From: Campylobacterota bacterium
GTDB taxonomy: Bacteria > Campylobacterota > Campylobacteria > Campylobacterales > Arcobacteraceae
Direction: 5' to 3'
NCBI GenBank assembly: GCA_034660335.1
Contig: JAYEJC010000113.1
Coordinates: forward strand, 13,731-77,730
Length of the DNA: 64,000 nucleotides
Below the pieces are notes generated by a model. It searched no databases. It saw only the letters and a list, made by a program, of their open reading frames with translations, and was not told where the DNA came from. The position numbers were made by a program, and so were the translations under genes. How positions within the stretch are numbered: position 1 is the first letter of the stretch; each line of letters starts with the position of its first letter. Positions 1-64,000 of this stretch are shown in pieces.

Positions 1-248
1 AAAGTTCAAAGTTTAGTGCCAAAGGTATTCAAAACAATGAAGTGGAACTTGCATTTAGATATTCGTCTATAAACTTAAATGATAAAGATGAACAAGGTGG
101 TACACAAAAGGATTATAATTTTGCTGTAAATTGGTATATCAACAAAAACCTAAAACTAATGGGAAATTATATCATGGCGTATCCTAGTAGTGAAGATTAT
201 GATGGAAACTTCAATGAACTTCAAGCAAGAGCTGTGATTAGCTTTTAA
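1..248 (+). CDS. C-terminal fragment of an outer-membrane porin (phosphate-selective porin O/P-like); gene continues off the left edge
   Basis: The frame of ORF 42..248 stays open back to nt 3. NFAVNWYINKNLKLMGNY and the terminal aromatic F are typical of a beta-barrel porin C-terminus. Confidence 0.5.
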   Translation, partial: SSKFSAKGIQNNEVELAFRYSSINLNDKDEQGGTQKDYNFAVNWYINKNLKLMGNYIMAYPSSEDYDGNFNELQARAVISF

Positions 249-257
249 GGTATATAT

Positions 258-812
258 TTATATTATATACCCCATAAGCCAACCTAAAACAAATCCTATA
301 ATGTGAGAATACCAAGCAATAGGCATACCTAAAAGTAGTGGTACAAAAGATATAAGTAGTATCCATATAATGATACCTTTTCTTTGATAGGTATCTTTTA
401 GGGCAAACCAACCTAAAAGTACAGATATAGCACCACTAGCTCCAACAACATTTGCCCAATCAGAAGTATAGTACATATAAGCCAAAGTACCAACAGATGT
501 AAGCAATCCACCTACAATATAAAGAAGCAAATACCTAAAAACACCTATAGCATCTTCTATCATATTACCAAACTGATACAAAACAAACATATTCATCAAA
601 ATATGTGCAATACCACCATGTACAAACATAGTAGAAAACAACTGATAATACAAATCATATTTAAAAAAATATATATTCAATCCAAGTTTTAATGTACCAT
701 ATTGAACTATATTTTGAATACCAAACATAATTAAGTTTATAAGTATAATTATATTTGTAGTTGTAATTATTTTTTTATTCATAACTTTTAACAATATTTT
801 TAGTGATATCAT
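258..812 (-). CDS. rhomboid family intramembrane serine protease
   Basis: Multi-TM protein with rhomboid motifs HxxxN (HILMNM) and GxSG (GASGAIS). The ATG at 782 (MNKKII) is an alternative start that would remove the 38-nt overlap with pepD. Confidence 0.8.
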   Translation of the reverse strand: MISLKILLKVMNKKIITTTNIIILINLIMFGIQNIVQYGTLKLGLNIYFFKYDLYYQLFSTMFVHGGIAHILMNMFVLYQFGNMIEDAIGVFRYLLLYIVGGLLTSVGTLAYMYYTSDWANVVGASGAISVLLGWFALKDTYQRKGIIIWILLISFVPLLLGMPIAWYSHIIGFVLGWLMGYII

Positions 813-2061
813 ATAATTTTAAAGCAGAACTAATATCACACTCCTCTCTAAATGAATGTGGAAAATATATATTTGGTCCTATTGAACATACTTGTATATC
901 TGGGTACTTATCTTTAAATATAGCACACTCTAGCCCTGCATGTATAGCATTTAGTGTTGCATTTGGTATCATCTCTTGATATATTTTAAGAACATCTCTA
1001 TTAAATTGACTAGAAGATGGCTTCCAAGCTGGATATTTACCATCTATTTCAACACAAAAGTTAAATACCTCTAGCAGTCTTATTGTTTCATCTTTAACTA
1101 TTTTTAATTCATCATTATCCATACTTCTAGCACTTAGTGATATTTTTATACCATTTATACTATTTTCTACAATAGCTAGATTTATAGAGCTTAACACGAC
1201 ACCTAACTCTTTGTCGTATCCCCTTACACCATTTGCAAAAGTATACAAAAAATCAACAATACCAGAATCTATTTTTTTATAATGTTCTGTCTCTTTTTCT
1301 ATTTTTTTAATACTCATATTTTTATGTGAAGATTTTGGAGTATTATTTGAAGCTATGATAGCTTTTGCATACTTTGGTATAGAGTTTATCCTCTCTCCAC
1401 CATTTAGATCCAATAAATCAGCATCTGATTCTTTTATAGTTTTCACTATTAGTTTTAAGGCATTTGGTATATTTTTGTCTATATCAACCCCACTATGTCC
1501 ACCATCCAAATCTTTTATCTCTATCTCATATAGCTCTTTATTTTGATCATTTGATATATATTTTGAACTATTATTAATACCAAATATATCTATACCACCA
1601 GCACAACCTATACATATCTCACCCTCTGCTTCACTATCAAGATTCAACATAAAAGAGGAATTAAGATTATGAGTAATATTATTTGCACCAATTAATCCTA
1701 TCTCCTCATCACAAGTAAATAGATATTCAGCATTAGCACCCTCTTCCATAAGTGCCAACATATAAGCACAACCTATACCATTATCAGCACCAAGTGTTGA
1801 GTTTTTTGCTTTTAGATAACCATCGATTTCAATAATCTCTGGAATTGTATTATCTTTTAAACATACTATATCATAGTGTGATTGTAAAGCTATATTTGCT
1901 TTTTTATCATCTTTAAAACAAAGTATATTGTTCGCATCATCTATTTTGCATATATATCCTGTTTTATAAGAAAACTCTTTTATATACTCAATAAATGGCT
2001 CATGTGTTCCACTACATCTAGGTACTTTTGTTATCTCTTTAAAAAGTTCTATTATTCTCAT
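775..2061 (-). CDS. pepD: aminoacyl-histidine dipeptidase (M20 family, PepD-like)
   Basis: M20 metal-ligand motifs are present: SHYDIV, GADNGIG and CDEEIGLIGA. The 428-aa length fits PepD. Confidence 0.8.
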   Translation of the reverse strand: MRIIELFKEITKVPRCSGTHEPFIEYIKEFSYKTGYICKIDDANNILCFKDDKKANIALQSHYDIVCLKDNTIPEIIEIDGYLKAKNSTLGADNGIGCAYMLALMEEGANAEYLFTCDEEIGLIGANNITHNLNSSFMLNLDSEAEGEICIGCAGGIDIFGINNSSKYISNDQNKELYEIEIKDLDGGHSGVDIDKNIPNALKLIVKTIKESDADLLDLNGGERINSIPKYAKAIIASNNTPKSSHKNMSIKKIEKETEHYKKIDSGIVDFLYTFANGVRGYDKELGVVLSSINLAIVENSINGIKISLSARSMDNDELKIVKDETIRLLEVFNFCVEIDGKYPAWKPSSSQFNRDVLKIYQEMIPNATLNAIHAGLECAIFKDKYPDIQVCSIGPNIYFPHSFREECDISSALKLYDITKNIVKSYE

Positions 2062-2077
2062 TTAATTTATCACTTCC

Positions 2078-2331
2078 ATAAGTAGTACCAAAAAATTAAA
2101 CATAAAGTTAGGAAAACTAGATGAGTGCTAGTGGTTTAAAAGCTCTGTGCAGATTTACTCCTGTAAATCAAATAGAGATTTTAAATCAATAGTGCTTATA
2201 TAGTTTTATAGTCACTTTATTGCTTACATATAATCTCTTGAACTACAGTAGTAGTCCTACGATATTCTATGTAACCACTAAAGCAACTCTAAAACTACCT
2301 AGCTTATGTTTTATTATTTGGTACTACTTAT
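2078..2331. mobile_element. 254-bp non-coding MITE-like element bounded by 34-bp terminal inverted repeats
   Basis: ATAAGTAGTACCAAAAAATTAAACATAAAGTTAGG (2078-2112) faces its reverse complement CCTAGCTTATGTTTTATTATTTGGTACTACTTAT (2298-2331). An internal 30-bp imperfect hairpin joins 2201-2230 and 2267-2297 (25 of 30 pairs). There is no ORF inside. Confidence 0.6.
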
Positions 2332-2505
2332 CACTTTATTTTTTTAAATTATAGTGTAAAATTTATTTTATCCTACTTTATATCAATTAATTTTATGACA
2401 GTATAAAATCCTAATTAGACTAGAATTAGAAATATTTTTATGCTATATAACCACTCCCTAACAAAAATTTGAATATAATATCCACTTTATAAAAGGTGTA
2501 AGTTA

Positions 2506-4452
2506 ATGAATCAAAATAAAAATGTAATAGAAGAACAAAGTATAAACGATATAAATTATGAACTATTAAAAAAGCAGTTTCCTCATGCAGTTAGTATTGA
2601 TGAAGATGGCAAATATAGTATAGACCCTCAAAAACTCCAGATGAGTTTAGACCCATCAAAAGCTGAGATAAAAGAAGATGGCTATGGGCTTAATTGGGTA
2701 GGTAAAAAAGAAGCTTACCATACTGCTTTTACAAAAAATTATAAAGTATTAAAGCCTTTAAAAGACGATTCTAAAAACTGGGATGAAACAGAAAATATTC
2801 TTATAAAAGGAGATAATCTTGATGCTTTAAAAATCTTACGACAAAATTACTTTGAATCTATCAAGATGATATATATCGACCCACCTTACAATACTAAAAA
2901 CGATGGATTTGTTTACAATGATGACTTTACATCTTCTACTGAAAAAACACTTGAAGAGCTTGGATATGACAAAGAGTATATAGATTATATAGAAAATATA
3001 CAAGGAGCAAAAACACATAGTGGTTGGCTTAGTTTTATATATCCTAGATTATTACTTGCTAGAGATTTATTAAAAGATGATGGTGTTATTTTTATATCAA
3101 TTGATGATAATGAAATGGCACAGTTAAAGTTGCTTTGCGATGAAGTTTTTAGTGAAGATAATTTTATTGGGCAATTAGCAAGAAGAGCAAAGTCTTCTGG
3201 AAAAACAACAGATAAGCTTGCAAATAATCATGATTATTTACTTATTTATGAAAAAAACAAGTCTATCTTTCATCAAAATAAACATGATTTTAAAGGTTAT
3301 AATTTCAAAGATGAATATTTTGAAGAGAGAGGATATTATAAATTAAATCAAACTTTGGACTATGATAGTTTATCATATAGTAAATCTTTAGATTATCCAA
3401 TAGAGGTAGATGGAGATACTTTATATCCAGGTGGCAATAAAAATATATGGGAAGAAAGACAAAAGGGAAATCATAATCGTGCTGATTGGGCTTGGAGATG
3501 GAATAAAAAGTTATTTGATTTTGGTTATGCGAATGGATTTGTCGTTATTAAAAATGGGAAAGATAGAAAAAGAATTTATACTAAAACTTATGAAAAAGTA
3601 AGAATAAACAATAAAACACTTAAAATAGAAACATTTGATAGGGGTAAATCTTTAACAACAATTGAATTTGTAAATAAAGAGTATTCTAATGATAATGCAA
3701 CAAAAGAAATTAAAAATATATTTGGTAAATCATATTTTGATTATGCGAAGCCTACAAAATTGATTAAAAAGCTTATTGAGATAAATACTTGTAAAGATGC
3801 AATTATTATGGATTTTTTTGCAGGAAGTGGAACTACAGCTCATTCAATCATGGAATTAAATGCCCAAGATAATGGAAGAAGACAATTTATAACTGTACAA
3901 ATTCCTGAATCATTAGATAATAAAACGGATGCTTTTAGAGATGGATATGAAACTATTTTTGATATTACAAAGGCAAGGATTGATAAAGCTGGAAAAAAAC
4001 TAGAAGCTGAACACAATTCAAAATTAAACATTGAAAATTCAACATTAGATATAGGCTTTAGAACTTTTGAAATAGTAGAAGATCAAAAACAAAAAATCTA
4101 TCAAAAATCACTTGAAGAAGTAAGTCAAGATGATTTAGTGAGCTACATGGAAAAGCCTGATATTCAAACTTGTGAAGATATACTTTACAATCTTTTTGTA
4201 GCTGAGGCATTGCCACTTAGTACAAAACATGAAGAGCTTATAAAAGATAAGCTATACCTAGCTTCAAATGTAGCCTTTATACTGGGAGATATAACATCTG
4301 ATGAACTAGTAGATGCTTTAAAAGATAAAAAAGAGTGTGAATATATCACGGTTTATAGCCCAAATATTAGTGATGATAAGTTTACACTAGAGATTGAGAG
4401 TAATATATCAAAACTTGGTATCAAGCCTGATAAATTAAGATTTAGAGGATAA
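2506..4452 (+). CDS. mod: Type III restriction-modification system methyltransferase (Mod), N6-adenine beta-class
   Basis: Catalytic motif IV DPPYN (IYIDPPYN) precedes the AdoMet motif FFAGSGTT, which is the beta-class order. A variable middle region is likely the target-recognition domain. A 3-nt gap separates it from res. Confidence 0.9.
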   Translation: MNQNKNVIEEQSINDINYELLKKQFPHAVSIDEDGKYSIDPQKLQMSLDPSKAEIKEDGYGLNWVGKKEAYHTAFTKNYKVLKPLKDDSKNWDETENILIKGDNLDALKILRQNYFESIKMIYIDPPYNTKNDGFVYNDDFTSSTEKTLEELGYDKEYIDYIENIQGAKTHSGWLSFIYPRLLLARDLLKDDGVIFISIDDNEMAQLKLLCDEVFSEDNFIGQLARRAKSSGKTTDKLANNHDYLLIYEKNKSIFHQNKHDFKGYNFKDEYFEERGYYKLNQTLDYDSLSYSKSLDYPIEVDGDTLYPGGNKNIWEERQKGNHNRADWAWRWNKKLFDFGYANGFVVIKNGKDRKRIYTKTYEKVRINNKTLKIETFDRGKSLTTIEFVNKEYSNDNATKEIKNIFGKSYFDYAKPTKLIKKLIEINTCKDAIIMDFFAGSGTTAHSIMELNAQDNGRRQFITVQIPESLDNKTDAFRDGYETIFDITKARIDKAGKKLEAEHNSKLNIENSTLDIGFRTFEIVEDQKQKIYQKSLEEVSQDDLVSYMEKPDIQTCEDILYNLFVAEALPLSTKHEELIKDKLYLASNVAFILGDITSDELVDALKDKKECEYITVYSPNISDDKFTLEIESNISKLGIKPDKLRFRG

Positions 4453-4455
4453 TCT

Positions 4456-7398
4456 ATGGCTTTAAAAATAAAGTTTGATAGACTTGATTATCAAGAACAA
4501 GCAGTAAATAGTATAAGTGATCTGTTTAAAAATATATCATTTACACCAAATAACAATAGAAAAAGTAATCCATCTTTTGACTTACAACAATCTAAAAGTA
4601 TATTGGTAAATAATATCACAAATGTACGAGAATCAAACAAAGTGGATATTGGAGATATATCTATAAAAGATGAACTTGTAGTAGATACTCTTATGGAAAC
4701 AGGTACGGGTAAGACATTTACTTTTTTAGAATCAATTTATAAACTCAACCGAGATTATGGACTGTCAAAGTTCATAATCTTGGTACCATCAAACCCTATA
4801 CGACAAGGTACAATTAAAAATATCAAAATCACAAAAGAGTTTTTTGTAAAAGAGTATGGAAAACAAATATCAGTATTTAACTACAGTGAAAAAACAGTTT
4901 TAAACTATATTAATGCCAGTGATCAAAATATCTCAGTACTTGTATCGACTTATCAGTCATTTAACAAAGCATCTAACAATATAAATAAAAGTAAGATAGA
5001 ACAAAGCCTAATAGGGCGTGCAAAAAGCTATATGCAAGCTATCGCACAACTAAAACCTGTAATCATTATTGATGAACCACATAGATTTGAGGGTAAACAA
5101 ACTGCAAAATATCTAAAATCATTTAATGCTCTTTTTACACTACGATTTGGTGCTACATTTAAAGGTGATGAATACAAAAACCTTATCTATACACTTGATA
5201 GTGTAGATGCATTTAGTCAAGGACTTGTAAAGGCTATAACAGTTGATACAGTTGGAAATGAAAATGTTGATAATCATACTATTAGCTTTACAAAAGTAAC
5301 AGGAAAAACTCAAAAAGACTATATATCTACAATTGAATACAAAGACATAAATTCAAAGAATAAAAAAGTAGAACTTAAAAAAGGTGAAAACTTAGGTGAA
5401 AAGGTAGATATAGAATATCTTAATAGTTATGTAGTTGATAAGATTACTAAAAGTGAAATTGTATTTACAAATAGTATCTCTCTACCTTTAGGAGTTGGTG
5501 AAAGTTATGGTGTCTTACTTGACGAGATGCAAAAGGTTATCGTAGATACGGCTATAAAAAACCACTTTGAAAGAGAAGAGGAGCTTTTTAAACTTGATAT
5601 AAAAGCACTTTGTTTATTTTTTATAGATAGAGTTGATAAGTATCTTACAGATGATGGTACAAATGGTAAACTTGCAATTCTATTTGAAACATTATATTTA
5701 AAGAATCTAAATGATGTTTTAAAAAGAGATAATCTCGATGAGGATTACAAGAAGTACCTTTTAAAAACAAAAGATAGTATCAAAAAGATACATAGTGGAT
5801 ATTTTGCTAAGTCAAAAAAAGAGGGAGATGAAGCAGAAGCTATTGAACTTATTTTGAATAAGAAAGAGGAACTATTATCTTTTGATAGTGACCTTAGATT
5901 TATATTTTCACAATGGGCGTTACAAGAGGGATGGGATAATCCAAATGTAATGACACTTTGTAAATTAGCACCGAGTAATTCAAAAATATCAAAACTACAA
6001 CAAATAGGTAGAGGACTTAGACTTGCAGTTGCTCAAGATGGTAAAAGAATAACAAAAGATGATAGTAACTTTGACTTTATCAATGAACTATTTGTAGTAG
6101 TACCATCAACAGAAGAGAACTTTGTAGCATCTATTCAAAGTGAGATAAGTGAGCATAGTGTTAGACAAGTATCTAAGCTATTCAACGAAGATATAATGGT
6201 GGCAAATCATATAGCTACAACTTCAAGATCAGCAGTAAAACTACTTGATAAACTTGAAGATATGGAGTTTATAACCATAGATGATGAAGATATGAGTGAA
6301 ATAACTATATCTAAAGAGCAATATAGCTCAAGATCTAAAGAGTTGGAATCTTTAGATGTAAAAGGTTGTGATAGTAGTAAATTAAAAGAGTACTTTGATA
6401 GCTTCTTTAAAGCTCACAATAGAATCAAAGCAAAAGATAGAACTGCTAAAAAAGAAAAAGGGAAAATCAAAATCCACCAAGAAAATTTTAAAAAGTTTAA
6501 AACACTATGGGACAACTTAAACTATGATGCAGTTGTAAAATATGATATCAATAGTAATACTTTGGTAGAAACAGCAAAAAAGAAAATAGATGAAAACTTT
6601 ACAATAAGTGGTCAAGATATTATTGTAAAAAGAGATAAAAATGTAGAAAATCAAGATAAATATGATAGTGAAAAAGATACAATATTTATAGAAACTCACT
6701 CTATATTTACACTTTATGAGTTTATAAAAGCATTATCCAATAATACAAAACTTAGTATGCAAACGATAGCCAAAGTACTACATGGAATCAAAAAAGACAC
6801 ATTTGAATTAATACCTCAAAATGAGAACTTAGCACTTAAAAAAATTGAAGAACAACTTGTAAGTGCAATCTATGATACGATTATAAATAAAATATCTTAT
6901 GATTTAAAAGAGATAAAAACTTGTAACACTTCACTAACTGATAAAAACGGTAATATGAAAGAGTTTATTCCAGAGGGTAGCTTAGGTGTTGAAACATATA
7001 AAATTAAGTCTAAAAATATAAGAGAGTTATCAATCTACGATGAAGATTTTATGGAGGTTGATAGTAACATTGAAAAAACTACAATTGATGAGTCTAGTGA
7101 TAAAAAAATTACAGTATTTGGAAAACTACCAAAAGTGAATATCCCTACAGCTCATGGAAGAAACTATAATCCAGACTTTGGATATGTGATAGAGTCTAAA
7201 GATGATAAAGAATTATATTTTGTAGTTGAAACTAAAGGTTATGATACTTTTGAAGAGATTGGAGCAAAAGAGAAGTTGCAAACAGAAAGTGCAAAGGCAT
7301 TTTTTAAAAAACTACAAGAAAAAGGTGTAAATGTACACTATAAAACTAAGCTAAATAGTCCTGATTTATCAGTATTAATAAGTGATATTTTGAAGTAA
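4456..7398 (+). CDS. res: Type III restriction enzyme Res subunit (SF2 helicase plus C-terminal PD-(D/E)XK nuclease)
   Basis: Walker A-like METGTGKT, DEPH box (IIIDEPHRF) and QQIGRGLR motif VI are present. The C-terminal nuclease motif is NPDFGYV...FVVETKG. Confidence 0.9.
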   Translation: MALKIKFDRLDYQEQAVNSISDLFKNISFTPNNNRKSNPSFDLQQSKSILVNNITNVRESNKVDIGDISIKDELVVDTLMETGTGKTFTFLESIYKLNRDYGLSKFIILVPSNPIRQGTIKNIKITKEFFVKEYGKQISVFNYSEKTVLNYINASDQNISVLVSTYQSFNKASNNINKSKIEQSLIGRAKSYMQAIAQLKPVIIIDEPHRFEGKQTAKYLKSFNALFTLRFGATFKGDEYKNLIYTLDSVDAFSQGLVKAITVDTVGNENVDNHTISFTKVTGKTQKDYISTIEYKDINSKNKKVELKKGENLGEKVDIEYLNSYVVDKITKSEIVFTNSISLPLGVGESYGVLLDEMQKVIVDTAIKNHFEREEELFKLDIKALCLFFIDRVDKYLTDDGTNGKLAILFETLYLKNLNDVLKRDNLDEDYKKYLLKTKDSIKKIHSGYFAKSKKEGDEAEAIELILNKKEELLSFDSDLRFIFSQWALQEGWDNPNVMTLCKLAPSNSKISKLQQIGRGLRLAVAQDGKRITKDDSNFDFINELFVVVPSTEENFVASIQSEISEHSVRQVSKLFNEDIMVANHIATTSRSAVKLLDKLEDMEFITIDDEDMSEITISKEQYSSRSKELESLDVKGCDSSKLKEYFDSFFKAHNRIKAKDRTAKKEKGKIKIHQENFKKFKTLWDNLNYDAVVKYDINSNTLVETAKKKIDENFTISGQDIIVKRDKNVENQDKYDSEKDTIFIETHSIFTLYEFIKALSNNTKLSMQTIAKVLHGIKKDTFELIPQNENLALKKIEEQLVSAIYDTIINKISYDLKEIKTCNTSLTDKNGNMKEFIPEGSLGVETYKIKSKNIRELSIYDEDFMEVDSNIEKTTIDESSDKKITVFGKLPKVNIPTAHGRNYNPDFGYVIESKDDKELYFVVETKGYDTFEEIGAKEKLQTESAKAFFKKLQEKGVNVHYKTKLNSPDLSVLISDILK

Positions 7399-7400
7399 AC

Positions 7401-7438
7401 TATATAAAAAAAGTTAAGTAGTTTACAGACTACTTAAC
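7401..7438 (-). terminator. rho-independent terminator of trpE; also closes the convergent res gene
   Basis: A 10-bp stem GTTAAGTAGT/ACTACTTAAC (7413-7422 / 7429-7438) is followed on the minus strand by T7 (7404-7410). The stem overlaps the trpE stop codon. Confidence 0.6.
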
Positions 7439-8841
7439 TCTTTGAGTGTGCTGATATTTGCAGCTAGTTTATTGTTTACTTCCAAAAACTCTAGTTCAGG
7501 TATAGAATCTGCAACCACACCAGCACCAGCTTGGAAGATAACTGTATCATCTTTGATAAGGGTAGTTCGTATAGTAATAGCACTATCCATATTCCCATCA
7601 AAACCAAAGTAAGCGATACTTCCACTATAAAAACTTCTTTTTAGTTTTTCAAACTGTGCTATTAGTTCCATAGCTCGTATTTTAGGAGCACCTGTCATGG
7701 TACCTGCTGTAAATGTAGCAGCAAAAAGATCAAACATATCATACTTCTCATCCAATGTAGCCTCAACATCAGAAACAAGATGCATAACATGTGAATATTT
7801 TTCGACTCTCATCTTATCTGTTACTTCTACTGTACCAGTTGCAGCAACTCTACCTACATCATTTCTACCAAGGTCAATAAGCATAACATGCTCAGCGACC
7901 TCTTTTGGGTCATTTCTAAGCTCTTGCTCCATCTCTTTGTCTTTGGCTATTGTACGCCCTCTTTTTCTTGTACCCGCAATTGGTCTTAAAAGTATTCTAT
8001 CATCTGTAAGTCTTACCATCACCTCAGGACTACTTCCAGCAATACAAAAATCTTCATATTCAAGTAAAAAAAGATAAGGACTAGGATTTTTAGATCGAAG
8101 CATTCTATAGAAACTCAAGTTATCAAGTTTTGCTTTTTGGGTATATCTATTTGTCATCAATATTTGAAAAACATCACCACTTCTTATCATCTCTTTTGAT
8201 TTTGCAATCATCTCAAAAAAATCATCTTTTGTATGCTCAAATTTACCATCTTCTAGAAGTGTAGCTTTTTGAAGTGGTGTATAGCTAAATGGCTCTTGCA
8301 GTTTTGTCTCTATTTGTGGTATATACTCTTTCATACTTTTCATAGATGTAGTTATGATAAGCTTTGAGCTTTTGTGTGAATAAACAAGTACCATCTTTGG
8401 TCTTATCAAATCACAATCAGCTATATTGATATCGTCTCTTAGATCAGACATAGTATCTTCTAGTCTTGTCTCAAATGTAGCTACCATATCGTAGCCCATA
8501 TTTCCTATAAAACCATCAATAAGCCCTATACCTAACTCATCGCCTTTTTTTTTGTATATATCTTTATCTATATTGTTATAATACTCTTTTAAAAAAATAA
8601 AAGGATTTTTATCTATTTTTATTGTTGTGCCATCTTCATCTTTATAAAAACTCTCTTTGTTTTTATGCCAAACACGCTCTCTTGCACCTATTATTATATA
8701 ACTAAAATTTCCATCACTACTATTTACTACTGACTCAAAAAGAAATCTAACCTCATTTGGAAAGATATCTTTTATTTTTTCATATATAGATACAGGCGTA
8801 AACTGATCTAAAAACATAGTTTTATTATAAAATTCTATCAT
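7423..8841 (-). CDS. trpE: anthranilate synthase component I
   Basis: Chorismate-binding enzyme signatures LLRPIAGTRKRG, GAPKIRAMELI and GAGVVADS are present. Length is 472 aa. Confidence 0.9.
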   Translation of the reverse strand: MIEFYNKTMFLDQFTPVSIYEKIKDIFPNEVRFLFESVVNSSDGNFSYIIIGARERVWHKNKESFYKDEDGTTIKIDKNPFIFLKEYYNNIDKDIYKKKGDELGIGLIDGFIGNMGYDMVATFETRLEDTMSDLRDDINIADCDLIRPKMVLVYSHKSSKLIITTSMKSMKEYIPQIETKLQEPFSYTPLQKATLLEDGKFEHTKDDFFEMIAKSKEMIRSGDVFQILMTNRYTQKAKLDNLSFYRMLRSKNPSPYLFLLEYEDFCIAGSSPEVMVRLTDDRILLRPIAGTRKRGRTIAKDKEMEQELRNDPKEVAEHVMLIDLGRNDVGRVAATGTVEVTDKMRVEKYSHVMHLVSDVEATLDEKYDMFDLFAATFTAGTMTGAPKIRAMELIAQFEKLKRSFYSGSIAYFGFDGNMDSAITIRTTLIKDDTVIFQAGAGVVADSIPELEFLEVNNKLAANISTLKELSSL

Positions 8842-8851
8842 TTAAATACCT

Positions 8852-9811
8852 TTATATTTTTAATATATAAGCTTTTTTATTATTAAAAGTTTTTTTAATT
8901 TTATTAATATATCTTAATGCAGTTTTTTTAGTAGGGTAAGGTCCTATTAATACTTTGTTGTAAATAGTCCCTTTTACTTTTATAGAATATATAGTATAGT
9001 CATATCCATGTCTAGATATATTCAACAAAAATTTATCTGTTGGTTTTTTTGAGAATGCACCTATTTGTACAAAGTAGCCCTCTATTTTTCCATTATTTTT
9101 TTTAGTAAAATTAGTCTCTTTTGGTGGATTTATATTTGATATTTTTCGTCTAGGTGAATCTTGTTTTGGCACTACTTTTTTAACAACTGGTTTAGGTTTT
9201 ACAACTGGTTTGACTTTATCTTCACCTAATCCAAAAAGGTCTTTTGGAGCAGCAGCCTCTTTTTTTGGTTGTTCGATTACTACTGGAGGTTTCTCTTTTA
9301 TTGGTTCTGGTAGTATTATCTCTTGTTTTTCTGTAGTTTCTATATCTAAATCATCGCTTGTTGTTAAGTCTTGCTTGATTATAGGTTTTACTGTATCTTG
9401 AGTATCCATTTTATTTAAGATTTCATCTTTGTTTATTGTTAATGGTTTTTTGACTTCCTCTTTTATCTGATCTTCTACAGTACTATTTGAACTGATTCTA
9501 ATAACTACAATAATAACAATAAAAAGTATAATCATTGTCAATATCAATATAATATATTTTTTCTTATTTTTGTTGTTGTTATCAGGCTCAAGCATAATAT
9601 CTTGTAGCTGATTTATAGCTGTTTCATCACTATCATCTTTTCCATAAGATATATCAACATAAGCGGAGTCATCTTTATTAATGTTATAAGAGTTTTCTTT
9701 TTTTACAGCATCTCTTTTTTTTTGTTCAAGTTTTTTTTGCTCCTCCATAAGTTGGGCTTTATCTTGCTCTAAACTAACATTTCTCAAAAACTCTTTTCCA
9801 TCAACTTCCAT
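8852..9811 (-). CDS. SPOR domain-containing membrane protein
   Basis: It has a Lys/Glu-rich N-terminus, one TM segment (YIILILTMIILFIVIIVVI) and a Pro/Lys-rich linker. The C-terminal SPOR-like fold reads GYFVQIGAFSKK...YNKVLIGPY. Confidence 0.7.
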   Translation of the reverse strand: MEVDGKEFLRNVSLEQDKAQLMEEQKKLEQKKRDAVKKENSYNINKDDSAYVDISYGKDDSDETAINQLQDIMLEPDNNNKNKKKYIILILTMIILFIVIIVVIRISSNSTVEDQIKEEVKKPLTINKDEILNKMDTQDTVKPIIKQDLTTSDDLDIETTEKQEIILPEPIKEKPPVVIEQPKKEAAAPKDLFGLGEDKVKPVVKPKPVVKKVVPKQDSPRRKISNINPPKETNFTKKNNGKIEGYFVQIGAFSKKPTDKFLLNISRHGYDYTIYSIKVKGTIYNKVLIGPYPTKKTALRYINKIKKTFNNKKAYILKI

Positions 9812-9842
9812 GACCCTATCCTTGTTTTTAATTTAATTTATA

Positions 9843-11117
9843 TTAATAAGTTGATTTTGTATATATTACAAAATTTTGTGCTAACTCTTCAAGCTCTTTT
9901 TTTACTGTTGTTTGAAGTTCAGTATTATTTATATCATCTAATACATCTGCAATTTTACCAGCTATTAGCTCAAACTCTTTCTCTTTCATACCTCGTGCAG
10001 TTAATGCTGGAGATCCTATTCTGATACCTGAAGTAACAAATGGACTTCGTGTCTCACCTGGAACTGTATTTTTGTTTATAGTGATACCTGCATTTCCTAA
10101 AGCTGCATCTGCATCTTTTCCTGAAAAATCTTTATTTAAAAAGCTTACAAGAACTAGGTGATTATCTGTACCATCAGATACTAAGTCATATCCTCTTTTT
10201 ACTAATACTTCACCTAATACTTTTGCATTTGCTTTTACTTGTTTTGCGTATACTTTCCATTGTGGTTTTAATATCTCACCAAATGCTACTGCTTTTCCAG
10301 CGATTACATGAACTAAAGGTCCACCTTGAAGACCTGGAAAAATAGCAGAGTTTACTTTTTTTGCTATATCTTCATCACTAGTCAAAATCATACCACCTCT
10401 TGGTCCTCTTAGAGTTTTGTGTGTAGTAGTAGTAACAACATCAGCATAAGGGAAAGGACTCATATGTTCACCAGCGGCAACAAGACCTGCAATATGTGCA
10501 ATATCTGCAAATAAAATAGCACCACAAGCATCCGCAATCTCTCTAAACTTAGCAAAATCAATCTCTCTTGCGTAGGCACTTGCACCACAAACTATAATCT
10601 TAGGTTGAGTTATCATAGCTATATCCATAACTCTATCGTAGTTGATTCTTCCATCTAGTTCTACACCATAATAAAATGCATGGTAATTTTTACCAGAAAA
10701 TGATGGCTTAGAACCATGAGTAAGATGTCCACCATGACTTAAATCCATACCAAGTATCTTATCACCAGCTTTTAAAAGTGCCGCATAAACTGCCCCATTT
10801 GCTTGAGAACCTGAGTGTGGTTGTACATTTGCATAAGAACATCCAAATATCTCACAAGCTCTATCAATAGCTAGTTGCTCTACTTGATCTGCAAATTCAC
10901 ATCCACCATAGTATCTTTTATAAGGGTACCCTTCTGCGTATTTATTTGTAAATACTGAACCCATAGCTTCCATAACTGCTGGTGATGTAAAGTTTTCAGA
11001 TGCTATCATCTCTAAGTGATTTGTTTGTCTTTCCAACTCACTTTCAATCATTCCAAATACTTCAGAATCTGCAACTTCTAATCTATCTTCACTTATAAAA
11101 TCTCTATTTTCTACCAT
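9843..11117 (-). CDS. glyA: serine hydroxymethyltransferase
   Basis: Strong SHMT signatures are present: [23 protein letters not shown] and the PLP-lysine motif [14 protein letters not shown]. Confidence 0.95.
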
Positions 11118-11221
11118 TTCTTTCCCTTTAATCGTTTATTATAATTGTGATTATATCTAAATTTTATTAAATTAAATAAATGAGTGAAAAATTATAATCT
11201 GATTTTAATTCAATCCTCTAA

Positions 11222-11309
11222 TAAGTTTTATTTAAGATTAAAGGAAATAGCACTGGTAATTAACTACTTTTTATCTATTTTTCAGCTTAAATTTTATCTT
11301 AAATTAGAT
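11222..11309 (+). repeat. short (about 88 bp) derivative of the 163-bp MITE-like family
   Basis: TAAGTTTTATTTAAGATTAAAGGA...ATAGCACTGGTAATTAACTACTTTTTA matches copy 18645-18807, except that the internal CACGACGCAGTCTTGCTTTACTCCA block is deleted. The right end is degenerate. Confidence 0.6.
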
Positions 11310-11342
11310 ATACTTCCAAAAATATTAACTAAGGTAGCATAA

Positions 11343-12614
11343 ATGGCACTACAAGAAGAAGAGATTTTAGAATATCACCTAGGTGGTAAAATAGGTACAG
11401 ATATAAAAAAAGATTGTGATACTCAAAAAGATTTATCAATAGCATATACACCAGGTGTAGCAGTACCATGTAAAATGATTGAAAAAGACCCACAATTAGC
11501 TTATAAATATACAGCAAAAGGTAACACAGTAGCAGTTATAAGTGATGGAACAGCAGTATTAGGTCTAGGGGATATCGGTCCTTTGGGTTCAAAGCCTGTA
11601 ATGGAAGGTAAAGTTGTTTTATTTAAAAAGTTCGCAAATGTAGATGGTGTAGATATAGAACTAGATGAGAAAGATCCATCAAAAATCATAGATATTTGTG
11701 CAGCTATTAGTCCTAGCTTTGGAGGAATAAATCTTGAAGATATCAAAGCACCAAAATGTTTTGAGATAGAAAAAGAGCTTCAAAAAAGGGTAAATATTCC
11801 TGTTATGCATGATGATCAACACGGTACTGCTATCATTACAACTGCTGCTTTGATAAATGCTGTTGAGTTAGTATCTAAAGATATAAAAACAATGAAAATA
11901 GTAATAAGTGGAGCTGGAGCTGCTGCTATGACTTGTGCAAAAATGTACAAAGCAAGAGGTGCAAAAAACATCTTAATGGTAGATAGCAAAGGTGTTATAA
12001 ATCATAAAAGAGATGATCTAAATGAATATAAAAAAGAGTTTATTATAAATACAGAAGATGAAACACTACAAGAAGCATTAGTAGATGCTGATATGCTACT
12101 TGGATTAAGTGTAGCCAAAACTGTATCAAAAGATATGGTAGCATCAATGGCACCAAATCCAATAATACTTGTACTTGCAAACCCTACTCCTGAAATATTA
12201 CCAGAAGAGATACTAGAAGTAAGAGATGATGCTATTATAGGAACAGGAAGAAGTGACTACCCAAATCAAGTAAACAATGTACTTGGTTTCCCTTTTATTT
12301 TTAGAGGTGCATTAGATGTACAAGCAAAAAAAATAACAGAAGGTATGAAAATGGCAGCAGCTGTTGCATTAGCAAAACTTGCAAAACAACCAATACCATA
12401 CTATGTAAAAGCTGCATATGATGATCAAAATTTAGAATATGGTGTAAATCATATAATACCAAAGCCATTTAATAAAGAGGCACTTGTATGGGTAGCATCA
12501 GCTGTTGCTCAAGCTGCTATTGATGATGGGGTATCAGATATGAAAGATTTTGATATTGAAGCGTATCAAAAAGAGTTAAGAGATATGGCTTATATTGAAA
12601 ATGATGAAAAATAA
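11343..12614 (+). CDS. NAD(P)-dependent malic enzyme (short form without PTA domain)
   Basis: It carries [34 protein letters not shown] and the Rossmann motif ISGAGAAA. Length is 423 aa. Confidence 0.9.
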
Positions 12615-12644
12615 TTAATATCAAATAAAAAATTAAATCAAAAC

Positions 12645-12671
12645 TAAAAAACCACAACACCTGTTGTGGTT
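12645..12671 (-). terminator. rho-independent terminator for the histidine kinase gene; possibly bidirectional
   Basis: The stem AACCACAAC/GTTGTGGTT has an ACCT loop. On the minus strand it is followed by TTTTTAGTTTT. Confidence 0.5.
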
Positions 12672-12685
12672 AATATAATCGACTA

Positions 12686-12719
12686 ATAAGTAGTACCAAA
12701 TAATAAAACATAAGTTAGG
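12686..12719. repeat. solo copy of the 34-bp terminal repeat of the 2078-2331 element
   Basis: ATAAGTAGTACCAAATAATAAAACATAAGTTAGG differs by 1 nt from the reverse complement of 2298-2331. Its last 5 nt supply the stop codon of the kinase gene. Confidence 0.65.
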
Positions 12720-14559
12720 CAAGTGGCAGTGTTATTGTGAACTTTGCTCCATTTTTAGTATTTTCTACATTTAGTTTTCCACCTAGACTCTCTTTTACTA
12801 TCTTGCTACTCATATAAAGTCCTAGTCCTGTACCATGTGTTTTTGTTTTTGTTGTATAATACTCATTAAAAATATTAGGCAAAACAACATCAGGTATACC
12901 ACCACCATTATCTTCAATAGAAACTTTTATATTATCAACATCCTCTTGTAAATCTATTTTAATCCATCTATTATCGATATTATTCTCTACTAAAATATCT
13001 TTTGCATTATTTACAATATTTATAATAACCTGCTCTAGCTCACCTACTACCATAGATATTTTAGTATCTTTACTATAATCAATATTATCATAAATCTTTA
13101 TTTGGTAGTTTTTTAATGTAGCGTTCGTTAATAAAAAAGCTTTTTTAATACTATCTTGCAAAATAAGCTCTTTGAACTCTTTTTTCTCTTTTAAAAAGTT
13201 TCTAAATGTATCAATAGTATCAGATAGATAGTTTGCATTATCAACTATATGGTTCATTTTTCCTACTAGCTCATCCTCTTTGAACATATCATACTCTTTT
13301 TGAACCGATATACCAGAAGCTGTCGTTGTGATAACAGAAAGTGGCTGTCTCCACTGATGAGCAATATTTCCAATCATCTCACCCATTTGTACCATTTTTG
13401 CTTGATCATAAAGAAGTTTGTCTTTTAAGCTATTTTCCTTTTCTAGCTGTTTTGTTAGCTCCATTATTTTTGTTACATCGTTTAAAAACAACTTAATTAT
13501 TTTGTCATCAGTCATAGTACCATAGTGACCTTTTATCTGATAATATCTACCCTGTATCTCTATAGTTTCATATAAAATATATGTAGACAACAACTTATCA
13601 AATAGTTTTTCCCACACATCTTTTGATATAAGTTTTGTTATATTATCATCCAAACGGATATTAAAATTTGCTTTTGTTGTACTATTTGTCCAAAATATCA
13701 CCTGCTCTTGCCCTATATCTATCAACTCAATTACATATTCAGATAGTGCATTAAAAGTATCTCTAGTATCAACAAACTTAGTCTCTAATAGTTTTGTGTA
13801 GTTTCCTCTAATGATACTAGCTATATCTTTGGATGAAAGGGTACAATAATAATCATCCCTAGTATTATAAACAACAACTTTTCTAACCTTATTTTTGTGC
13901 ATAAGTGATATCATATCTTCAGCAGTTTTATACTCTTCTATTTGAATAATAGGTGCATGCATAAAATATTTAATTAATTCATTTTGGTTTATATTTTTTT
14001 GTGCAAGTTTAATAATATCGCTTTCAGATATTATACCCACTGCTTTCTCATCTTGTGTTACTAATAAAGATGTTAGTTTGTTTGCAGTCATCATATCTAG
14101 TGCATATTTTAGTGTGCTATTTTCATTTATTAATACTGCTTTATTTCCTGAGTTTGTTAGCTCATGAAGCTTTAGATCTTTTTCGTGAATTTTTTCTTCT
14201 AAAGAGTATATTAAATCTTCTTGCTCTACACAACCTAGATAGTTATCTTCTTGATTTATAACTAATATTTTTCTTATGTTATTGCTTAACATCATACTTA
14301 ATGCATATTGTACCATTCTTGTATGATGAAGAGTAATAATATCTATAGTTGCATGAGTTATAGCCAATGCGTTAAAATCTATTTTTTTACTAAAAAATCT
14401 AACCACATCTCTTTCAGTTATCATACCAATTGGTTTATTGTCTTCAATTATTACTACATGGTGAAGTCTATCATTTGACATCTTATCAATCACCTCTTGC
14501 AAGGTTGCTTGATTTGTAACAGTATCATTGGTTTGTTGTATAAAGTCTTTTAAAAACAT
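12715..14559 (-). CDS. sensor histidine kinase with tandem N-terminal CBS domains
   Basis: About four CBS-like repeats are followed by a PAS-like region and the H-box NIAHQWRQPLS. HATPase motifs are NNAKD, DNGGGI and GTGLGLYMS. No adjacent response regulator is present. Confidence 0.85.
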   Translation of the reverse strand: MFLKDFIQQTNDTVTNQATLQEVIDKMSNDRLHHVVIIEDNKPIGMITERDVVRFFSKKIDFNALAITHATIDIITLHHTRMVQYALSMMLSNNIRKILVINQEDNYLGCVEQEDLIYSLEEKIHEKDLKLHELTNSGNKAVLINENSTLKYALDMMTANKLTSLLVTQDEKAVGIISESDIIKLAQKNINQNELIKYFMHAPIIQIEEYKTAEDMISLMHKNKVRKVVVYNTRDDYYCTLSSKDIASIIRGNYTKLLETKFVDTRDTFNALSEYVIELIDIGQEQVIFWTNSTTKANFNIRLDDNITKLISKDVWEKLFDKLLSTYILYETIEIQGRYYQIKGHYGTMTDDKIIKLFLNDVTKIMELTKQLEKENSLKDKLLYDQAKMVQMGEMIGNIAHQWRQPLSVITTTASGISVQKEYDMFKEDELVGKMNHIVDNANYLSDTIDTFRNFLKEKKEFKELILQDSIKKAFLLTNATLKNYQIKIYDNIDYSKDTKISMVVGELEQVIINIVNNAKDILVENNIDNRWIKIDLQEDVDNIKVSIEDNGGGIPDVVLPNIFNEYYTTKTKTHGTGLGLYMSSKIVKESLGGKLNVENTKNGAKFTITLPLA

Positions 14560-14659
14560 AACTTGTATTCTATATTTAATTAACTATCAATAAGCTTATT
14601 TAAGGATAAAATTAATAAAAATATAAGTTTTTTGATATAAAAATAGTTAAATCCATTAT

Positions 14660-14822
14660 TAAGTTTTATTTAAGATTAAGAAAGAAATTACGCGTGATTT
14701 GAAGAACTATAACAATATATTGACTAATGTTTATTTAGAAAATAGATAAAAAGTAGTTAATTACCAATGCTATTGGAGTAAAGCAAGACTGCGTCGTGTC
14801 CTTTAATCTTAATTAAAACTTA
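14660..14822 (-). mobile_element. 163-bp MITE-like element, full copy A (inverted relative to copy B)
   Basis: About 90% identical to the reverse complement of 18645-18807. Termini are TAAGTTTTATTTAAGATTAAG ... CTTTAATCTTAATTAAAACTTA, with a GC-richer core GGAGTAAAGCAAGACTGCGTCGTGTCC. Confidence 0.75.
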
Positions 14823-14849
14823 ACAAAGAATTATACTAATATAAATCTT

Positions 14850-15938
14850 CTAAAAACTATACTTTAGTTTTAGATAAGTAAACTTATCTACAAGTTTTTG
14901 CCCATATTCACTACTACTATTGCCGATATAGTCCCCATAAGATAAATCTATCTCAAGATTTTTGATCTTTGAGTACACAAAGCCTAGATTATTTTGATGT
15001 GAGTTGTCATCAATATTTAAAATATTTTTATAGTATATATTGAAGTATAATATCTCACAAGGCTCTTTTTTTGTAAAATTATTTATAAAATATCTATTAT
15101 CATAAAATGGTGTTTTTTTAGTTTGTTGTTTATTTTGATAATAGTATTCACTAAGTATAGTTAGCTCACTACTTGTAAGATACTTTAATCCAAAAAGATA
15201 AGAGTGATAATGATCGTCATTTGCCCCATACTCCCCATGTATTTCGAAGTTTGTTTCTATATTTGTAGAGAAGTCTACTCCATAGCTGTTTTGTACCTCA
15301 TCACTATAAACATACACTAAGTCTATATCAATATCTTTGTATAGTATATAACTTTTTAGTGCTAGTATATTTGAATTTTCATCATATAGTTCATCATTTA
15401 GCTCTTTTGTAGTTCTTAGATATATTATATCTATGCTAGAGTTTTTTATATCACCTTTATATACTTTGTTGTACTTATAGTTTAGTAGAGTATACCCTTG
15501 TCTACTTGCTTCTGGGTTGTTTGGGTCTTTTCTCTTATCTATAAAAGCTATAGGATTTACAAAGTATCCTTTTCCCCACTTTGGTGTTTTTTTACCTATG
15601 TTTAGTTGATGATTGTCATTGTACTTGTAGTTTATATAAGCTTGATTTAGATTGTAGTTTGAGTCTTCACTCTTATCTATATTTTCATAGTTTGCTAAAA
15701 AGTCACCATAAAAAGTATACTTATCTTGAAAATATTTATAATTTAGATAAAACTCCCCTAGATAAGTCTCTTGGAAAGTTTTATTTAGTATTTGGTGTTT
15801 GTGTTCTGTTTTTATATAACTACTATACTCATATGACTTAGTCTCTATCTCTTCTAACTCATCAAAACTAAACTCATAATCACTAGCTACTACAGATGAT
15901 ACAAAAACAAAAGGATAAACTACTACTTTTCTAAGCAT
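14850..15938 (-). CDS. hypothetical outer-membrane beta-barrel protein (last gene of the ABC operon)
   Basis: It has an N-terminal signal peptide, an alternating Tyr/Asn-rich beta-strand pattern and a C-terminal YSF. A 3-nt gap separates it from the upstream gene. Confidence 0.5.
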   Translation of the reverse strand: MLRKVVVYPFVFVSSVVASDYEFSFDELEEIETKSYEYSSYIKTEHKHQILNKTFQETYLGEFYLNYKYFQDKYTFYGDFLANYENIDKSEDSNYNLNQAYINYKYNDNHQLNIGKKTPKWGKGYFVNPIAFIDKRKDPNNPEASRQGYTLLNYKYNKVYKGDIKNSSIDIIYLRTTKELNDELYDENSNILALKSYILYKDIDIDLVYVYSDEVQNSYGVDFSTNIETNFEIHGEYGANDDHYHSYLFGLKYLTSSELTILSEYYYQNKQQTKKTPFYDNRYFINNFTKKEPCEILYFNIYYKNILNIDDNSHQNNLGFVYSKIKNLEIDLSYGDYIGNSSSEYGQKLVDKFTYLKLKYSF

Positions 15939-15941
15939 ATC

Positions 15942-16655
15942 TTATCTTCGTAAATCTTCAACTTTTGATAAACTCTCTAAAGTAAATGACTCATCACTAA
16001 ACTCTTTTTTTGTTATCTTACCATACACCATAATAGACTTATAGCCTTTATAAAGTGGAGATTTTGTTTCCATAACAGCAGGTCTTACTATACCATCTCC
16101 AAAATCTTTGATATCTTTGTAGTATATAGTCTTTATAAGCATACCTGTTGAGCTATAACACTCTATTTGTTTTGGTGTAGTTGTTTTTTTATCTACACTC
16201 ATCACTAGTTTATCATATGCAACTGTATCTGTTTTTGCTTTTGTATGTAGTACTATCTCATCGCCATTATCTTTTTGTGATACTATCTCATACTCAGTAG
16301 AAAAATCTAGTCTCATAATATCAGAGTTGTTAAAAACACCACCTACTACACTTTGCATAGATGTGATTCGTATAGCACGACCTACTTCAGGTAGATATAG
16401 CCACATATTATCCCCTACTCTTAGAGTAGTTCTACCTTTTTCTGACTCTGGTTTTAAAAAAGCCGATACCATCTTATCGTTGCCTTTTCTTGCTTGATAA
16501 AGCAAAAACTCTTTTTTTGTTCCATCTGGTTCTATGTTTATAAGTTTTTTATAGCTTTGGCTACTTCCTGGGCTTAGTTTTTTATCTATTTGTAGAAGTA
16601 GATTATCAGCAAACAATACACCTACAAGAGACAAACTCAATAATATCTTTTTCAT
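15942..16655 (-). CDS. LolA-like outer membrane lipoprotein-sorting protein
   Basis: A signal peptide is followed by the LolA_like family pattern KGRTTLRVGDNMWLYLPEVGRAIRI...GGVFNNSDI. Confidence 0.7.
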   Translation of the reverse strand: MKKILLSLSLVGVLFADNLLLQIDKKLSPGSSQSYKKLINIEPDGTKKEFLLYQARKGNDKMVSAFLKPESEKGRTTLRVGDNMWLYLPEVGRAIRITSMQSVVGGVFNNSDIMRLDFSTEYEIVSQKDNGDEIVLHTKAKTDTVAYDKLVMSVDKKTTTPKQIECYSSTGMLIKTIYYKDIKDFGDGIVRPAVMETKSPLYKGYKSIMVYGKITKKEFSDESFTLESLSKVEDLRR

Positions 16656-16663
16656 AACTCTCC

Positions 16664-17899
16664 TTAATTTGTTCGAAGTGCTTCAACTGGGTCTAGTTTT
16701 GAAGCTTTTATTGCAGGGCTAATTGATGCTATCAATGATATAACAACTACAATAACTCCAACTATAGCTATATCACTAAAAGCCAATATAGGATTAAGTA
16801 CCAAATCACTTTGCCTTCCAAAACTATATGTTATTTGCATCATATCTAAACCTTGTATAATAAGTATAGATATCACGCCACCAAGAACCGCCCCTAAAAC
16901 TCCTAGAAAAAAACCTTCTGCTAAAAACAACTTCACAATAGTCCTAGGTGGTGTTCCCATAGCCGCTATTGTACCTATCTCTTTTATCCTCTCATATACA
17001 CTCATAATCATCACATTTAAAATAGAGATAAGAACTATAGAGATAAGTATGATTTGTATTGCTAGATTCATTATATCCAACATTTTGACTATATTGTAAA
17101 ATGGACTTAGTTTTTTCCAGGTATGTATCTCAAATGCAGGTTTGTCATTTTTATTTAGTTTTGCAAGAATTGGACTCAACTCTTTCATAGCTTTTTCAAG
17201 ATTATTTATATCTTTTAGTTTTACAACTATCTCACTTACCTCAACACCTTTTATCCTTAATACTTTTTTTGCATCCTCCATAGTGATATATCCATCTCTT
17301 CCCCCTGGTCCTGATATCCTTTCTACTAGTGCTGCTACTTTTAGGTTTATACCATTTACACTACCTTTTTTATTGTTTGCTACTAGTACTACTGTATCAT
17401 CTTTTTTTATTTTCATACCTTTTGCTATAAGCTCAGGGACTATTATAGTTCCTTTTTTTAGTTCATCAAAATCTATAAGCCTACTTTGTAGTGCTGGTAG
17501 TGTCTCAAACTCTTTTGTTGGGTCTATTGCATTTAGTCTTATATTTGTTGTTGTTACAAAGTTTGAAAATGCTGCTCCAAATTTGATTCTATATGAGTAG
17601 CTTTGGATATATTTGCTATCATTTAAAAACTCTTCTAAGTACTCTATAGATTTTGCATTTAGGTTTTTATCTAGTGGTAGATTTTCTACTGAAGCTACAA
17701 ACCCTTTTTTGTGTATCTGTATATGCCCCATAGATGAGTCGGTGATCTGTCCTATCATATATGTTTTGAAGCTTCCTGCAAGTGCTGTATAGACCAATAC
17801 AAACACGACACCTAGTGTGATTAAACTAGCTGTTAAAAATGTCCTTCTATAGTTTCTTTTGAGGTTTCTATATGCTATTTTTAGTATATTGTTCATCAT
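16664..17899 (-). CDS. ABC transporter permease, FtsX/MacB-type
   Basis: It has an N-terminal TM segment, a large periplasmic domain and three C-terminal TM segments in the FtsX-like topology. The start overlaps the ATPase gene stop by 4 nt. Confidence 0.85.
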   Translation of the reverse strand: MMNNILKIAYRNLKRNYRRTFLTASLITLGVVFVLVYTALAGSFKTYMIGQITDSSMGHIQIHKKGFVASVENLPLDKNLNAKSIEYLEEFLNDSKYIQSYSYRIKFGAAFSNFVTTTNIRLNAIDPTKEFETLPALQSRLIDFDELKKGTIIVPELIAKGMKIKKDDTVVLVANNKKGSVNGINLKVAALVERISGPGGRDGYITMEDAKKVLRIKGVEVSEIVVKLKDINNLEKAMKELSPILAKLNKNDKPAFEIHTWKKLSPFYNIVKMLDIMNLAIQIILISIVLISILNVMIMSVYERIKEIGTIAAMGTPPRTIVKLFLAEGFFLGVLGAVLGGVISILIIQGLDMMQITYSFGRQSDLVLNPILAFSDIAIVGVIVVVISLIASISPAIKASKLDPVEALRTN

Positions 17900-18591
17900 A
17901 TTGCCTTATTGTTTGTATATATATCTTCTACGATATCTCCATCAACTAGTGTGATAAGTCTATCTACATTTGATACTATTTTTTCATCATGTGTTGCAAA
18001 TACAAAAGTGGTGTTGTACTCTTTTTGTATATTTTTCATAAGCTCTATTATCATATGTGCTGTTTTGCTATCTAGGTTTGCTGTTGGTTCATCTGCAAAA
18101 ACTATTTTTGGATTTGTTACCAAAGCTCTTGCTATTGCGACACGCTGCATCTGTCCACCTGAGATTTGATCTGGTGTTTTGTCTTTTTGTTCTAGCATAC
18201 CTACATCTTCAAGGAGTCTTAGTACTCTCTCTTTTCTATCTTCTTCTTTAAGATTTTGTATCATTATTAGTGGATATTCGATATTTTCATATACTGTTAA
18301 TACAGGGATAAGATTGAAGCTTTGGAAAATAAAACCGATATACTCACCTCTAAAATTAGCTAGTTGGGTTTTGTTTAGATTTTTTATATCTTGATTGTTT
18401 ATTTTAAGAGTACCGCTATTTGGTGTATCTAAACAACCAAGCATATTAAGTACAGTACTCTTACCACTACCACTAGGACCTATAAAAGATACAAATTCAC
18501 CCGCATCTATATAAAGTGAAAAATCCTCAATCACAGTCAAATCCAACTCACCTACTTTATAAACTTTTTTTATATTTTTAGCTTCTATCAT
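17896..18591 (-). CDS. ABC transporter ATP-binding protein (MacB/LolD-like)
   Basis: Walker A is GPSGSGKST, the signature is ISGGQMQRV and Walker B is VFADEPT. Confidence 0.9.
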   Translation of the reverse strand: MIEAKNIKKVYKVGELDLTVIEDFSLYIDAGEFVSFIGPSGSGKSTVLNMLGCLDTPNSGTLKINNQDIKNLNKTQLANFRGEYIGFIFQSFNLIPVLTVYENIEYPLIMIQNLKEEDRKERVLRLLEDVGMLEQKDKTPDQISGGQMQRVAIARALVTNPKIVFADEPTANLDSKTAHMIIELMKNIQKEYNTTFVFATHDEKIVSNVDRLITLVDGDIVEDIYTNNKAI

Positions 18592-18644
18592 ATCTATCCC
18601 TTCAGAACATTTGTTTGAAATTATACTCTAGTATAATCATCTAA

Positions 18645-18807
18645 TAAGTTTTATTTAAGATTAAAGGACACGACGCAGTCTTGCTTTACTCCAATAGCAC
18701 TGGTAATTAACTACTTTTTACTTATTTTCAAAATAAAAATTAGTCAATATATTGTTATATCTTTTCAAATCACGCGTAATTTCTTTCTTAATCTTAATTA
18801 AAACTTA
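18645..18807 (+). mobile_element. 163-bp MITE-like element, full copy B
   Basis: The termini TAAGTTTTATTTAAGATTAAAGGA ... TTTCTTAATCTTAATTAAAACTTA form about 22-bp terminal inverted repeats. It lies in the divergent promoter region between the ABC operon and the helicase gene. Confidence 0.75.
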
Positions 18808-18897
18808 ATAGAAGATTTAGCTAATTATACTCTTACTAATATTTGATTATTATAAAGAAATAGATATAATGCACCACCAATACTAGGATATAAACAT

Positions 18898-20607
18898 ATG
18901 CAAAATACAGCCTTAGATATACTAAAGACAGGTCAAAATTTATTTTTAACAGGATCAGCAGGTACAGGAAAGACATATATATTGCATCAGTATATTTTAT
19001 ATCTCAAAAAAAGAAAAATAATACCAACTATAGTAGCCCCTACAGGTATAGCAGCTTCCCATCTACATGGTCAGACTATCCACTCTTTTTTTGCTTTGGG
19101 TATAAGGTCTGATGTTGATGCTATGTTTGTTCAGTCATTGGTAGAAAAAAAATACCTCCAACCTAGATTTAAAAAACTAAAAGTATTGATAATAGATGAG
19201 ATATCTATGGTATCTCCTGAGGTTTTTGACTCTATTGATAAGATTTTGCAGGCTTTTAAACAAAGTCGTAAACCTTTTGGTGGTATTCAAGTGATACTCT
19301 CTGGTGATTTTTTTCAACTTCCACCTATATCAAAGCTCCAAACAGATAAAAGATTTGCTTGGCAGTCACCATCGTGGCGTGATTTGGAGTTGCAAACTTG
19401 TTATTTAGAAAAAAAATTTAGACAAGATGACAACCAACTTATATATGTACTAGATGAGATAAGAGCTGGTAAAGTATCTGATAAATCATATGAGATTCTA
19501 AACTCTAGATTTAACAAAGAGTTGAGTATAGATCACAAACCAACAAACTTATACACACACAATATAGATGTAGATAGAATAAACAACGATGAGCTAAATA
19601 TGCTACCATCAGAAGCGATTAAATTTTTATATTCAGGGGATGGTACTTCAAAAAATATAGAAAAAATATTTAAATCAGGACTATTATCACAAGAGCTATC
19701 GCTAAAAAAAGATGCTGTTGTTATGTTTATCAAAAACAACAATGAAAAAGGCTACACAAATGGCACAACAGGTGTTGTGATTGGTTTTGATAAGTATACA
19801 AAAAATCCTATAGTAAAGATATCAAACTCACATATAGTAAAAGTAGAACATGAAGATTGGACAATTGAAAATGAGAGTGGTAAAGTACTAGCAAAAGTAT
19901 CACAAATACCACTTAAGCTAGCATGGGCTATTACTATACACAAATCCCAAGGTATGACACTAGACTCAGCACAAATAGACTTATCAAAAACATTTGAAGT
20001 TGGTCAAGGGTATGTGGCATTATCAAGGATCAAAAATATTGAGGGACTAAAACTTATAGGACTAAATGATACTGCACTTAGTGTAGATCCTCTTATACTT
20101 CATATAGACCCTCGTATCAAACAAGCTAGTCAAAAAGCAAAGCAGAGTATAGAGTCATACACAAAAGAGGAGCTAGAGAGTTTATATATATCACATATCA
20201 AAAAACTAGGTGGTACTGTAGATAAGGTCCAAATAGAAAAAGAGACAAAAAAATTAGCAGAAAAAAAAGGCTTCGAACCAAAAGACAATACCCCTACTCA
20301 TATCAAAACAAAACAGTTGTTTGAAAAGGCAAACAACCTAAAAGAGCTAGCAGAAGCTAGAGATATAAGTATATCTACTATTATAAAACACCTAAGGCTT
20401 ATAAAACAAGATGATGATACTATTGATTTATCAAAGTTTTTACCAGATTTACAAACTACTACACTTATCAAAGAGAGTATTGAGGTGGTCAAAAAAAGAG
20501 CAAATACAGATGACTTTGGTCCAGATGGTACACTAAGACTAAAGCCTATATTTATTGAGTTGAATGAGAAAGTATCTTATGATGATATTAGACTTGTTTT
20601 ATTGTGA
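18898..20607 (+). CDS. Pif1/RecD-like SF1 DNA helicase with C-terminal helix-turn-helix region
   Basis: Walker A is GSAGTGKT and Walker B is LIIDEISMV. AITIHKSQGMTLD (UvrD_C_2-like) and a C-terminal HTH-like ARDISISTIIKHL are also present. Confidence 0.85.
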   Translation: MQNTALDILKTGQNLFLTGSAGTGKTYILHQYILYLKKRKIIPTIVAPTGIAASHLHGQTIHSFFALGIRSDVDAMFVQSLVEKKYLQPRFKKLKVLIIDEISMVSPEVFDSIDKILQAFKQSRKPFGGIQVILSGDFFQLPPISKLQTDKRFAWQSPSWRDLELQTCYLEKKFRQDDNQLIYVLDEIRAGKVSDKSYEILNSRFNKELSIDHKPTNLYTHNIDVDRINNDELNMLPSEAIKFLYSGDGTSKNIEKIFKSGLLSQELSLKKDAVVMFIKNNNEKGYTNGTTGVVIGFDKYTKNPIVKISNSHIVKVEHEDWTIENESGKVLAKVSQIPLKLAWAITIHKSQGMTLDSAQIDLSKTFEVGQGYVALSRIKNIEGLKLIGLNDTALSVDPLILHIDPRIKQASQKAKQSIESYTKEELESLYISHIKKLGGTVDKVQIEKETKKLAEKKGFEPKDNTPTHIKTKQLFEKANNLKELAEARDISISTIIKHLRLIKQDDDTIDLSKFLPDLQTTTLIKESIEVVKKRANTDDFGPDGTLRLKPIFIELNEKVSYDDIRLVLL

Positions 20608-20610
20608 AGT

Positions 20611-20715
20611 GTTAAAGTCACAACTTCGAAATCGCAACTAAAGTCCAGATTCCAAAAAGCTTGGAACGCCGACTTTTTCTAGTTCCCATCGACTCTGATG
20701 GGAGCTAGTTAAAAC
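20611..20715 (+). repeat. composite of the CCCATCG-hairpin repeat family (module A, inverted module B, collapsed 39-bp hairpin form)
   Basis: GTTAAAGTCACAACTTCGAAATCGCAACT also occurs at 25798-25832. AAAGTCCAGATTCCAAAAAGCTTGGAACGCCGACTTT is the reverse complement of part of 27367-27414. TTCTAGTTCCCATC-GACTCT-GATGGGAGCTAGTTAAAAC (20677-20715) forms a 12-bp stem with one G.T on the plus strand. Confidence 0.7.
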
Positions 20716-21854
20716 TTGATTTTATACCCACCTACTAATACCTTTTCATTCATAGCAAAGTTATACATACACTCAAGAGATATATACTTAAAATCGACTC
20801 CAAAAATTATATTTTTTGTTTCATAAATATAGCCTGTTTTAAAAGAGTGATTTTTATTGATTTTTGTTTTTATATATAGTTGATTAAATACTATATCATT
20901 ATACCCCTCCATGCTATCACCTATAGAGATGATATTATTTATTTTATAGTTTAGTGTTGATCTATAGTAGAGTGGTAGCTTTTGTTTATAGTCTATATCA
21001 TATCTATAGTATCCACTACCAAAAGGTCTGCTATGTTTATATCCGTCATCGCCTATATATATTGTTTGACCATTGAAATCATAGTGCATAAACTCTATAT
21101 CTTTCCAATACAAAAAAGAGTGTATATTATAAAACCCAGCGTGAAAATATAGTTTTTCATCGTTGTATATATACTCCAAATCTATAGCATATCCTATACC
21201 ATTTTCACTATTATCAAATCTTTTGTTTTTTGATATATGATTTTTATCTGAATAATAGTAGTCAAAGCTCATCTCAAATTGTTCTGCATTTTCCCCTGTG
21301 ACTGCCAAAGATTGTAGTTCACTCCCTTTTAAAAGCTTCAATTTTGAAGAAAAATAGTGTTTTTTTGTAGGGTTAAATATCTTTTGTATATATATACCAT
21401 TGGCTATATAGTAGCTAGCATCTCCATCTATAGTGGTATTTGTAATATAATCACCTATATCATCTTTGTTTAAAAGGGTATTGAAATCTTTTGTTGCATA
21501 AAACCATGTTTGGATAAAACCATCATTTGCATTTAGGTTTATACTTTTTTCATGAAACACACCTATTTTTATATCATCAAGATGATATGAGCCTTCAAAA
21601 TATATATCTCCATAAGCGTTATTTGTTTTGTTGTGTTTTGGCATTGTTAGCCATTTGTCATCAAAGATATCTATATCTAAGCTATCTGATTTTATATTTG
21701 TGTATCCACTTATATTTATACTATTATCTATATCTCTAAAGTCATTTTTTAAGTATTCTGCACAAGATATATAAGGCAATAAAAAAAGGCAAAATACAAT
21801 AATGTATTTTACCTTTTGTTGAATATCTTGACTAATAAGTTTAGAAAAAATCAT
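20709..21854 (-). CDS. hypothetical outer-membrane beta-barrel-like protein, co-operonic with the large lipoprotein
   Basis: It has a signal peptide, Tyr/Asn/Ile-rich alternating strands and a C-terminal GGYKIKF. A 3-nt gap separates it from the upstream gene. Confidence 0.45.
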   Translation of the reverse strand: MIFSKLISQDIQQKVKYIIVFCLFLLPYISCAEYLKNDFRDIDNSINISGYTNIKSDSLDIDIFDDKWLTMPKHNKTNNAYGDIYFEGSYHLDDIKIGVFHEKSINLNANDGFIQTWFYATKDFNTLLNKDDIGDYITNTTIDGDASYYIANGIYIQKIFNPTKKHYFSSKLKLLKGSELQSLAVTGENAEQFEMSFDYYYSDKNHISKNKRFDNSENGIGYAIDLEYIYNDEKLYFHAGFYNIHSFLYWKDIEFMHYDFNGQTIYIGDDGYKHSRPFGSGYYRYDIDYKQKLPLYYRSTLNYKINNIISIGDSMEGYNDIVFNQLYIKTKINKNHSFKTGYIYETKNIIFGVDFKYISLECMYNFAMNEKVLVGGYKIKF

Positions 21855-21857
21855 ATA

Positions 21858-24800
21858 CTAAAATAATGTTTCAGCACTATCATCAGAGTATTTGATCTCC
21901 CAATCATTTTCATTTTCATCTTCACCATATGTTGCAAGCTCATTACCATCTTTGTCTGTGAAGATTATAGAAGTGCTATCTTCTTCTGTATTATCATCTT
22001 GTTCTGACCAAGTATCTGTATATGTAGCTATCACACCATTGCTATCACCTATATTAAACACACTTGTATAGTTGCCATCTTCTGTTGCAGTTTCTGTTAG
22101 TTTTAGACCTAGTTTATAGCTATCACCTCTTGTTAGCATTGCGTATCCATTTACTACATCATTTTGTGTATCTGCTTTGACTGCAAGTGTAAATGGCTCA
22201 AATCCATTTGATTCTACATCTCCAGATATATCAAATGAACTTTGAGTTTCATCTCCTGATATATTTATTTTTCCATAAAAGCTTGTATCACCATAGCTAT
22301 AGTTACCATCAAAAAATACACTTTGTGTATTTGTAGAGTTTGTATAGTTTAAGTTTGCTATCACACTTAGTTCAGTACTCTGGCTATCTGTTACAGATAA
22401 AGCTAAGTTTTTCAGCTCTACAGAAGTGAACTCATCTGTATTTATACTATCATCTTCTTCATAGTAATTGTTATTCCAATTATCTGTACATGTATAGTTC
22501 TCAAAAGGACTATAATCATAACACTCTATTGATACTGCATCTGTAGATTTTAAGACTGCGACATTTAACTCATCTGCTTTGATACTAGATGAACCATCAC
22601 TTACTAATATATCTTTTGCGTAGTATGTAGTGCTATTAGAATACCCTAAGTTTCTCACCCCTAGTTCACCTTTGATAGTATTTGTACCATGTGTTAGCTC
22701 CCCTACAAATGACAACTCACCATTGTACTCCTCTACACTACTAGGCTCTCTCATAGTGATATTTGTGATATTTACAGCTTCACCATCTTGTTCTAATCTA
22801 TTATCTCCTATATCAAAATATATAGGACCTTTATCATCATCTACAAAATCAATTCTAGGTGTAATTGTAGTGCTATCAGAATCCCATGACCAATCTGTAT
22901 CTCCATAGTCTACTACCATCTCTTCACCATTGACTGTAGCTGTTACTATTTTTCCTGTTCCATCTAGTACCTCTACAGTACCACCTGTACACTGAGCACT
23001 ATTTGTCACAGTATATGTATTTGTTGTATAATCATCTATTCCAGTACGATTCACATCACAGCTTATAGTATCACCACTTTGTGTTAGAAGATTATATTGG
23101 CTATTTGAAGTATATGTCCAAGTAGAACTATTCTGATCGTAACTATAATCTGAATCATCACTATATGTCGTTTTCACTACAAGTGACTTCTCACCATCTG
23201 TTGGTGTAGCCATCACAAGTGTATATCCCCACATCCAATCCTGAGTCTTATCGTTGTCATCCTCTACTTCTTTTAGGTCATCCAAAGATACTTTTGCAGT
23301 GATAGTACCCTCAAAAGAAGGTTCAGTACCAGCACCTGTGTAGCTACCTACTAGTTGATTTTTTGTGTTGTCTGATTCACTTAAAGTAAGCTTACCATTT
23401 AGTGTTCTTCCACTTGATACTATTGTACCATCAAAAGTAGCTTCAAGATTATCTATAAAGTTTAGTGAGTTCTCTTGTGTTCTATCTAGTGAAAACTGAA
23501 TATCAAGATCAGTCAAAGTCATAGAAGAGTCATTGTCTCCATATATTGTACCACTTGCTTTTAGTGTGATATTATCATCTGCAAAAGATAGGCTACTTAG
23601 TGTTAGAGTATATTTACCCTCATCTTCAAGTGTGATAGCACCACTAGTTGATACAGAAGATAGTTCATCATTATCTAAATGAAGAGTGATAGTTTGCCCA
23701 TTTATAGTGATAGTTTCATCTATAGTACCATCAGTATTGCTATATGTATGAGAGATTTTATCACCTGTTTCACCTGACTCTATTGTCCAGTTTCCTTCCA
23801 TATCTTGAGAGCTTACAGTATCAAATCTACTTGCCAATAACTCTAAGTTTGTATCAAAGTTTGTTAAGCTATCACTAAAAGCACTCACCGATGTATCTAA
23901 AGCTGTCACTGTAGTATTTAGTGTTGTTTCCATAGCTTCTACTTTTGGCACTACTTTTGTATCTATATCATTTTTTTGACTACCTACTATTGTACTTGTA
24001 TTGTCATCATTTTCTAAGTCTATAAAAGTATTAGCTGTATCTCTTAAGTTTGAAAAAAGAGTTTTTGCATCCGCTACAGTTGCTACTTTTGTAGGTGATA
24101 ATAAAGAATCAACTTTAGCATCTAAAGTTGCCACTGTACCATCTTCATCTATTACCGCATCTTTTGCTGCTTCTGCTGCTTGATTCACTGTATCTTTAGA
24201 AGCTTGTACAACTGCATCTCCTGCAGCTTTAGCTTTATCTTCATCTACATCAATTGTTGAATCTTCTTCTTTAGCTTCAGTTATTACCTCTGCAATAATA
24301 TCTTCAATACTAGTGTTTTCTGTATCTTCAGCTTTTTTTGTACCTACACTTACTATCATATCAGATGTAAATCCAGATTCTGTAAGTTCTTCAAAAGCAT
24401 TAGAATTTGAATCTATAACATCTGTTGTAATAAAAGATTCTGTAAAAGTTGAGGCATCTAATGATTCTCCTTCATCAAGAGTATTTTCTTGAGTTTCTAT
24501 ATGTTGTGCTATTCCATCAACTCCACCCATCATTGATAGAGCATTGGATACTTTTACAGCTTCATCTTTTTTTGTTTCTATTTCATTTACGTCAGTTAAA
24601 TAAGCTATAGCTACAGCTTGTTCTTCGATAGTAGATGTTATCACTTCCATAGCTTTTGATTTTGTCTCTAACACTTCTGTTACATTTGCATTTTCAGCTG
24701 TTAGATCAGTTACATCCATAGCATTTATCATAGTTACTATTGATTGAGCTGATGATGCTACTGCTTTTAGTTTTGCTGCTGCATTTGTATCTTTTGCTAC

Positions 24801-25526
24801 CTCTTCATCTTCTGCTACTGCTGTAGCTATAGCTGTTGTATTTGCCATAATAGTATCAAAACCACTACCATCAGTAGAGTTTGAATCAGCTAGTTTAGTA
24901 GCTACCGCACTCATAACAGCATCAAAAGCAGCATCACTACCACCTACAGATTTAGCAAGAGTTTCTGCTGTTTTTTGAATAACCAAAGCTTTTTTGATAG
25001 CTGTAGCAGCTGCAGTTTTTTCATCATCTGTAGCCGTATCACTATTTAAAGTCTCAATAGGATCGGCATCAAGTGTATCTACTGAGATACCTAATTGTGA
25101 TGATACTGTATCTTTTGCATCATCTATTGATTTTCCACTTTGTACTAGTGCTGCTACAAGTGTAGTAAGTGGAGTAGTCACTACTTCACTACCATCTGTA
25201 GCTGCTGGTGCTTTTAATACACCCTCAAATACCTCACCTGTAGCAGTATCTGTACCACCACTTACTTCAACTATAGAACCATCAGGTATAACTACACCCT
25301 CAAAATTCCAATCACCATTTGCATCTGTTGTTGTAGTTTCTATCTCTTCACCTGAACTATTTTTTAGTACAACATTTGCACCAGAAACATAACCATCAAT
25401 CGCAACACCACTCATACTTTGAGTATCATCATTTGAACCTGAACCAGAACTAGAACCACACCCTACCAACAAAGCACTAGCTACTAGTGAAACAACTATC
25501 GTTTTATTAAACTTAAACATATACAC
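21858..25526 (-). CDS. very large acidic Asp/Thr/Ser-rich surface lipoprotein (1222 aa)
   Basis: It has a signal peptide with lipobox LLVGCGSS followed by a Gly/Ser linker. An N-terminal beta-sandwich-like module reads AIDGYVSGANVVL...TDANGDW. The rest is strongly acidic and low in hydrophobic residues. Confidence 0.7.
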   Translation of the reverse strand: MYMFKFNKTIVVSLVASALLVGCGSSSGSGSNDDTQSMSGVAIDGYVSGANVVLKNSSGEEIETTTTDANGDWNFEGVVIPDGSIVEVSGGTDTATGEVFEGVLKAPAATDGSEVVTTPLTTLVAALVQSGKSIDDAKDTVSSQLGISVDTLDADPIETLNSDTATDDEKTAAATAIKKALVIQKTAETLAKSVGGSDAAFDAVMSAVATKLADSNSTDGSGFDTIMANTTAIATAVAEDEEVAKDTNAAAKLKAVASSAQSIVTMINAMDVTDLTAENANVTEVLETKSKAMEVITSTIEEQAVAIAYLTDVNEIETKKDEAVKVSNALSMMGGVDGIAQHIETQENTLDEGESLDASTFTESFITTDVIDSNSNAFEELTESGFTSDMIVSVGTKKAEDTENTSIEDIIAEVITEAKEEDSTIDVDEDKAKAAGDAVVQASKDTVNQAAEAAKDAVIDEDGTVATLDAKVDSLLSPTKVATVADAKTLFSNLRDTANTFIDLENDDNTSTIVGSQKNDIDTKVVPKVEAMETTLNTTVTALDTSVSAFSDSLTNFDTNLELLASRFDTVSSQDMEGNWTIESGETGDKISHTYSNTDGTIDETITINGQTITLHLDNDELSSVSTSGAITLEDEGKYTLTLSSLSFADDNITLKASGTIYGDNDSSMTLTDLDIQFSLDRTQENSLNFIDNLEATFDGTIVSSGRTLNGKLTLSESDNTKNQLVGSYTGAGTEPSFEGTITAKVSLDDLKEVEDDNDKTQDWMWGYTLVMATPTDGEKSLVVKTTYSDDSDYSYDQNSSTWTYTSNSQYNLLTQSGDTISCDVNRTGIDDYTTNTYTVTNSAQCTGGTVEVLDGTGKIVTATVNGEEMVVDYGDTDWSWDSDSTTITPRIDFVDDDKGPIYFDIGDNRLEQDGEAVNITNITMREPSSVEEYNGELSFVGELTHGTNTIKGELGVRNLGYSNSTTYYAKDILVSDGSSSIKADELNVAVLKSTDAVSIECYDYSPFENYTCTDNWNNNYYEEDDSINTDEFTSVELKNLALSVTDSQSTELSVIANLNYTNSTNTQSVFFDGNYSYGDTSFYGKINISGDETQSSFDISGDVESNGFEPFTLAVKADTQNDVVNGYAMLTRGDSYKLGLKLTETATEDGNYTSVFNIGDSNGVIATYTDTWSEQDDNTEEDSTSIIFTDKDGNELATYGEDENENDWEIKYSDDSAETLF

Positions 25527-25797
25527 ATCTCCTTAAATTTTTATTATTTTTACATATGTATACTTATATTGTATAGGTTTTAAAGCTACTTAAATATTAC
25601 AAAAAAGTTACAATAAAATTATTTTTTATGACTCATTACATTTTAGCACCTAAAAAAGTAGCTAACTTCTAAATATAAAAGCTATTTATCTTATAAAAAT
25701 AGCTTAGTTATTATTTTTTAATATAATTAGCAATACTATCTAAATATTTTCTGTAACCATTGTGTAACTTTTCTTTAGGCTTGTAGTTTTGTAACAA

Positions 25798-25985
25798 TTA
25801 AAGTCATAGGTTCATCGAAATCGCAACTTTAGTTACGACTGCTAATATGCCCCGACTGAAGTCGGCGTTCCGATTCTTTCTAGTTCCCATCGTCTCTGAT
25901 GGGAATTCATACTTATATTTTACTACTCATAATTATTCAAACACCAATATACACTTCCATCGAGGACGATGGGAGCGAGTTAAAG
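25798..25985 (+). repeat. composite repeat: module A (25798-25832), module C (25835-25873) and 108-bp double-hairpin unit E1 (25878-25985)
   Basis: E1 is TTCTAGTTCCCATCG-TCTC-TGATGGGA, an AT-rich core, then TTCCATCG-AGGA-CGATGGGAGCGAGTTAAAG. It is 106/108 identical to E2. Module C recurs at 27415-27454. Confidence 0.8.
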
Positions 25986-25999
25986 AATTTGTTATCTCT

Positions 26000-26257
26000 T
26001 TAAGCTACTTTTTTAAGTGAAACCTCTAACATATTTTCTATATTTAAATGATAATCTATTGATTCCCATTCAATACCAGTATTTAAACAAATTAGTTTAT
26101 AGTCTTTTAATTGTGTTATTGTTGCTTTTTTTAATGGTTCATACCATTCAATAGGTGTTGATATAATTCTATTGTCTTCCAATTTAACATGAAGATATTC
26201 TTCATCAAAGTGAACTTCTTTACCTTTAATTAAACCATTCATCCCAAATCCTTTCAA
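26000..26257 (-). CDS. DUF2442 family protein
   Basis: The DUF2442-like pattern is LHVKLEDNRIISTPIEWYEPLKKAT...GIEWESIDYHL. The track start is TTG; the ATG at 26242 (MNGLIKGK) is the more likely start. Confidence 0.7.
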   Translation of the reverse strand: MKGFGMNGLIKGKEVHFDEEYLHVKLEDNRIISTPIEWYEPLKKATITQLKDYKLICLNTGIEWESIDYHLNIENMLEVSLKKVA

Positions 26258-26452
26258 ATTTATTTTTGTTTTCTTCTACAATCTCAAGTGCCAACTTTAA
26301 GTCTTTAGGTTTTAATAGTTCTGAACTACTTTTAAATTTTCTAATTCTACTTTAGCAAATCCATCAGATCTACTTATGTGAATATGTTTTGGTTCATGTT
26401 CGTTTGCATAAAAGAAAAATTTAAAACCATTTTTATTTAATAAAGTTGGCAA
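26226..26452 (-). pseudogene. DUF4160 family gene, frameshifted
   Basis: A TTG start at 26452 follows AAGGA. The translation LPTLLNKNGFKFFFYANEHEPKHIHISRSDGFAKVELENLKVVQNY stops at 26312-26314. The homologous C-terminus KPKDLKLALEIVEENKNKFERIWDEWFN continues in another frame to 26226, overlapping the DUF2442 start as in intact pairs. Confidence 0.6.
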
Positions 26453-26497
26453 ATTAAAATCCTTGTTTATATTTCATATATTATAACTAAAATACTC

Positions 26498-26605
26498 TTC
26501 TAGTTCCCATCGTCCCCGATGGGAATTCATACTTATATTTTACTACTCATAATTATTCAAACACCAATATACACTTCCATCGAGGACGATGGGAGCGAGT
26601 TAAAG
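26498..26605 (+). repeat. 108-bp double-hairpin unit E2
   Basis: It is identical to E1 except for TCTCT to TCCCC in the left hairpin, which gives a perfect 8-bp stem with a 4-nt loop. It shares the upstream ATAACTAAAATACTC leader with E3. Confidence 0.8.
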
Positions 26606-26687
26606 TCTACCGTTACAGGTCAATATTTCAGAAAAATCTACATATAAAAGTATTGCTATTTTATAAAACTTATGATAGACTATCTCT

Positions 26688-26966
26688 ATGAAAAAAGCAA
26701 ACTTTGAGTGGGATGATAACAAAAATATATCAAACCAAGAAAAACATCATCTTTCTTTTGAAAAAGCACAAAGTGCTTTTTTAGATGAAAATAGAATTAT
26801 TGCCGAAGATTTAGAACACAGCCAAGATGAAAAAAGATATTTTTGTTTTGGTCAAGTTAATAAAGAAATTATAACTGTAAGATTTGTTTACAGAAATAAT
26901 AAAATTAGAATCTTTGGTGCAGGATATTGGAGAAAAGGAAAAAAGATTTATGAAAAAAATAATTAA
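26688..26966 (+). CDS. brnT: BrnT family (DUF497) type II toxin
   Basis: It begins FEWDDNKN..NQEKH..SFE.A and ends IRIFGAGYWRKGKKIYE, which is typical of DUF497/BrnT. It overlaps brnA. Confidence 0.85.
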   Translation: MKKANFEWDDNKNISNQEKHHLSFEKAQSAFLDENRIIAEDLEHSQDEKRYFCFGQVNKEIITVRFVYRNNKIRIFGAGYWRKGKKIYEKNN

Positions 26967-27198
26967 ATATACAGATGAACCAATTGGAGATATAAAAATC
27001 ATAGAAGATTTTTTACCATCACCAAAAGATTTAATCTTTAAAGAAGAGAATGTAAAAGTTACAATCTCTTTGACAAAAGAAAGTATCGACTTTTTTAAAG
27101 CAGAAGCTAAAAAACATCATACTCAATATCAAAAAATGATAAGAAATTTATTGGATGTTTATGCAGAAAATCATAGTCGTGGATTAGCCAACCTATAA
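26950..27198 (+). CDS. brnA: BrnA antitoxin (CopG/RHH-like)
   Basis: The in-frame ATG at 26950 gives MKKIIKYTDEPIG...DFLPSPKDL...KVTISLTKESIDFFKAEAKKHHTQYQKMIRNLLDVY. The track start at 26884 is probably too far upstream. Confidence 0.8.
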   Translation: MKKIIKYTDEPIGDIKIIEDFLPSPKDLIFKEENVKVTISLTKESIDFFKAEAKKHHTQYQKMIRNLLDVYAENHSRGLANL

Positions 27199-27241
27199 CA
27201 AATCATTAAAATTAATATATAAAGAATAACTAAAAATACTC

Positions 27242-27490
27242 TTCTAGTTCTCATCGTCTCTGATGGGAATTCATACTTATCTTTTTCTATTCATAATTAT
27301 TCAAACACCAATATACACTCCCATCAGAGAGAGACTGTGAAATAACCTAAAAGTATTTCATTACACCCAGACTAAAGTCGGCGTTCCAAGCTTTTCGGAA
27401 TCTGGACTTTAGTCCAGACTGTTAATATGCCCAGACTAAAGTCGTGGGTTCCGACATGATTTTTTCTCGCTCCCATCGCGATAGGAACTA
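27242..27490 (+). repeat. composite repeat: truncated unit E3 (27242-27325), module B palindrome (27367-27414), module C (27415-27454) and an inverted collapsed hairpin (27464-27490)
   Basis: E3 matches E1/E2 up to ATATACACTCCCATC and then diverges. CCAGACTAAAGTCGGCGTTCCAAGCTTTTCGGAATCTGGACTTTAGTC is an imperfect 48-bp palindrome. TTCTCGCTCCCATCGCGATAGGAACTA is the hairpin unit in reverse orientation and abuts the MFS stop codon. Confidence 0.75.
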
Positions 27491-27492
27491 TA

Positions 27493-28719
27493 TCAATCTT
27501 TTAATTTAAATGATAAGTAAAGTGAAATAAAAAGTAAAACAAGTGTAAAACTATATAAAAAAGTATAATTTGAAAAGTTTAAAATAATTCCACCAAATAA
27601 AGAGAAAAATATCCCAATAGAGGTGATATTTGTTTGTAATGCACTATACACAGGTCTTCTATCTTCTGGTGCTAATATTAGTATAAGGTTTCCAGAAGAG
27701 ATTCTGTTTCCATCCATAGAAGCCCCAACAATAAAAAATATCAACATATACATATATAATGAATCAGCAATAAAAGCTAAAGCTATTGAAACAATAGTCA
27801 TAATAATAGTGATATTTGCAATAAGTTTATTAAGCCCTTTTGAACTTAGCTTTCCCCATAAAATATTACTAAACATAGCACCAACCATCTGAGCTGTGAT
27901 AAGTATACCTATAGTAGTACCTGAGAGTTCTATCTTTGTTTTTGCATCTAAAATAATAAAAGGCAAAGAAAAAAGATAAGAATATGCTAATAAAAATGTC
28001 CCTATTTGTATCTGTAAATCTTTATCCATTTTAAGTGTTTTTAAGGCATTTTGTAAAAAAAGAGAAAATGACTTCTCTTTTTTAGCTACATTCTCTTTTT
28101 TTGGTTCAGTAACAGTTCCAAATGCAAAAAGTCCAATACCCATCAAAAAAGCACTAGCCATAAAAAGTATTCCATAACTATACGGTGGTTCAAAAGCCTC
28201 AAGCATATATCCAGTAACAGCCCCACTAATAATAGCAGCAAATGCAGAAAAGAATTGTCGTACAGCCATAGTTTTTCCACGAAACTTATGTGTAAAAAGT
28301 TTTGCTGTGAGTTCTCTAAAATATATAGCCCCAAAACCAGCTGAAAATGAAAATATAAAAAGACCAATACCAATACTAAGAAGGGATAAGTTTTTATACT
28401 CATCTCCAAATACCATAATAGCAACACCTATAAAAAACCATGCTATAAATCTAAACCAAAAAACTCTTCTAAGATATTTTAACATATACGGATAACTTTG
28501 AGCATGAAAAGCAGCATAAAGCTGAACTACAATAGCACCACCTCTAAGTAAAGATGAAAAAAATCCAATCAAAATAGATCCACCACCAAAGTGACTTATA
28601 ATAAGTGGTAATATTGTATGAGGTTCTGCTATTGTTGTACTAATTGAGAGAAAAAATCCATGTAAGACATTTTTTATATGGTTGCCCTTAGAGTCCATAG
28701 AGTGTTGTTTTTGTGACAT
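27493..28719 (-). CDS. MFS family transporter
   Basis: It is predicted to have about 12 TM segments in a 6+6 layout with a central basic loop (EPKKENVAKKEKS). Confidence 0.75.
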   Translation of the reverse strand: MSQKQHSMDSKGNHIKNVLHGFFLSISTTIAEPHTILPLIISHFGGGSILIGFFSSLLRGGAIVVQLYAAFHAQSYPYMLKYLRRVFWFRFIAWFFIGVAIMVFGDEYKNLSLLSIGIGLFIFSFSAGFGAIYFRELTAKLFTHKFRGKTMAVRQFFSAFAAIISGAVTGYMLEAFEPPYSYGILFMASAFLMGIGLFAFGTVTEPKKENVAKKEKSFSLFLQNALKTLKMDKDLQIQIGTFLLAYSYLFSLPFIILDAKTKIELSGTTIGILITAQMVGAMFSNILWGKLSSKGLNKLIANITIIMTIVSIALAFIADSLYMYMLIFFIVGASMDGNRISSGNLILILAPEDRRPVYSALQTNITSIGIFFSLFGGIILNFSNYTFLYSFTLVLLFISLYLSFKLKD

Positions 28720-28804
28720 TTATATCCTAAAATTGAAGTTTGTTATTTTATCCAAATTTTCTTTATGATATAATCAAGCTAAATATATATAGGAGATTAC
28801 AACA

Positions 28805-29515
28805 ATGGGTAGAGCCTTTGAATATAGAAAAGCAGCCAAAATGAAAAGATGGGGAAATATGTCAAGAGTATTTCCAAAATTAGCAAAAGCTATTACTATG
28901 GCAGCAAAAGGGGGAACAAGTGACCCAGAAACCAATGCAACGCTAAGAAGTGCAATAGCAACAGCAAAAGCACAAAACTTACCAAAAGACAATATTGAAG
29001 CAGCGATTAAAAGAGCTAGTGCAAAAGATGTTGCAAATATGGCTGAAGTAAACTATGAAGGTAAATGGAAAAATGGTGTACTTGTATTTGTAGAGACTGC
29101 AACAGAAAATACAGCAAGAACAGTAGCAAATATAAAAACTATTTTTAATAAATCTGGTGGTTCATTGGTACCAACAGGATCATTAGAGTTTCATTTTGAT
29201 AGAAAAGCTATTTTTGAGATGAAAACACCTGATATGGATATGGATGATCTTGAGATGGAGCTTATTGATGCTGGATTAGAAGAGATAAAAGTTGAAGATA
29301 ATGAACATATATCTATAATAGCTGATTATACAGAGTTTGGAAATATGTCAAACAAACTTCATGAGATGGAACTAGAGTATGAAAAAGGGACACTAGCAAG
29401 AGTACCAAACTCTCCAATTGAGATTACAGATGAGCAGATGGAGGAGTTGTCAATTTTACTTGAAAAAATTGAAGATGATGATGATGTTCAAAATGTATAT
29501 ACAAACTTAGCTTAA
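28805..29515 (+). CDS. yebC: YebC/PmpR family DNA-binding transcriptional regulator
   Basis: The N-terminus MGRAFEYRKAAKMKRWGNMSRVF and the motif NLPKDNIEAAIKRA are hallmarks of the family. Confidence 0.9.
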   Translation: MGRAFEYRKAAKMKRWGNMSRVFPKLAKAITMAAKGGTSDPETNATLRSAIATAKAQNLPKDNIEAAIKRASAKDVANMAEVNYEGKWKNGVLVFVETATENTARTVANIKTIFNKSGGSLVPTGSLEFHFDRKAIFEMKTPDMDMDDLEMELIDAGLEEIKVEDNEHISIIADYTEFGNMSNKLHEMELEYEKGTLARVPNSPIEITDEQMEELSILLEKIEDDDDVQNVYTNLA

Positions 29516-29564
29516 TATAATTTAAGTTAAAATATAAAAATCATAAACAAAAAAGGATTAATAG

Positions 29565-30491
29565 ATGTCAAAAAAATTTAGATTAGTTACAAGAAGTGAT
29601 ATGGATGGTTTGGTTTGTGCAGTTATACTCAAACAGCTAGATATGATTGATGATATTAAGTTTGTACATCCAAAAGATATGCAAGATGGTACTATTGATA
29701 TTACAGAAAATGATATTATTACAAACCTACCTTACTACTCTCAAGCTCATTTAGTATTTGATCATCATGAAAGTGAATCAATAAGAAATGGTCAAGCAGA
29801 TAATTATATAATAATTCCAGATGCACCAAGTGCAGCAAGAGTTGTATATGATTATTATGGAGGAGCTGAAAAATTACCACATATTGCAGAAGATATGATG
29901 GTAGCAGTTGATAAAGCAGATGCTGCTCAATTTAGCGTAGATGATATCCTAAATCCACAAGGTTGGGAGCTTTTAAGTTTCTTGATGGATTCAAGAACAG
30001 GACTTGGTAGATTTAGAGAGTTTACTGTATCAAATTATCAGTTGATGATGGACTTAATTGATTATTGTATAGATCACACAATTGATGATATTATGCAACT
30101 TCCTGATGTAGTAGAGAGAGTTGAACTATACAATAAATATTCGGATGATTTTATAGAGCAGCTACAAAGATGTACTACACTACATGATAATTTAGTAGTA
30201 CTTGACTTAAGAGATGAAGAGATAATATATCCAGGTAATAGATTTACTATTTATGCACTGTTTCCTGATACAAATATATCAATCCATGTACTTTGGGGAT
30301 TCAAAAAACAAAATACTGTTTTTGCTACAGGAAAATCAATAGTAAATAGAAGCTCAAATACAAATGTTGGTGAATTGATGTTGAAATACAACGGTGGAGG
30401 ACATAATGCAGCTGGAACTTGTCAAATAGACAATGACAAAGCTGAAGATGTTTTAAAAGAGTTAATTACTGCAATTACAAATGATGGTTAA
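29565..30491 (+). CDS. DHH/DHHA1 family phosphoesterase (NrnA-like)
   Basis: It has the N-terminal SDMDG motif, DHH (VFDHHES) and the DHHA1 GGGH motif (YNGGGHNAAG). Confidence 0.65.
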   Translation: MSKKFRLVTRSDMDGLVCAVILKQLDMIDDIKFVHPKDMQDGTIDITENDIITNLPYYSQAHLVFDHHESESIRNGQADNYIIIPDAPSAARVVYDYYGGAEKLPHIAEDMMVAVDKADAAQFSVDDILNPQGWELLSFLMDSRTGLGRFREFTVSNYQLMMDLIDYCIDHTIDDIMQLPDVVERVELYNKYSDDFIEQLQRCTTLHDNLVVLDLRDEEIIYPGNRFTIYALFPDTNISIHVLWGFKKQNTVFATGKSIVNRSSNTNVGELMLKYNGGGHNAAGTCQIDNDKAEDVLKELITAITNDG

Positions 30492-30509
30492 AAAAGAGCT
30501 TAAACTTTT

Positions 30510-30716
30510 TTAAGAGCATTTATCAAATAGTTCATCTAAAAAACTATTTGATATTGCATCTTGATTTATTTTTTTATATTCTAAGTTTTTTTTTATCTCA
30601 ATAAGTTCATCAAGTTCAAAGTATTCTAAATAATTTGGATTTATATCTACATTTTCACCATTTATACTGATTAGATGTTTTATATCTTCTACTAAATCTT
30701 CTTTTTCTATTTTCAT
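30510..30716 (-). CDS. hypothetical acidic 68-aa protein
   Basis: Its start overlaps the stop of the upstream Bfd-like gene (ATGA coupling). No motif was recognised. Confidence 0.4.
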   Translation of the reverse strand: MKIEKEDLVEDIKHLISINGENVDINPNYLEYFELDELIEIKKNLEYKKINQDAISNSFLDELFDKCS

Positions 30717-30940
30717 TATTTTACAAACTTATTAACAATTTGTTCTATATAAAGCTTCATTTTTGGGTCACCAAAATCATCTTCTTTTGTTTTACAACAC
30801 CCACATGCACTTCCTGCATCTGTTATATTAGCAACATCTTCAATTGTTTTTGCACCCTGTTTTTCTATAGAGTATACAATCTCTCCTAGAGTAACACCTT
30901 TGCAAGTGCATACCTCATAAGAATAATTAAAATCAGCCAT
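30716..30940 (-). CDS. BFD-like [2Fe-2S]-binding domain protein
   Basis: The four-Cys pattern CTC...(35)...CGCC (CTCKGVTLGEI...GSACGCCK) is typical of bacterioferritin-associated ferredoxin. Confidence 0.75.
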   Translation of the reverse strand: MADFNYSYEVCTCKGVTLGEIVYSIEKQGAKTIEDVANITDAGSACGCCKTKEDDFGDPKMKLYIEQIVNKFVK

Positions 30941-31697
30941 TGTTCTTTTTTTCCTTTTTTAGCATCTCATATGCTTCATTTATCTCTTGTAGTTTTGCTG
31001 TTGCCTCATCTATAATTGATTGGCTTGCACCTTGACCTGTAATAACATCTGGATGATTTTCTTTTACTAATACTCTGTATTTTTTCTTGATTGTTGAAAT
31101 ATCATCATTTATATCAACACCTAAAATCTCACAAGCTTTTGATAAAGACAACTCTTTTGAGTTTTGTTTTTGTGCATAAAATTGCTCAAATTGAGAGATA
31201 AGCATCTCAAAATCTGATTTTTTAATCTCTAAAGCATTTGAGATATCTTCTGTTATCATAAATTCAGCTTTTGAAAAATCATTATCAATAAAGGCTAAAT
31301 TTAAAAGATACTCCATAACTTTTAATCTTTTAGAATAATCTTTTTTTGTAAGATTTAGATATTTTTTTGCTACTTCTATAGTATCATCAAAGCTATTCAT
31401 CTCTTGCTTATAGATGTTTTTTAGTTCTTCTCTTATATTTTCACTATTTTCAAAATGATTTGAGATATCAGTAAATGTATGGCTTAGTATCTCTGCTTCT
31501 AGTTCACTTACAGCTCCATCTGCTTTAGCAACTTTTGCCATAAGTGCTACTAAAAGACCAGCTTCATGATCTTCTAAATCACCTTTTAGTACTTGTTTAC
31601 CATCAACTTTGATTTGTTGAAAATCACTACTTTTATAACCTCTATTTAACATATAAAATGCAAAACCAACTATTGCTAAAACTAATATTTTAATCAT
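30933..31697 (-). CDS. djlA: DjlA-like co-chaperone (N-terminal TM, TerB-like domain, C-terminal J domain)
   Basis: It has a TM helix at the N-terminus. The C-terminal J domain carries the HPD motif (KKKYRVLVKENHPDV). Confidence 0.7.
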   Translation of the reverse strand: MIKILVLAIVGFAFYMLNRGYKSSDFQQIKVDGKQVLKGDLEDHEAGLLVALMAKVAKADGAVSELEAEILSHTFTDISNHFENSENIREELKNIYKQEMNSFDDTIEVAKKYLNLTKKDYSKRLKVMEYLLNLAFIDNDFSKAEFMITEDISNALEIKKSDFEMLISQFEQFYAQKQNSKELSLSKACEILGVDINDDISTIKKKYRVLVKENHPDVITGQGASQSIIDEATAKLQEINEAYEMLKKEKKNNG

Positions 31698-31714
31698 CTA
31701 TTACCTTTTTGAAA

Positions 31715-32905
31715 TTATGTTCTATAATCAGCATTTATTTTAACATATTCATAACCTAAGTCACAACCATAAGCGGTAAACTTACCATCTCCTAGTCCTA
31801 TGTCACAAGTGATTTTAAAGCTTGATTCTTCTAGTACTTTAGCTGCTGTTTTTTCTACCTCTTGAGTAAATAAAACTTCACCTTTATCATAAACCAAAAC
31901 ATCTTTAAACTTAATACTTAGACTATCCTCACTACAGTTTATTTGACTTGCACCTATTGTTGAGGCTATTCTACCCCAGTTTGGATCTTCACCAAACAAT
32001 GCTGTTTTTACTAGCAAGGAATTTGATAGTGCTTTTGCAGCAATTTGTGCTTCTTCATCATTTGATGCACCAATCACTTCAAATGCAACAGATTTTTTTG
32101 CACCTTCACCATCAGCGACCATCAACATTGCCATATCATGCATAACCAATCTTAAAACTTCTGAAAAAGCCTCTTTATCATAAGAGTTAGATTTTTTATT
32201 GCTCATTAAAAAAACAGTATCATTTGTAGATGTATCCCCATCAACACTAATAGCATTAAATGTTGTTTCAATATTATTTTGAAGCAATTCTTTCATATCA
32301 TATTTTGGAATATTTGCATCTGTTGTTATAAAACATAGCATAGTAGCAAGATTTGGATTTATCATCCCAGCACCTTTTGCAACTGCACCTATTTTAAAAG
32401 TTGATTTATCTTCTAATACAACTTCATAAAAACAACTTTTTGAATAAGCATCTGTAGTCATAATAGCTTCTGATAGATTTTTTCCATTTTTATTTTTTAA
32501 ATTAAAATTTAATGATGATTTTAATATTTTATCTTTTGGTAAAGGAACACCAATAACCCCTGTGCTACTCATTATAGGATTTGTTATATCACTAAATTTA
32601 CTTTTTAATTCATCAAGTACTTCGTCTATATCTTCTATACCTTTTTGACCCGTCATAGCATTTGCATTTTTTGAATTAATAAGGATAAAATTCGTTTGGA
32701 AATTTGTTGGATAGTTTAAATAATGTCTTAATGGTGCTGCTTTAAACCTATTTTTTGTAAATACAGCTTCTATATCACATATAGAATCACTATAAATAAA
32801 CCCTATATCTAAAGCTTTGTTTGGTTTTAATCCTGCATTTATACCATCACAGTAAAAACCATCAATATCTCCTATTGTTCCTTTTATTGGAAAAATACTA
32901 AACAT
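31715..32905 (-). CDS. argJ: bifunctional ornithine acetyltransferase / N-acetylglutamate synthase
   Basis: The ArgJ self-cleavage region PNLATMLCFITTDA and the motifs GDTSTNDT and NADYRT are present. Confidence 0.9.
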   Translation of the reverse strand: MFSIFPIKGTIGDIDGFYCDGINAGLKPNKALDIGFIYSDSICDIEAVFTKNRFKAAPLRHYLNYPTNFQTNFILINSKNANAMTGQKGIEDIDEVLDELKSKFSDITNPIMSSTGVIGVPLPKDKILKSSLNFNLKNKNGKNLSEAIMTTDAYSKSCFYEVVLEDKSTFKIGAVAKGAGMINPNLATMLCFITTDANIPKYDMKELLQNNIETTFNAISVDGDTSTNDTVFLMSNKKSNSYDKEAFSEVLRLVMHDMAMLMVADGEGAKKSVAFEVIGASNDEEAQIAAKALSNSLLVKTALFGEDPNWGRIASTIGASQINCSEDSLSIKFKDVLVYDKGEVLFTQEVEKTAAKVLEESSFKITCDIGLGDGKFTAYGCDLGYEYVKINADYRT

Positions 32906-34052
32906 AAATATCCTTTTTCTTATCTATTTCTAAATCATTTGGTTTTTTGATTTGATTTACTATTTTTTTTGCTTTTGCTATTCCTGATTGATTACCAACT
33001 ACCAATAACTTACACCCTTTTTTTACTTTTGTTGTACCTTTAGGTGTTTGAATAAATTTTCCATTTGCTTCAGTTATACCTATTATACTAACTTTGAGTT
33101 TATCTCTTAAGTGTGCATCTTTAATCTCATGATCCAAAAACCAACTATTGTCATTGATATATATCTCTTCCATATCAATAGGAGTGTCTTTTTTATATAA
33201 AAACTGATCAAGAACATTTTCCATATCAGGTCTTATAGCCATAGCACTAACTCTTTTAGCCATAAGTTCAGGTGGCGCGACAACTTTATTGGCACCTAGT
33301 TTTTTTAATCTTTCTATATCTTTTTGAGATTCGGAATTACATATTATTAAAAATGGATTTTCCCGTCCTAACTCTTTTTCATATAATCTAATAGAAGCTA
33401 TAATAGTGATATTATCAGATATATTTTTTGACAAAGATATAACACCTTTTGCACTTGAAAGATGTGACTTTAGAAAAGCTCTTTCTGTGTAAATCTCCTC
33501 TTTTATATAGTATGGATAGTTATTTTTTTTAGCTATCTCCTCCATATCATCAGATGGATCAACTATAACAAATGGTATATGATTTTCTTTAAATTGCTCT
33601 GCTAATTGAACTGTGTATTCATTATGATTAAATATAACAAAATGATTTCTAAGTCGTGCTATTTTGTACAACATATCTCGCTCCTTATAAAGATCTAGTA
33701 TTTTGCCTTTTACCAAAACTTGAATTAATGCTGTAATAGATAAAGTAAATACTAAAAAACCAAATATAATAAGTGTAATAGTAAATAATCTACCAGCTTC
33801 TGATATTTTTCCAATCTCACCAAAACCAACAGTAGTAAATGTAATACCAGTTTGATAAATAGCATCTAAAATAGGAAAATCATCGATAATCATATACCCT
33901 AAGGTACCAATCATCATAATAAGTTGTAATAAAATTAATGGTAAACGAAAGTGTTTAAATTGAGAGTAAATCTCTTTGTTTAGATCAAACTCAGGCTGAG
34001 ATTTTTTATACTCCCAGCCTAGAGATTTTTTGATGTTTTTGATGTGACTCAT
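32898..34052 (-). CDS. potassium channel protein with RCK/TrkA-N domains
   Basis: Two TM helices and a pore helix carry the selectivity filter TTVGFGE. Two cytoplasmic RCK-like domains follow. Confidence 0.8.
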   Translation of the reverse strand: MSHIKNIKKSLGWEYKKSQPEFDLNKEIYSQFKHFRLPLILLQLIMMIGTLGYMIIDDFPILDAIYQTGITFTTVGFGEIGKISEAGRLFTITLIIFGFLVFTLSITALIQVLVKGKILDLYKERDMLYKIARLRNHFVIFNHNEYTVQLAEQFKENHIPFVIVDPSDDMEEIAKKNNYPYYIKEEIYTERAFLKSHLSSAKGVISLSKNISDNITIIASIRLYEKELGRENPFLIICNSESQKDIERLKKLGANKVVAPPELMAKRVSAMAIRPDMENVLDQFLYKKDTPIDMEEIYINDNSWFLDHEIKDAHLRDKLKVSIIGITEANGKFIQTPKGTTKVKKGCKLLVVGNQSGIAKAKKIVNQIKKPNDLEIDKKKDIYV

Positions 34053-34073
34053 TAAAACATCTTAATAGTTAGC

Positions 34074-34262
34074 TTATGAATTCTTTTTAAGAGTTCTAAG
34101 TTCTTTAGCAGATATTCTTATCTTGCTTGTTGTTCCATCTTCTAATTGAATTCTTACTGTTCTTAAATTTGGTAAAAATCTTCTTTTAGTTCTGTTTTTT
34201 GCGTGGCTAACATTATTTCCAGCCATTGGGCCTTTTCCAGATATCATACATCTTCTTGCCAT
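34074..34262 (-). CDS. rpmB: 50S ribosomal protein L28
   Basis: The sequence [33 protein letters not shown] is canonical L28. Confidence 0.95.
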
Positions 34263-34326
34263 GTGAGTTTCCTTGTGTTATAAAATTTCGTAATTGTATC
34301 TAATTTATATTAAAATATTTCTTAAG

Positions 34327-34623
34327 TCAATTAAAAATATCAAAATTAATATCAAATATACCGCCACCTTTTTTCTCTTGTGCTTTTGTTCTATACTCTT
34401 CAAAGCCATCACTAATATCAGAATATTTATCTTTTGTACCATACATCAACATACCAACAGAGATAACTGCAATAAAAAAGATAGTCAATATATAAACAAT
34501 CCACTCACTTTGTATTTTATTTTTTGGTTCAAAATTATTATTTAAAAATAATACTATCTTATGTCTCATAAAAAATATAATCAAAAGTAAGGTTAAACTA
34601 AGAATAAATGAATTTATAGTCAC
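34327..34623 (-). CDS. hypothetical small membrane protein
   Basis: It has two predicted TM helices and lies 10 nt downstream of the ABC-F gene on the same strand. The overlapping plus-strand ORF 34294..34545 is judged spurious. Confidence 0.45.
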   Translation of the reverse strand: MTINSFILSLTLLLIIFFMRHKIVLFLNNNFEPKNKIQSEWIVYILTIFFIAVISVGMLMYGTKDKYSDISDGFEEYRTKAQEKKGGGIFDINFDIFN

Positions 34624-34633
34624 AAGAACTCTT

Positions 34634-36226
34634 TTAGTTACTCTCTTTTGATTCTATAAACTCTTCATATGCTCCATCAAAGTCAATTATAGTTCCATCT
34701 TCTTGAATCTCAATAATTCTATTTGCAAAAGCATCAAGTAACTCTCTATCGTGAGACACACAAATAACACTTCCAGGAAATTCTCTAAGACCTTCACCCA
34801 AGGCTATAATTGCTTCTAAGTCAAGATGATTTGTAGGTTCATCTAATAATAAAAAGTTTCTTTTTTCAAGCATTATTTTACTCAACATCATTCTGTGTTT
34901 TTCACCACCACTACAATTCATTACTGATTTTTCTTGCTCTTGACCATTAAATAACATTCTACCTAAACAGTTTCTTATCTCACCAATATCAGCATCTCTA
35001 TCATGATCTCTTAACCAATCATATAAAGTGATATCACCTGAAATTAAATCTGTTGTATTTTGAGGAAAATAACTAATATTTACAGTTGCACCCCATTTTA
35101 CTTCACCATCATCTGGCTTGATATTTTCCATTAACATTTCACAAAGTGTAGTTTTACCTGCACCATTTGGTCCTATAAGAGCTATTCTATCTTTTTTGTC
35201 CATCATTAGATTTATATCTTTTAATACAACTTCATCATCATATGATTTTGAAATATTTTTAAGCTCAAGAATCTCTTTACTAATAGGTTTTTCTTGTTTA
35301 AATACAATAGAAGGGTCTCTTCTTGAACTAACTGCTATTGCTTCAATATCAAGCTTGTCAAGTTGTTTTTGTCTTGATGTAGCTTGTTTTGCTTTTGATG
35401 CATTTGCACTAAATCTTCTTACAAAAGCTTCAAGCTCCTCTTTCTCTTTTAATTTTTTCTCTCTATCAACGCTTGCTTGTTTAGCAATAACAGTAGATGC
35501 GATATACCAATCATCATATGTACCTGTAAACTCTCTAATTTGTTTAAAATCAACATCAAGTATATGTGTACACACAGCATTTAAAAAATGTCTATCATGA
35601 GATATAACTACCATAGTTCCATCATGATGTTGAAGCTGGTTTTCAAGCCATGAGATTGTAGATATATCAAGGTTATTTGTAGGTTCATCAAGAAATAAAA
35701 CATCAGGTTTAGGAAATAAAACTTGTGCTAATAAAACTTTAAACTTATCTCCACCTGTTATAGTACTCATTAATTCATCTTGTTGAGATGCTGGAAAACC
35801 AACTGTTTCAAGAATTTTTGTTATTTTTACATCGTATTCATAAGTTGGATCCTCTTCACAGCAAATCATCTCCAACTCACCCAATCTTTCACCTACTTCA
35901 TCTGTATACTCTTTTAAATATAATGCTTCTTTCTCTTTTATAGCATCATATAATCTTTTATTTCCATATAAAACTGCATCAGCTAAAGTAAAATCTTCAA
36001 AAGCAAATTGATTTTGTCCTAAAACACCAACCTTTTTACCTGTTTGTACTTGAACTTCACCTTCAGTTATCTCCTCTGTGCCACTTAGCATATTTAAAAA
36101 TGTAGTTTTACCAGCACCATTTGCACCAATAAGACCATATCTTTTACCTGTATCTAAAGATATATTTATATCTTGAAATAAGACTCTAGGACCAAAAGCT
36201 TTTTTTAAATTTACAATTTTTACCAT
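34634..36226 (-). CDS. ABC-F family ATPase (tandem ABC domains, no TM)
   Basis: Two Walker A motifs (GANGAGKTT, GPNGAGKTT), two signatures (ITGGDKFKV, CSGGEKHRM) and a charged inter-domain linker are present. Confidence 0.9.
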   Translation of the reverse strand: MVKIVNLKKAFGPRVLFQDINISLDTGKRYGLIGANGAGKTTFLNMLSGTEEITEGEVQVQTGKKVGVLGQNQFAFEDFTLADAVLYGNKRLYDAIKEKEALYLKEYTDEVGERLGELEMICCEEDPTYEYDVKITKILETVGFPASQQDELMSTITGGDKFKVLLAQVLFPKPDVLFLDEPTNNLDISTISWLENQLQHHDGTMVVISHDRHFLNAVCTHILDVDFKQIREFTGTYDDWYIASTVIAKQASVDREKKLKEKEELEAFVRRFSANASKAKQATSRQKQLDKLDIEAIAVSSRRDPSIVFKQEKPISKEILELKNISKSYDDEVVLKDINLMMDKKDRIALIGPNGAGKTTLCEMLMENIKPDDGEVKWGATVNISYFPQNTTDLISGDITLYDWLRDHDRDADIGEIRNCLGRMLFNGQEQEKSVMNCSGGEKHRMMLSKIMLEKRNFLLLDEPTNHLDLEAIIALGEGLREFPGSVICVSHDRELLDAFANRIIEIQEDGTIIDFDGAYEEFIESKESN

Positions 36227-36321
36227 AAAATTTTTACCTTTTTTTTAATATAATTTGCATTATAGCCAAATTTTATTTTATAATATATAAGAAAATATAG
36301 GATTGAATGATTATACTGATT

Positions 36322-37170
36322 CTACAAAACTAAATCTAAGTAAAAAGTATAAGATTCTACTAATCCGCTGCTTGCATATATAGGTGTCATAGCAACATTA
36401 AAATTGACCTTTATATTTTCATTTGTTATAAATGTATGTGTTGATAGTATTGTTTTTTTTGTATGAATCGCTTTTAGCATTAATTTTTGAAAACTCTCAT
36501 CTTCACAACTATCACATCTTAGATTATTAATATTTTTTGATAAAATATCTTTTTTATCGTAGTCGAAAAAATTTAAAAACTTATTACTTACCTCTTCTAT
36601 ATTTCCCATTTTGTCAGTTTTTAGAGAAAATACAAAATTATCAATAATAGTTTCATAATAATTAACTTTTGCTGTTTTTATATCTAATTCTGATTTTAGA
36701 ACTTTTGTTTTTTTATCATTATTTGTAGTTTTAAGATATAAATCTTTTGCCAATGATTCAAGATTTTTTGATTTTCTATATTGTGCAACTAAATTTACTA
36801 TAGATACAGTTAATTCCCTAATCTGTATTGGTTTTGAGATATATTTATCAACATTTAAATCAATTGCATTTAGCAGATGCTTAGAGTCTGTATATGCTGT
36901 TGTTAAAATAACTGGTAAACTTGGTACTATCTCATTTATTTTTTTCACCATATCCAAACCATTTAGTTTTGGCATATTAATATCTGTAACAACAATATCT
37001 ATACTATCTTGATTCTCTTCAAATATTTTTATACCATCTAATCCATTTGTAGCTGAATATACTTTTTTAAATATTTTTTCAAATAAAGCTAATGATTGTT
37101 TCATAATCACTTCATCATCTTCAACATACAATATAGAGATAGTTTTTAACTCTTTTGTATTTAACTTCAT
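36322..37170 (-). CDS. response regulator (REC domain plus PAS-like C-terminal domain)
   Basis: REC motifs are YVEDDE, the phospho-acceptor VVTDINMP and KP. The C-terminal half is PAS-like with no DNA-binding motif. Confidence 0.75.
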   Translation of the reverse strand: MKLNTKELKTISILYVEDDEVIMKQSLALFEKIFKKVYSATNGLDGIKIFEENQDSIDIVVTDINMPKLNGLDMVKKINEIVPSLPVILTTAYTDSKHLLNAIDLNVDKYISKPIQIRELTVSIVNLVAQYRKSKNLESLAKDLYLKTTNNDKKTKVLKSELDIKTAKVNYYETIIDNFVFSLKTDKMGNIEEVSNKFLNFFDYDKKDILSKNINNLRCDSCEDESFQKLMLKAIHTKKTILSTHTFITNENIKVNFNVAMTPIYASSGLVESYTFYLDLVL

Positions 37171-37197
37171 TTTTTACCTTTTTTTATTTGCCATAGT

Positions 37198-38223
37198 TTA
37201 TGCATCAAATAATGATAAACTATGTGTATCTTTTGGTGGTGTTAATCTAAAAAGTTCATAACTCTTAACACTAGCTACTCTACCTCTTGCTGTTCTTTGA
37301 ATATATCCATTTGCCAAAAGATATGGCTCAATGGCCTCTTCTATTGTACCCTCATCTTCACTTAATGCAGCAGCTAGAGTACTTAGTCCCATTGGTTTTC
37401 CTTTGTTTGATAACAACAACTCCAAAAGTCTTAAATCCATCTCATCAAATCCTTTATCGTTGATTCCTAACTCATCTAAGGCATATTTACATCTTGATAT
37501 GTTGATATTATTTTCATCTTCAACTTCGGCAAAATCTCGAACTCTTTTTAAAAGTCTTAATGCTATTCTAGGGGTACCTCTACTTCTTCTTGCTATCTCA
37601 TAGCTTGCTTCATCTTTTGTTTGTTTATCTAATTTTATAGATGCTAGATTTACAATAGTTGCCAACTCTTTATCTGAATAAAAATTTAACCTAAAATTCA
37701 TACCAAATCTATCTCTTAAAGGACTACTAAGCATACCAGCTCTTGTTGTGGCACCTATTAAAGTAAATTTTGGCAAATCAATTTGAACAGTTTGTGCAGC
37801 AGGCCCTGAACCAATTATAATATCAAGACGAAAATCCTCCATAGCAGGATATAAAATCTCTTCAATAGCAGGACTAAGTCTATGAATTTCATCTATAAAA
37901 AGTATATCACCCTCTTCTAGATTTGTTAAAATTGCCGCTAGATCTCCACCTTTTTCAATAGTTGGTGCTGCTGTTACTTTTATATTTGATTCCATTTGAT
38001 TTGCGATGATATGACTAAGTGTAGTTTTACCTAGTCCTGGTGGTCCAAAAAGAAGTATATGATCCAATACCTCTTCCCTTTTTTTACAAGCTTTTATAAA
38101 AACTTGTAGATTTTTCTTAATTTTTTCTTGTCCTATATACTCATCCCAGATTGAAGGTCGAAGATTGCTCTCCATACTTTCATCTGAGAAAGATATCGTT
38201 TCTACTTCTACTAATCTTTCCAT
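37198..38223 (-). CDS. ruvB: Holliday junction branch migration helicase RuvB
   Basis: The motifs [12 protein letters not shown], Walker [10 protein letters not shown], Walker [10 protein letters not shown] and [16 protein letters not shown] are present. Confidence 0.95.
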
Positions 38224-38293
38224 ATTTTAAATCTTTTTATTTTATTATATCAAAAAAAGTATATATAAATATGAAACATTACATTATGCAATA

Positions 38294-40099
38294 TTATTCC
38301 ATACCATCTTGAAACTTAACAACTTTATTTCTTCCTGTTTGTTTCGCTTCGTACAATGCAATATCACTTTGTTTTACATACTTCCAGAAATCATATGATA
38401 TATTTGGAAATAATGAAACACCAATACTTACAGTTTTGCTAAATGTCTCTGCACCTGCTTGTATTTTTTGTTGTGAAAATGCAATTCTAATATCTTCAGC
38501 AACTTGAATTAATTTCTCTTCTGTACAATCTGTGATTACAACAATAAACTCTTCACCACCAAATCTAATAACAACATCTTTGTCACTTACAACATCAATA
38601 AGTGTATTTGATATTGTTTTAATAGCAATATCACCAATATCGTGACCATAATTATCATTGATAAGTTTAAAGAAATCAATATCTACCATCATCAATCCAC
38701 ATGGTACATTTTTTAATGCACCATTATAAAGATTAGCATCGATATATTTTTCTAAATATTTTCTATTAAATAAGTTTGTTAAAGGATCAGTTTGAGCATT
38801 TTTTTCAAGTATTTGCATAAGTTTTTTACTTACAATTTCTGGTTTTGCTGTATCTACATAATCTTTTATAAAAGGTAACAATCCTCTTGTTCTATCGTGT
38901 TCCTCTTTTGTATCAAGTATAATTGAAACAATAAAATCTAAGTCATTAGATATAGAATAAGGTATACATATATAAAATTTATCCCCTTCAAATTTATCAC
39001 AAACATTTTTAAACTGACAAGAATCAACTGTTACATTTGTTTTATCAGCTCTACAACCTTTTGACACAGGGTCACATAAAATTTTATCATTTACATATAC
39101 TATTTCAGTTCGTTTATTTGTAGTGTCCGCTTCTATGAAATTAAAGTTTTTAATAGCAAATTTATCTTCTAATACAGTTGCAAATCTTTTATAAACTTCT
39201 TGAATATTCTCATCATGTTCTATGATTTTTCTAAATTTATAAAGATCAGCAAGTCTTGTTACTGTATTTTGAACATCCAAAAGTGGATCTTGAATAGTAT
39301 CTGATTTATGTGCAGATAAAAAGATATCTATTTTATCCTCTATCGTAATCAAACTACCTTCAAGTCTATTCATATGTTCATTTATCCAATGTGCTACATT
39401 TTTTGCTTCACCACTTTCAATACCCTCTATTCTTCCAGAATAATCACCATTATGTGCTTTTTGCATAACATCTTTAATTGATTCAAATATTGCTAAATAA
39501 GGAATTACTAGTCTTCTTACAAACCAAAGAATAATCAATATTAAAATAAATGAGATAGCTGAAGTATATGCTATAATTTTTGTACTTGTTAGTTTTAAAT
39601 CATCCATTGTAATAACCATAGAGATAACACCAAGCGTATCTCCAAGTTTTGCATCATGACAGCTTAAACAGTTTATATCTGAGGTTGTTTCTGCTGTATA
39701 TGGAATTGTTATACGATAAGTACTATGTCCAAATAGATTTTCATCAATAACTTCAATAGATTTTCCAGTATTTAATACTTGTTTATCAATATCGTCTTGC
39801 ACCATCTCTTTTCCTGCACCATATTGCTTCTCTACGGTTTTTGAACGAATAATCCAAAGATCATCTACATTTTCAAGGTGTTTAGTTTGGTTTATATAAA
39901 AACCTCTATTTTGCATAATACCATTAACCATATGTGCTGTTAAACCATTTTTGACACTTTGTGCTACCAAATCTGCCTTAGTTTTTGCACTATTAAAACC
40001 AAAATCTCTTAAGTTTAATGTTATATTAATAATCATAACTATAAACATTACAGACATTATAATCGCAATTGTTGAGATTATACTTTTTTTATTTTGCAT
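38294..40099 (-). CDS. diguanylate cyclase with periplasmic CxxCH (heme c-type, DUF3365/Tll0287-like) sensor domain
   Basis: The order is TM, periplasmic domain with CLSCH (39656-39670), TM, HAMP-like region, a Cys-rich middle domain and a GGDEF domain (RFGGEEF). Confidence 0.8.
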   Translation of the reverse strand: MQNKKSIISTIAIIMSVMFIVMIINITLNLRDFGFNSAKTKADLVAQSVKNGLTAHMVNGIMQNRGFYINQTKHLENVDDLWIIRSKTVEKQYGAGKEMVQDDIDKQVLNTGKSIEVIDENLFGHSTYRITIPYTAETTSDINCLSCHDAKLGDTLGVISMVITMDDLKLTSTKIIAYTSAISFILILIILWFVRRLVIPYLAIFESIKDVMQKAHNGDYSGRIEGIESGEAKNVAHWINEHMNRLEGSLITIEDKIDIFLSAHKSDTIQDPLLDVQNTVTRLADLYKFRKIIEHDENIQEVYKRFATVLEDKFAIKNFNFIEADTTNKRTEIVYVNDKILCDPVSKGCRADKTNVTVDSCQFKNVCDKFEGDKFYICIPYSISNDLDFIVSIILDTKEEHDRTRGLLPFIKDYVDTAKPEIVSKKLMQILEKNAQTDPLTNLFNRKYLEKYIDANLYNGALKNVPCGLMMVDIDFFKLINDNYGHDIGDIAIKTISNTLIDVVSDKDVVIRFGGEEFIVVITDCTEEKLIQVAEDIRIAFSQQKIQAGAETFSKTVSIGVSLFPNISYDFWKYVKQSDIALYEAKQTGRNKVVKFQDGME

Positions 40100-40147
40100 A
40101 CCTTTTATCCCTTTTAAAATTTTAAATTAATTGTATCTTTTTTTTCT

Positions 40148-40933
40148 TTAATAAGTTTCATCAATAGATGGAAAACTTTTATTTTCTACATCTTGAACAT
40201 ATCGTTTCACACTATTTTTTACCATTGTAGCACCATCTAGATATCTTCTTACAAATTTTGGTTTAAATTCATCAAAAAAACCTAACATATCGGACCATAC
40301 AAGAACTTGACCATCTGTATCAACACCAGCACCTATACCTATTACTGGTATTTTTACTGCTTCTGTTATAGCTTTTGCTGCATCAGGTTTAACACCCTCA
40401 ACAACCAATAAAAACGCACCTGCTTTTTCAATAGCTATAGCATCATGTATTAGCTTTTGAACATTTAAGTCATCTTTTCCTTTTATTTTATATCCACCTT
40501 CACTTCTAACATTTTGTGGCATCAAGCCTATATGTCCAACTACTGCTATAGAATTTGATGTAAGATATTTAACTATATGTGCTTTTTCTACACCACCTTC
40601 TATTTTTACTGCATCTGCTTGTGTTTTTTGATATACTGATATTGCATTTTTTAGTGCTAATGGTTCATTTACATATGTACCAAATGGCATATCACAAATA
40701 ATAAATGTATTTTTTGCACCATTGCATACAGCTTTTGTATGATAAAGCATTTGATCCATACCTATACTAAGTGTATCGCTGTTACCTGAAAAACTCATAT
40801 TTAAACTATCACCTACTAAAATAAAATCAACCTCTTCATCAAATAATTTTGCAAATAATGCATCATAAGCTGTAATCATTGTTAATTTTCTTACTCCTTT
40901 AGCTTTTTGTATAGAAGTAACTGTTTGTTTCAT
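40148..40933 (-). CDS. panB: 3-methyl-2-oxobutanoate hydroxymethyltransferase
   Basis: PanB motifs are present: LTMITAYD, LVGDSL, ADMPFG-like CDMPFG, VKIEGG and GHIGLMPQ. Confidence 0.9.
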   Translation of the reverse strand: MKQTVTSIQKAKGVRKLTMITAYDALFAKLFDEEVDFILVGDSLNMSFSGNSDTLSIGMDQMLYHTKAVCNGAKNTFIICDMPFGTYVNEPLALKNAISVYQKTQADAVKIEGGVEKAHIVKYLTSNSIAVVGHIGLMPQNVRSEGGYKIKGKDDLNVQKLIHDAIAIEKAGAFLLVVEGVKPDAAKAITEAVKIPVIGIGAGVDTDGQVLVWSDMLGFFDEFKPKFVRRYLDGATMVKNSVKRYVQDVENKSFPSIDETY

Positions 40934-40998
40934 AAATAAACCCTTTAGAATTTTATGGTAAGATTATACTAAAGAAATTATTATAAGTAGGATAAGAA

Positions 40999-41739
40999 TT
41001 GAAAAAATTAGTAGGATTTATAACATCATCATTACCAAACAACAATTTTACAGTAGATTTAGCACTTAGTATGAAAGATGCTGGTGTTGATACTCTTGAG
41101 TTAGGTATTCCATTTTCAGATCCAGTTGCAGATGGACCAATAATCGAAAAAGCTAGTTTAACAGCTTTAAAAAATGGTTTTAAATTAGATGATTTATTTG
41201 ATGTCAGTAGTAAAATTGCACCACATATGGATACATTATGGATGGGATATATGAATCCATATTTTCATTATGGGATTGAAGATTTTCTAAAAAAAGGTCA
41301 GCAATACAATATTCAAGGCTCGATTATTCCAGATCTTCCATATGAAGAATCAAAACCATTCAAAGAGCTATTTAAAAAATATGACCAAACTATTATAGAT
41401 TTTGTTGCTCCAACTGATTCTTTAGATAGAATCAAACTAATAACACAAAATAGCAACAAGTTTATTTATATGGTTGCTTATGCTGGGATTACTGGAAGTG
41501 GTGCTAGTGAAGATTTAACAAAAGTTATACAAAATGTAAGAAACTGTACAGATACACCAATATATATAGGATTTGGTGTTGATCAAAAAACAGCAAAAGA
41601 GAAAGCAAAAGGTGTAGATGGTGTTATAGTCGGTAGTGCTTTTGTAAAACACTTATTAGATGATAGTTTAAATTATAATGAAAAAATATCAAATATAACA
41701 CAAATCGCAAAAGAGATAAAAGAAAAAATAAATAGTTAA
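40999..41739 (+). CDS. trpA: tryptophan synthase alpha subunit
   Basis: LELGIPFSDPVADGPIIE and GFGV...GVDGVIVGSA are present. The start codon is TTG. It is not adjacent to trpB in this window. Confidence 0.85.
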   Translation: MKKLVGFITSSLPNNNFTVDLALSMKDAGVDTLELGIPFSDPVADGPIIEKASLTALKNGFKLDDLFDVSSKIAPHMDTLWMGYMNPYFHYGIEDFLKKGQQYNIQGSIIPDLPYEESKPFKELFKKYDQTIIDFVAPTDSLDRIKLITQNSNKFIYMVAYAGITGSGASEDLTKVIQNVRNCTDTPIYIGFGVDQKTAKEKAKGVDGVIVGSAFVKHLLDDSLNYNEKISNITQIAKEIKEKINS

Positions 41740-41781
41740 GCTTTTATAAATTAAGCTTATACTATACTTCCATTTTTAATT

Positions 41782-41858
41782 GACCCTGTCGTCTAGTTGG
41801 CCAAGGACTCATGGTTTTCATCCATGTAACGGTAGTTCAAATCTATCTGGGGTCGCCA
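41782..41858 (+). tRNA. tRNA-Glu (anticodon UUC)
   Basis: A manual cloverleaf fits: acceptor GACCCTG/TGGGGTC, D stem GTCT/GGAC, anticodon stem CATGG/CCATG with loop TT-TTC-AT, and T arm GGTAG-TTCAAAT-CTATC. The 3' CCA is encoded. Confidence 0.9.
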
Positions 41859-41913
41859 TATTTTAATCTAAATACAATCCACATAAACCCAATAAATACC
41901 TTGATTATAAGCT
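41845..41913 (+). repeat. 69-bp direct repeat copy 1 (tRNA-Glu 3' end plus 55 bp downstream); attL-like
   Basis: ATCTGGGGTCGCCATATTTTAATCTAAATACAATCCACATAAACCCAATAAATACCTTGATTATAAGCT is repeated exactly at 42867-42935. Confidence 0.85.
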
Positions 41914-42010
41914 AAGATGAAGAACGATGTGGGTATCACAGCTTAATAATCATAAATTTTAAGTATCTTTACGCGGCAGTTTACACTCATTTTTCTCCTA
42001 CGATTTGTTA

Positions 42011-42340
42011 TCATTTCAGTTTAATTAATCTTTGAAATAATATATCCTCTAAATTCCTACTCGAATCCACTACTAATAAAACATAAACTTTTGTATTGTC
42101 AATTTTATATATTATTCTCCACCTTTTGTGGATAATTTCTCTATATTTCAAAATGCCAATTTGTTGTAATTCTGGTACAATTCTTTTTCTTTCTGGGAAA
42201 AAATATAAATTATTACACTCTTTTTTAATTTCAAAAAATATTTTCTTTGCTGTACTTAAACTATCAGTTTTTATATATTCAATAATTAATTCTAAATCAA
42301 ATTGGGCACTTTTTGTCCATATGATTTCAAACTGTTTCAT
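42011..42340 (-). CDS. RelE/ParE family type II toxin
   Basis: This 109-aa protein has the ParE-like pattern WTKSAQFDLELIIEYI...GILKYREIIHKRWRIIYKIDNTKVYVLLVVD. It lies 9 nt downstream of the antitoxin gene. Confidence 0.8.
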   Translation of the reverse strand: MKQFEIIWTKSAQFDLELIIEYIKTDSLSTAKKIFFEIKKECNNLYFFPERKRIVPELQQIGILKYREIIHKRWRIIYKIDNTKVYVLLVVDSSRNLEDILFQRLIKLK

Positions 42341-42349
42341 TTAATTTTC

Positions 42350-42619
42350 TCAAAATAATTTTTGTTCTAAGTTGTTAAACATTTTTTCTTGTTCAATAAC
42401 ATTATTGTTTTCAATATCGTTTTCACCCTGAACAATTAATTTTAATAAATTTAAAGAATTTTGTAAATTTTCGTAACTTTTAATATCTTGAACAACTGCT
42501 TTTGCCTCACCATTTTGTGTTATGATTATTGCTCTTTGATTTTCATTTACATTATTTATAACATCAGCTGTTTTTGTTTTTAAATAACTAATTGGTTTTA
42601 TATCTTGACTTAAATACAT
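42350..42619 (-). CDS. Phd/YefM family antitoxin
   Basis: The N-terminal Phd/YefM pattern is ISYLKTKTADVINNVNENQRAIIITQNGEAKAVVQDIKSYE. Confidence 0.8.
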   Translation of the reverse strand: MYLSQDIKPISYLKTKTADVINNVNENQRAIIITQNGEAKAVVQDIKSYENLQNSLNLLKLIVQGENDIENNNVIEQEKMFNNLEQKLF

Positions 42620-42731
42620 TTAATTTACCTTTAAATTGAAGATAGTATATTGTACCAAATTTAGTTTTAATTTAGTATTAAAACTAAATTGTTTTATTTA
42701 TTATATTGTTTACAATATTCTTCTATTTCTG

Positions 42732-42866
42732 AAAAAGATTATTTAAACAAGATAAAAACTTATTATTAGAGTATGAAGAGCTCTTAAAAAATTTAGAATG
42801 AAATCAAAATTTAGGTACACATATTGGAGATGGTACTTACAAGATAAGAATACAAAACAATTTCCA
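42732..42866 (+). pseudogene. remnant of a RelE/StbE-type toxin gene truncated by the second att-like repeat
   Basis: Broken frames give ...EYEELLKNLE* and LGTHIGDGTYKIRIQNN, which matches the conserved G.YRIR core. The reading frame then runs into the tRNA-derived repeat at 42867. Confidence 0.35.
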
Positions 42867-42935
42867 TCTGGGGTCGCCATATTTTAATCTAAATACAATC
42901 CACATAAACCCAATAAATACCTTGATTATAAGCTT
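42867..42935 (+). repeat. 69-bp direct repeat copy 2 (attR-like)
   Basis: It is an exact copy of 41845-41913, including the last 14 nt of tRNA-Glu. Confidence 0.85.
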
Positions 42936-42968
42936 TTAAGATGATATAATAATCTAAAAAGGATTATT

Positions 42969-43445
42969 ATGAAAAATTTAACAAAAAATCTACTACTTGT
43001 ATCACTAATAGCTACACTAGGTTTTGCAGTACCTACTGCTAAAGAGAAGTTCACAAAAGCGGATAAAAATGGTGATGGCGTTTTAACATCTCAAGAGTTT
43101 TATAATGACCAAGCTAGAAAAATGATACAAAAAACAGATGAAGGTCGTGCATTAAAAGGTGCCTCAACTGCTCCTCAATTTAAAAATGTTGATATAAACA
43201 AAGATGGAAAAGTTACTTTCAAAGAGTATAATAAGTTTCATACAATTAGACAACAAGAGATGATGAATATTAGAAATAAAGGACAAAACTATTCAAAAAA
43301 CAAAGGTAGAGGAATAGATACTTTTAATAAATATGATATAAATAATGATGGTGTTATAGATAAAAAAGAGTTTCGTCAAATTTACAAAGAACTAAATAAA
43401 AACATAGGTCAAAACAAAGGAAAAGGTGGTGGATATAATAGATAA
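42969..43445 (+). CDS. secreted EF-hand calcium-binding protein
   Basis: It has a signal peptide and three canonical EF-hand loops: DKNGDGVLTSQE, DINKDGKVTFKE and DINNDGVIDKKE. Confidence 0.8.
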   Translation: MKNLTKNLLLVSLIATLGFAVPTAKEKFTKADKNGDGVLTSQEFYNDQARKMIQKTDEGRALKGASTAPQFKNVDINKDGKVTFKEYNKFHTIRQQEMMNIRNKGQNYSKNKGRGIDTFNKYDINNDGVIDKKEFRQIYKELNKNIGQNKGKGGGYNR

Positions 43446-43451
43446 ACTCAA

Positions 43452-43791
43452 AAGGTACAACGATAAGCTGAGTTTTGTAGTTAATAATAATTTATCTAGC
43501 TGACAATTTACATAGTCAATCTAGCGAAAAGGATAATTGTGAAGTTTTACCAATCTTTTCTTGCTGCAGGTTGGGTTTACATAGCCGTTAAGATTACTCA
43601 AAACGCTGGTGGGCTCTTACTCTACCGTTTCACCTTTTCTTCATCTCTAACCAAGAGTGAAGTAGTATACTTTCTGTTGCACTGTCCCTTAGGTTACCCT
43701 AGCCATCAGTTAGATGGAACCATACTTCACAGCAGCCCAGACTTTCCTCTTTGATTAAGTAAATAATCAAAGCTATTATTTGTCATACCTT
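43452..43791 (-). ncRNA. rnpB: RNase P RNA (bacterial type A)
   Basis: The minus strand reads ...TTGATTATTTACTTAATCAAA (P3) then GAGGAAAGTCTGGGCTGCTGTG, the universal P4 5' strand. Near the 3' end it reads ACAAAACTCAGCTTATCG. P1 pairs AAGGTA with TACCTT. The ends are approximate. The region is GC-rich relative to its surroundings, and the plus-strand ORF 43539..43754 is an artefact. Confidence 0.85.
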
Positions 43792-43915
43792 TGATGGAAG
43801 TATATCTAAATTTTCTTAAATTTATAACTAATTCAAATATATAAATAAGTTTTTCTATGATAATATATCATTAAATATTACAAAATAGTGACAAATTTTA
43901 TAAAAAGGTTGGAAA

Positions 43916-46189
43916 ATGTTTGGCAATATGACAATTAAGATGAGATTGGTTATTTTAACACTAATTTCTATTATAGGTTTAGCATCTTTAGCTGTTTTAC
44001 TAAATGTATCAATAAATACAATTGGTAAACTTGAAAGTGCAGAAAAAAAAGTTGGTGATTTAAGAGCTGATATGAGACTCTTAAGAATGCAAGAGAAAAA
44101 TTTCTTAGCAACAAAATCATTACAAGATGAAGCAAAATTTAATAAAGCGATAGAGGGACTGTATAAGAACACTACAAAATTAAAAGTTATGTTACAAGAT
44201 ATAGGTATAGATGACTCTAAAGTGGATCAATTTGTATCTATTATAAAAGCATATAAAGTTTGTTTTGTAAAAATTGTAAATAAACAAAAGGAGATAGGAC
44301 TCACTCCTACTGATGCACTATATGGTAGCTTAAGAGCATCAGCAAAAACTATGCAAGATATAACAAAAGAGATAAAATTTTACAAACTTTTATCATCTGT
44401 TTTAGAGCTACGAAAACATGAAAAAGATTTTATGCTAAGAGGTGATATAAAATATGTCTCAAAACTTGCAAAAAAAGCTGATAGTATGTATAAAAATATA
44501 TCTAAAAACAAAAAAAATTTCACACCTGAACAAAAAAAATTGGTTTTAGATTCGCTAGTATCATATAAAAAATCTTTTTTAGCACTTGCTAATGCACAAA
44601 AAGAGGTTGGATTATCACTAAATGATGGTTTAAAAAAGAAGATGAGAGATACAGTTGGAAAAACAACATCAGTTATAAAATCACTTGTAAAAACTATCAA
44701 AGCAGAAGTAAAAAGTACAGAAGACTCTACTATCACACAAGCATATATAATCGTATTTATCCTTGTATTAGCTGTAAGTATTTTAGCTACATTTATAGGA
44801 ACAAGTATCTTCAAAAGTCTAAAACAACTACAAGATGCTACAGAAGAGCTTAAAAACACTGGAAAAGCATCAAATAGAATTGATATTCAAAACAACGATG
44901 AAATAGCAGATATTTCAAAAAATATAAACTCTTATTTAGATGATATAGAAGCTGGTATTAAAGAGGATGAATTATTTATCAAAGATACTCAATCAGTGAT
45001 GCATAGATTAGGTAATGGATGGTTCTCAGAACATATCAAAGTAAATACAAATAATCCAGCCCTAATAAGACTAAAAGCAACAGTTAATCATGCACTAGAA
45101 CACTTAAAAGAGAGATTTGTTAAGATGAATACAATATTGGAAGAGTATTCTAAACTTGACTATAGAACAAAGCTTGAAATAGATGGTGTTGAAAAAGGTG
45201 GTGTATTTGCAAACTTAATTGAAGATATAAATATACTAAGAACATCTATAACAAAAACTCTTGTAGAGAATAAAGAGAATGGATTAACACTAAGTAGTAG
45301 CTCTCAATCACTTCTATCAAATGTTGATGTTCTAAACAAAAATTCAAATGAAGTAGCAGCAGCACTTGAGGAAACAGCAGCTTCTCTTGAGCAAATCACA
45401 AGCAATATTGAAAACAATACAAATAATATTGTTAAAATGGCTCAATATGCAAAAGAGGTGACATCTTCAACACATCAAGGTCAAAGCCTAGCAACACAAA
45501 CTACAACAGCTATGGATGAGATAAACAACGAAGTAACAGCTATCAATGAAGCAATAAGTGTAATAGACCAAATAGCATTTCAAACAAATATTCTAAGTCT
45601 AAATGCTGCAGTAGAAGCAGCAACAGCAGGTGAAGCTGGAAAAGGGTTCGCTGTAGTTGCACAAGAGGTAAGAAACCTAGCATCAAGATCAGCAGAAGCT
45701 GCAAATGAGATAAAAACACTTGTTTCAAATGCAACAACAAAAGCAAACAATGGTAAAAAGATTTCAGATGAGATGATAGATGGTTATCAAAGTCTAAATG
45801 AAAATATATCAAAAACAATTGAATTGATTCAAAATGTTGAGACTGCTTCAAAAGAGCAAAGATCAGGAATAGAACAAATCAACAATGCAGTAACACAACT
45901 AGACCAACAAACTCAAGAAAATGCAAACATCGCTTCACAAACACAATGTGTAGCACTACAAACAGATAAAATTGCAAATCTTGTAGTATCTGATGCAAAT
46001 AAAAAAGAATTTGATGGAAAAGATAATATTACTGCCAAACAACTTGATGCATGTGAAGTACAAACAACAAATATAACAAATAAAACAACTACAAAACCAA
46101 CACAAACTGCAACAATTGCAAAAGCGACACCAAAACAGATAAACCCAATAACATCAGATAACAGTGATGATGAATGGGCTAGCTTCTAA
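43916..46189 (+). CDS. methyl-accepting chemotaxis protein
   Basis: It has an N-terminal TM, a helical ligand-binding region, a second TM and a HAMP domain. The conserved signalling hairpin is [39 protein letters not shown]-terminal xWxxF pentapeptide is present. Confidence 0.9.
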
Positions 46190-46195
46190 TAAATA

Positions 46196-46241
46196 TATCA
46201 TTATCTTTATTCAATTAAAGATAATGATACTCTACTTTTTT
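46196..46241 (+). terminator. terminator hairpin for the MCP gene, overlapping the tex 3' end
   Basis: A 14-bp stem TATCATTATCTTTA/TAAAGATAATGATA has a 6-nt loop. A T7 run lies 5 nt downstream. Confidence 0.5.
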
Positions 46242-48315
46242 TCAAATCAATACTATCAATAATTATATTTTTCAACTGTTGATTTATACTTAATATATCC
46301 ATAGGGTGAGATATCCTTTTTTTTGATATTTTTGATATATGAAGCAAAGCATCATCTTTTAACCCTATATCAACAAATGCACCAAAATCTGTAATATTTC
46401 TAACAACTCCACTTACTTTATCACCTTCATTTAGATTTTCGATATCTTTTATTATTTCACAAAAAGATATCTCGTTTAATTCATCTCTTATATCAAATCC
46501 TGGTTTTTTTAACTCTTGTATCATATCATCTAGTGAAAGCTTACCTATCTCATATTTTTCTAAGATACTATTTATATCATCATTTGATAAGTTTGATATA
46601 TCAAAATCTTTCTTTATGTTGTTTGCTATTGTATAACTTTCAGGATGAATACCACTATTATCTAAAAAGCTATCTCCATCTTTAATTCTAAAAAAACCAA
46701 CACTTTGCTCATAAGCTTTACTACCCAATCCTTTTACTTTTAGAAGCTCTTTTTTACTTTTATACTTGCCTATTGATTCTCTATATTCTATGATGTTTTT
46801 TGCTAACTTTTCTGAAATACCAGAAACATAAGCCAATAATTTATATGAAGCAGAGTTTAAATCAACACCAACCTTATTTACAAGCAAAAAAGTTATTGTA
46901 TTTAATTTTTCTTTTAATTTCTTTTGATTTAAATCGTGTTGATATTGACCTATTCCTAAACTTTTTGGATCTATTTTCACCAAAGCCGACATAGGATCTC
47001 GCAATCTTTGGGCTATAGATATAGCCCCTCTTATAGTTACATCCAAATCTGGATACTCCTCTTGGGCTATTTTTGATGCAGAATAAACAGAAGCTCCAAT
47101 TTCACTTACTACTGCATATTTTAGATTTAAATTATTTGTTTTTATAAGATTTGATATAAATAAAGCACTCTCTTTAGAACCTGTACCATTCCCTATTGCT
47201 ACTGTTGTGACTTTGTATTTTTTGATTAATGACAAAACTTTTTTTGAACTTCTCTCTATATTATTTTGATTTAAAAGATATATCACTTCACAATCAAGAT
47301 ATTTTCCATCTTTATCAAGTACTGCTATTTTACATCCTGTTTTATACCCTGGGTCCATACCTAATATTATTTGATTTATTAATGGTGGTGCTATAAGTAA
47401 TTCTGCTAAATTTTTGCCAAAAAGTTCTATCGCTTCGTCACTTGCTTTCTCTTTAAGTATTGAAATAAATTCTCTTTTAATACTAGGGATCAATAACCTT
47501 TTTAGACCATCAATATAAGCATCTTCTACAAACTTTTTCGAACTATTTGCCCAATTTGGTATTTTGAATTTTTTGATTCCATTTATTAAATAATCTTCAT
47601 CAATACCAATCTTCATACTTATTTGTTTATCATTTACAGCACGAAATATCGCTAAAAGTTTATATGACTTTATATATTTTGCTTTTATTTCTATATTTGA
47701 TAAATCCTTATATAAACCATCTTCTTGAAATGTTTTTGTTTTTTTTGTATTTAAAATTCCATGGTTTTGAATAAAGTTTCTTGTGATATCTTTTGACTTT
47801 ATATCTTGTGCATATCTTAATGCTATAATATCTTTTGCACCATCAAGAGCATCTTTTATATTTGTTATTTTGTTGTTCAAAAAATGTTTTGCTTTTTTTT
47901 CAATATCACCAATACTATACTTCATTGTTGATATAATATTTGCCAAATCTTCCAATCCATTATTTATAGCATCATTAGCACGACTATTTTTTAAACCCTT
48001 ATATGGTTCATATATATCATCCAAAACACTTAAAGTAGTTGCTGCATCTATTGATTGTTTTATGCTACTTGTCAAAAAACCTTTCTCTTTTAAAGTTTTC
48101 TCTAAATCACTTTTTTTTGATATTAGTTTTATACTATATTCGTATATATTTTGAAACTCTAGAAGTCTCTCATCGCTACAATTTCCTGTGAGATCTTTCC
48201 TGTATCTTGCAATAAATGCAATTGTATTTCCATCTTCAAATAATGATATTATATTTTTAATATATTTTTCATCTATATCTAGTTTATTTTTTATAAGAGT
48301 AGTTATATTATCCAT
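46207..48315 (-). CDS. tex: Tex-like transcription accessory protein (YqgF/HhH/S1 domains)
   Basis: It has the N-terminal pattern IAFIARYRKD, a YqgF-like core (ILGMDPGYKTGCKIAVLD), HhH motifs and a C-terminal S1 domain (GVVRNITDFGAFVDIG). Confidence 0.9.
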   Translation of the reverse strand: MDNITTLIKNKLDIDEKYIKNIISLFEDGNTIAFIARYRKDLTGNCSDERLLEFQNIYEYSIKLISKKSDLEKTLKEKGFLTSSIKQSIDAATTLSVLDDIYEPYKGLKNSRANDAINNGLEDLANIISTMKYSIGDIEKKAKHFLNNKITNIKDALDGAKDIIALRYAQDIKSKDITRNFIQNHGILNTKKTKTFQEDGLYKDLSNIEIKAKYIKSYKLLAIFRAVNDKQISMKIGIDEDYLINGIKKFKIPNWANSSKKFVEDAYIDGLKRLLIPSIKREFISILKEKASDEAIELFGKNLAELLIAPPLINQIILGMDPGYKTGCKIAVLDKDGKYLDCEVIYLLNQNNIERSSKKVLSLIKKYKVTTVAIGNGTGSKESALFISNLIKTNNLNLKYAVVSEIGASVYSASKIAQEEYPDLDVTIRGAISIAQRLRDPMSALVKIDPKSLGIGQYQHDLNQKKLKEKLNTITFLLVNKVGVDLNSASYKLLAYVSGISEKLAKNIIEYRESIGKYKSKKELLKVKGLGSKAYEQSVGFFRIKDGDSFLDNSGIHPESYTIANNIKKDFDISNLSNDDINSILEKYEIGKLSLDDMIQELKKPGFDIRDELNEISFCEIIKDIENLNEGDKVSGVVRNITDFGAFVDIGLKDDALLHISKISKKRISHPMDILSINQQLKNIIIDSIDLKKSRVSLSLIE

Positions 48316-48320
48316 TCAAA

Positions 48321-48497
48321 CTATCTTTTTATCGTAAAATTTGTTTTGTTGTTATCTTCAAGTTTGTTGTAGTTTAGAATTTCAACTTGATTTATAGTTT
48401 CTTGTGAAAAGAAGTAGTTTATATTTAATAATATCAAAATAGTAATAACTACTAATATTGATATTAATATTTTTATATCTTTTTTATAATCTTTCAT
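48321..48497 (-). CDS. possible 58-aa single-TM protein upstream of tex (below the ORF-track cutoff)
   Basis: The ORF reads MKDYKKDIKILISILVVITILILLNINYFF... and ends 5 nt before the tex start codon. No homology was recognised. Confidence 0.3.
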   Translation of the reverse strand: MKDYKKDIKILISILVVITILILLNINYFFSQETINQVEILNYNKLEDNNKTNFTIKR

Positions 48498-48567
48498 AAA
48501 TATCCTTATAATATAATAACTGACATCATACTATATTTGAATTATTTTGAAATTAAAAAATGATAAA

Positions 48568-48870
48568 TTAAGACTCTTGCTTCATAGCTTTTAACTGTTT
48601 TTCTAAATAAAATGTACCAAATGGTATCAAAGAAGCTACAAAAGCCCATAAAGTGAATTTTATATTCCATTTGTATTCACTATGTGCATTGTATAATTCA
48701 TATAAATACCACATAAATAATCCACCGTGAATCATACCTACAATTTTTGTTGCTATTGGGAAACCAAACATATATTTTAGTGGCATTGCTATAAATAACA
48801 GTACCAAAAATGATATCCCCTCTATAGTAGCAACCAATCTAAACTTATCTAATGTTTTGTCAATCATCAT
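48568..48870 (-). CDS. DUF3817-like small integral membrane protein
   Basis: It has three to four TM helices and the pattern LRLVATIEGISFLVLLFIAMPLKY typical of DUF3817. Confidence 0.65.
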   Translation of the reverse strand: MMIDKTLDKFRLVATIEGISFLVLLFIAMPLKYMFGFPIATKIVGMIHGGLFMWYLYELYNAHSEYKWNIKFTLWAFVASLIPFGTFYLEKQLKAMKQES

Positions 48871-48984
48871 TTGCCTTTTTTAGTTTTTCGGAATTTTATC
48901 AAAAAGTTCAATAAATAATCTTAATTAATCTTATTAGTTTAAATAAGCTAATAAGTAGTATAATTTATACACAAAGGATATAAA

Positions 48985-49587
48985 ATGAAAATAAAATATG
49001 CTGGTCCTCGACCATTTATTAATCACCATGGAATTAGCTTCAAAGATGGAAAGGAAGATAAATATGTTTATTTAATGATATCTATACAAATTTTAAGTGC
49101 CATCGATAAAAACTATGAAACACACCACTCATATAGTTATGATATTGGTACAAAAAGATTAGATGATGAAGAGATGTATAAAATCATGACCTCATATGAA
49201 CCAAAACTATATGATATAGCCCAACAAGAAGCTATTAGCTACGCTTCAAAATTAGACTTAGAGATTGATGATGTTTATAAAAACAAAACATTATCAGATA
49301 TTGAAAAAGAGGCATGGATAGAAAATCTTAAAATAATGAAAGATTATAGGACACAAAGAGCAATAAATAAAATATACTATATGCATGCTATTGAATATAT
49401 ATACGATGTTATAAAAAGAGAGCATATCAAAGAGATAGATACACCTTTTTTTGAAAAATACTGGCATGTTTTACAAACTATTGAGGGTAAATTTTCCAAT
49501 ACAAAATCACCAATATCAACTACACTAAAAGTTGAACCAAACAAAGATGGAGAGCTAATAGCAAAAATGAGAATTGTGGGATATTAA
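48985..49587 (+). CDS. hypothetical protein (200 aa)
   Basis: It has a good ATG start and ends 1 nt before the Na/Pi cotransporter start. No motif was recognised. Confidence 0.55.
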   Translation: MKIKYAGPRPFINHHGISFKDGKEDKYVYLMISIQILSAIDKNYETHHSYSYDIGTKRLDDEEMYKIMTSYEPKLYDIAQQEAISYASKLDLEIDDVYKNKTLSDIEKEAWIENLKIMKDYRTQRAINKIYYMHAIEYIYDVIKREHIKEIDTPFFEKYWHVLQTIEGKFSNTKSPISTTLKVEPNKDGELIAKMRIVGY

Positions 49588-49588
49588 T

Positions 49589-51346
49589 ATGGTAAAAAAA
49601 ATACTAAATCCACTTTTATTATTAGGTGTAGCATATCTTTTATTTTCAAGTAATGATGCAAAAACAATCATAGCAGGTATAGCTATATTTTTAATAGGTA
49701 TGGTATTTATGGAGGATGGCTTCAAACTATTTAGTGGAGGAATTCTTGAAAAAGTCTTAGAGACAAGCACAAACACTGTACCAAAAGCGATAGGTACAGG
49801 CTTTTTAGCTACAGCGGTAGTTCAAAGTTCATCTCTTATTAGTATTATTATTATATCATTTTTAAGTGCTGAGCTTATTAGTTTATCTGGAGCCATAGGT
49901 GTTATTTTTGGTTCAAATATCGGTACTACTACAACTGCTTGGATAGTCTCATCTTTTGGTGTAAAGATAAAAATAGCACACTATGCTATGCCTATGTTGA
50001 TATTTGGTGTTATGTTTAGATTTTCAGCAAGCAAAACATATCAAGGATTAGGAAATGTATTAGTTGGATTGGGATTTGTATTTCTTGGTATTGGATATAT
50101 GAAAGAGGGATTTGAGACACTAAAAGCTGGTCTTGACCTAGCACAATACGCAATAGATGGATATCTTGGGGTATTAATATATGTTTTATTAGGTGCTATT
50201 GCTACCATAGTGATTCAATCAAGTAGTGCAACAGTAGCTCTAATAATCACAGCTTTAGCAACAGGACAGATTGACTATATGAATGGTCTACAGCTTGCAA
50301 TTGGAGCAAATATTGGTACAACAGTCACAGCAGTTTTAGGTGCATTATCTTCAAATGCAAATGGAAAAAGACTAGCAGTGGCACATTTTATTTTCAATAT
50401 GGTTACTGGATTTATCGCTATTGTTTTTCTTTATCAATTAGCCAATTTAGTTACTTATTTATCTGAATTTTTAGGAATTGGACAAAATGATTATGCTATG
50501 AAATTAGCATTATTTCATACTATATTTAATATTATTGGAGTTCTTGCTGTATCACCTTTTACTTTTAAACTAGTTGTATTTTTAGAAAGTCTATTTTTAG
50601 AAGAGAACAAAAACATCCATAGAGCTAGGTTTTTGGACCTAGATGTTATTGCTATGCCTCAATCAGCAATTGCTGCTATTGAAAAAGAGGTGATTCATCT
50701 ATATGATAATTCAACAGAAGTTTTAGCTCACTCATTATCCTTGCATAGACACGCATTATTTACACAAAATGATTTATCTAAAGTAGTTTCAAACTCAACA
50801 GATAAAATCCAAATAGATATTGATAAATTTTATACATCAAATATAAAAGGTATCTATGGTGATATAGTTCATTTTGCTACTTTGTCACAAGATAATATGA
50901 ATGAAGATGAGATGAGAAAAGTTTATTATTATAAAATCGCATCAAAAGATATAGTAGAGGCAGTAAAAGATACAAGAGAGTTACAAAAAAATATTGATCA
51001 TTATCTAAAAAGCAAAAATCAAATTATTAAAGATGAATATAACCTTCTAAGAGAAAAAATAGGTAAAATGTTAAATAAGATACAAAACTTAAGAAATCAA
51101 AATGATGATGTCGAAGTATTAACAAAAATCGAATTTTTAAAGAAAGAGATAGAAGATTTAGATGTGGTTGAAACTGGCAAGATTGATTATCTAATAAGAG
51201 AAAATCTTATTGACTCAAAAATGGCAACATCTCTTATAAATGACTCCTCTTATGCATATGCTATATCAAAAAGACTTATAGAAGTAGCAACAACACTGTG
51301 GATAAAAGATCAGGATATACAAAAACTCACAAAGGCAAAATCATGA
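49589..51346 (+). CDS. Na/Pi cotransporter family protein with PhoU-like C-terminal domain
   Basis: Duplicated Na_Pi_cotrans repeats are present (VQSSSLISII..GSNIGTTTTAW and IQSSSATVALI..GANIGTTVTA). The ATG at 49589 (MVKKILNP) is preferred over the track start at 49574. Confidence 0.85.
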   Translation: MVKKILNPLLLLGVAYLLFSSNDAKTIIAGIAIFLIGMVFMEDGFKLFSGGILEKVLETSTNTVPKAIGTGFLATAVVQSSSLISIIIISFLSAELISLSGAIGVIFGSNIGTTTTAWIVSSFGVKIKIAHYAMPMLIFGVMFRFSASKTYQGLGNVLVGLGFVFLGIGYMKEGFETLKAGLDLAQYAIDGYLGVLIYVLLGAIATIVIQSSSATVALIITALATGQIDYMNGLQLAIGANIGTTVTAVLGALSSNANGKRLAVAHFIFNMVTGFIAIVFLYQLANLVTYLSEFLGIGQNDYAMKLALFHTIFNIIGVLAVSPFTFKLVVFLESLFLEENKNIHRARFLDLDVIAMPQSAIAAIEKEVIHLYDNSTEVLAHSLSLHRHALFTQNDLSKVVSNSTDKIQIDIDKFYTSNIKGIYGDIVHFATLSQDNMNEDEMRKVYYYKIASKDIVEAVKDTRELQKNIDHYLKSKNQIIKDEYNLLREKIGKMLNKIQNLRNQNDDVEVLTKIEFLKKEIEDLDVVETGKIDYLIRENLIDSKMATSLINDSSYAYAISKRLIEVATTLWIKDQDIQKLTKAKS

Positions 51347-51570
51347 AAATAGAGGATATTATTAAAAAAACAGAGAAGTTTTTTGATTTGAAAAAAAAAG
51401 AACAAAAGAAAGAATATGATAAAAAAATTGATATAAAAAAATCTTTAGAATCAAAACACAATAAGATAAAATCAAAAATATCAACAGTAAAAACAAAAAA
51501 GAAAAAAGAATCTTTAGAACAAGAACTTGATATAGTAAAAAAGCTTTTAAAAAAGATAGATAAAATTTAA
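51343..51570 (+). CDS. hypothetical Lys-rich coiled-coil protein (75 aa)
   Basis: The ATG at 51343 overlaps the cotransporter stop (ATGA). The composition is highly basic and low in complexity. Confidence 0.4.
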   Translation: MKIEDIIKKTEKFFDLKKKEQKKEYDKKIDIKKSLESKHNKIKSKISTVKTKKKKESLEQELDIVKKLLKKIDKI

Positions 51571-51625
51571 ACAAATTTACCACAAAAATAAAGTATAATG
51601 ACAAAAAAAATTATAAGGGGTTTTT

Positions 51626-52489
51626 GTGGATAATATTACTGTTGCACACTCACCAGATGCAGATGATATTTTTATGTATTATGCTATTAAATTAGGATGG
51701 GTTGATCTACCAAACACAACATTTGACAATATCGCTTTAGATATAGAGACACTAAATCAAGCGACATTAAAAGGTACATATGATATTTGTGCTATTAGTT
51801 TTGCACTTTATCCATTTGTTAAAAATGATTTTGCTTTACTTAAAACCGCAGTTAGTTTTGGTGATGGATATGGTCCAAAGCTTGTAAAACAAAAAGATAA
51901 AAGATTGAAAAGAAATTTTAAAGTAGCACTAAGTGGAGAATACACAACAAATGCATTGTTGTTTAAAATAGCTTATCCTGAAGCTAGAATAACATATATG
52001 AATTTTTTAGATATAGAACAAGCTGTTTTAGATGGTAAAGTTGATGCTGGTGTTTTAATACATGAGTCTATTTTGACCTATAATGATAAACTTGAAGTTG
52101 AAAAAGAGATGTGGGATATTTGGCAAGAGTTAGCTGGAGATAAGCTACCTCTTCCTCTAGGTGGTATGTGCATTAGAAGGTCTATTCCATTAAATAAATC
52201 AATCGAATATGAGAATACACTTATAAAAGCAGTTGATGTAGCAAATAATAATAAGCTATTATTATCTAAAATGTTACTTGAAAGAGATCTTATTAGAGTA
52301 GATCATGATACTCTTCAAACATATCTAGGACTTTATGCAAATGATGATTCTATAGAACTTAGCTCTCTTCAATATCAAGCACTAGATAAGCTATATGAGC
52401 TTGGATTTAAACATGGTTTTTATGATAGTCTTATAAAAGCTCAAGATTATACAATACCTAGTGAATATAAAAATTTACGAAACTCTTAA
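51626..52489 (+). CDS. menaquinone biosynthesis protein, MqnA/MqnD family (futalosine pathway)
   Basis: It has a periplasmic-binding-protein-like fold pattern: HSPDADDIFMYYA...DIETLNQ...YDICAISF...LIHESIL. The start codon is GTG. Confidence 0.7.
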   Translation: MDNITVAHSPDADDIFMYYAIKLGWVDLPNTTFDNIALDIETLNQATLKGTYDICAISFALYPFVKNDFALLKTAVSFGDGYGPKLVKQKDKRLKRNFKVALSGEYTTNALLFKIAYPEARITYMNFLDIEQAVLDGKVDAGVLIHESILTYNDKLEVEKEMWDIWQELAGDKLPLPLGGMCIRRSIPLNKSIEYENTLIKAVDVANNNKLLLSKMLLERDLIRVDHDTLQTYLGLYANDDSIELSSLQYQALDKLYELGFKHGFYDSLIKAQDYTIPSEYKNLRNS

Positions 52490-52500
52490 AAAGAAAATTT

Positions 52501-53271
52501 ATGTATAAAACTATTGATTTTAAAAAATACTCATCTATACAAATAGGTGGTGTGCATAAAGTAAAATCAATAGAAACAATAGATGATTATTCAGATTATA
52601 AAATAATAGGAAAAGCAAATAATCTTCTAATCTCTAACAACCCCCCTGCTTTGGCTATATTATCTGAGGAGTTTGATTATATCAAACAAGAAAATAATAA
52701 ACTCATAGTAGGTGCAGTAACATCTAGTGTAAAGCTTTTGAGTTATTGTAAAAAACATAATATTGCAAATATGGAATTTCTTACAAAACTGCCTGGAAAT
52801 ATTGGTGGGCTTACAAAAATGAATGCTGGACTTAAGAACTGGGAGATTTTTAACTATATATATAGTATCACTACAAAAGATGGTGTTATTTTAAAAAATA
52901 ATATTGATTATGGATATAGAGAGACCAAAATAGATGATATTATATTTGAAGTTTCTTTTGATTTAGAGTTTGGATATAATAAAACTCAACAAAAAAAATT
53001 TTTAGATATGAGAAACAATCAACCAAAACAGCCAAGTGCAGGAAGTTGTTTTAAAAATCCAAACAACTATAGTGCTGGTTTTTTAATAGAACAAGTTGGT
53101 CTAAAAGGATATCGTATTGGTGATATATCTTTTAGTTCAATACATGCTAATTTTTTAGTAAATTTAGGTGATGCTACTTTTGAAGATGCTATTACACTTA
53201 TAAATTTAGCTAAAAATAAAGTCAAAAAGAGATTTGATATAAGCTTAGAACTTGAGATACAAATAATATAG
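52501..53271 (+). CDS. murB: UDP-N-acetylenolpyruvoylglucosamine reductase (short epsilon-type MurB)
   Basis: The motifs IGKANNLLIS, GGLTKMNAG, YRET and PSAGSCFKNP are present. Length is 256 aa. Confidence 0.85.
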   Translation: MYKTIDFKKYSSIQIGGVHKVKSIETIDDYSDYKIIGKANNLLISNNPPALAILSEEFDYIKQENNKLIVGAVTSSVKLLSYCKKHNIANMEFLTKLPGNIGGLTKMNAGLKNWEIFNYIYSITTKDGVILKNNIDYGYRETKIDDIIFEVSFDLEFGYNKTQQKKFLDMRNNQPKQPSAGSCFKNPNNYSAGFLIEQVGLKGYRIGDISFSSIHANFLVNLGDATFEDAITLINLAKNKVKKRFDISLELEIQII

Positions 53272-53281
53272 TCAAAACCAC

Positions 53282-53323
53282 CAAATCACGCGTAATTTAT
53301 TTCTTAATCTTAAATAAAACTTA
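53282..53323 (+). repeat. right-end fragment (42 bp) of the 163-bp MITE-like family
   Basis: CAAATCACGCGTAATTTATTTCTTAATCTTAAATAAAACTTA matches 18766-18807. It lies between the convergent murB and DASS transporter genes. Confidence 0.6.
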
Positions 53324-53337
53324 ATCTAGAATCCCTA

Positions 53338-54789
53338 TTAATACACCAAATTAAGCCACCCTACTGCAAAAAGTGGTCCTAAAATCCCAGAAATAAGTCC
53401 TAGAATTAAGAAGTCTTTACTTTGTATCTTTTTACTAGAATATATAATTGCATTTGGTGGTGTAGAAACTGCTAAACTCATAGCAAATGATGCACTAAGT
53501 GTTACAGCAATAACCGCTGCTACACTTTGGCTTGTACTAGATATAGTAGTAGCAACAGCTATAACAATAGGGATCATTATATTAGCAGCAGCAGTATTAC
53601 TCATAAAATTTGAGATAATCACAATAAGATATGAAAATATCAGCATCATCCATAATATTGATATCCCGTCAGTACTAATAGAGTTTGCTATAAACATATC
53701 AAGACCTGTTTTTGATACAGCAAGTCCAAGGCTAAGTCCACCTATTATAAGGATTATCACATCCCATCGTATACGGCAAATGTCATCAGCATCAAGTATC
53801 CCAAAAAGTGTGAACCCTATAATTGGTACAAGTGATACAACAGTTGTCGGTATATGGTGAAGAGGTCCTGTTAGCCATAAAAGAATAGTAATGGCAAATA
53901 TTGCAACTGTAATGTTCTTTTTCCAACTAGGAGTAGTGGGTATTTTTGAAAATTTCTTTGTTGAATCATCAAAGTGATCTACCTCTTTTATCGATTTTAA
54001 ATCAATAAATGGTTCTGTTGATTTATAAAATTTTATTATTGCAAATCTTAAAATAATAACAACGGCTATTGATGGAGGTAGAGCAAGGAACATCCAGCCT
54101 ATAAATGAGGGTGCATTTTCACCAAGTATACCTACTGCTATTGCATTTGGGGGAGTGCCTATTATTGTAGCCATACCCCCTAGGTTTGCACCTATTACTA
54201 CAGATAAAAGTACCGCTTTTTTAAATGGGTTTGATTCTTTTATATGTGACATCAAAGGAAGTAGTATGGTTATCATCATAGCAGCTGTTGCAGTGTTTGA
54301 TACAAACATAGACAATAAAAAGGTTATAGCTATAAGTGCAGTTATTATATTATGTGGTTTTCCCCCTGCAAAAAATAGAACTTTTTTGGCTATCCAAATA
54401 TCAAGTTTTGTTTTAGAAGCAGCTGCAGCCATTATAAAACCAGCTAAAAAAAGAAATATCAAAGGTGAAGACCAAGGTTCAAGATAAACTTTCCAATCTT
54501 TGTTGCACCCCTCAAAATTAAAATCACCACAACCTAAAAGCACTATCTCTAAAGCTATGACCAAAAGAGATACCGCAAATGCAGGTATAGCTTCACTTAT
54601 CCAAAGTCCAGCTGCAAAAAGCAAGATAAACATGGTATATCTCATATCCTGATTTATACCATATTCAGGGATAAATGTTATCCCAAGTGCTATAATAAGT
54701 GAAAGTGTAAAACCCGTAAAAATGAATTTTAATGATACTTTGTATGCATTATTAAAAAATCCTATAAGGTGTCGCCTAGTATCTAGCAT
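53338..54789 (-). CDS. DASS/SLC13 family anion:sodium symporter
   Basis: It is a multi-TM protein with duplicated SNTA motifs (FVSNTATAAMM and FMSNTAAANIM) and GTPPN/STPPN hairpin tips. Confidence 0.85.
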   Translation of the reverse strand: MLDTRRHLIGFFNNAYKVSLKFIFTGFTLSLIIALGITFIPEYGINQDMRYTMFILLFAAGLWISEAIPAFAVSLLVIALEIVLLGCGDFNFEGCNKDWKVYLEPWSSPLIFLFLAGFIMAAAASKTKLDIWIAKKVLFFAGGKPHNIITALIAITFLLSMFVSNTATAAMMITILLPLMSHIKESNPFKKAVLLSVVIGANLGGMATIIGTPPNAIAVGILGENAPSFIGWMFLALPPSIAVVIILRFAIIKFYKSTEPFIDLKSIKEVDHFDDSTKKFSKIPTTPSWKKNITVAIFAITILLWLTGPLHHIPTTVVSLVPIIGFTLFGILDADDICRIRWDVIILIIGGLSLGLAVSKTGLDMFIANSISTDGISILWMMLIFSYLIVIISNFMSNTAAANIMIPIVIAVATTISSTSQSVAAVIAVTLSASFAMSLAVSTPPNAIIYSSKKIQSKDFLILGLISGILGPLFAVGWLNLVY

Positions 54790-54824
54790 ATATAATCAAC
54801 CTTTTTATTTTTATTATATAATAA

Positions 54825-56249
54825 TTAACTATAAAGTGCCAGATACTCTTTTGCTGAGTGTTTCCAAGAGTTATCTACTTTCATATTGTGTTTTGATATC
54901 TTTTCATATTTTTTATAGTTTCCATAAAGAGAAAGTGCTTTTGCAATAGCATGCATAAACCAAAAGATATTATGCTCCTCATAAGTTACACCAATTCCAG
55001 CGTAGTTTTTAAGCTGTTTGTAGTCCACATCTGTAAAGTCAACTACACTATCTTTAAGTCCACCTGTTTTAGCTACTATTGGTAAACATCCATATTTCAT
55101 ACAAATCATTTGATTTAATCCACAAGGTTCAAAGGTTGAAGGCATAAGTAAAAAGTCAGCTGCTGCATAGAGTTTTCTTGAGAAACTCTCATCGTAGCCT
55201 ATTTTTATATATACATTTGGATATGAAACGCTAATATTATTAAATATAGTTTCATAGTGTTCTTCACCACTTCCTAGTATAACTAAATTTGCTTCAAAAT
55301 CTTTGAAAAGATTAAGAGATTCTATTAAAAGGTCTATCCCTTTTTGTTGTGTAAATCTTCCTATAAAAACAAATAAAGGTTTATCAGCTTCTATAAATCC
55401 TATATCTTTTAAAAGTTTCTTTTTATTTATCTGTTTATCTTTATATGTTTGAAGTGAATAGTTTTTGTATATCATATCATCACTTTTTGGATTAAATGTA
55501 TCGTAGCTCACACCGTTTAGTATCCCTTGTAGTTTATAATTATTTGCTCTTAAAACATCATCTAAATCTTTTCCAAAAAGTGGTGTTTGTATCTCATTTG
55601 CGTATGTTGGACTTACTGTTGTTACTTTATCACTATAAAAAATCCCAGCTTTTAAAAAATTTACCTGGTCATGATACTCTAAAGCTTCAGGTTTAAAACA
55701 CTCAACCCAGTCAAGTTCAAGCTGATCCATTATATCTTTACTAAATACCCCTTGATATGCAAGATTGTGGATAGTTAGTATCACTTTTTGTGGAAGTTTG
55801 TATCTTGTTTTTACCAAAAGTGCTATAAGTGATGTTTGCCAATCATTTAGATGAATCGCATCTATTTTTAAATTCATTCTTAACATAGTCTCTAAACAAG
55901 CATAAGAAAATAGTCCAAACCTAAGACCATTGTCCCCAAAATCACCATAGCCATCATGATAAAGACCCTCTCTATCACATAAGATAGGATTGTAGATAAA
56001 TAGCTCATATCTGTTTTTTTTATTTACAAAAACATCAAATTGATGTGAGATACCATCTATCACATAATCAAATGTTAAGTTAGCATACTCAATACCAAAC
56101 TTTTCCCTATCAATTGTTTGATAAAGTGGTAAGATAGTATAAACTTTTGTTTTTTTTCTTAAAGCTTCAGGAAGACTTTGTGCCACATCTCCCAAACCTC
56201 CACTTTTAGCATATGGATACATCTCACTTGTACAAAATAAAACTGACAT
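54825..56249 (-). CDS. glgA: glycogen synthase (GT5)
   Basis: The N-terminal motif is SEMYPYAKSGGLGDV, and the C-terminal part has a GT-B fold with PSTFEPCGLNQM. Confidence 0.9.
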   Translation of the reverse strand: MSVLFCTSEMYPYAKSGGLGDVAQSLPEALRKKTKVYTILPLYQTIDREKFGIEYANLTFDYVIDGISHQFDVFVNKKNRYELFIYNPILCDREGLYHDGYGDFGDNGLRFGLFSYACLETMLRMNLKIDAIHLNDWQTSLIALLVKTRYKLPQKVILTIHNLAYQGVFSKDIMDQLELDWVECFKPEALEYHDQVNFLKAGIFYSDKVTTVSPTYANEIQTPLFGKDLDDVLRANNYKLQGILNGVSYDTFNPKSDDMIYKNYSLQTYKDKQINKKKLLKDIGFIEADKPLFVFIGRFTQQKGIDLLIESLNLFKDFEANLVILGSGEEHYETIFNNISVSYPNVYIKIGYDESFSRKLYAAADFLLMPSTFEPCGLNQMICMKYGCLPIVAKTGGLKDSVVDFTDVDYKQLKNYAGIGVTYEEHNIFWFMHAIAKALSLYGNYKKYEKISKHNMKVDNSWKHSAKEYLALYS

Positions 56250-56251
56250 AA

Positions 56252-57232
56252 CTATTCTCCTTTGTTTGATAATAAAATTTGTGCCGCAACTTCTGGCATA
56301 AATGTGTTGATAAAGATATCACTATCTAGTTCAAAACCTGCTGTTTTATAAAGTCGCGGGCTTATTAATATATGAAATCTATTTGGATTTCTTTTACTTT
56401 GAATATCCCCATTTTTTATACTTAGATTAAAAGGTATATCCCCCAAAGCTTGGAAAAGCTTTTTAAATATAAAATTCATAACTTCACTTAAAGCATAAAG
56501 CTCTTTATCTTCACAATTTAGTATAGAGTTTATATCATCTTTAGCTATTATTAAAGTCTCAAAAGGGTACTTTGAAGCAAATGGAACCATAGCTATAAAA
56601 GAGCTGTTTTCATACAAGATACCTTTTTGAAAGTTTTTTTCATCACTTATAATGTCATCAAAAAAATCTCTTTCGTGTTCTTTTTTATACTCTTTGTAGT
56701 ACTCTAAATCTACTTTTATCTTTTGTGGTAAAAATGGCATCGCTATTATTTGTGAATGTGAGTGGGATTGTGAAGCACCTGCATCAATACCTTGATTTTT
56801 AAAGATACTAAAATATTTAAGTCGTATATCTTTTTTAAGGTCATTTAATCTTAGCTTTATAATAGTAAAATAATCAAAAAACTCATCTATGCTATACTCA
56901 AACATCTGTTTATCATGATGTGGTGTTTCTATTATCACCTCATGAGCTCCAAAGCCACTTTTTTCCTCAAAACATCCAACTTTTTTAGAATTTATCTCAT
57001 CTTCTATACTTAATGCATTGTAAAGGTTGGGAACTATTCTACATCGCCAGTTTTCATCATCACCTATTCGTAAAAGTTCATTTGGTGTTAGGTGTTCATT
57101 TCCTTTATCAAAAGGGCATTGTTCACTGTTTTTTACTTGAAAGTTATTGTTTACCATTGGTCTTTTGGCTCTACTTGGAGCAAAAAGTACCCATTGTCTA
57201 AAAAGTTTATTGTATCTAAATTTTGAATCCAT
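56252..57232 (-). CDS. galT: galactose-1-phosphate uridylyltransferase family (HIT-like) protein
   Basis: It has the active-site HSHSQI (HxHxQ), an N-terminal CPF..G.E zinc-knuckle region and the GAHEVIIE motif. Confidence 0.75.
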   Translation of the reverse strand: MDSKFRYNKLFRQWVLFAPSRAKRPMVNNNFQVKNSEQCPFDKGNEHLTPNELLRIGDDENWRCRIVPNLYNALSIEDEINSKKVGCFEEKSGFGAHEVIIETPHHDKQMFEYSIDEFFDYFTIIKLRLNDLKKDIRLKYFSIFKNQGIDAGASQSHSHSQIIAMPFLPQKIKVDLEYYKEYKKEHERDFFDDIISDEKNFQKGILYENSSFIAMVPFASKYPFETLIIAKDDINSILNCEDKELYALSEVMNFIFKKLFQALGDIPFNLSIKNGDIQSKRNPNRFHILISPRLYKTAGFELDSDIFINTFMPEVAAQILLSNKGE

Positions 57233-57239
57233 TTTTAAC

Positions 57240-59264
57240 CTATATATACCATTTTTTAAGATTTAGATTTTCTATACATATTATAAAATCATTATATATA
57301 GGAAATGTCTGAAGAGTTTTTTTATCTTTTTTTATCTCAAATTTAAAATCTATCTTTTCATCTTTTTTTTGAAGTGGTATTTTTATCTCTGCTTTTAAAT
57401 TTGTATAAAAAATCTCATAATCTTTTATATCTTTATTGTCTAATTTTATATCTATTCTTTTATTATCTGAAAAATCACCCTCAAATAAAAATGAAATAGA
57501 ATCACTATCATACCCATATAGAACTTTTGTAACAATATTATTTGTAGAGTCCATCACACTAAACTCTTTTGTTATATCTATCTGTCCACAATCAAGCCAC
57601 TCAAAATAATCACTTTTTATACCATCAACTGTAGGTGTGATAAAACTCTTTGGTTTAGTGTGAAAGTTACTGTTTTGGGTATCTTGCACTATAGGTATAA
57701 GTATCTGTGAGGGGGTATTTATATTCATAAAGTTGTAGATATTTATAAGATGTTTCCTAAAAAGGTCATCAAACTCTTTTGCTTGAACTGTAAAGTGGTC
57801 ATCTCCATACCACCAAAACCAATCACTTCCAAGTGCTATCATAAACTCTTTTTCTATAAGCTCTTTTACTTCATCGTTTAGATGCTCTTTTTGTTTATCA
57901 TACTCTTGTTTAGTGATATCAAGAAGCTCCCAAGCTCTATTTTTCTCATCGCTTCCTATCCAGATATCAAAGTTACCATTGATCCAACTTCCTGATGAGA
58001 GATGTGAGATATCTACTTTTTTGATATCGCTATCACTTGATATCTCATCCATAGTGACACACTCTATCCAAGGTATATCTTCAAAATTCTTATATAATTC
58101 ATAAAAAAACTCTTGTGCATTGTTTGGAAAAAACTCCCAAGCATTTTCACCATCAAGTATCACATTTACTAAAGGGTTGAAATCACAAGAATCATAGATA
58201 TTTTTTAGATGAACTACAAACTCATCTGCACTTTGTTTTGCATCTTTTTGACTATACTCAAACCCTATAGCATCACTTAGAAAATGGTCTCTAAATCTTA
58301 CATCTATAGAGTTTTCATTTGTTTTTAGAGTATAGTTTTTATAGATATTTGTTTTATCTCTATCATTTAGTGTTTTAAAGAGTATCTCCTCATCACTACA
58401 AAACCATCTTAAAGAGTTTGAGCTAAATAGCTCTGCTGTTTTTTGACTAACACTCCCCTCAGCTGGCCAAAAACCTGTAGGTTTCACTCCAAAGTTTTCT
58501 TCAAAGTAAGCTATAGCATCTCTTGTATTTCTTTCCCCTAACTCTTTAAAACTACTTTGAGTATTTGGAATAGTTACATCAGCTCTTGCCTCTTTTGCAC
58601 TATTGATATCTAAAAGTAAAGGAGTGATAGGATGATAGTATGGAGTAGTACAAAGTGTGATTTTATCTTTATCGTTTAACTCTTTATAGTACTTTAGAAT
58701 TGTGGGTAAAAATTCTGTAAGAGATTCTAGAAGTTTAAGCTTTTCATTGTGTGTATAAACTCTTTGTTTGTTTATAAGGTTTTTCACTATTGTATTACTT
58801 TCCCTTAGATAGTTTCCACACCAAGATAATAAAAACAACACTTGAGTATCTAAAATCTCTTGATATTCAAACTCTTTTAAGCTATTGTGAGTTTTATATT
58901 TTAGATAAAGCTCATAATATCTCTTAAGAGGTTTTATCATATTTTTTTCATTTGATAAAAAAAGATAATGCTCTAAGATAGCCATATCTTCACTATTTAA
59001 AGTTCTTATATCTTTTTTTATAGTCTCCAGCAACTTATCGTTTGCACTATTATTTATATACGATTTTATCTGCTCAATAAGTGATGGTACGAGATTATAT
59101 GTAGCTTTTATACCATCAAATTCTCTAGCATACCAAGGGATATCATAGTAGTCTTTCAAACAGTGTAAAAATACCCAAGGCATCATAGTAGATGAGTTTT
59201 TATCATCTTTATAATAAGGCTGGTGCATATGCCATAAAAAGGCTAATTTTAGTTTTTTGTCCAT
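57240..59264 (-). CDS. glycoside hydrolase family 57 protein (alpha-glucan processing)
   Basis: GH57 N-terminal signatures WHMHQPYY and GFWPAEGSVS are present, together with DGENAWE and WFWWYG. Length is 674 aa. Confidence 0.8.
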   Translation of the reverse strand: MDKKLKLAFLWHMHQPYYKDDKNSSTMMPWVFLHCLKDYYDIPWYAREFDGIKATYNLVPSLIEQIKSYINNSANDKLLETIKKDIRTLNSEDMAILEHYLFLSNEKNMIKPLKRYYELYLKYKTHNSLKEFEYQEILDTQVLFLLSWCGNYLRESNTIVKNLINKQRVYTHNEKLKLLESLTEFLPTILKYYKELNDKDKITLCTTPYYHPITPLLLDINSAKEARADVTIPNTQSSFKELGERNTRDAIAYFEENFGVKPTGFWPAEGSVSQKTAELFSSNSLRWFCSDEEILFKTLNDRDKTNIYKNYTLKTNENSIDVRFRDHFLSDAIGFEYSQKDAKQSADEFVVHLKNIYDSCDFNPLVNVILDGENAWEFFPNNAQEFFYELYKNFEDIPWIECVTMDEISSDSDIKKVDISHLSSGSWINGNFDIWIGSDEKNRAWELLDITKQEYDKQKEHLNDEVKELIEKEFMIALGSDWFWWYGDDHFTVQAKEFDDLFRKHLINIYNFMNINTPSQILIPIVQDTQNSNFHTKPKSFITPTVDGIKSDYFEWLDCGQIDITKEFSVMDSTNNIVTKVLYGYDSDSISFLFEGDFSDNKRIDIKLDNKDIKDYEIFYTNLKAEIKIPLQKKDEKIDFKFEIKKDKKTLQTFPIYNDFIICIENLNLKKWYI

Positions 59265-59378
59265 AAGTGAATTGTACTGAAGTGATGTTTCAATTTGATT
59301 ACAAGGTTTTAAACAATATTTACAACTAAAAAAGCTCGGATAATGGTGATTGTAGCCTAGTTTCTCTTTTGTGCTTTG

Positions 59379-59624
59379 TTATATAGTTGCTACTTTAGAG
59401 TTTAATTCTTGTAATCTTTGAGCTATCCACATTTTTATGACTGCTTGTCTGCTTACTCCAATATGCTTTGCTTCTTTGTCTAATGATTTAACCATCCAAG
59501 ATGGAAAATCAATATTTATTCTTTTGGGTTCTTCATTTATCATTCTTATTTTTGATGTATCGAAATATTCTAATATATCTTCTTTATTATCACCAAATTT
59601 TTTATCTATTTCTAATGCTTTCAT
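59379..59624 (-). CDS. brnA: BrnA antitoxin (CopG/RHH-like)
   Basis: RINIDFPSWMVKSLDKEAKHIGVSRQAVIKMWIAQRL is the typical BrnA C-terminus. Confidence 0.75.
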   Translation of the reverse strand: MKALEIDKKFGDNKEDILEYFDTSKIRMINEEPKRINIDFPSWMVKSLDKEAKHIGVSRQAVIKMWIAQRLQELNSKVATI

Positions 59625-59775
59625 AAAGTTTTATCTCTTTTTCTCTTGATCTTCTTACGGAAATTATTCTAATATTAGGTATTCTATAAGTAATTATTGC
59701 TGTATAATTTTTAGAATTAATTTGACCTAATACTAAAAATCTTTTCTCCTAGGTTTTGTTGTATGTTTCACTACT
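59602..59775 (-). pseudogene. 5'-truncated brnT (DUF497) toxin remnant with an in-frame stop
   Basis: The minus-strand frame reads SSETYNKT*EKRFLVLGQINSKNYTAIITYRIPNIRIISVRRSREKEIKLYESIRNR*. This is the BrnT C-terminal core (E.RF..LG ... IRIIS.R). The roughly 45 N-terminal residues are missing, and the Fic gene stop lies 12 nt upstream. Confidence 0.55.
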
Positions 59776-59786
59776 TCAATGCTCGA

Positions 59787-60581
59787 TTATTTTCTAAAGT
59801 TACTCTCGTTTTCTCTCGATTGTTCTATCTCTACAATCATCTCAATAACTTTTTTATAACTGTTGATAAAATACTTTTTAAATAAAGTATAATTACCAGT
59901 TTCATAGTAAGTTACTATAGATTTTAAATACTCTTTTACACTCTCTTCATCTGGGATATATATCATATTTAATGTATCTTTTAAAACTACATTTAACATT
60001 AGTCTTGCAGTTCTTTTATTACAATCAGTAAAGTATTGAAGATATGCTAAATTATTATGAATATACAATGCTTTATTAAATGGATTTTCTATAGTATCAC
60101 TTATTTTAAATAGATAATTTAATTCATCATCAAGTTTTTCTTTTGTAGCCAATGGAATATAGTTACATCCTAAAATAGTAACTTCACTATCTCTTGGGGT
60201 CGCTCTTTTATTTTCAGGTATCATCTCAGCAGATAAAATATAGTGTAAATCTTTTAAAGTTTGTTTAGATGGTTTTAAATCTTGTGTTATAAATATTTCA
60301 TAAGCATCTCGAAGATTTAAAATCATTTTAGCATCACTATATTTTTTTCCACCTGCTGTTCTTCCGTATTGTATCAAAGCTTGAGTGTCTAGCTTATCAT
60401 AAGTATTACCCTCAATAAGTGCAGATGTATGGATAAAATCTAATCCAAATTTATCTATATAACTTTTATTGTTCAAAAACTTTTCTAATGAAACTTTTTG
60501 ATTTAATTCTTCTAAAAGTTTCATCTCATTTGGTGTAAATATATCTGTATTATCTAAATAATTAGGATTGTAAGTTATCAT
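59787..60581 (-). CDS. Fic/DOC family protein, class II layout, with degenerate active-site motif
   Basis: The N-terminal inhibitory-helix motif is SALIEG, matching (S/T)xxxE(G/N). The Fic-motif position reads QYFTDCNKRTAR instead of HPFx(D/E)GNGRxxR. Confidence 0.75.
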   Translation of the reverse strand: MITYNPNYLDNTDIFTPNEMKLLEELNQKVSLEKFLNNKSYIDKFGLDFIHTSALIEGNTYDKLDTQALIQYGRTAGGKKYSDAKMILNLRDAYEIFITQDLKPSKQTLKDLHYILSAEMIPENKRATPRDSEVTILGCNYIPLATKEKLDDELNYLFKISDTIENPFNKALYIHNNLAYLQYFTDCNKRTARLMLNVVLKDTLNMIYIPDEESVKEYLKSIVTYYETGNYTLFKKYFINSYKKVIEMIVEIEQSRENESNFRK

Positions 60582-60583
60582 TG

Positions 60584-61114
60584 TTAGTTCCTATTTTCTT
60601 CTTTATAGTTTTTCAAGTTTTCTTTTAGTTTAGTCATTTTATCTAAATCTATTTGAAGATTATCAAAAACTATTTTTTGAATTTTTTTATCAGTATCATT
60701 AATAATTGGTACTCTTTTTTTAAAATCATCTATACTGATAAAGCGTTTATACTTAGTTTCATCTCTTGCCATTAAAATTCTATTTATTAATACATCTCCA
60801 ATATCTAATGATTCTAATCCTAAAGCCAAACGCGTTACTCTTTTCTTTAACCAATCATTATTTAATTCTTTATTTTGAACTTTAACAAAAGTAGCTTGTT
60901 TTTGAGATATATTAATATTTGGTTCAATTATTTTTAATCCTAAATTTTTAGCATTATCTTTTTTTAATACAGTTTGCTTACCAATATTTAAATCAATAAA
61001 TTTTAGTTTTAATTTATCATGAAATTTAATAGTTTTATTCTTGACTTTTTTAATTTGTTTTTGATAATTTATAGCATTATAGCTAAAGATTGATTTAATG
61101 TTTATTTTATTCAT
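60584..61114 (-). CDS. hypothetical Lys/Asn-rich protein (176 aa)
   Basis: It lies 2 nt upstream of the Fic gene on the same strand. No motif was recognised. Confidence 0.5.
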   Translation of the reverse strand: MNKINIKSIFSYNAINYQKQIKKVKNKTIKFHDKLKLKFIDLNIGKQTVLKKDNAKNLGLKIIEPNINISQKQATFVKVQNKELNNDWLKKRVTRLALGLESLDIGDVLINRILMARDETKYKRFISIDDFKKRVPIINDTDKKIQKIVFDNLQIDLDKMTKLKENLKNYKEENRN

Positions 61115-61147
61115 ACAACGCCTGAAGTAAGCTACAAGGCGATAATT

Positions 61148-61618
61148 TTAAGTTAAATTTTCAACTTGCTCTATTAATCTTCCCATAGTTCTATCTGATT
61201 TTAGCTCAATAACATAAAGATTGCCATCCTTAAAGCCTAATATATCATTAACAATTCTTTTTTTATTTTCATCATAAACTGCCATTTCAGATGTAATAAA
61301 TTTAATTTCATCTCCACATGGTAGTATATAATTGTTTTTTATTGCATTTTGTATTATCCAAGATTGTAGTACCTTTTCTGGTGTTGCTCTTTTAGGTTTA
61401 TCTTTTTCTTTTAAGTCATTAATTTTTGATAATATCGTTTTTTCTGTTCTTATCGATGAAAATCCTAATTCAGGTTTATTTTTACTTATTGAAATTAATG
61501 ACATAGAATTAATACTACCTCTACATTTAAAGATGAATTTAAGTCCAAGTTTATACCAAATCAAATTATAACTAGCACTTAAATAGTTAGTTCTAATTTG
61601 ATTTGGTATTAGTTTCAT
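61148..61618 (-). CDS. small PD-(D/E)XK (NucS/DUF91/Shedu-like) nuclease-fold protein
   Basis: The motif string is PEKVLQSWIIQN...SEMAV...NDILGFKDGNLYVIELKSDR, that is E..D..ExK with the typical G.L.VIELK strand. The true start may be the internal M39 (MSLISISK). Confidence 0.5.
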   Translation of the reverse strand: MKLIPNQIRTNYLSASYNLIWYKLGLKFIFKCRGSINSMSLISISKNKPELGFSSIRTEKTILSKINDLKEKDKPKRATPEKVLQSWIIQNAIKNNYILPCGDEIKFITSEMAVYDENKKRIVNDILGFKDGNLYVIELKSDRTMGRLIEQVENLT

Positions 61619-61686
61619 CTTTTATGAATAATATCTATTTTTGGAGATACCCTAAATAATAATACAGTAGCACATCAAAAGATGTA

Positions 61687-64000
61687 CTACTCATTTATCC
61701 AATTTTCTATCTTATTTTGATAGTCCCAAAATATTTTGCTAGCGTTTTTTTCATCTTCTGCTTGTATGTATAAGTTTAGATAGTCACTATGCTCATCTGG
61801 TACCATTAAAATCCACTCATCTTCATTTATCCATGTTTTTATACCATCTATGTTGCTAGTATCTTTACCTTTTCCATCTTCTAGGAATTTTCTCATCATT
61901 TTACCTTTGTATTGGCTAGGGCATGGTAGATTTTCCCCTTTGAAAACAAAGCTAGGTATTAGTTTTAATACTTCAGATATTTTAAGATCAGCCTTATTTA
62001 TAAGCTCCAAAATCTTAAAACTAGCATAGATAGAGTCACTATTTAGACCAAACTCATTAAATGCAAAGTGTCCATCAGTTGATGCTATAAGTGCATATTC
62101 TTTTAAATCTTGAGCTTTTACACTACTTAGTTTTCCTCTTGTTATCACAAGATTTTTATACTCACAAAAATCAGGTGCCCAAGCTGGCAAAAATACTTTT
62201 GTATCTTTTTGTGATGTGATATCAAGAAGTTTTAAAACTGCTAAAAGAGCTTTGTAGTCATATACTAGTTTACCTTTATCATCAATCATTTGAAGTCTTT
62301 GACCATTTGGATAGACTAAAAATCCACAATCCAATCCCATAGCTTTTACTATATTTTCCATATTTTCTTGTGATTTGGTGATATTTGCATAAAGTTTTGA
62401 TAAGCTTTTATCATCTTTGTATGCATTTAAAACTACATTTTCAATCCCTAGCTCATTCATAATATTAGGATAAATATCAGAAGTTGAACCAAACATTATA
62501 TCAGTAGCTACTTTTAGTTCATTATCTTTAAATATATTTGTATCAAGATTAGATGTAACTGCATCTATATATCTTTGTTTGATATTGTTTTCCTCATCTA
62601 TCTCCCCTATTTCGTGTTGATTTACTCTTCTAAAGTTTTCTCGAAAAAATATTCTCTCAATAGATTTTGCTATTTTAGTGTCTATTGCCATACCATCACT
62701 TGTAAAAAGTATAATTTCAGTGTTTGTAGGGTCTTGAACTGATTGTCTAAAGTGGATACCCGCTGAGATATCTTCATTGTTTGATAAGCAGTGTCTCATC
62801 ACATTTGATGGGGCATTAAATATATCTATCACATCTATACCAGTTGCAAGAAGTCCTGAAAGAAATGCTCTTTTTAACATCCTAGAACTTTTATGATAAT
62901 CTCTTGAGATATATACTTTACTTCCAATTGGTAAAATAGAACCAAATGATTCAGCTAATTTTGTACTCATCTCAACTGAAAGCTCTATATTTGTTCTACC
63001 TGTTACTTTTCCATTCTCAAAAATAGATGATTTGTATTTTGTACCCCAAATAACATTGTTACTTACAACTGAGTTTGCATCTATGATTTTTTCTGGCCAC
63101 ATTATGATATCTTTTTCAAAAGATACTTTTTTACCTATTTCACATTTTTCAGCTACTATAACCCCTAAAGATGCTTTTACATCATCTTTGATTATATTGT
63201 CATTACATATGATAGAGTTGTTTATCTTTGTTTTTGAACCAATTGTTACATCATCCCAAACTACACTATTTTCAACTTCTGAGTGTTTTTTAATCTTTGT
63301 ATTTTTCCCTATGCAACTATTTGTTAGCGTAGCACCCTCTGAGATTTTCACACCTTTATCAATAACTACTGTACCATTTATTCTGATTTTTTCAGGTAGT
63401 TTTACCCCTTTTTCAAGATATACGACACCTTTGTCTATCTTTTGAGGTTCACCTTTTATAGGAAGTTTAATATCACCTTTAAATATATCTTGATAAACCT
63501 CTCTATAGCTTTGTGGATTACCAACATCTCTCCAATATCCATCTATACTACATCCCCATAGTGGTATATTATCTTTCATCAAAGTTGGAAACAGATCTTT
63601 TGCAAAATCAAAGTTTTCACCGTGTGGTATATACTTTAAAATTTCAGGCTCTATTACATAAATACCTGTATTGATTGTATCACTAAACACCTCGCCCCAG
63701 CTAGGTTTTTCTAAAAACTTCTCTATTCTATCATCTTCATTTGCTATAACTACACCAAATTGAAGTGGGTCTTCTACTCTTGTAAGTGTAATAGTTAGTT
63801 GTGATTTTTTCTTTTTGTGAAATTTTGCTATTTTTTTAAAATCAAAGTTTGTAACTAAATCTCCACTTACTATGATAAATGTATCATCTAAAAACTCTCT
63901 TGCAAAAGCAACAGCTCCAGCTGTACCATAGTCATCATCTGGTTGAACATATGTGATTTTCACACCTAGATCACTTCCATCACCAAAGTGGTTTTTGATA
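61687..64000 (-). CDS. bifunctional NDP-sugar pyrophosphorylase (nucleotidyltransferase plus LbH) / phosphohexomutase; N-terminus lies beyond the right edge
   Basis: The frame stays open to nt 64000 (…IKNHFGDGSDLGVKITYVQPDD). Nucleotidyltransferase motifs GTAGAV and SGDLV are followed by hexapeptide repeats. The C-terminal half is PGM/PMM-like. Confidence 0.85.
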   Translation of the reverse strand, partial: IKNHFGDGSDLGVKITYVQPDDDYGTAGAVAFAREFLDDTFIIVSGDLVTNFDFKKIAKFHKKKKSQLTITLTRVEDPLQFGVVIANEDDRIEKFLEKPSWGEVFSDTINTGIYVIEPEILKYIPHGENFDFAKDLFPTLMKDNIPLWGCSIDGYWRDVGNPQSYREVYQDIFKGDIKLPIKGEPQKIDKGVVYLEKGVKLPEKIRINGTVVIDKGVKISEGATLTNSCIGKNTKIKKHSEVENSVVWDDVTIGSKTKINNSIICNDNIIKDDVKASLGVIVAEKCEIGKKVSFEKDIIMWPEKIIDANSVVSNNVIWGTKYKSSIFENGKVTGRTNIELSVEMSTKLAESFGSILPIGSKVYISRDYHKSSRMLKRAFLSGLLATGIDVIDIFNAPSNVMRHCLSNNEDISAGIHFRQSVQDPTNTEIILFTSDGMAIDTKIAKSIERIFFRENFRRVNQHEIGEIDEENNIKQRYIDAVTSNLDTNIFKDNELKVATDIMFGSTSDIYPNIMNELGIENVVLNAYKDDKSLSKLYANITKSQENMENIVKAMGLDCGFLVYPNGQRLQMIDDKGKLVYDYKALLAVLKLLDITSQKDTKVFLPAWAPDFCEYKNLVITRGKLSSVKAQDLKEYALIASTDGHFAFNEFGLNSDSIYASFKILELINKADLKISEVLKLIPSFVFKGENLPCPSQYKGKMMRKFLEDGKGKDTSNIDGIKTWINEDEWILMVPDEHSDYLNLYIQAEDEKNASKIFWDYQNKIENWINE

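Follow-up and report, generated by a model that had tools for sequence, protein, structure and literature searches.

Probable REPIN-type hairpin units, rather than integron sites, form an integron-like repeat array in an Arcobacter-like Campylobacterota bacterium

The window, which here means the whole 64-kb stretch of Campylobacterota DNA that was analysed, carries repeated hairpin units at two loci, one an array interleaved with small gene modules (25.8-27.5 kb), the other a single hairpin further upstream. The features concerned are as follows.

20608-20676, no strand assigned: mosaic of small hairpin modules beside the solo REP, its modules common to the array flanks
20677-20713, plus strand: solo REP hairpin CTAGTTCCCATCGACTCTGATGGGAGCTAG, reading CTAG TTCCCATCG actc TGATGGGAG CTAG TTAAAAC
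25798-25877, plus strand: left flanking module modA, which belongs to a second hairpin family (core GACT-NN-AGTC) and adjoins the tag of E1
25878-25985, plus strand: unit E1, a REP dimer (REPIN-type) made of a left REP, an AT-rich spacer and a right inverted REP
25880-25905: left REP of E1, CTAG TTCCCATCG tctc TGATGGGAA
25954-25979: right inverted REP of E1, on the bottom strand CTCG CTCCCATCG tcct CGATGGAAG
26000-26452, minus strand: module 1, a DUF2442 gene and a frameshifted DUF4160 gene
26000-26257, minus strand: DUF2442 gene (E 2e-13)
26312-26452, minus strand: N-terminal part of DUF4160, the remainder of the gene lying in another frame
26498-26605, plus strand: unit E2
26688-27198, plus strand: module 2, brnT and a brnA-like antitoxin gene
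26688-26966, plus strand: brnT (BrnT, E 4.5e-22)
26950-27198, plus strand: brnA-like ORF, scoring under the family cut-off
27242-27328, plus strand: unit E3, in which left REP and spacer are followed by the right REP's 5' arm (CTCCCATC), where the right hairpin is interrupted
27329-27457, plus strand: small element modB, starting with GAGAGACTGTGAAATAAC and holding three GACT-NN-AGTC hairpins
27458-27490, minus strand: inverted, loop-less hybrid REP hairpin, on the bottom strand TAGTTCCTATCG abutting CGATGGGAGCGAG

The original prediction had claimed three same-strand copies of one unit, and its coordinates, identities and intervals hold: E2 is identical to E1 at 106 of 108 positions (98%), E3 matches E1 across 84 nt (27242-27325) at 94% identity, and the units lie 512 bp (E1-E2) and 636 bp (E2-E3) apart. 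Both differences between E1 and E2 fall, as had also been claimed, in the left hairpin, where the loop changes from TCTC to TCCC and a closing G.T becomes G-C. About 18 nt further leftward are common to E2 and E3 (ATAACTAAAA(A)TACTCTT). While the 84-nt match of E3 was seen correctly, its description as the left 84 nt only, a simple truncation, was not borne out, as its right hairpin is interrupted by the end of another small element: the 5' arm is kept and the sequence then runs into GAGAGACTGTGAAATAAC. This same variant ends the array in another genome (locus L007) and, in locus L032, GAGAGACTGTGAAATAAC is the terminus of a separate ~190-nt inverted-repeat element inside a hairpin loop. The inverted copy that had been placed at 27464-27490 is present at 27458-27490 as the loop-less hybrid hairpin, adjoining the 3' end of an MFS gene (27493-28719, minus strand). 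Altogether the hairpin motif matches 12 times in the window, on both strands (chance expectation 0.02), and REP-bearing sites number five at the two loci. The solo hairpin, which lies between convergent genes for a Pif1-like helicase (18898-20607, plus) and a 381-aa ORF (20709-21854, minus), had been left out of the earlier three-copy list, as had the GACT-NN-AGTC family on the array flanks.

Between the units we find the gene content that had been claimed, frameshifted DUF4160 with DUF2442 and brnT with brnA (the latter BrnA-like below cut-off). Module 1 has ~70% nucleotide identity to the same gene pair on Campylobacter coli plasmids, and our plasmid search matched the coding parts of both modules only, not the units. 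The flanking mosaic is shared by the two loci: 27374-27413 recurs in reverse complement at 20637-20676 (97%), and 20612-20676 resembles 25798-25877. The array sits at a synteny break: MFS homologues (82-94% amino acid identity) in relatives keep the order DHH-YebC-MFS and synteny stops exactly at the MFS 3' end. When this syntenic locus was compared for the cassette gain or loss that had been predicted, no relative with units there and no empty site were recovered.

In each unit a tagged hairpin, 5'-CT(A/C)G-TTCCCATCG-loop-CGATGGGAA-TxCATAC, occurs twice in inverted orientation, with the tags pointing outward and a spacer of 40-65 nt. The frame of a single REP can be written as 5'-CT(A/C)G, a stem of 9-10 bp beginning (T/C)TCC, a pyrimidine loop of 2-4 nt, the complementary stem and T(G/T)(C/T)ATAC; CT(A/C)G followed by stem and loop is found in every copy in the window and at the other loci. 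The inverted arms of the unit (46 nt) are 72% complementary; the entire unit also folds into one long hairpin, and the whole-unit fold as single-stranded DNA yields z-scores of -3.4 to -8.4. In the original prediction, G.T mismatches confined to the plus strand suggested that the fold is read from one strand. For the window copies this distribution holds, but strand-specific folding is not established, because both strands fold alike (E2, z -4.05 vs -4.01) and a C.A mismatch on the unit's same strand is present in L012.

The right hairpin was unconstrained by our search pattern. Five of its nine pairs are altered on both sides, CCATCG/CGATGG for instance becoming CAATTG/CAATTG or CCATCA/TGATGG; pairing in the helix reaches 89.7% (slid controls, 26-49%), and the observed score was reached by none of 500 shuffles. 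Compensatory changes support the right hairpin, as the proposed covariation check had asked, and they keep each local hairpin even where end-to-end complementarity is lost. The hairpin structure is under selection.

As predicted, the repeat forms a genuine family in this lineage. Matches to the left hairpin come from 10 Campylobacterota MAG loci and ~9 further metagenome contigs, and ~20 intergenic copies, spread over at least 8 Campylobacterota MAGs or metagenomes, are single and lie beside housekeeping genes. Viral contigs scanned for the left hairpin gave zero matches, and a protein-database search with the translated unit (spurious ORFs over the copies) returned no candidates. Some left-hairpin matches were set aside as unrelated: L006, L010 and L014 are GC-rich contigs matching at one conserved position without the rest of the unit, which is also missing from L022 and L024. 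We rejected L007 as an orthologous locus, its flanks having no match in the window. At none of ~15 copies did we see a target-site duplication. Truncated genes adjoin units, a toxin gene in L007 as well as a RAYT paralogue and ilvC in L003. Some supporting loci, L003 among them, are short metagenome contigs possibly mis-joined at repeats.

It is the L003 contig that leads to an enzyme, as it carries a unit and encodes a RAYT (NCBIfam NF047646, 106.7 bits vs a cut-off of 80). This protein has more than 4000 relatives, those named being from Campylobacterota, and all seven tested pass the NF047646 cut-off. In seven of nine Campylobacterota RAYT loci, inverted hairpins in the same frame (CTCG-stem-cc-stem-TGCATAC) stand on both sides of the RAYT gene, tags outward. 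Their stems differ from the window's TTCCCATCG and include TTCCCACGC (the nearest, in L053), TTCCACCAG, TCCCCAAGCT and others; among the RAYT homologue loci examined, the same-frame hairpins have other stems, and none of these loci has a RAYT with TTCCCATCG itself on its flanks. Whole units adjoin the RAYT gene in L048 and L056. In L048 the unit directly upstream of it reads CTAG TTCCACCAG..GGAA TTCATACCTATATTTTA.., a frame almost identical to the window's CTAG TTCCCATCG..GGAA TTCATACTTATATTTTA. The window itself has, as originally reported, no intI, RAYT or other recombinase gene (Pfam on ~38 ORFs, the remainder read by eye).

REPIN/RAYT systems are known from Pseudomonas and E. coli, where the classical REP tag is GTAG. 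A REPIN is defined by two inverted hairpins that as a whole also fold into a long hairpin (PMC3337134, PMC3116915), and PMC3733652 speaks of an 'HH dimer' with a conserved spacer of 20-100 bp. Because two inverted hairpins and the whole-unit long-hairpin fold fit this definition, we regard the 108-bp unit as a REPIN; that it is a REPIN-type element moved by a RAYT, rather than an integron recombination site, is to our minds the probable explanation. Its likeness to the systems of Pseudomonas fluorescens and E. coli (TnpA_REP, BIMEs, REPtrons) extends from the paired short palindromes with a 5' four-base tag, the spacer of tens of bases and the lack of target duplication to the extragenic copies, dispersed over several genomes and often just 3' of genes, the REPtron layout of sister families, whose hairpins enclose one RAYT gene and turn their tags outward, and the clustering with other small repeats into mosaics. 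The differences are that the tag is CTAG/CTCG and not GTAG, that the host is an Arcobacter-like Campylobacterota of 29% G+C and not a gamma-proteobacterium, that copies seem sparse (two loci in the 64-kb window), that the RAYT with the exact stem is missing from the loci examined and that small gene modules lie between adjacent units. To our knowledge such intervening modules have not been described for REPIN clusters.

We infer that a RAYT moves this particular repeat family. Such an HUH Y1 enzyme, its gene lying outside the window, would recognise the folded hairpin and its 5' tag on single-stranded DNA, cut and rejoin at the hairpin and thereby scatter units in trans through intergenic DNA, leaving no target duplications. 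An enzyme acting on single strands, as hinted at in the original prediction, fits an HUH tyrosine transposase. The 25.8-27.5 kb region would then be a mosaic in which units cluster with a second small hairpin element, much as in BIME or NIME clusters, with two horizontally acquired toxin-antitoxin-type modules having come to lie between units at a synteny break. The 'undescribed cassette-recombination site' that had been proposed does not stand, seeing that the unit is of REP/BIME/REPIN type and its closest relatives flank RAYT genes. A match to an already catalogued REP, BIME or MITE family without cassette association had been named as evidence against that proposal; in spirit the match is there. 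REPIN/RAYT systems, domesticated mobile DNA known mainly from work on gamma-proteobacteria, would thus be extended to marine Arcobacter-like and Sulfurovum-like Campylobacterota, and a frame that is conserved while the stem bases vary between RAYT loci suits the study of enzyme-hairpin specificity. For annotators there is a warning: an array of palindromes with toxin-antitoxin modules can look like an integron and yet be a REP cluster.

The cassette-like layout that had been predicted, small addiction-type modules between same-strand units, is real. Near-identical co-oriented units bracket small accessory genes in four genomes (the window, L007, L048 and L056), twice beside a RAYT gene, and this recurrent bracketing is the sole part that could yield something new. 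A tentative and rather unlikely extension of the REPIN reading would be that adjacent REPINs define mobilisable cassettes, with RAYT acting in trans to excise or capture the DNA between same-strand units. Besides the bracketing in four genomes, it is favoured by the L007 toxin gene, which is cut off exactly at the unit end; the same module was nowhere seen in two places. The units of the two arrays are all co-oriented, with 98% identity within each array; this counts against the REPIN reading itself, as it would also fit local duplication or site-specific recombination. If true, RAYT-moved cassettes would be an HUH-transposase analogue of integron arrays in Campylobacterota, shuffling toxin-antitoxin and other small accessory genes.

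Could the units instead act mainly at the RNA level, as transcribed 3'-UTR or intergenic stem-loops with a stabilising, terminating or insulating effect on transcripts, or as sRNA, their spread being secondary? REPs of other bacteria are known to act so (PMC3733652), many copies begin 6-47 nt past a co-oriented stop codon and the window copies have their G.T pairs on the unit's top strand. We nonetheless consider such a main role improbable, since ~8 of ~19 copies do not follow a co-oriented gene, the two strands fold equally, no T-run follows the hairpins and the bracketing of RAYT genes by the same hairpins would be left unexplained. Nor does Rfam 15 offer a family for the units at gathering or at permissive thresholds, the best match of the region scoring 24 bits against a threshold of 65; at gathering score, only RNase P RNA and one tRNA are matched in the window. 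Nothing sets an RNA role, such as that of the structured-RNA element put forward in the original prediction, apart from the usual REP situation, and an RNA-level reading is compatible with the REP reading and not an alternative to it. A promoter and terminator scan gave no excess at the units, each of which has a weak promoter-like match (TTCATA-16-CATAAT) of doubtful meaning.

As in attC sites, CALIN arrays and Vibrio VCRs, near-identical imperfect palindromes of ~100 nt stand on one strand, with a single small module between neighbours (in the window and in L007), toxin-antitoxin pairs included; within an array they are near-identical, as in sedentary chromosomal integrons, and the entire unit folds as a long imperfect hairpin. 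Units could on this account be non-canonical attC-like (CALIN) sites, module plus downstream unit forming a cassette that a tyrosine recombinase from another locus would move. A 91-aa ORF in L007 does match integrase SAM-like N-terminal domains below threshold (18.9 bits vs a cut-off of 27). R-boxes had been reported absent at the unit ends, which is right for RYYYAAC, the partner box missing at the left end, but not entirely for the right end: Arcobacter-type copies, and these only, end G^TTAAAG or G^TTGAAA (6/7 match to GTTRRRY), whereas other copies end CGAGAGAAAA or CTAGTAAAA, so that most family members lack a GTTRRR-like end and the likeness to the G^TTRRR-type end of attC is partial and lineage-restricted. 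The strand-asymmetric fold of attC with its extrahelical bases is likewise missing, the stems being symmetric and both strands of similar energies, as are R''/L'' boxes and an integrase; intI is absent from the window and was not noticed at the fetched loci. Single units also lie next to core and housekeeping genes; units flank RAYT genes in sister families and sit where genes are truncated. The exact cut of the L007 toxin gene at a unit end is not what attC x attI/attC recombination would yield, and we know of no attC sites at truncated genes. We therefore hold the integron/CALIN reading to be very unlikely.

In its design, the tagged hairpin is also reminiscent of Neisseria, where dRS3/NTS and NIME mosaics are tied to the nuclease Ssn. 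The NTS, CGTC-ATTCCCGCG-loop-CGCGGGAAT-CYRG, share with our units a 4-nt tag, a TTCCC...GGGAA stem and clusters near variable genes (PMC11893778), and CGTC-type repeats have been reported in Sulfurovum (PMC3733652). Mosaic intergenic arrays near variable accessory genes, and an enzyme gene flanked by its own repeats, are further common traits. That our hairpins serve as targets for an Ssn-type GIY-YIG single-strand nuclease and modulate how incoming DNA recombines is nevertheless a most improbable option, as the tag is CTAG/CTCG and not CGTC, the gene between such hairpins in seven loci is that of an HUH tyrosine transposase (RAYT) and not of a GIY-YIG nuclease, and none of the scanned window and locus proteins has a GIY-YIG match.

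An ordinary MITE from a DDE-transposase insertion sequence would have the size (~100 bp) and the ~35-bp terminal inverted repeats seen here, but is hardly tenable given ~15 copies free of target-site duplications, ends that are each a conserved hairpin covarying internally even at the cost of end-to-end complementarity, and sister families that bracket Y1 transposase genes. With IS200/IS605 elements and the PATEs, their derivatives that lack a gene, REPIN-type units share subterminal hairpins recognised as single-stranded DNA by a Y1 HUH enzyme, no cleavage at inverted repeats, no target duplication and derivatives mobilised in trans. In our units, however, one and the same hairpin stands at both ends in inverted orientation, in place of two different same-strand hairpins, and the associated enzymes score as RAYT (NF047646, 93-107 bits) and not as IS200 (NF033573, ~19 bits vs a cut-off of 55).

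We assign the 108-nt repeat units of the window to a REPIN-type family of REP dimers (two inverted, tagged short palindromes plus spacer) that belongs to Campylobacterota, carries a CT(A/C)G tag and is most likely served by the phylum's abundant 177-aa family of REP-associated tyrosine transposases (RAYT). As originally predicted, the window holds three copies: the repeat finder returns a single family at 25878-25985 (E1), 26498-26605 (E2) and 27242-27349 (E3), with E2 98% identical to E1 and E3 78% identical overall (94% across its first 84 nt), and the hairpin motif TTCCCATCG-N5-GATGGGAA matches 12 times on both strands of the window against 0.02 expected. An extra copy had been overlooked, namely a solo hairpin (CTAGTTCCCATCGACTCTGATGGGAGCTAG, 20677-20713) 5 kb upstream of the array, which lies between convergent genes and follows modules also found on the array flanks.

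Scanning 185,579 representative genomes with the pattern TAGTTCCCATCG-N5-GATGGGA gave 12 loci, 10 of them in marine Campylobacterota MAGs; two GC-rich matches among the 12 lack the rest of the unit and were rejected. About nine more real copies came from metagenomes and none from viral contigs. Full units share one plan, in which CTAG, TTCCCATCG, a TCCC loop, CGATGGGAA, (C/T)TCATACTT and a variable core of 30-65 nt are followed by (AAGTATG)CA, a second hairpin with a GGGA or AGGA loop, and CGAG. The full unit is one tagged hairpin present twice, inverted and with its tags outward; either strand, as single-stranded DNA, folds over its whole length as one long hairpin (z -3.4 to -8.4). As for the proposed check on further copies and cassette flanking, nearly all copies outside arrays are single and sit between ordinary genes, often 6-47 nt downstream of a co-oriented stop codon. 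Solo hairpins are known from the window (20.7 kb) and from one further locus (L023), and none of about 15 copies shows a target-site duplication.

Support for the hairpins by covariation, which the original prediction had made a condition, comes from the right hairpin, the part that the search pattern leaves free. Across 12 distinct copies 89.7% of its cells are paired, compared with just 26-49% in slid controls. Both partners change in five of its nine pairs, C-G becoming A-U and U-A becoming C-G in four instances each, among others, and none of 500 shuffles attained the covariation score. In four loci (L003, L011, L012, L021) the right hairpin now reads TTCCAATTG/CAATTGGAA and the left still TTCCCATCG/CGATGGGAA; what has been kept is therefore the pairing within each local hairpin, at a cost to pairing between the two ends. 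Compensatory change alone would fit a symmetric duplex site as well as a folded single strand. Nor does the proposed restriction of G.T mismatches to the plus strand apply generally, since L012 shows a C.A mismatch and neither strand folds better than the other.

The link to RAYT rests on loci fetched from MAGs and metagenomes. The 177-aa RAYT encoded in L003, a locus with a unit of its own, scores 106.7 bits on the NCBIfam equivalog model (cut-off 80) against only 18 on that for IS200, and its match to E. coli TnpA_REP (PDB 4ER8) is weak. At E <= 1e-10 its relatives number more than 4000, those named being from Sulfurovum, Sulfuricurvum, Nitratifractor and other Campylobacterota; several are labelled 'REP element-mobilizing transposase RayT' by JGI, and all seven tested pass the RAYT cut-off. 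In seven of nine fetched loci (L003, L037, L038, L049, L052, L053, L056) the gene has a hairpin on either side, one per strand, consisting of 5'-CTCG (CTTG on one side in L003), stem, loop, complementary stem and TGCATAC-like bases towards the gene, with TCCCAAAGCT, TTCCACCAG, TCCCCAAGCT, CTCCACCAG, TTCCCACGC and TTCCCAACG as stems. Scanned in the same way, the window unit reads CTAG TTCCCATCGT cc CCGATGGGAA ttcatac on the plus strand and CTCG CTCCCATCG tcct CGATGGAAG tgtatat on the minus strand, so that it shares its frame with the RAYT-flanking hairpins and differs from them in the stem. Directly upstream of the RAYT in L048 there is a complete unit, CTAG TTCCACCAG tcctc TGGTGGAA TTCATACCTATATTTTA ... 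GGCA TTCCACCTC tggag AGGTGGAA TGAG, whose left third differs from E2 almost only in stem bases, and a second near-identical unit lies one gene farther upstream. The same repeat-RAYT relationship is seen in the REPtron/REPIN systems of E. coli and Pseudomonas (PMC3333891, PMC3337134, PMC3116915, PMC3733652).

E. coli TnpA_REP binds REP only in its single-stranded form, requires the 5' tetranucleotide and a stem mismatch, and cleaves at C|T (PMC3333891). Here a RAYT encoded elsewhere in the source genome would recognise CT(A/C)G plus hairpin and copy or move the dimer in trans. Gene truncations at two loci would fit movement of the units or recombination at their ends. A RelE/ParE-like toxin ORF in L007 (1435-1569, minus strand; assigned by eye, without Pfam match) breaks off after 32 codons, precisely where unit U2 has its right end, and in L003 (2826-3400) the two ends of a unit are adjoined by a truncated second RAYT (65 aa, sharing 88% amino-acid identity with the intact copy) and by a 3' ilvC fragment, which reflects either a real rearrangement or a chimeric join of a short metagenome contig.

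Small genes between co-oriented, near-identical units occur in four cases (window, L007, L048, L056). In the window there are two such modules, listed here together with other features of the window.

25906-25933, 26526-26553 and 27270-27297, plus strand: weak sigma-70-like TTCATA-16-CATAAT (9 of 12), one per unit
26000-26257, minus strand: DUF2442 (Pfam)
26312-26452, minus strand: N-terminal part of DUF4160 (Pfam), the remainder in another frame
26688-26966, plus strand: BrnT (Pfam)
26950-27198, plus strand: BrnA-like antitoxin (Pfam, under the family cut-off)
41782-41855, plus strand: tRNA (one)
42011-42619, minus strand: ParE/Phd-YefM locus, adjoining the tRNA
43448-43791, minus strand: RNase P RNA, bacterial class A (236.7 bits)
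59379-60581, minus strand: Fic protein with a CopG-antitoxin-like neighbour (sub-threshold)

Pfam thus bears out the predicted gene content, a DUF4160 gene that is frameshifted, as its remainder reads in a different frame, with DUF2442, and brnT-brnA with BrnA below cut-off. Promoter-like sites are not in excess in the array region as a whole (17 versus 13.8 +/- 3.3), and no units lie near the ParE/Phd-YefM or Fic/CopG-like toxin-antitoxin-type loci of the window. A 71-aa ORF (43539-43754, plus strand) overlapping the RNase P RNA is probably spurious.

In L007 the bracketed genes are one for a lipoprotein together with a 91-aa ORF, and a TA pair that is truncated. The 91-aa ORF (1064-1339, minus strand), located between two units, has sub-threshold matches to a phage-integrase N-terminal SAM-like domain (18.9 and 17.0 bits; cut-offs 27 and 22.3) and may represent either part of an integrase or a small protein with no relation to one; at the contig start (1-95, plus strand), 31 residues of an ORF C-terminus, without Pfam match, presumably resemble an Rpn/Transposase_31 protein. 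L048 (1590-3360) has, just upstream of the RAYT, a 177-aa non-RAYT gene with weak YraN/NERD nuclease-like matches; it is enclosed by two units that differ at 2 positions and that each follow partial hairpin arms (CCTCGCTCCACCT). L056 (905-2270, Campylobacterales MAG) has, in order, RAYT, right hairpin, a DUF4160/DUF2442 pair and a full unit, its module being of the same kind as that between E1 and E2 at only ~49% protein identity. No module was found twice among the bracketed genes of these four loci, which could have co-accumulated by chance in permissive intergenic DNA. That RAYT captures or mobilises DNA between two hairpin ends would be of clear interest if true, but to our minds it is improbable. 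The integron or CALIN reading is not supported, given the symmetric fold, units that stand alone beside core genes or bracket RAYT genes, and the lack of intI in the window; as had been noted, the RYYYAAC box is absent and Pfam finds no recombinase among ~38 window ORFs (the others housekeeping by eye), a GTTRRR-like right end being confined to Arcobacter-type copies.

Returning to the REPIN-type family, its array lies in AT-rich chromosomal DNA (27-34% G+C), and the DUF4160/DUF2442 pair shares 70% DNA identity with a pair on Campylobacter coli plasmids. Relatives of the neighbouring MFS gene are 65-94% identical, and those with a source name are all annotated Arcobacteraceae or Campylobacterota. 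In the relatives fetched (L026-L031) the DHH-YebC-MFS block is kept, synteny stops exactly at the MFS stop codon (window 27493), all differ beyond it (CorA, a putative GGDEF-type gene assigned by eye, or small ORFs), and none has units at this locus. Therefore, the array occupies a variable, recombination-prone junction where foreign modules accumulate. Between both repeat loci lies a predicted 1222-aa lipoprotein (21858-25526, minus strand; acidic, Thr/Asp/Ser-rich, signal peptide ending LVGC) whose sole domain match, carboxypeptidase-regulatory-like, is weak and which has no counterpart in the syntenic relatives fetched.

E3, previously taken for a plain truncation, runs on beyond the 5' arm of its right hairpin into GAGAGACTGTGAAATAAC. 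This variant also ends an array in L007, and in L032 the E3-type 18-mer and an inverted copy ~190 nt apart sit in the loop of a hairpin adjoining the RAYT gene.

L032 2545-2760: element of ~190 nt whose ends are inverted repeats, AGAGACTGTGAAAGAAC / GTTCTTTCACAGTCTCT, within the loop formed by the hairpin downstream of the RAYT gene
Window 27329-27346 (after E3) and L007 1942-1959 (after the last unit): end motif of this element

Because of this recurrence the right hairpin of E3 looks interrupted by another small inverted-repeat element, and the L032 element appears to be a second miniature element targeting REP loops. A second small hairpin family (GACT-NN-AGTC core), present in L007, L011 and L032 too, flanks the array at 25798-25877 and 27350-27457. 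Together with the E3 interruption and the extra solo copy, this makes the region a mosaic to which two or more families of small repeats contribute.

The window also carries a type III restriction-modification pair on the plus strand (Mod 2506-4452, Res 4456-7398, 3 nt apart). In L037 (69-4534), a Sulfurovum MAG, the RAYT and its flanking hairpins lie between genes for an N6_N4_Mtase methylase and for a ResIII/RE_endonuc protein, whose Pfam domains are those of the Mod/Res pair.

Follow-up and report, generated by a model that had tools for sequence, protein, structure and literature searches.

A probable degraded accessory island with an intact, His-less Fic gene at a variable site in a Campylobacterota glycogen gene cluster

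Four minus-strand open reading frames (ORFs) lie side by side in the genome of a Campylobacterota bacterium, encoding proteins of 156 aa (61148-61618), 176 aa (60584-61114), 264 aa (59787-60581) and 81 aa (59379-59624); the question is whether they form a working toxin or defence system, or are the remains of something larger. Positions refer to the window, which is the whole 64,000-nt stretch of DNA that was analysed. The original prediction regarded the first three ORFs as a module of a small nuclease, a protein without recognisable motif and a Fic-fold protein, inserted into a brnTA locus. The positions, strand and spacing that it gave were confirmed, including gaps of 33 nt between the 156-aa and 176-aa ORFs and of 2 nt between the 176-aa ORF and the Fic gene. 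Comparison with homologous loci indicates that window positions 59310-61686 are in all likelihood a degraded accessory island of about 2.4 kb at a variable site, holding the wreck of two units, rather than a working module. The three-gene "system" would then be a broken relic, with only the Fic and brnA genes intact. This high confidence covers the relic reading only; the function of the intact cassette in relatives is far less certain, and our proposal for it is tentative. The features of the region are as follows, from the left edge of the block to its right edge.

61666..61691, minus strand: terminator-like hairpin with an 11-pair stem (4 G-C pairs) and a T-rich tail, GTATTATTAT
61553..61609, no strand assigned: inverted repeat outside gene A; its arms are 22 nt long and 95% complementary, and its loop has 13 nt
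61155..61526, minus strand: gene A fragment (residues ~29-152), inside the called ORF 61148-61618, from protein and DNA alignment
61071..61154, minus strand: deletion junction/filler of ~84 nt, with the stop codon (TAA) of the 156-aa ORF and the start codon (ATG) of the 176-aa ORF
60584..61070, minus strand: gene B fragment (residues ~140-307), inside the called ORF 60584-61114, with the palm-like half deleted
59787..60581, minus strand: Fic-fold gene, intact, 264 aa, of a His-less subfamily with the motif Q182-Y-F-T-D-C-N-K-R-T-A-R
59602..59775, minus strand: brnT pseudogene, C-terminal half, with an in-frame TAG at 59749-59751 and overlapping the brnA start
59379..59624, minus strand: brnA antitoxin gene, intact, orphan, NF047399 equivalog
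59265..59310, minus strand: conserved GH57 upstream region, where homology to the closest relative L058 starts; right edge of the variable block

The accessory block splits the NDP-sugar pyrophosphorylase/PMM gene from the GH57-galT-glgA genes, as had been claimed. The site of the 2.4-kb block is regarded as variable because the pyrophosphorylase/PMM gene directly adjoins GH57 in relative L059, which has the uninterrupted cluster that the original prediction proposed to look for; the relatives L058 and L060 carry different accessory genes 5' of GH57. The GC content is 0.22-0.26 in the block versus 0.28-0.33 in the flanks. The terminator-like hairpin stands directly after the pyrophosphorylase/PMM stop, marks the left edge of the block, and was also formed in the computed fold of the 171-nt stretch described below. 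Repeat analysis of the block revealed no direct or inverted repeats at its flanks from which an insertion mechanism could be read. Scans of the block detected no tRNA, only sub-threshold miRNA-like Rfam matches (on the hairpins), and no more promoter sites than in shuffled sequence. An exact look-up of the window GH57 protein gave no match.

The 156-aa ORF aligned solely to residues ~29-152 of 27 homologues, which are 218-270 aa long; it is 90% identical to P0005 (222 aa) across residues 29-152. These homologues belong to family A, PD-(D/E)XK-fold proteins of typically ~220-230 aa (411 representatives at 50% identity) whose members cover the whole 1-225 profile, with E108, D122, E135 and K137 (P0005 numbering) invariant or nearly so. 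The model of full-length P0005 had a pLDDT of 93, and its top PDB matches in Foldseek were almost all PD-(D/E)XK nucleases, with E values of 2.7e-3 or weaker and TM scores of 0.25-0.39. The motif on a restriction-endonuclease-like α/β core places family A in the PD-(D/E)XK superfamily, although the window copy is truncated. EndoMS ranked fifth (TM 0.39) and SduA fiftieth (E 0.16) among the Foldseek matches, and no Pfam, NCBIfam or PADLOC match to Shedu or NucS was found. Against PADLOC, family A showed weak partial matches only, to PDC-S11 and PDC-S02; the PDC-S11 match (E 1e-4 to 1e-3) covers just model positions ~6-125 of ~350-380 and does not indicate membership. The window fragment retains the E...D...ExK motif. 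Missing from it are the N-terminal helices and, with the C-terminal ~70 residues (about a third of the fold), one of the core strands in the model. The nuclease fold that had been predicted stands, membership of NucS/EndoMS or Shedu is not supported, and the ORF is only part of a larger gene, an outcome that the original prediction had itself named as fatal to it.

The second ORF shows the same pattern. It aligned solely to residues ~127/140-307 of 21 homologues (P0001-P0021, 62-81% identity), mostly 291-323 aa long, and is a fragment of this ~307-aa family B instead of the complete small gene first assumed. The 176-aa protein itself has an HHH_6 match slightly below threshold (E 3.2e-5, 24.5 bits versus 25.6), and it is clearly homologous to the C-terminal half of family B, which derives from PolIII-alpha; both findings replace the earlier view that it has no recognisable motif. 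In the full-length B of L005, the N-terminal half matches the palm family PF07733 (49.7 bits versus a cut-off of 23.9), and in Foldseek it matches the PolIII-alpha palm of 7pu7 (E 2e-5). The family cannot be a polymerase because the catalytic aspartates of PDxDxD are gone, replaced by P-T-I-N-I-V; its members also have only ~307 aa. Family B is therefore predicted to be a catalytically dead DNA polymerase III alpha palm with a helix-hairpin-helix tail.

The region between the two fragments is a deletion. DNA alignment with L001 and L005 showed that ~620 bp of the 3' sequence of A and the 5' sequence of B are missing at the junction. The best local match of the filler is gene A of L005 (7886-7924), a marginal result, since 11 of 300 shuffles scored as well; part of the 84-nt filler may be a relic of the gene A 3' region. 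At the other end, the 5' ~30 codons of the 156-aa ORF (61527-61618) show no family A homology in the DNA alignment, which ends at about 61526. Most of the first ~22 codons in this ORF consist of the inverted repeat. The 171-nt stretch that contains the hairpins folds with z = -6.6, a value equalled by none of 200 shuffles, and the repeat arm has no second copy in the window and is absent from the 60 loci searched. The called 156-aa and 176-aa ORFs are, on this alignment evidence, chance reading frames over two surviving fragments.

The two ORFs share one reading frame, with one TAA and 11 codons between them, which might also suggest a single gene of ~344 aa, interrupted by a stop that is a sequencing error, a recent nonsense mutation or a site of read-through. 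At 347-379 positions, the PDC-S11 models are about as long as the two ORFs combined, and they match the nuclease-motif region weakly. However, the fused sequence matches PDC-S11 no better than the 156-aa ORF alone (profile positions 12-87 only), and none of the 48 matches is a full-length homologue of the fused 344-aa sequence. One half is homologous to gene A and the other to gene B, which every relative carries as distinct genes (an 11-nt overlap in three contexts, ~35 nt apart in L057), and ~620 bp is missing relative to these. A single interrupted PDC-S11-like gene was rejected on these grounds, and its probability is negligible.

Relatives of the locus show what the intact unit looks like. 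The gene order is a beta-CASP metallo-beta-lactamase (MBL) nuclease, the PD-(D/E)XK protein A, B and Fic; the MBL gene is not present in the window. The cassette MBL protein has an HPHQDH motif (H54xHxDH), with Lactamase_B and RMMBL domains, and resembles RNase J and CPSF73. The following loci were identified.

L005/L006: intact MBL-A-B-Fic, between cheR and pyrH (in L005, Ga0256842_1000165, at 5954-9720)
L057: intact MBL-A-B-Fic
L066: intact MBL-A-B-Fic, adjoining an integrase
L061-L063: cassette variant adjoining AbiC, with a different PD-(D/E)XK-like protein in the second position
L064/65: cassette variant without Fic, in which the nuclease-like part seen in L061-L063 seems to be joined to the MBL gene (HSDR_N_2 matched weakly, E 0.03)

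Genes A and B overlap by 11 nt in L005/L006 and L066 and are ~35 nt apart in L057, B and Fic overlap by 11-20 nt in L005/L006 and L057, and the remaining junctions are gaps of 1-35 nt. Co-occurrence of nuclease-fold, B and Fic genes elsewhere, which the original prediction proposed to examine, was thus observed (overlapping or within ~35 nt) in L005/L006, L057 and L066, and with the other nuclease-like protein in L061-L063. The unit has four genes and not three, since its first gene is missing from the window. The census is small because a metagenome contig scan with the B alignment, for which the patterns were over-degenerate, returned one locus, and the count rests on individual contig look-ups. 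No PADLOC 2.0 model covers the gene combination, which supports the original prediction on this point; neither MBL nor B matches any PADLOC model, and literature searches for the cassette found nothing specific and no description.

Could the window copy nevertheless work as a three-gene toxin or defence module, with functional small proteins of 156 and 176 aa? The ORFs are open, tightly spaced and in the same orientation, the E...D...ExK motif is kept, and A-, B- and Fic-type genes do occur together elsewhere. However, no homologue has these lengths or ends, and the good matches (218-323 aa) extend past both fragments. In the first protein, one core strand and the N-terminal helices would be missing from the modelled fold, and in the second the entire palm-like half; moreover, the start of the 156-aa ORF lies inside a hairpin unrelated to gene A, and the first cassette gene is missing. 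A working module of this kind appears largely refuted by the homology evidence and is very improbable. With the MBL gene absent and A and B fragmentary, the Fic protein is the only member of the cassette that can be functional in the window.

The relic reading explains the locus by the decay of two units. The first would be the four-gene cassette, which would have lost its MBL gene and the first ~28 codons of A, as well as the ~620 bp across the A/B junction. The second would be a brnT-brnA pair in which brnT has lost its 5' half. None of the tests run contradicts this reading. Compared with intact relatives, the A and B fragments give dN/dS values of 0.16-0.57, similar to those between intact copies, so the decay is either recent or undatable, and the truncated products may be expressed.

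The second unit was largely as originally described. The brnT remnant begins 11-12 nt past the Fic stop and covers only positions 40-77 of 77 of PF04365 (E 3.6e-8, 34.0 bits versus a cut-off of 34.5), so the domain is incomplete, and it carries the in-frame stop that had been reported. The adjacent 81-aa protein is a full-length BrnA (NF047399, E 1.7e-33, 114.6 bits versus 60, profile positions 1-70 of 70). Insertion into a pre-existing brnTA locus, as was suggested, is plausible; however, no relative with an intact brnTA was found at the PMM/GH57 site, and the closest relative L058 has no brnTA there. A rearrangement might instead have created a hybrid toxin-antitoxin pair, in which BrnA neutralises a Fic toxin: both genes are intact and in the same orientation, 162 nt apart with the brnT remnant between them. 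Such a pair was rejected, given that brnA stands beside Fic in 0 of 39 other Fic loci and that the Fic protein has its own SxxxEG inhibitory-helix motif. BrnA is also specific to BrnT by family assignment, and the hybrid pair can hardly be credited.

The remaining intact gene of the cassette encodes an unusual Fic protein. The assignment to the Fic fold was correct: the 264-aa protein matches Pfam Fic PF02661 over residues 105-200 (E 3.5e-9, 37.8 bits versus a cut-off of 24), and it shares 91% identity with the Fic of the L005 cassette. Its active-site motif is QYFTDCNKRTAR, which departs from the HxFx(D/E)GN(G/K)RxxR consensus with its catalytic His. Gln in place of the catalytic His, within an invariant QYFxDCNKR, was found in every one of 120 homologues, and also in the six additional relatives that were checked (three from Helicobacter, one from Succinivibrionaceae and two divergent Sulfurovum loci). 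The Fic copy on a C. fetus plasmid also has Gln for His. The "degenerate" toxin Fic2 of Campylobacter fetus still depends on its own His184 (PMC5651007). Literature searches for His-less Fic proteins found nothing specific. The protein also has the N-terminal inhibitory-helix motif of class II Fic proteins (S53-A-L-I-E57-G58), which lines up with the inhibitory-helix region of 5jj6, a FICD homologue. It does not belong to SoFic as modelled in PADLOC (35.8 bits, model positions 34-257 of 361, catalytic His absent) or to Doc (TIGR01550, 13.6 bits versus 38.65). The dN/dS values of the Fic family are 0.025-0.11, and the family is under strong purifying selection. This His-less Fic might be an independently useful terminal module, which probably either binds a nucleotide or a phosphate or acts on a target by a non-canonical modification reaction; such usefulness or activity would explain its retention while the upstream genes decay. 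B 3' fragments with differing breakpoints lie directly upstream of Fic in L019 and L020, one of them with an in-frame stop, which shows that the upstream genes were lost repeatedly and Fic was kept.

The link between Fic and the cassette is less clear. Fic might be autonomous, as a mobile toxin or regulator of the moron type or as a conserved gene of the host, with an unrelated decayed nuclease cassette beside it and no functional tie to MBL-A-B. This alternative concerns only the inferred link and is compatible with the relic reading. Fic occurs without A or B nearby in 35 of the 40 Fic loci examined, so that its functional tie to MBL-A-B is only a candidate one. Its neighbours are not conserved, and its upstream partners include AIPR, a caspase-like protein, an AAA+ protein with DUF5677, RmuC, ArdC and HipA. 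It is found on Campylobacterota chromosomes, on the C. fetus plasmid and in a Helicobacter prophage, and MBL-A-B without Fic was observed in L001-L004, L064/65 and Bacteroidota. On the other hand, at least four different genomic contexts contain MBL-(nuclease)-B-Fic, in which Fic either overlaps B or begins 3-15 nt after it, and the B 3' end stays fused to Fic in three independent B truncations. In the neighbour-joining Fic tree, the cassette-linked and solitary copies are interleaved, at a resolution too poor for counting losses. Full autonomy of Fic is a serious possibility, to which we give somewhat over a third of the weight.

The cassette itself is a recurrent operon of two nuclease folds and a catalytically dead replicative-polymerase fragment, and is apparently undescribed. 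It might be a nuclease-based conflict system directed against phages or mobile elements, which is a tentative proposal. In this proposal B, as a polymerase-derived and DNA-binding protein, would position the two nucleases on DNA. The fuller version, an undescribed anti-phage or anti-mobile-DNA operon in which B recruits both nucleases and the QxFxDCNKR Fic is a non-AMPylating sensor, regulator or effector valuable enough alone to survive repeated loss of the rest, is slightly more doubtful still. If it is true, the window records one loss of the upstream cassette genes. For the locus itself the result is a corrective one: two annotated-looking genes are very probably pseudogene fragments, and there would be no three-gene system here. 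The relic nevertheless illustrates the decay of defence-type cassettes at a variable site within a metabolic gene cluster. Moreover, the intact cassette could reveal a new way of targeting nucleases, and a Fic subfamily that lacks the catalytic histidine yet is very strongly constrained could reveal new Fic chemistry.

Comparison with known systems showed both similarities and differences for each component. The cassette MBL shares the HxHxDH, Lactamase_B and RMMBL motifs with the beta-CASP MBL nucleases (RNase J, CPSF73 and Cas14 of type VII CRISPR), and RNase J proteins are its best solved relatives; however, it falls below every curated cut-off (75.6 bits versus 400 for the RNase J family), and its operon partners differ. 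Family A has the same E...D...ExK motif on a restriction-endonuclease-like core as the PD-(D/E)XK defence nucleases (NucS/EndoMS, Shedu SduA, Can2/Card1 and McrC). Its fold matches include EndoMS (5gke), Can2, Cdn1, McrC and SduA, and some members are fused to PDDEXK_13/REase-ARP domains. Unlike these nucleases, it has no significant sequence-family membership, matches PDC-S11 just over the first ~90 positions, and carries an N-terminal helical/beta domain and a C-terminal extension of its own; the window copy is truncated. In family B, the N-terminal half corresponds to positions 15-127 of PF07733 and to the palm in solved structures of DNA polymerase III alpha (DnaE/PolC), and the C-terminal part resembles HHH_6 of the beta-binding helix-hairpin-helix region; the PHP, fingers and OB domains are absent, and the window copy has the C-terminal half only, with no palm part.

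The window brnA is a full-length equivalog of the type II BrnT/BrnA system, with the toxin-then-antitoxin order and overlapping ends; unlike that system, the toxin gene is a pseudogene, so the pair is no longer a toxin-antitoxin pair and brnA is an orphan. The window Fic shares the Pfam Fic core and the S-x-x-x-E-G inhibitory helix with class II Fic proteins (FICD/HYPE-like, SoFic-like), and among solved structures it is closest to FICD homologues (5jj6, E 4.8e-8). As in Doc-type motifs, the lysine of "NKR" is present. Full-length matches, all weak, were obtained with PADLOC PDC-S04 (E 7.7e-11), with SoFic (E 1.4e-9) and with the phage family phrog_11900 (E 2.7e-27). Compared with the 361-position SoFic model, the 264-aa protein has no C-terminal domain; the Gln-type Fic has no antitoxin gene consistently beside it. 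The difference from known Fic/Doc proteins as a whole lies in the active site, where the catalytic His is replaced by Gln and the first Gly by Cys (QxFxDCNKRxxR) in every member seen.

Between the NDP-sugar pyrophosphorylase/PMM gene and the GH57 gene are four ORFs, all co-oriented on the minus strand. The features of this accessory block are as follows:

61687-63963, NDP-sugar pyrophosphorylase/PMM gene, flanking the block
61666-61691, terminator-like hairpin at the PMM gene, preceding the inverted repeat at 61553-61609
61148-61618, minus strand, 156-aa ORF
60584-61114, minus strand, 176-aa ORF
59787-60581, minus strand, 264-aa ORF, Fic-domain protein (PF02661, 37.8 bits vs the 24-bit cut-off)
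59379-59624, minus strand, 81-aa ORF, full-length BrnA antitoxin (NF047399, 114.6 bits vs 60)
57240-59264, GH57 gene, the other flank

The 156-aa and 176-aa ORFs are separated by 33 nt, and the 176-aa ORF and the Fic gene by 2 nt. The C-terminal half of brnT (Pfam BrnT positions 40-77 of 77) lies between Fic and brnA in another frame, preceded by an in-frame TAG. The block is AT-richer than its flanks (GC 0.22-0.26 vs 0.28-0.33). The observations of the original prediction were partly confirmed and its interpretation partly supported: the ORF coordinates and gaps, the truncated brnT and the intact brnA were all recovered; the proposed three-gene module (nuclease, unknown protein and Fic) was not borne out, and consists of two pseudogene fragments plus Fic; its insertion in a pre-existing brnTA locus is plausible.

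The two ORFs upstream of Fic share one frame, with a single TAA and 11 codons between them, and their joined sequence as a query matched two separate families. Searching 1.84 billion representatives with a profile of family A (PD-(D/E)XK-fold proteins) revealed 411 members, typically 215-270 aa, with the whole profile matched. The 156-aa ORF is a truncated piece of this larger gene: its residues 32-155 align only to residues ~29-152 of family A proteins of 218-270 aa, with up to 90% identity (protein P0005). The 176-aa ORF aligns to residues ~127/140-307 of family B proteins (mostly 291-323 aa), with identity up to 81%. The partial coverage of A and B was also seen in multiple alignments. Alignment of the window DNA with two relatives' loci (L001 and L005) gave two blocks, between which ~620 bp are absent; these would carry the final third of A and the opening ~125-140 codons of B. 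In their place are ~84 nt, among them the TAA and the start codon (ATG) of the 176-aa ORF; by a marginal match, some of this filler may derive from the 3' part of gene A. The same alignments showed no homology to gene A upstream of ~61526; since this stretch is instead the inverted repeat, gene A does not begin at the ATG at 61618. Judged from the sequence, the locus is very probably a degraded island, in which Fic and brnA are the sole intact genes.

The inverted repeat (61553-61609) has a 22-bp stem (95% complementary) and a 13-nt loop, and sits just downstream of the terminator-like hairpin of the PMM gene. Folding of the region is much more stable than that of shuffled sequences (z = -6.6); no second copy was found within the window or in the comparison loci searched for it. 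The repeat may serve in recombination, in regulation or as a terminator.

The intact arrangement was found in a 57.5-kb metagenomic contig (L005) and also in L006, with the gene order MBL-A-B-Fic, where MBL is a beta-CASP metallo-beta-lactamase nuclease. The L005 genes are:

MBL, 456 aa, Lactamase_B and RMMBL, HPHQDH motif
A, 227 aa
B, 314 aa
Fic, 264 aa, 91% identical to the window Fic

The A/B and B/Fic junctions overlap, MBL and A are 3 nt apart, and the cassette is flanked by cheR on one side and pyrH-rpoZ-spoT on the other. The same order occurs in L057 and in L066, where a tyrosine integrase adjoins it. In L061-L063, the gene after MBL encodes another protein, of 278 aa, whose E...D...EAK stretch is PD-(D/E)XK-like; B, Fic (96% identity to the window Fic) and an AbiC-like gene follow. 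L064/65 have MBL and B without Fic, and their MBL carries a seemingly fused nuclease-like region (weak HSDR_N_2 match, E 0.03). L001-L004 contain MBL-A-B flanked by ParE/Phd toxin-antitoxin genes, with B split into 220-aa and 30-aa ORFs. The cassette is decaying elsewhere too, in L001-L004 and L066. A short extra ORF follows the 443-aa MBL gene in L066 (97 aa) and L067 (77 aa), and the C-terminal end of this gene may be disrupted. Bacteroidota-like contigs (L007-L014) carry a shorter cassette, without B or Fic, in which MBL (415 aa) and A (229 aa) are accompanied by a protein of 118-137 aa that matches no family; a SpoIIE-type phosphatase gene comes after this cassette in L007-L012. No MBL gene is present in the window.

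The P0005 model of family A has a restriction-endonuclease-like core (pLDDT 93), and the conserved residues are E108, D122, E135 and K137. Among its best fold matches in the PDB, nearly all are PD-(D/E)XK nucleases, including R2 endonuclease, Can2, Cdn1, EndoMS, McrC, XisH and SduA, with weak E-values (2.7e-3 or worse). Of this fold, the window fragment retains the motif; it has lost the N-terminal helices and the part beyond residue ~152, to which a core strand belongs. Some family A proteins (P0322, P0369, P0391 and P0431) have a second nuclease domain (PDDEXK_13 / REase-ARP) fused at either end. Proteins of family B carry a PolIII-alpha palm as their N-terminal half (PF07733, 49.7 bits; Foldseek 7pu7, E 2e-5). 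Since this palm reads PTINIV where the catalytic PDxDxD would align, B is no polymerase. Its C-terminal half, the only part retained in the window, resembles the helix-hairpin-helix beta-binding region of PolIII-alpha.

Fic is the sole intact cassette gene in the window, and its dN/dS of 0.025-0.11 against six relatives indicates strong selection. Its motif is Q182-Y-F-T-D-C-N-K-R-T-A-R, with Gln where the catalytic His is expected, and a class II inhibitory motif (S53-A-L-I-E57-G58) is also present. Gln replaces His in all 120 listed homologues, in six further relatives (three Helicobacter, one Succinivibrionaceae and two divergent Sulfurovum loci) and in a Campylobacter fetus plasmid copy. 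A census covered 40 loci with a usable copy (37 from a species-representative genome scan, L005, L006 and the window); in 35 of them neither A nor B is near Fic, and the neighbourhood is not conserved. The neighbours include AIPR, caspase-like protein, AAA+ with DUF5677, RmuC, ArdC-like and HipA-domain genes. We infer that the His-less Fic has its own function, exerted without canonical AMPylation chemistry.

Fic copies also reside on mobile elements, plasmid pCfviMP1 and a Helicobacter bizzozeronii prophage. The former (C. fetus subsp. venerealis, L068 3031-4810; 45% identical, QYFEDCNKRTAR) starts 1 nt from the end of a gene for a HipA-domain kinase, with IS200/IS605 and IS607 elements on either side, and could be another pairing of the His-less Fic with a toxin-type partner. 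The latter (BK070048.1, L069 3001-3780; 44% identical), between the portal gene and early genes, looks like a moron. Immediately upstream of Fic, L019 and L020 carry a 3' fragment of B. With breakpoints at residues 189 and 199, vs ~140 in the window, these add up to three independent truncations, with Fic kept and the upstream genes lost. The L020 fragment has an in-frame stop; the L019 fragment is adjoined on the opposite strand by a 395-aa ORF (17-1204), presumably an IS3-type transposase by the look of its N-terminal sequence, which suggests an IS-mediated truncation.

An uninterrupted glycogen cluster is seen in one relative (L059, GH57 72% identical), where GH57-galT-glgA directly adjoins the pyrophosphorylase/PMM gene. 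In the closest relative (L058, GH57 90% identical), homology to the window starts ~45 nt before the GH57 start, and a different Fic with the canonical HPFADGNGR lies directly upstream (JAYELQ010000215.1, 1-479), without brnTA. This Fic occupies the same site as the His-less Fic of the window; the same assembly also has a His-less Fic elsewhere (L030, contig 244). A complete 2.7-Mb genome (L060 1-7866) carries RadC, a PemK toxin and a type I restriction-modification system upstream of GH57, which fits an accessory-gene hot spot. The abutting genes in L059 and the other genes in L058 and L060 indicate that the block sits at a variable accessory site; brnTA was found there in none of the relatives compared.

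The ancestral four-gene operon may be a nuclease-based conflict system, given its two nuclease folds, the DNA-binding dead-polymerase subunit, the frequent toxin-antitoxin/Abi/integrase neighbours and the patchy distribution. The locus is of less value for the window itself than for pointing to an apparently undescribed four-gene cassette and to a family of His-less Fic proteins. A literature search for the cassette and for the Gln-for-His Fic family found nothing on either, and the MBL protein and B match no PADLOC model. A showed weak partial matches only to PADLOC PDC-S11 and PDC-S02, and Fic weak matches to PDC-S04 and SoFic. The histidine is still needed in Fic2, the 'degenerate' toxin of C. 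fetus (PMC5651007).
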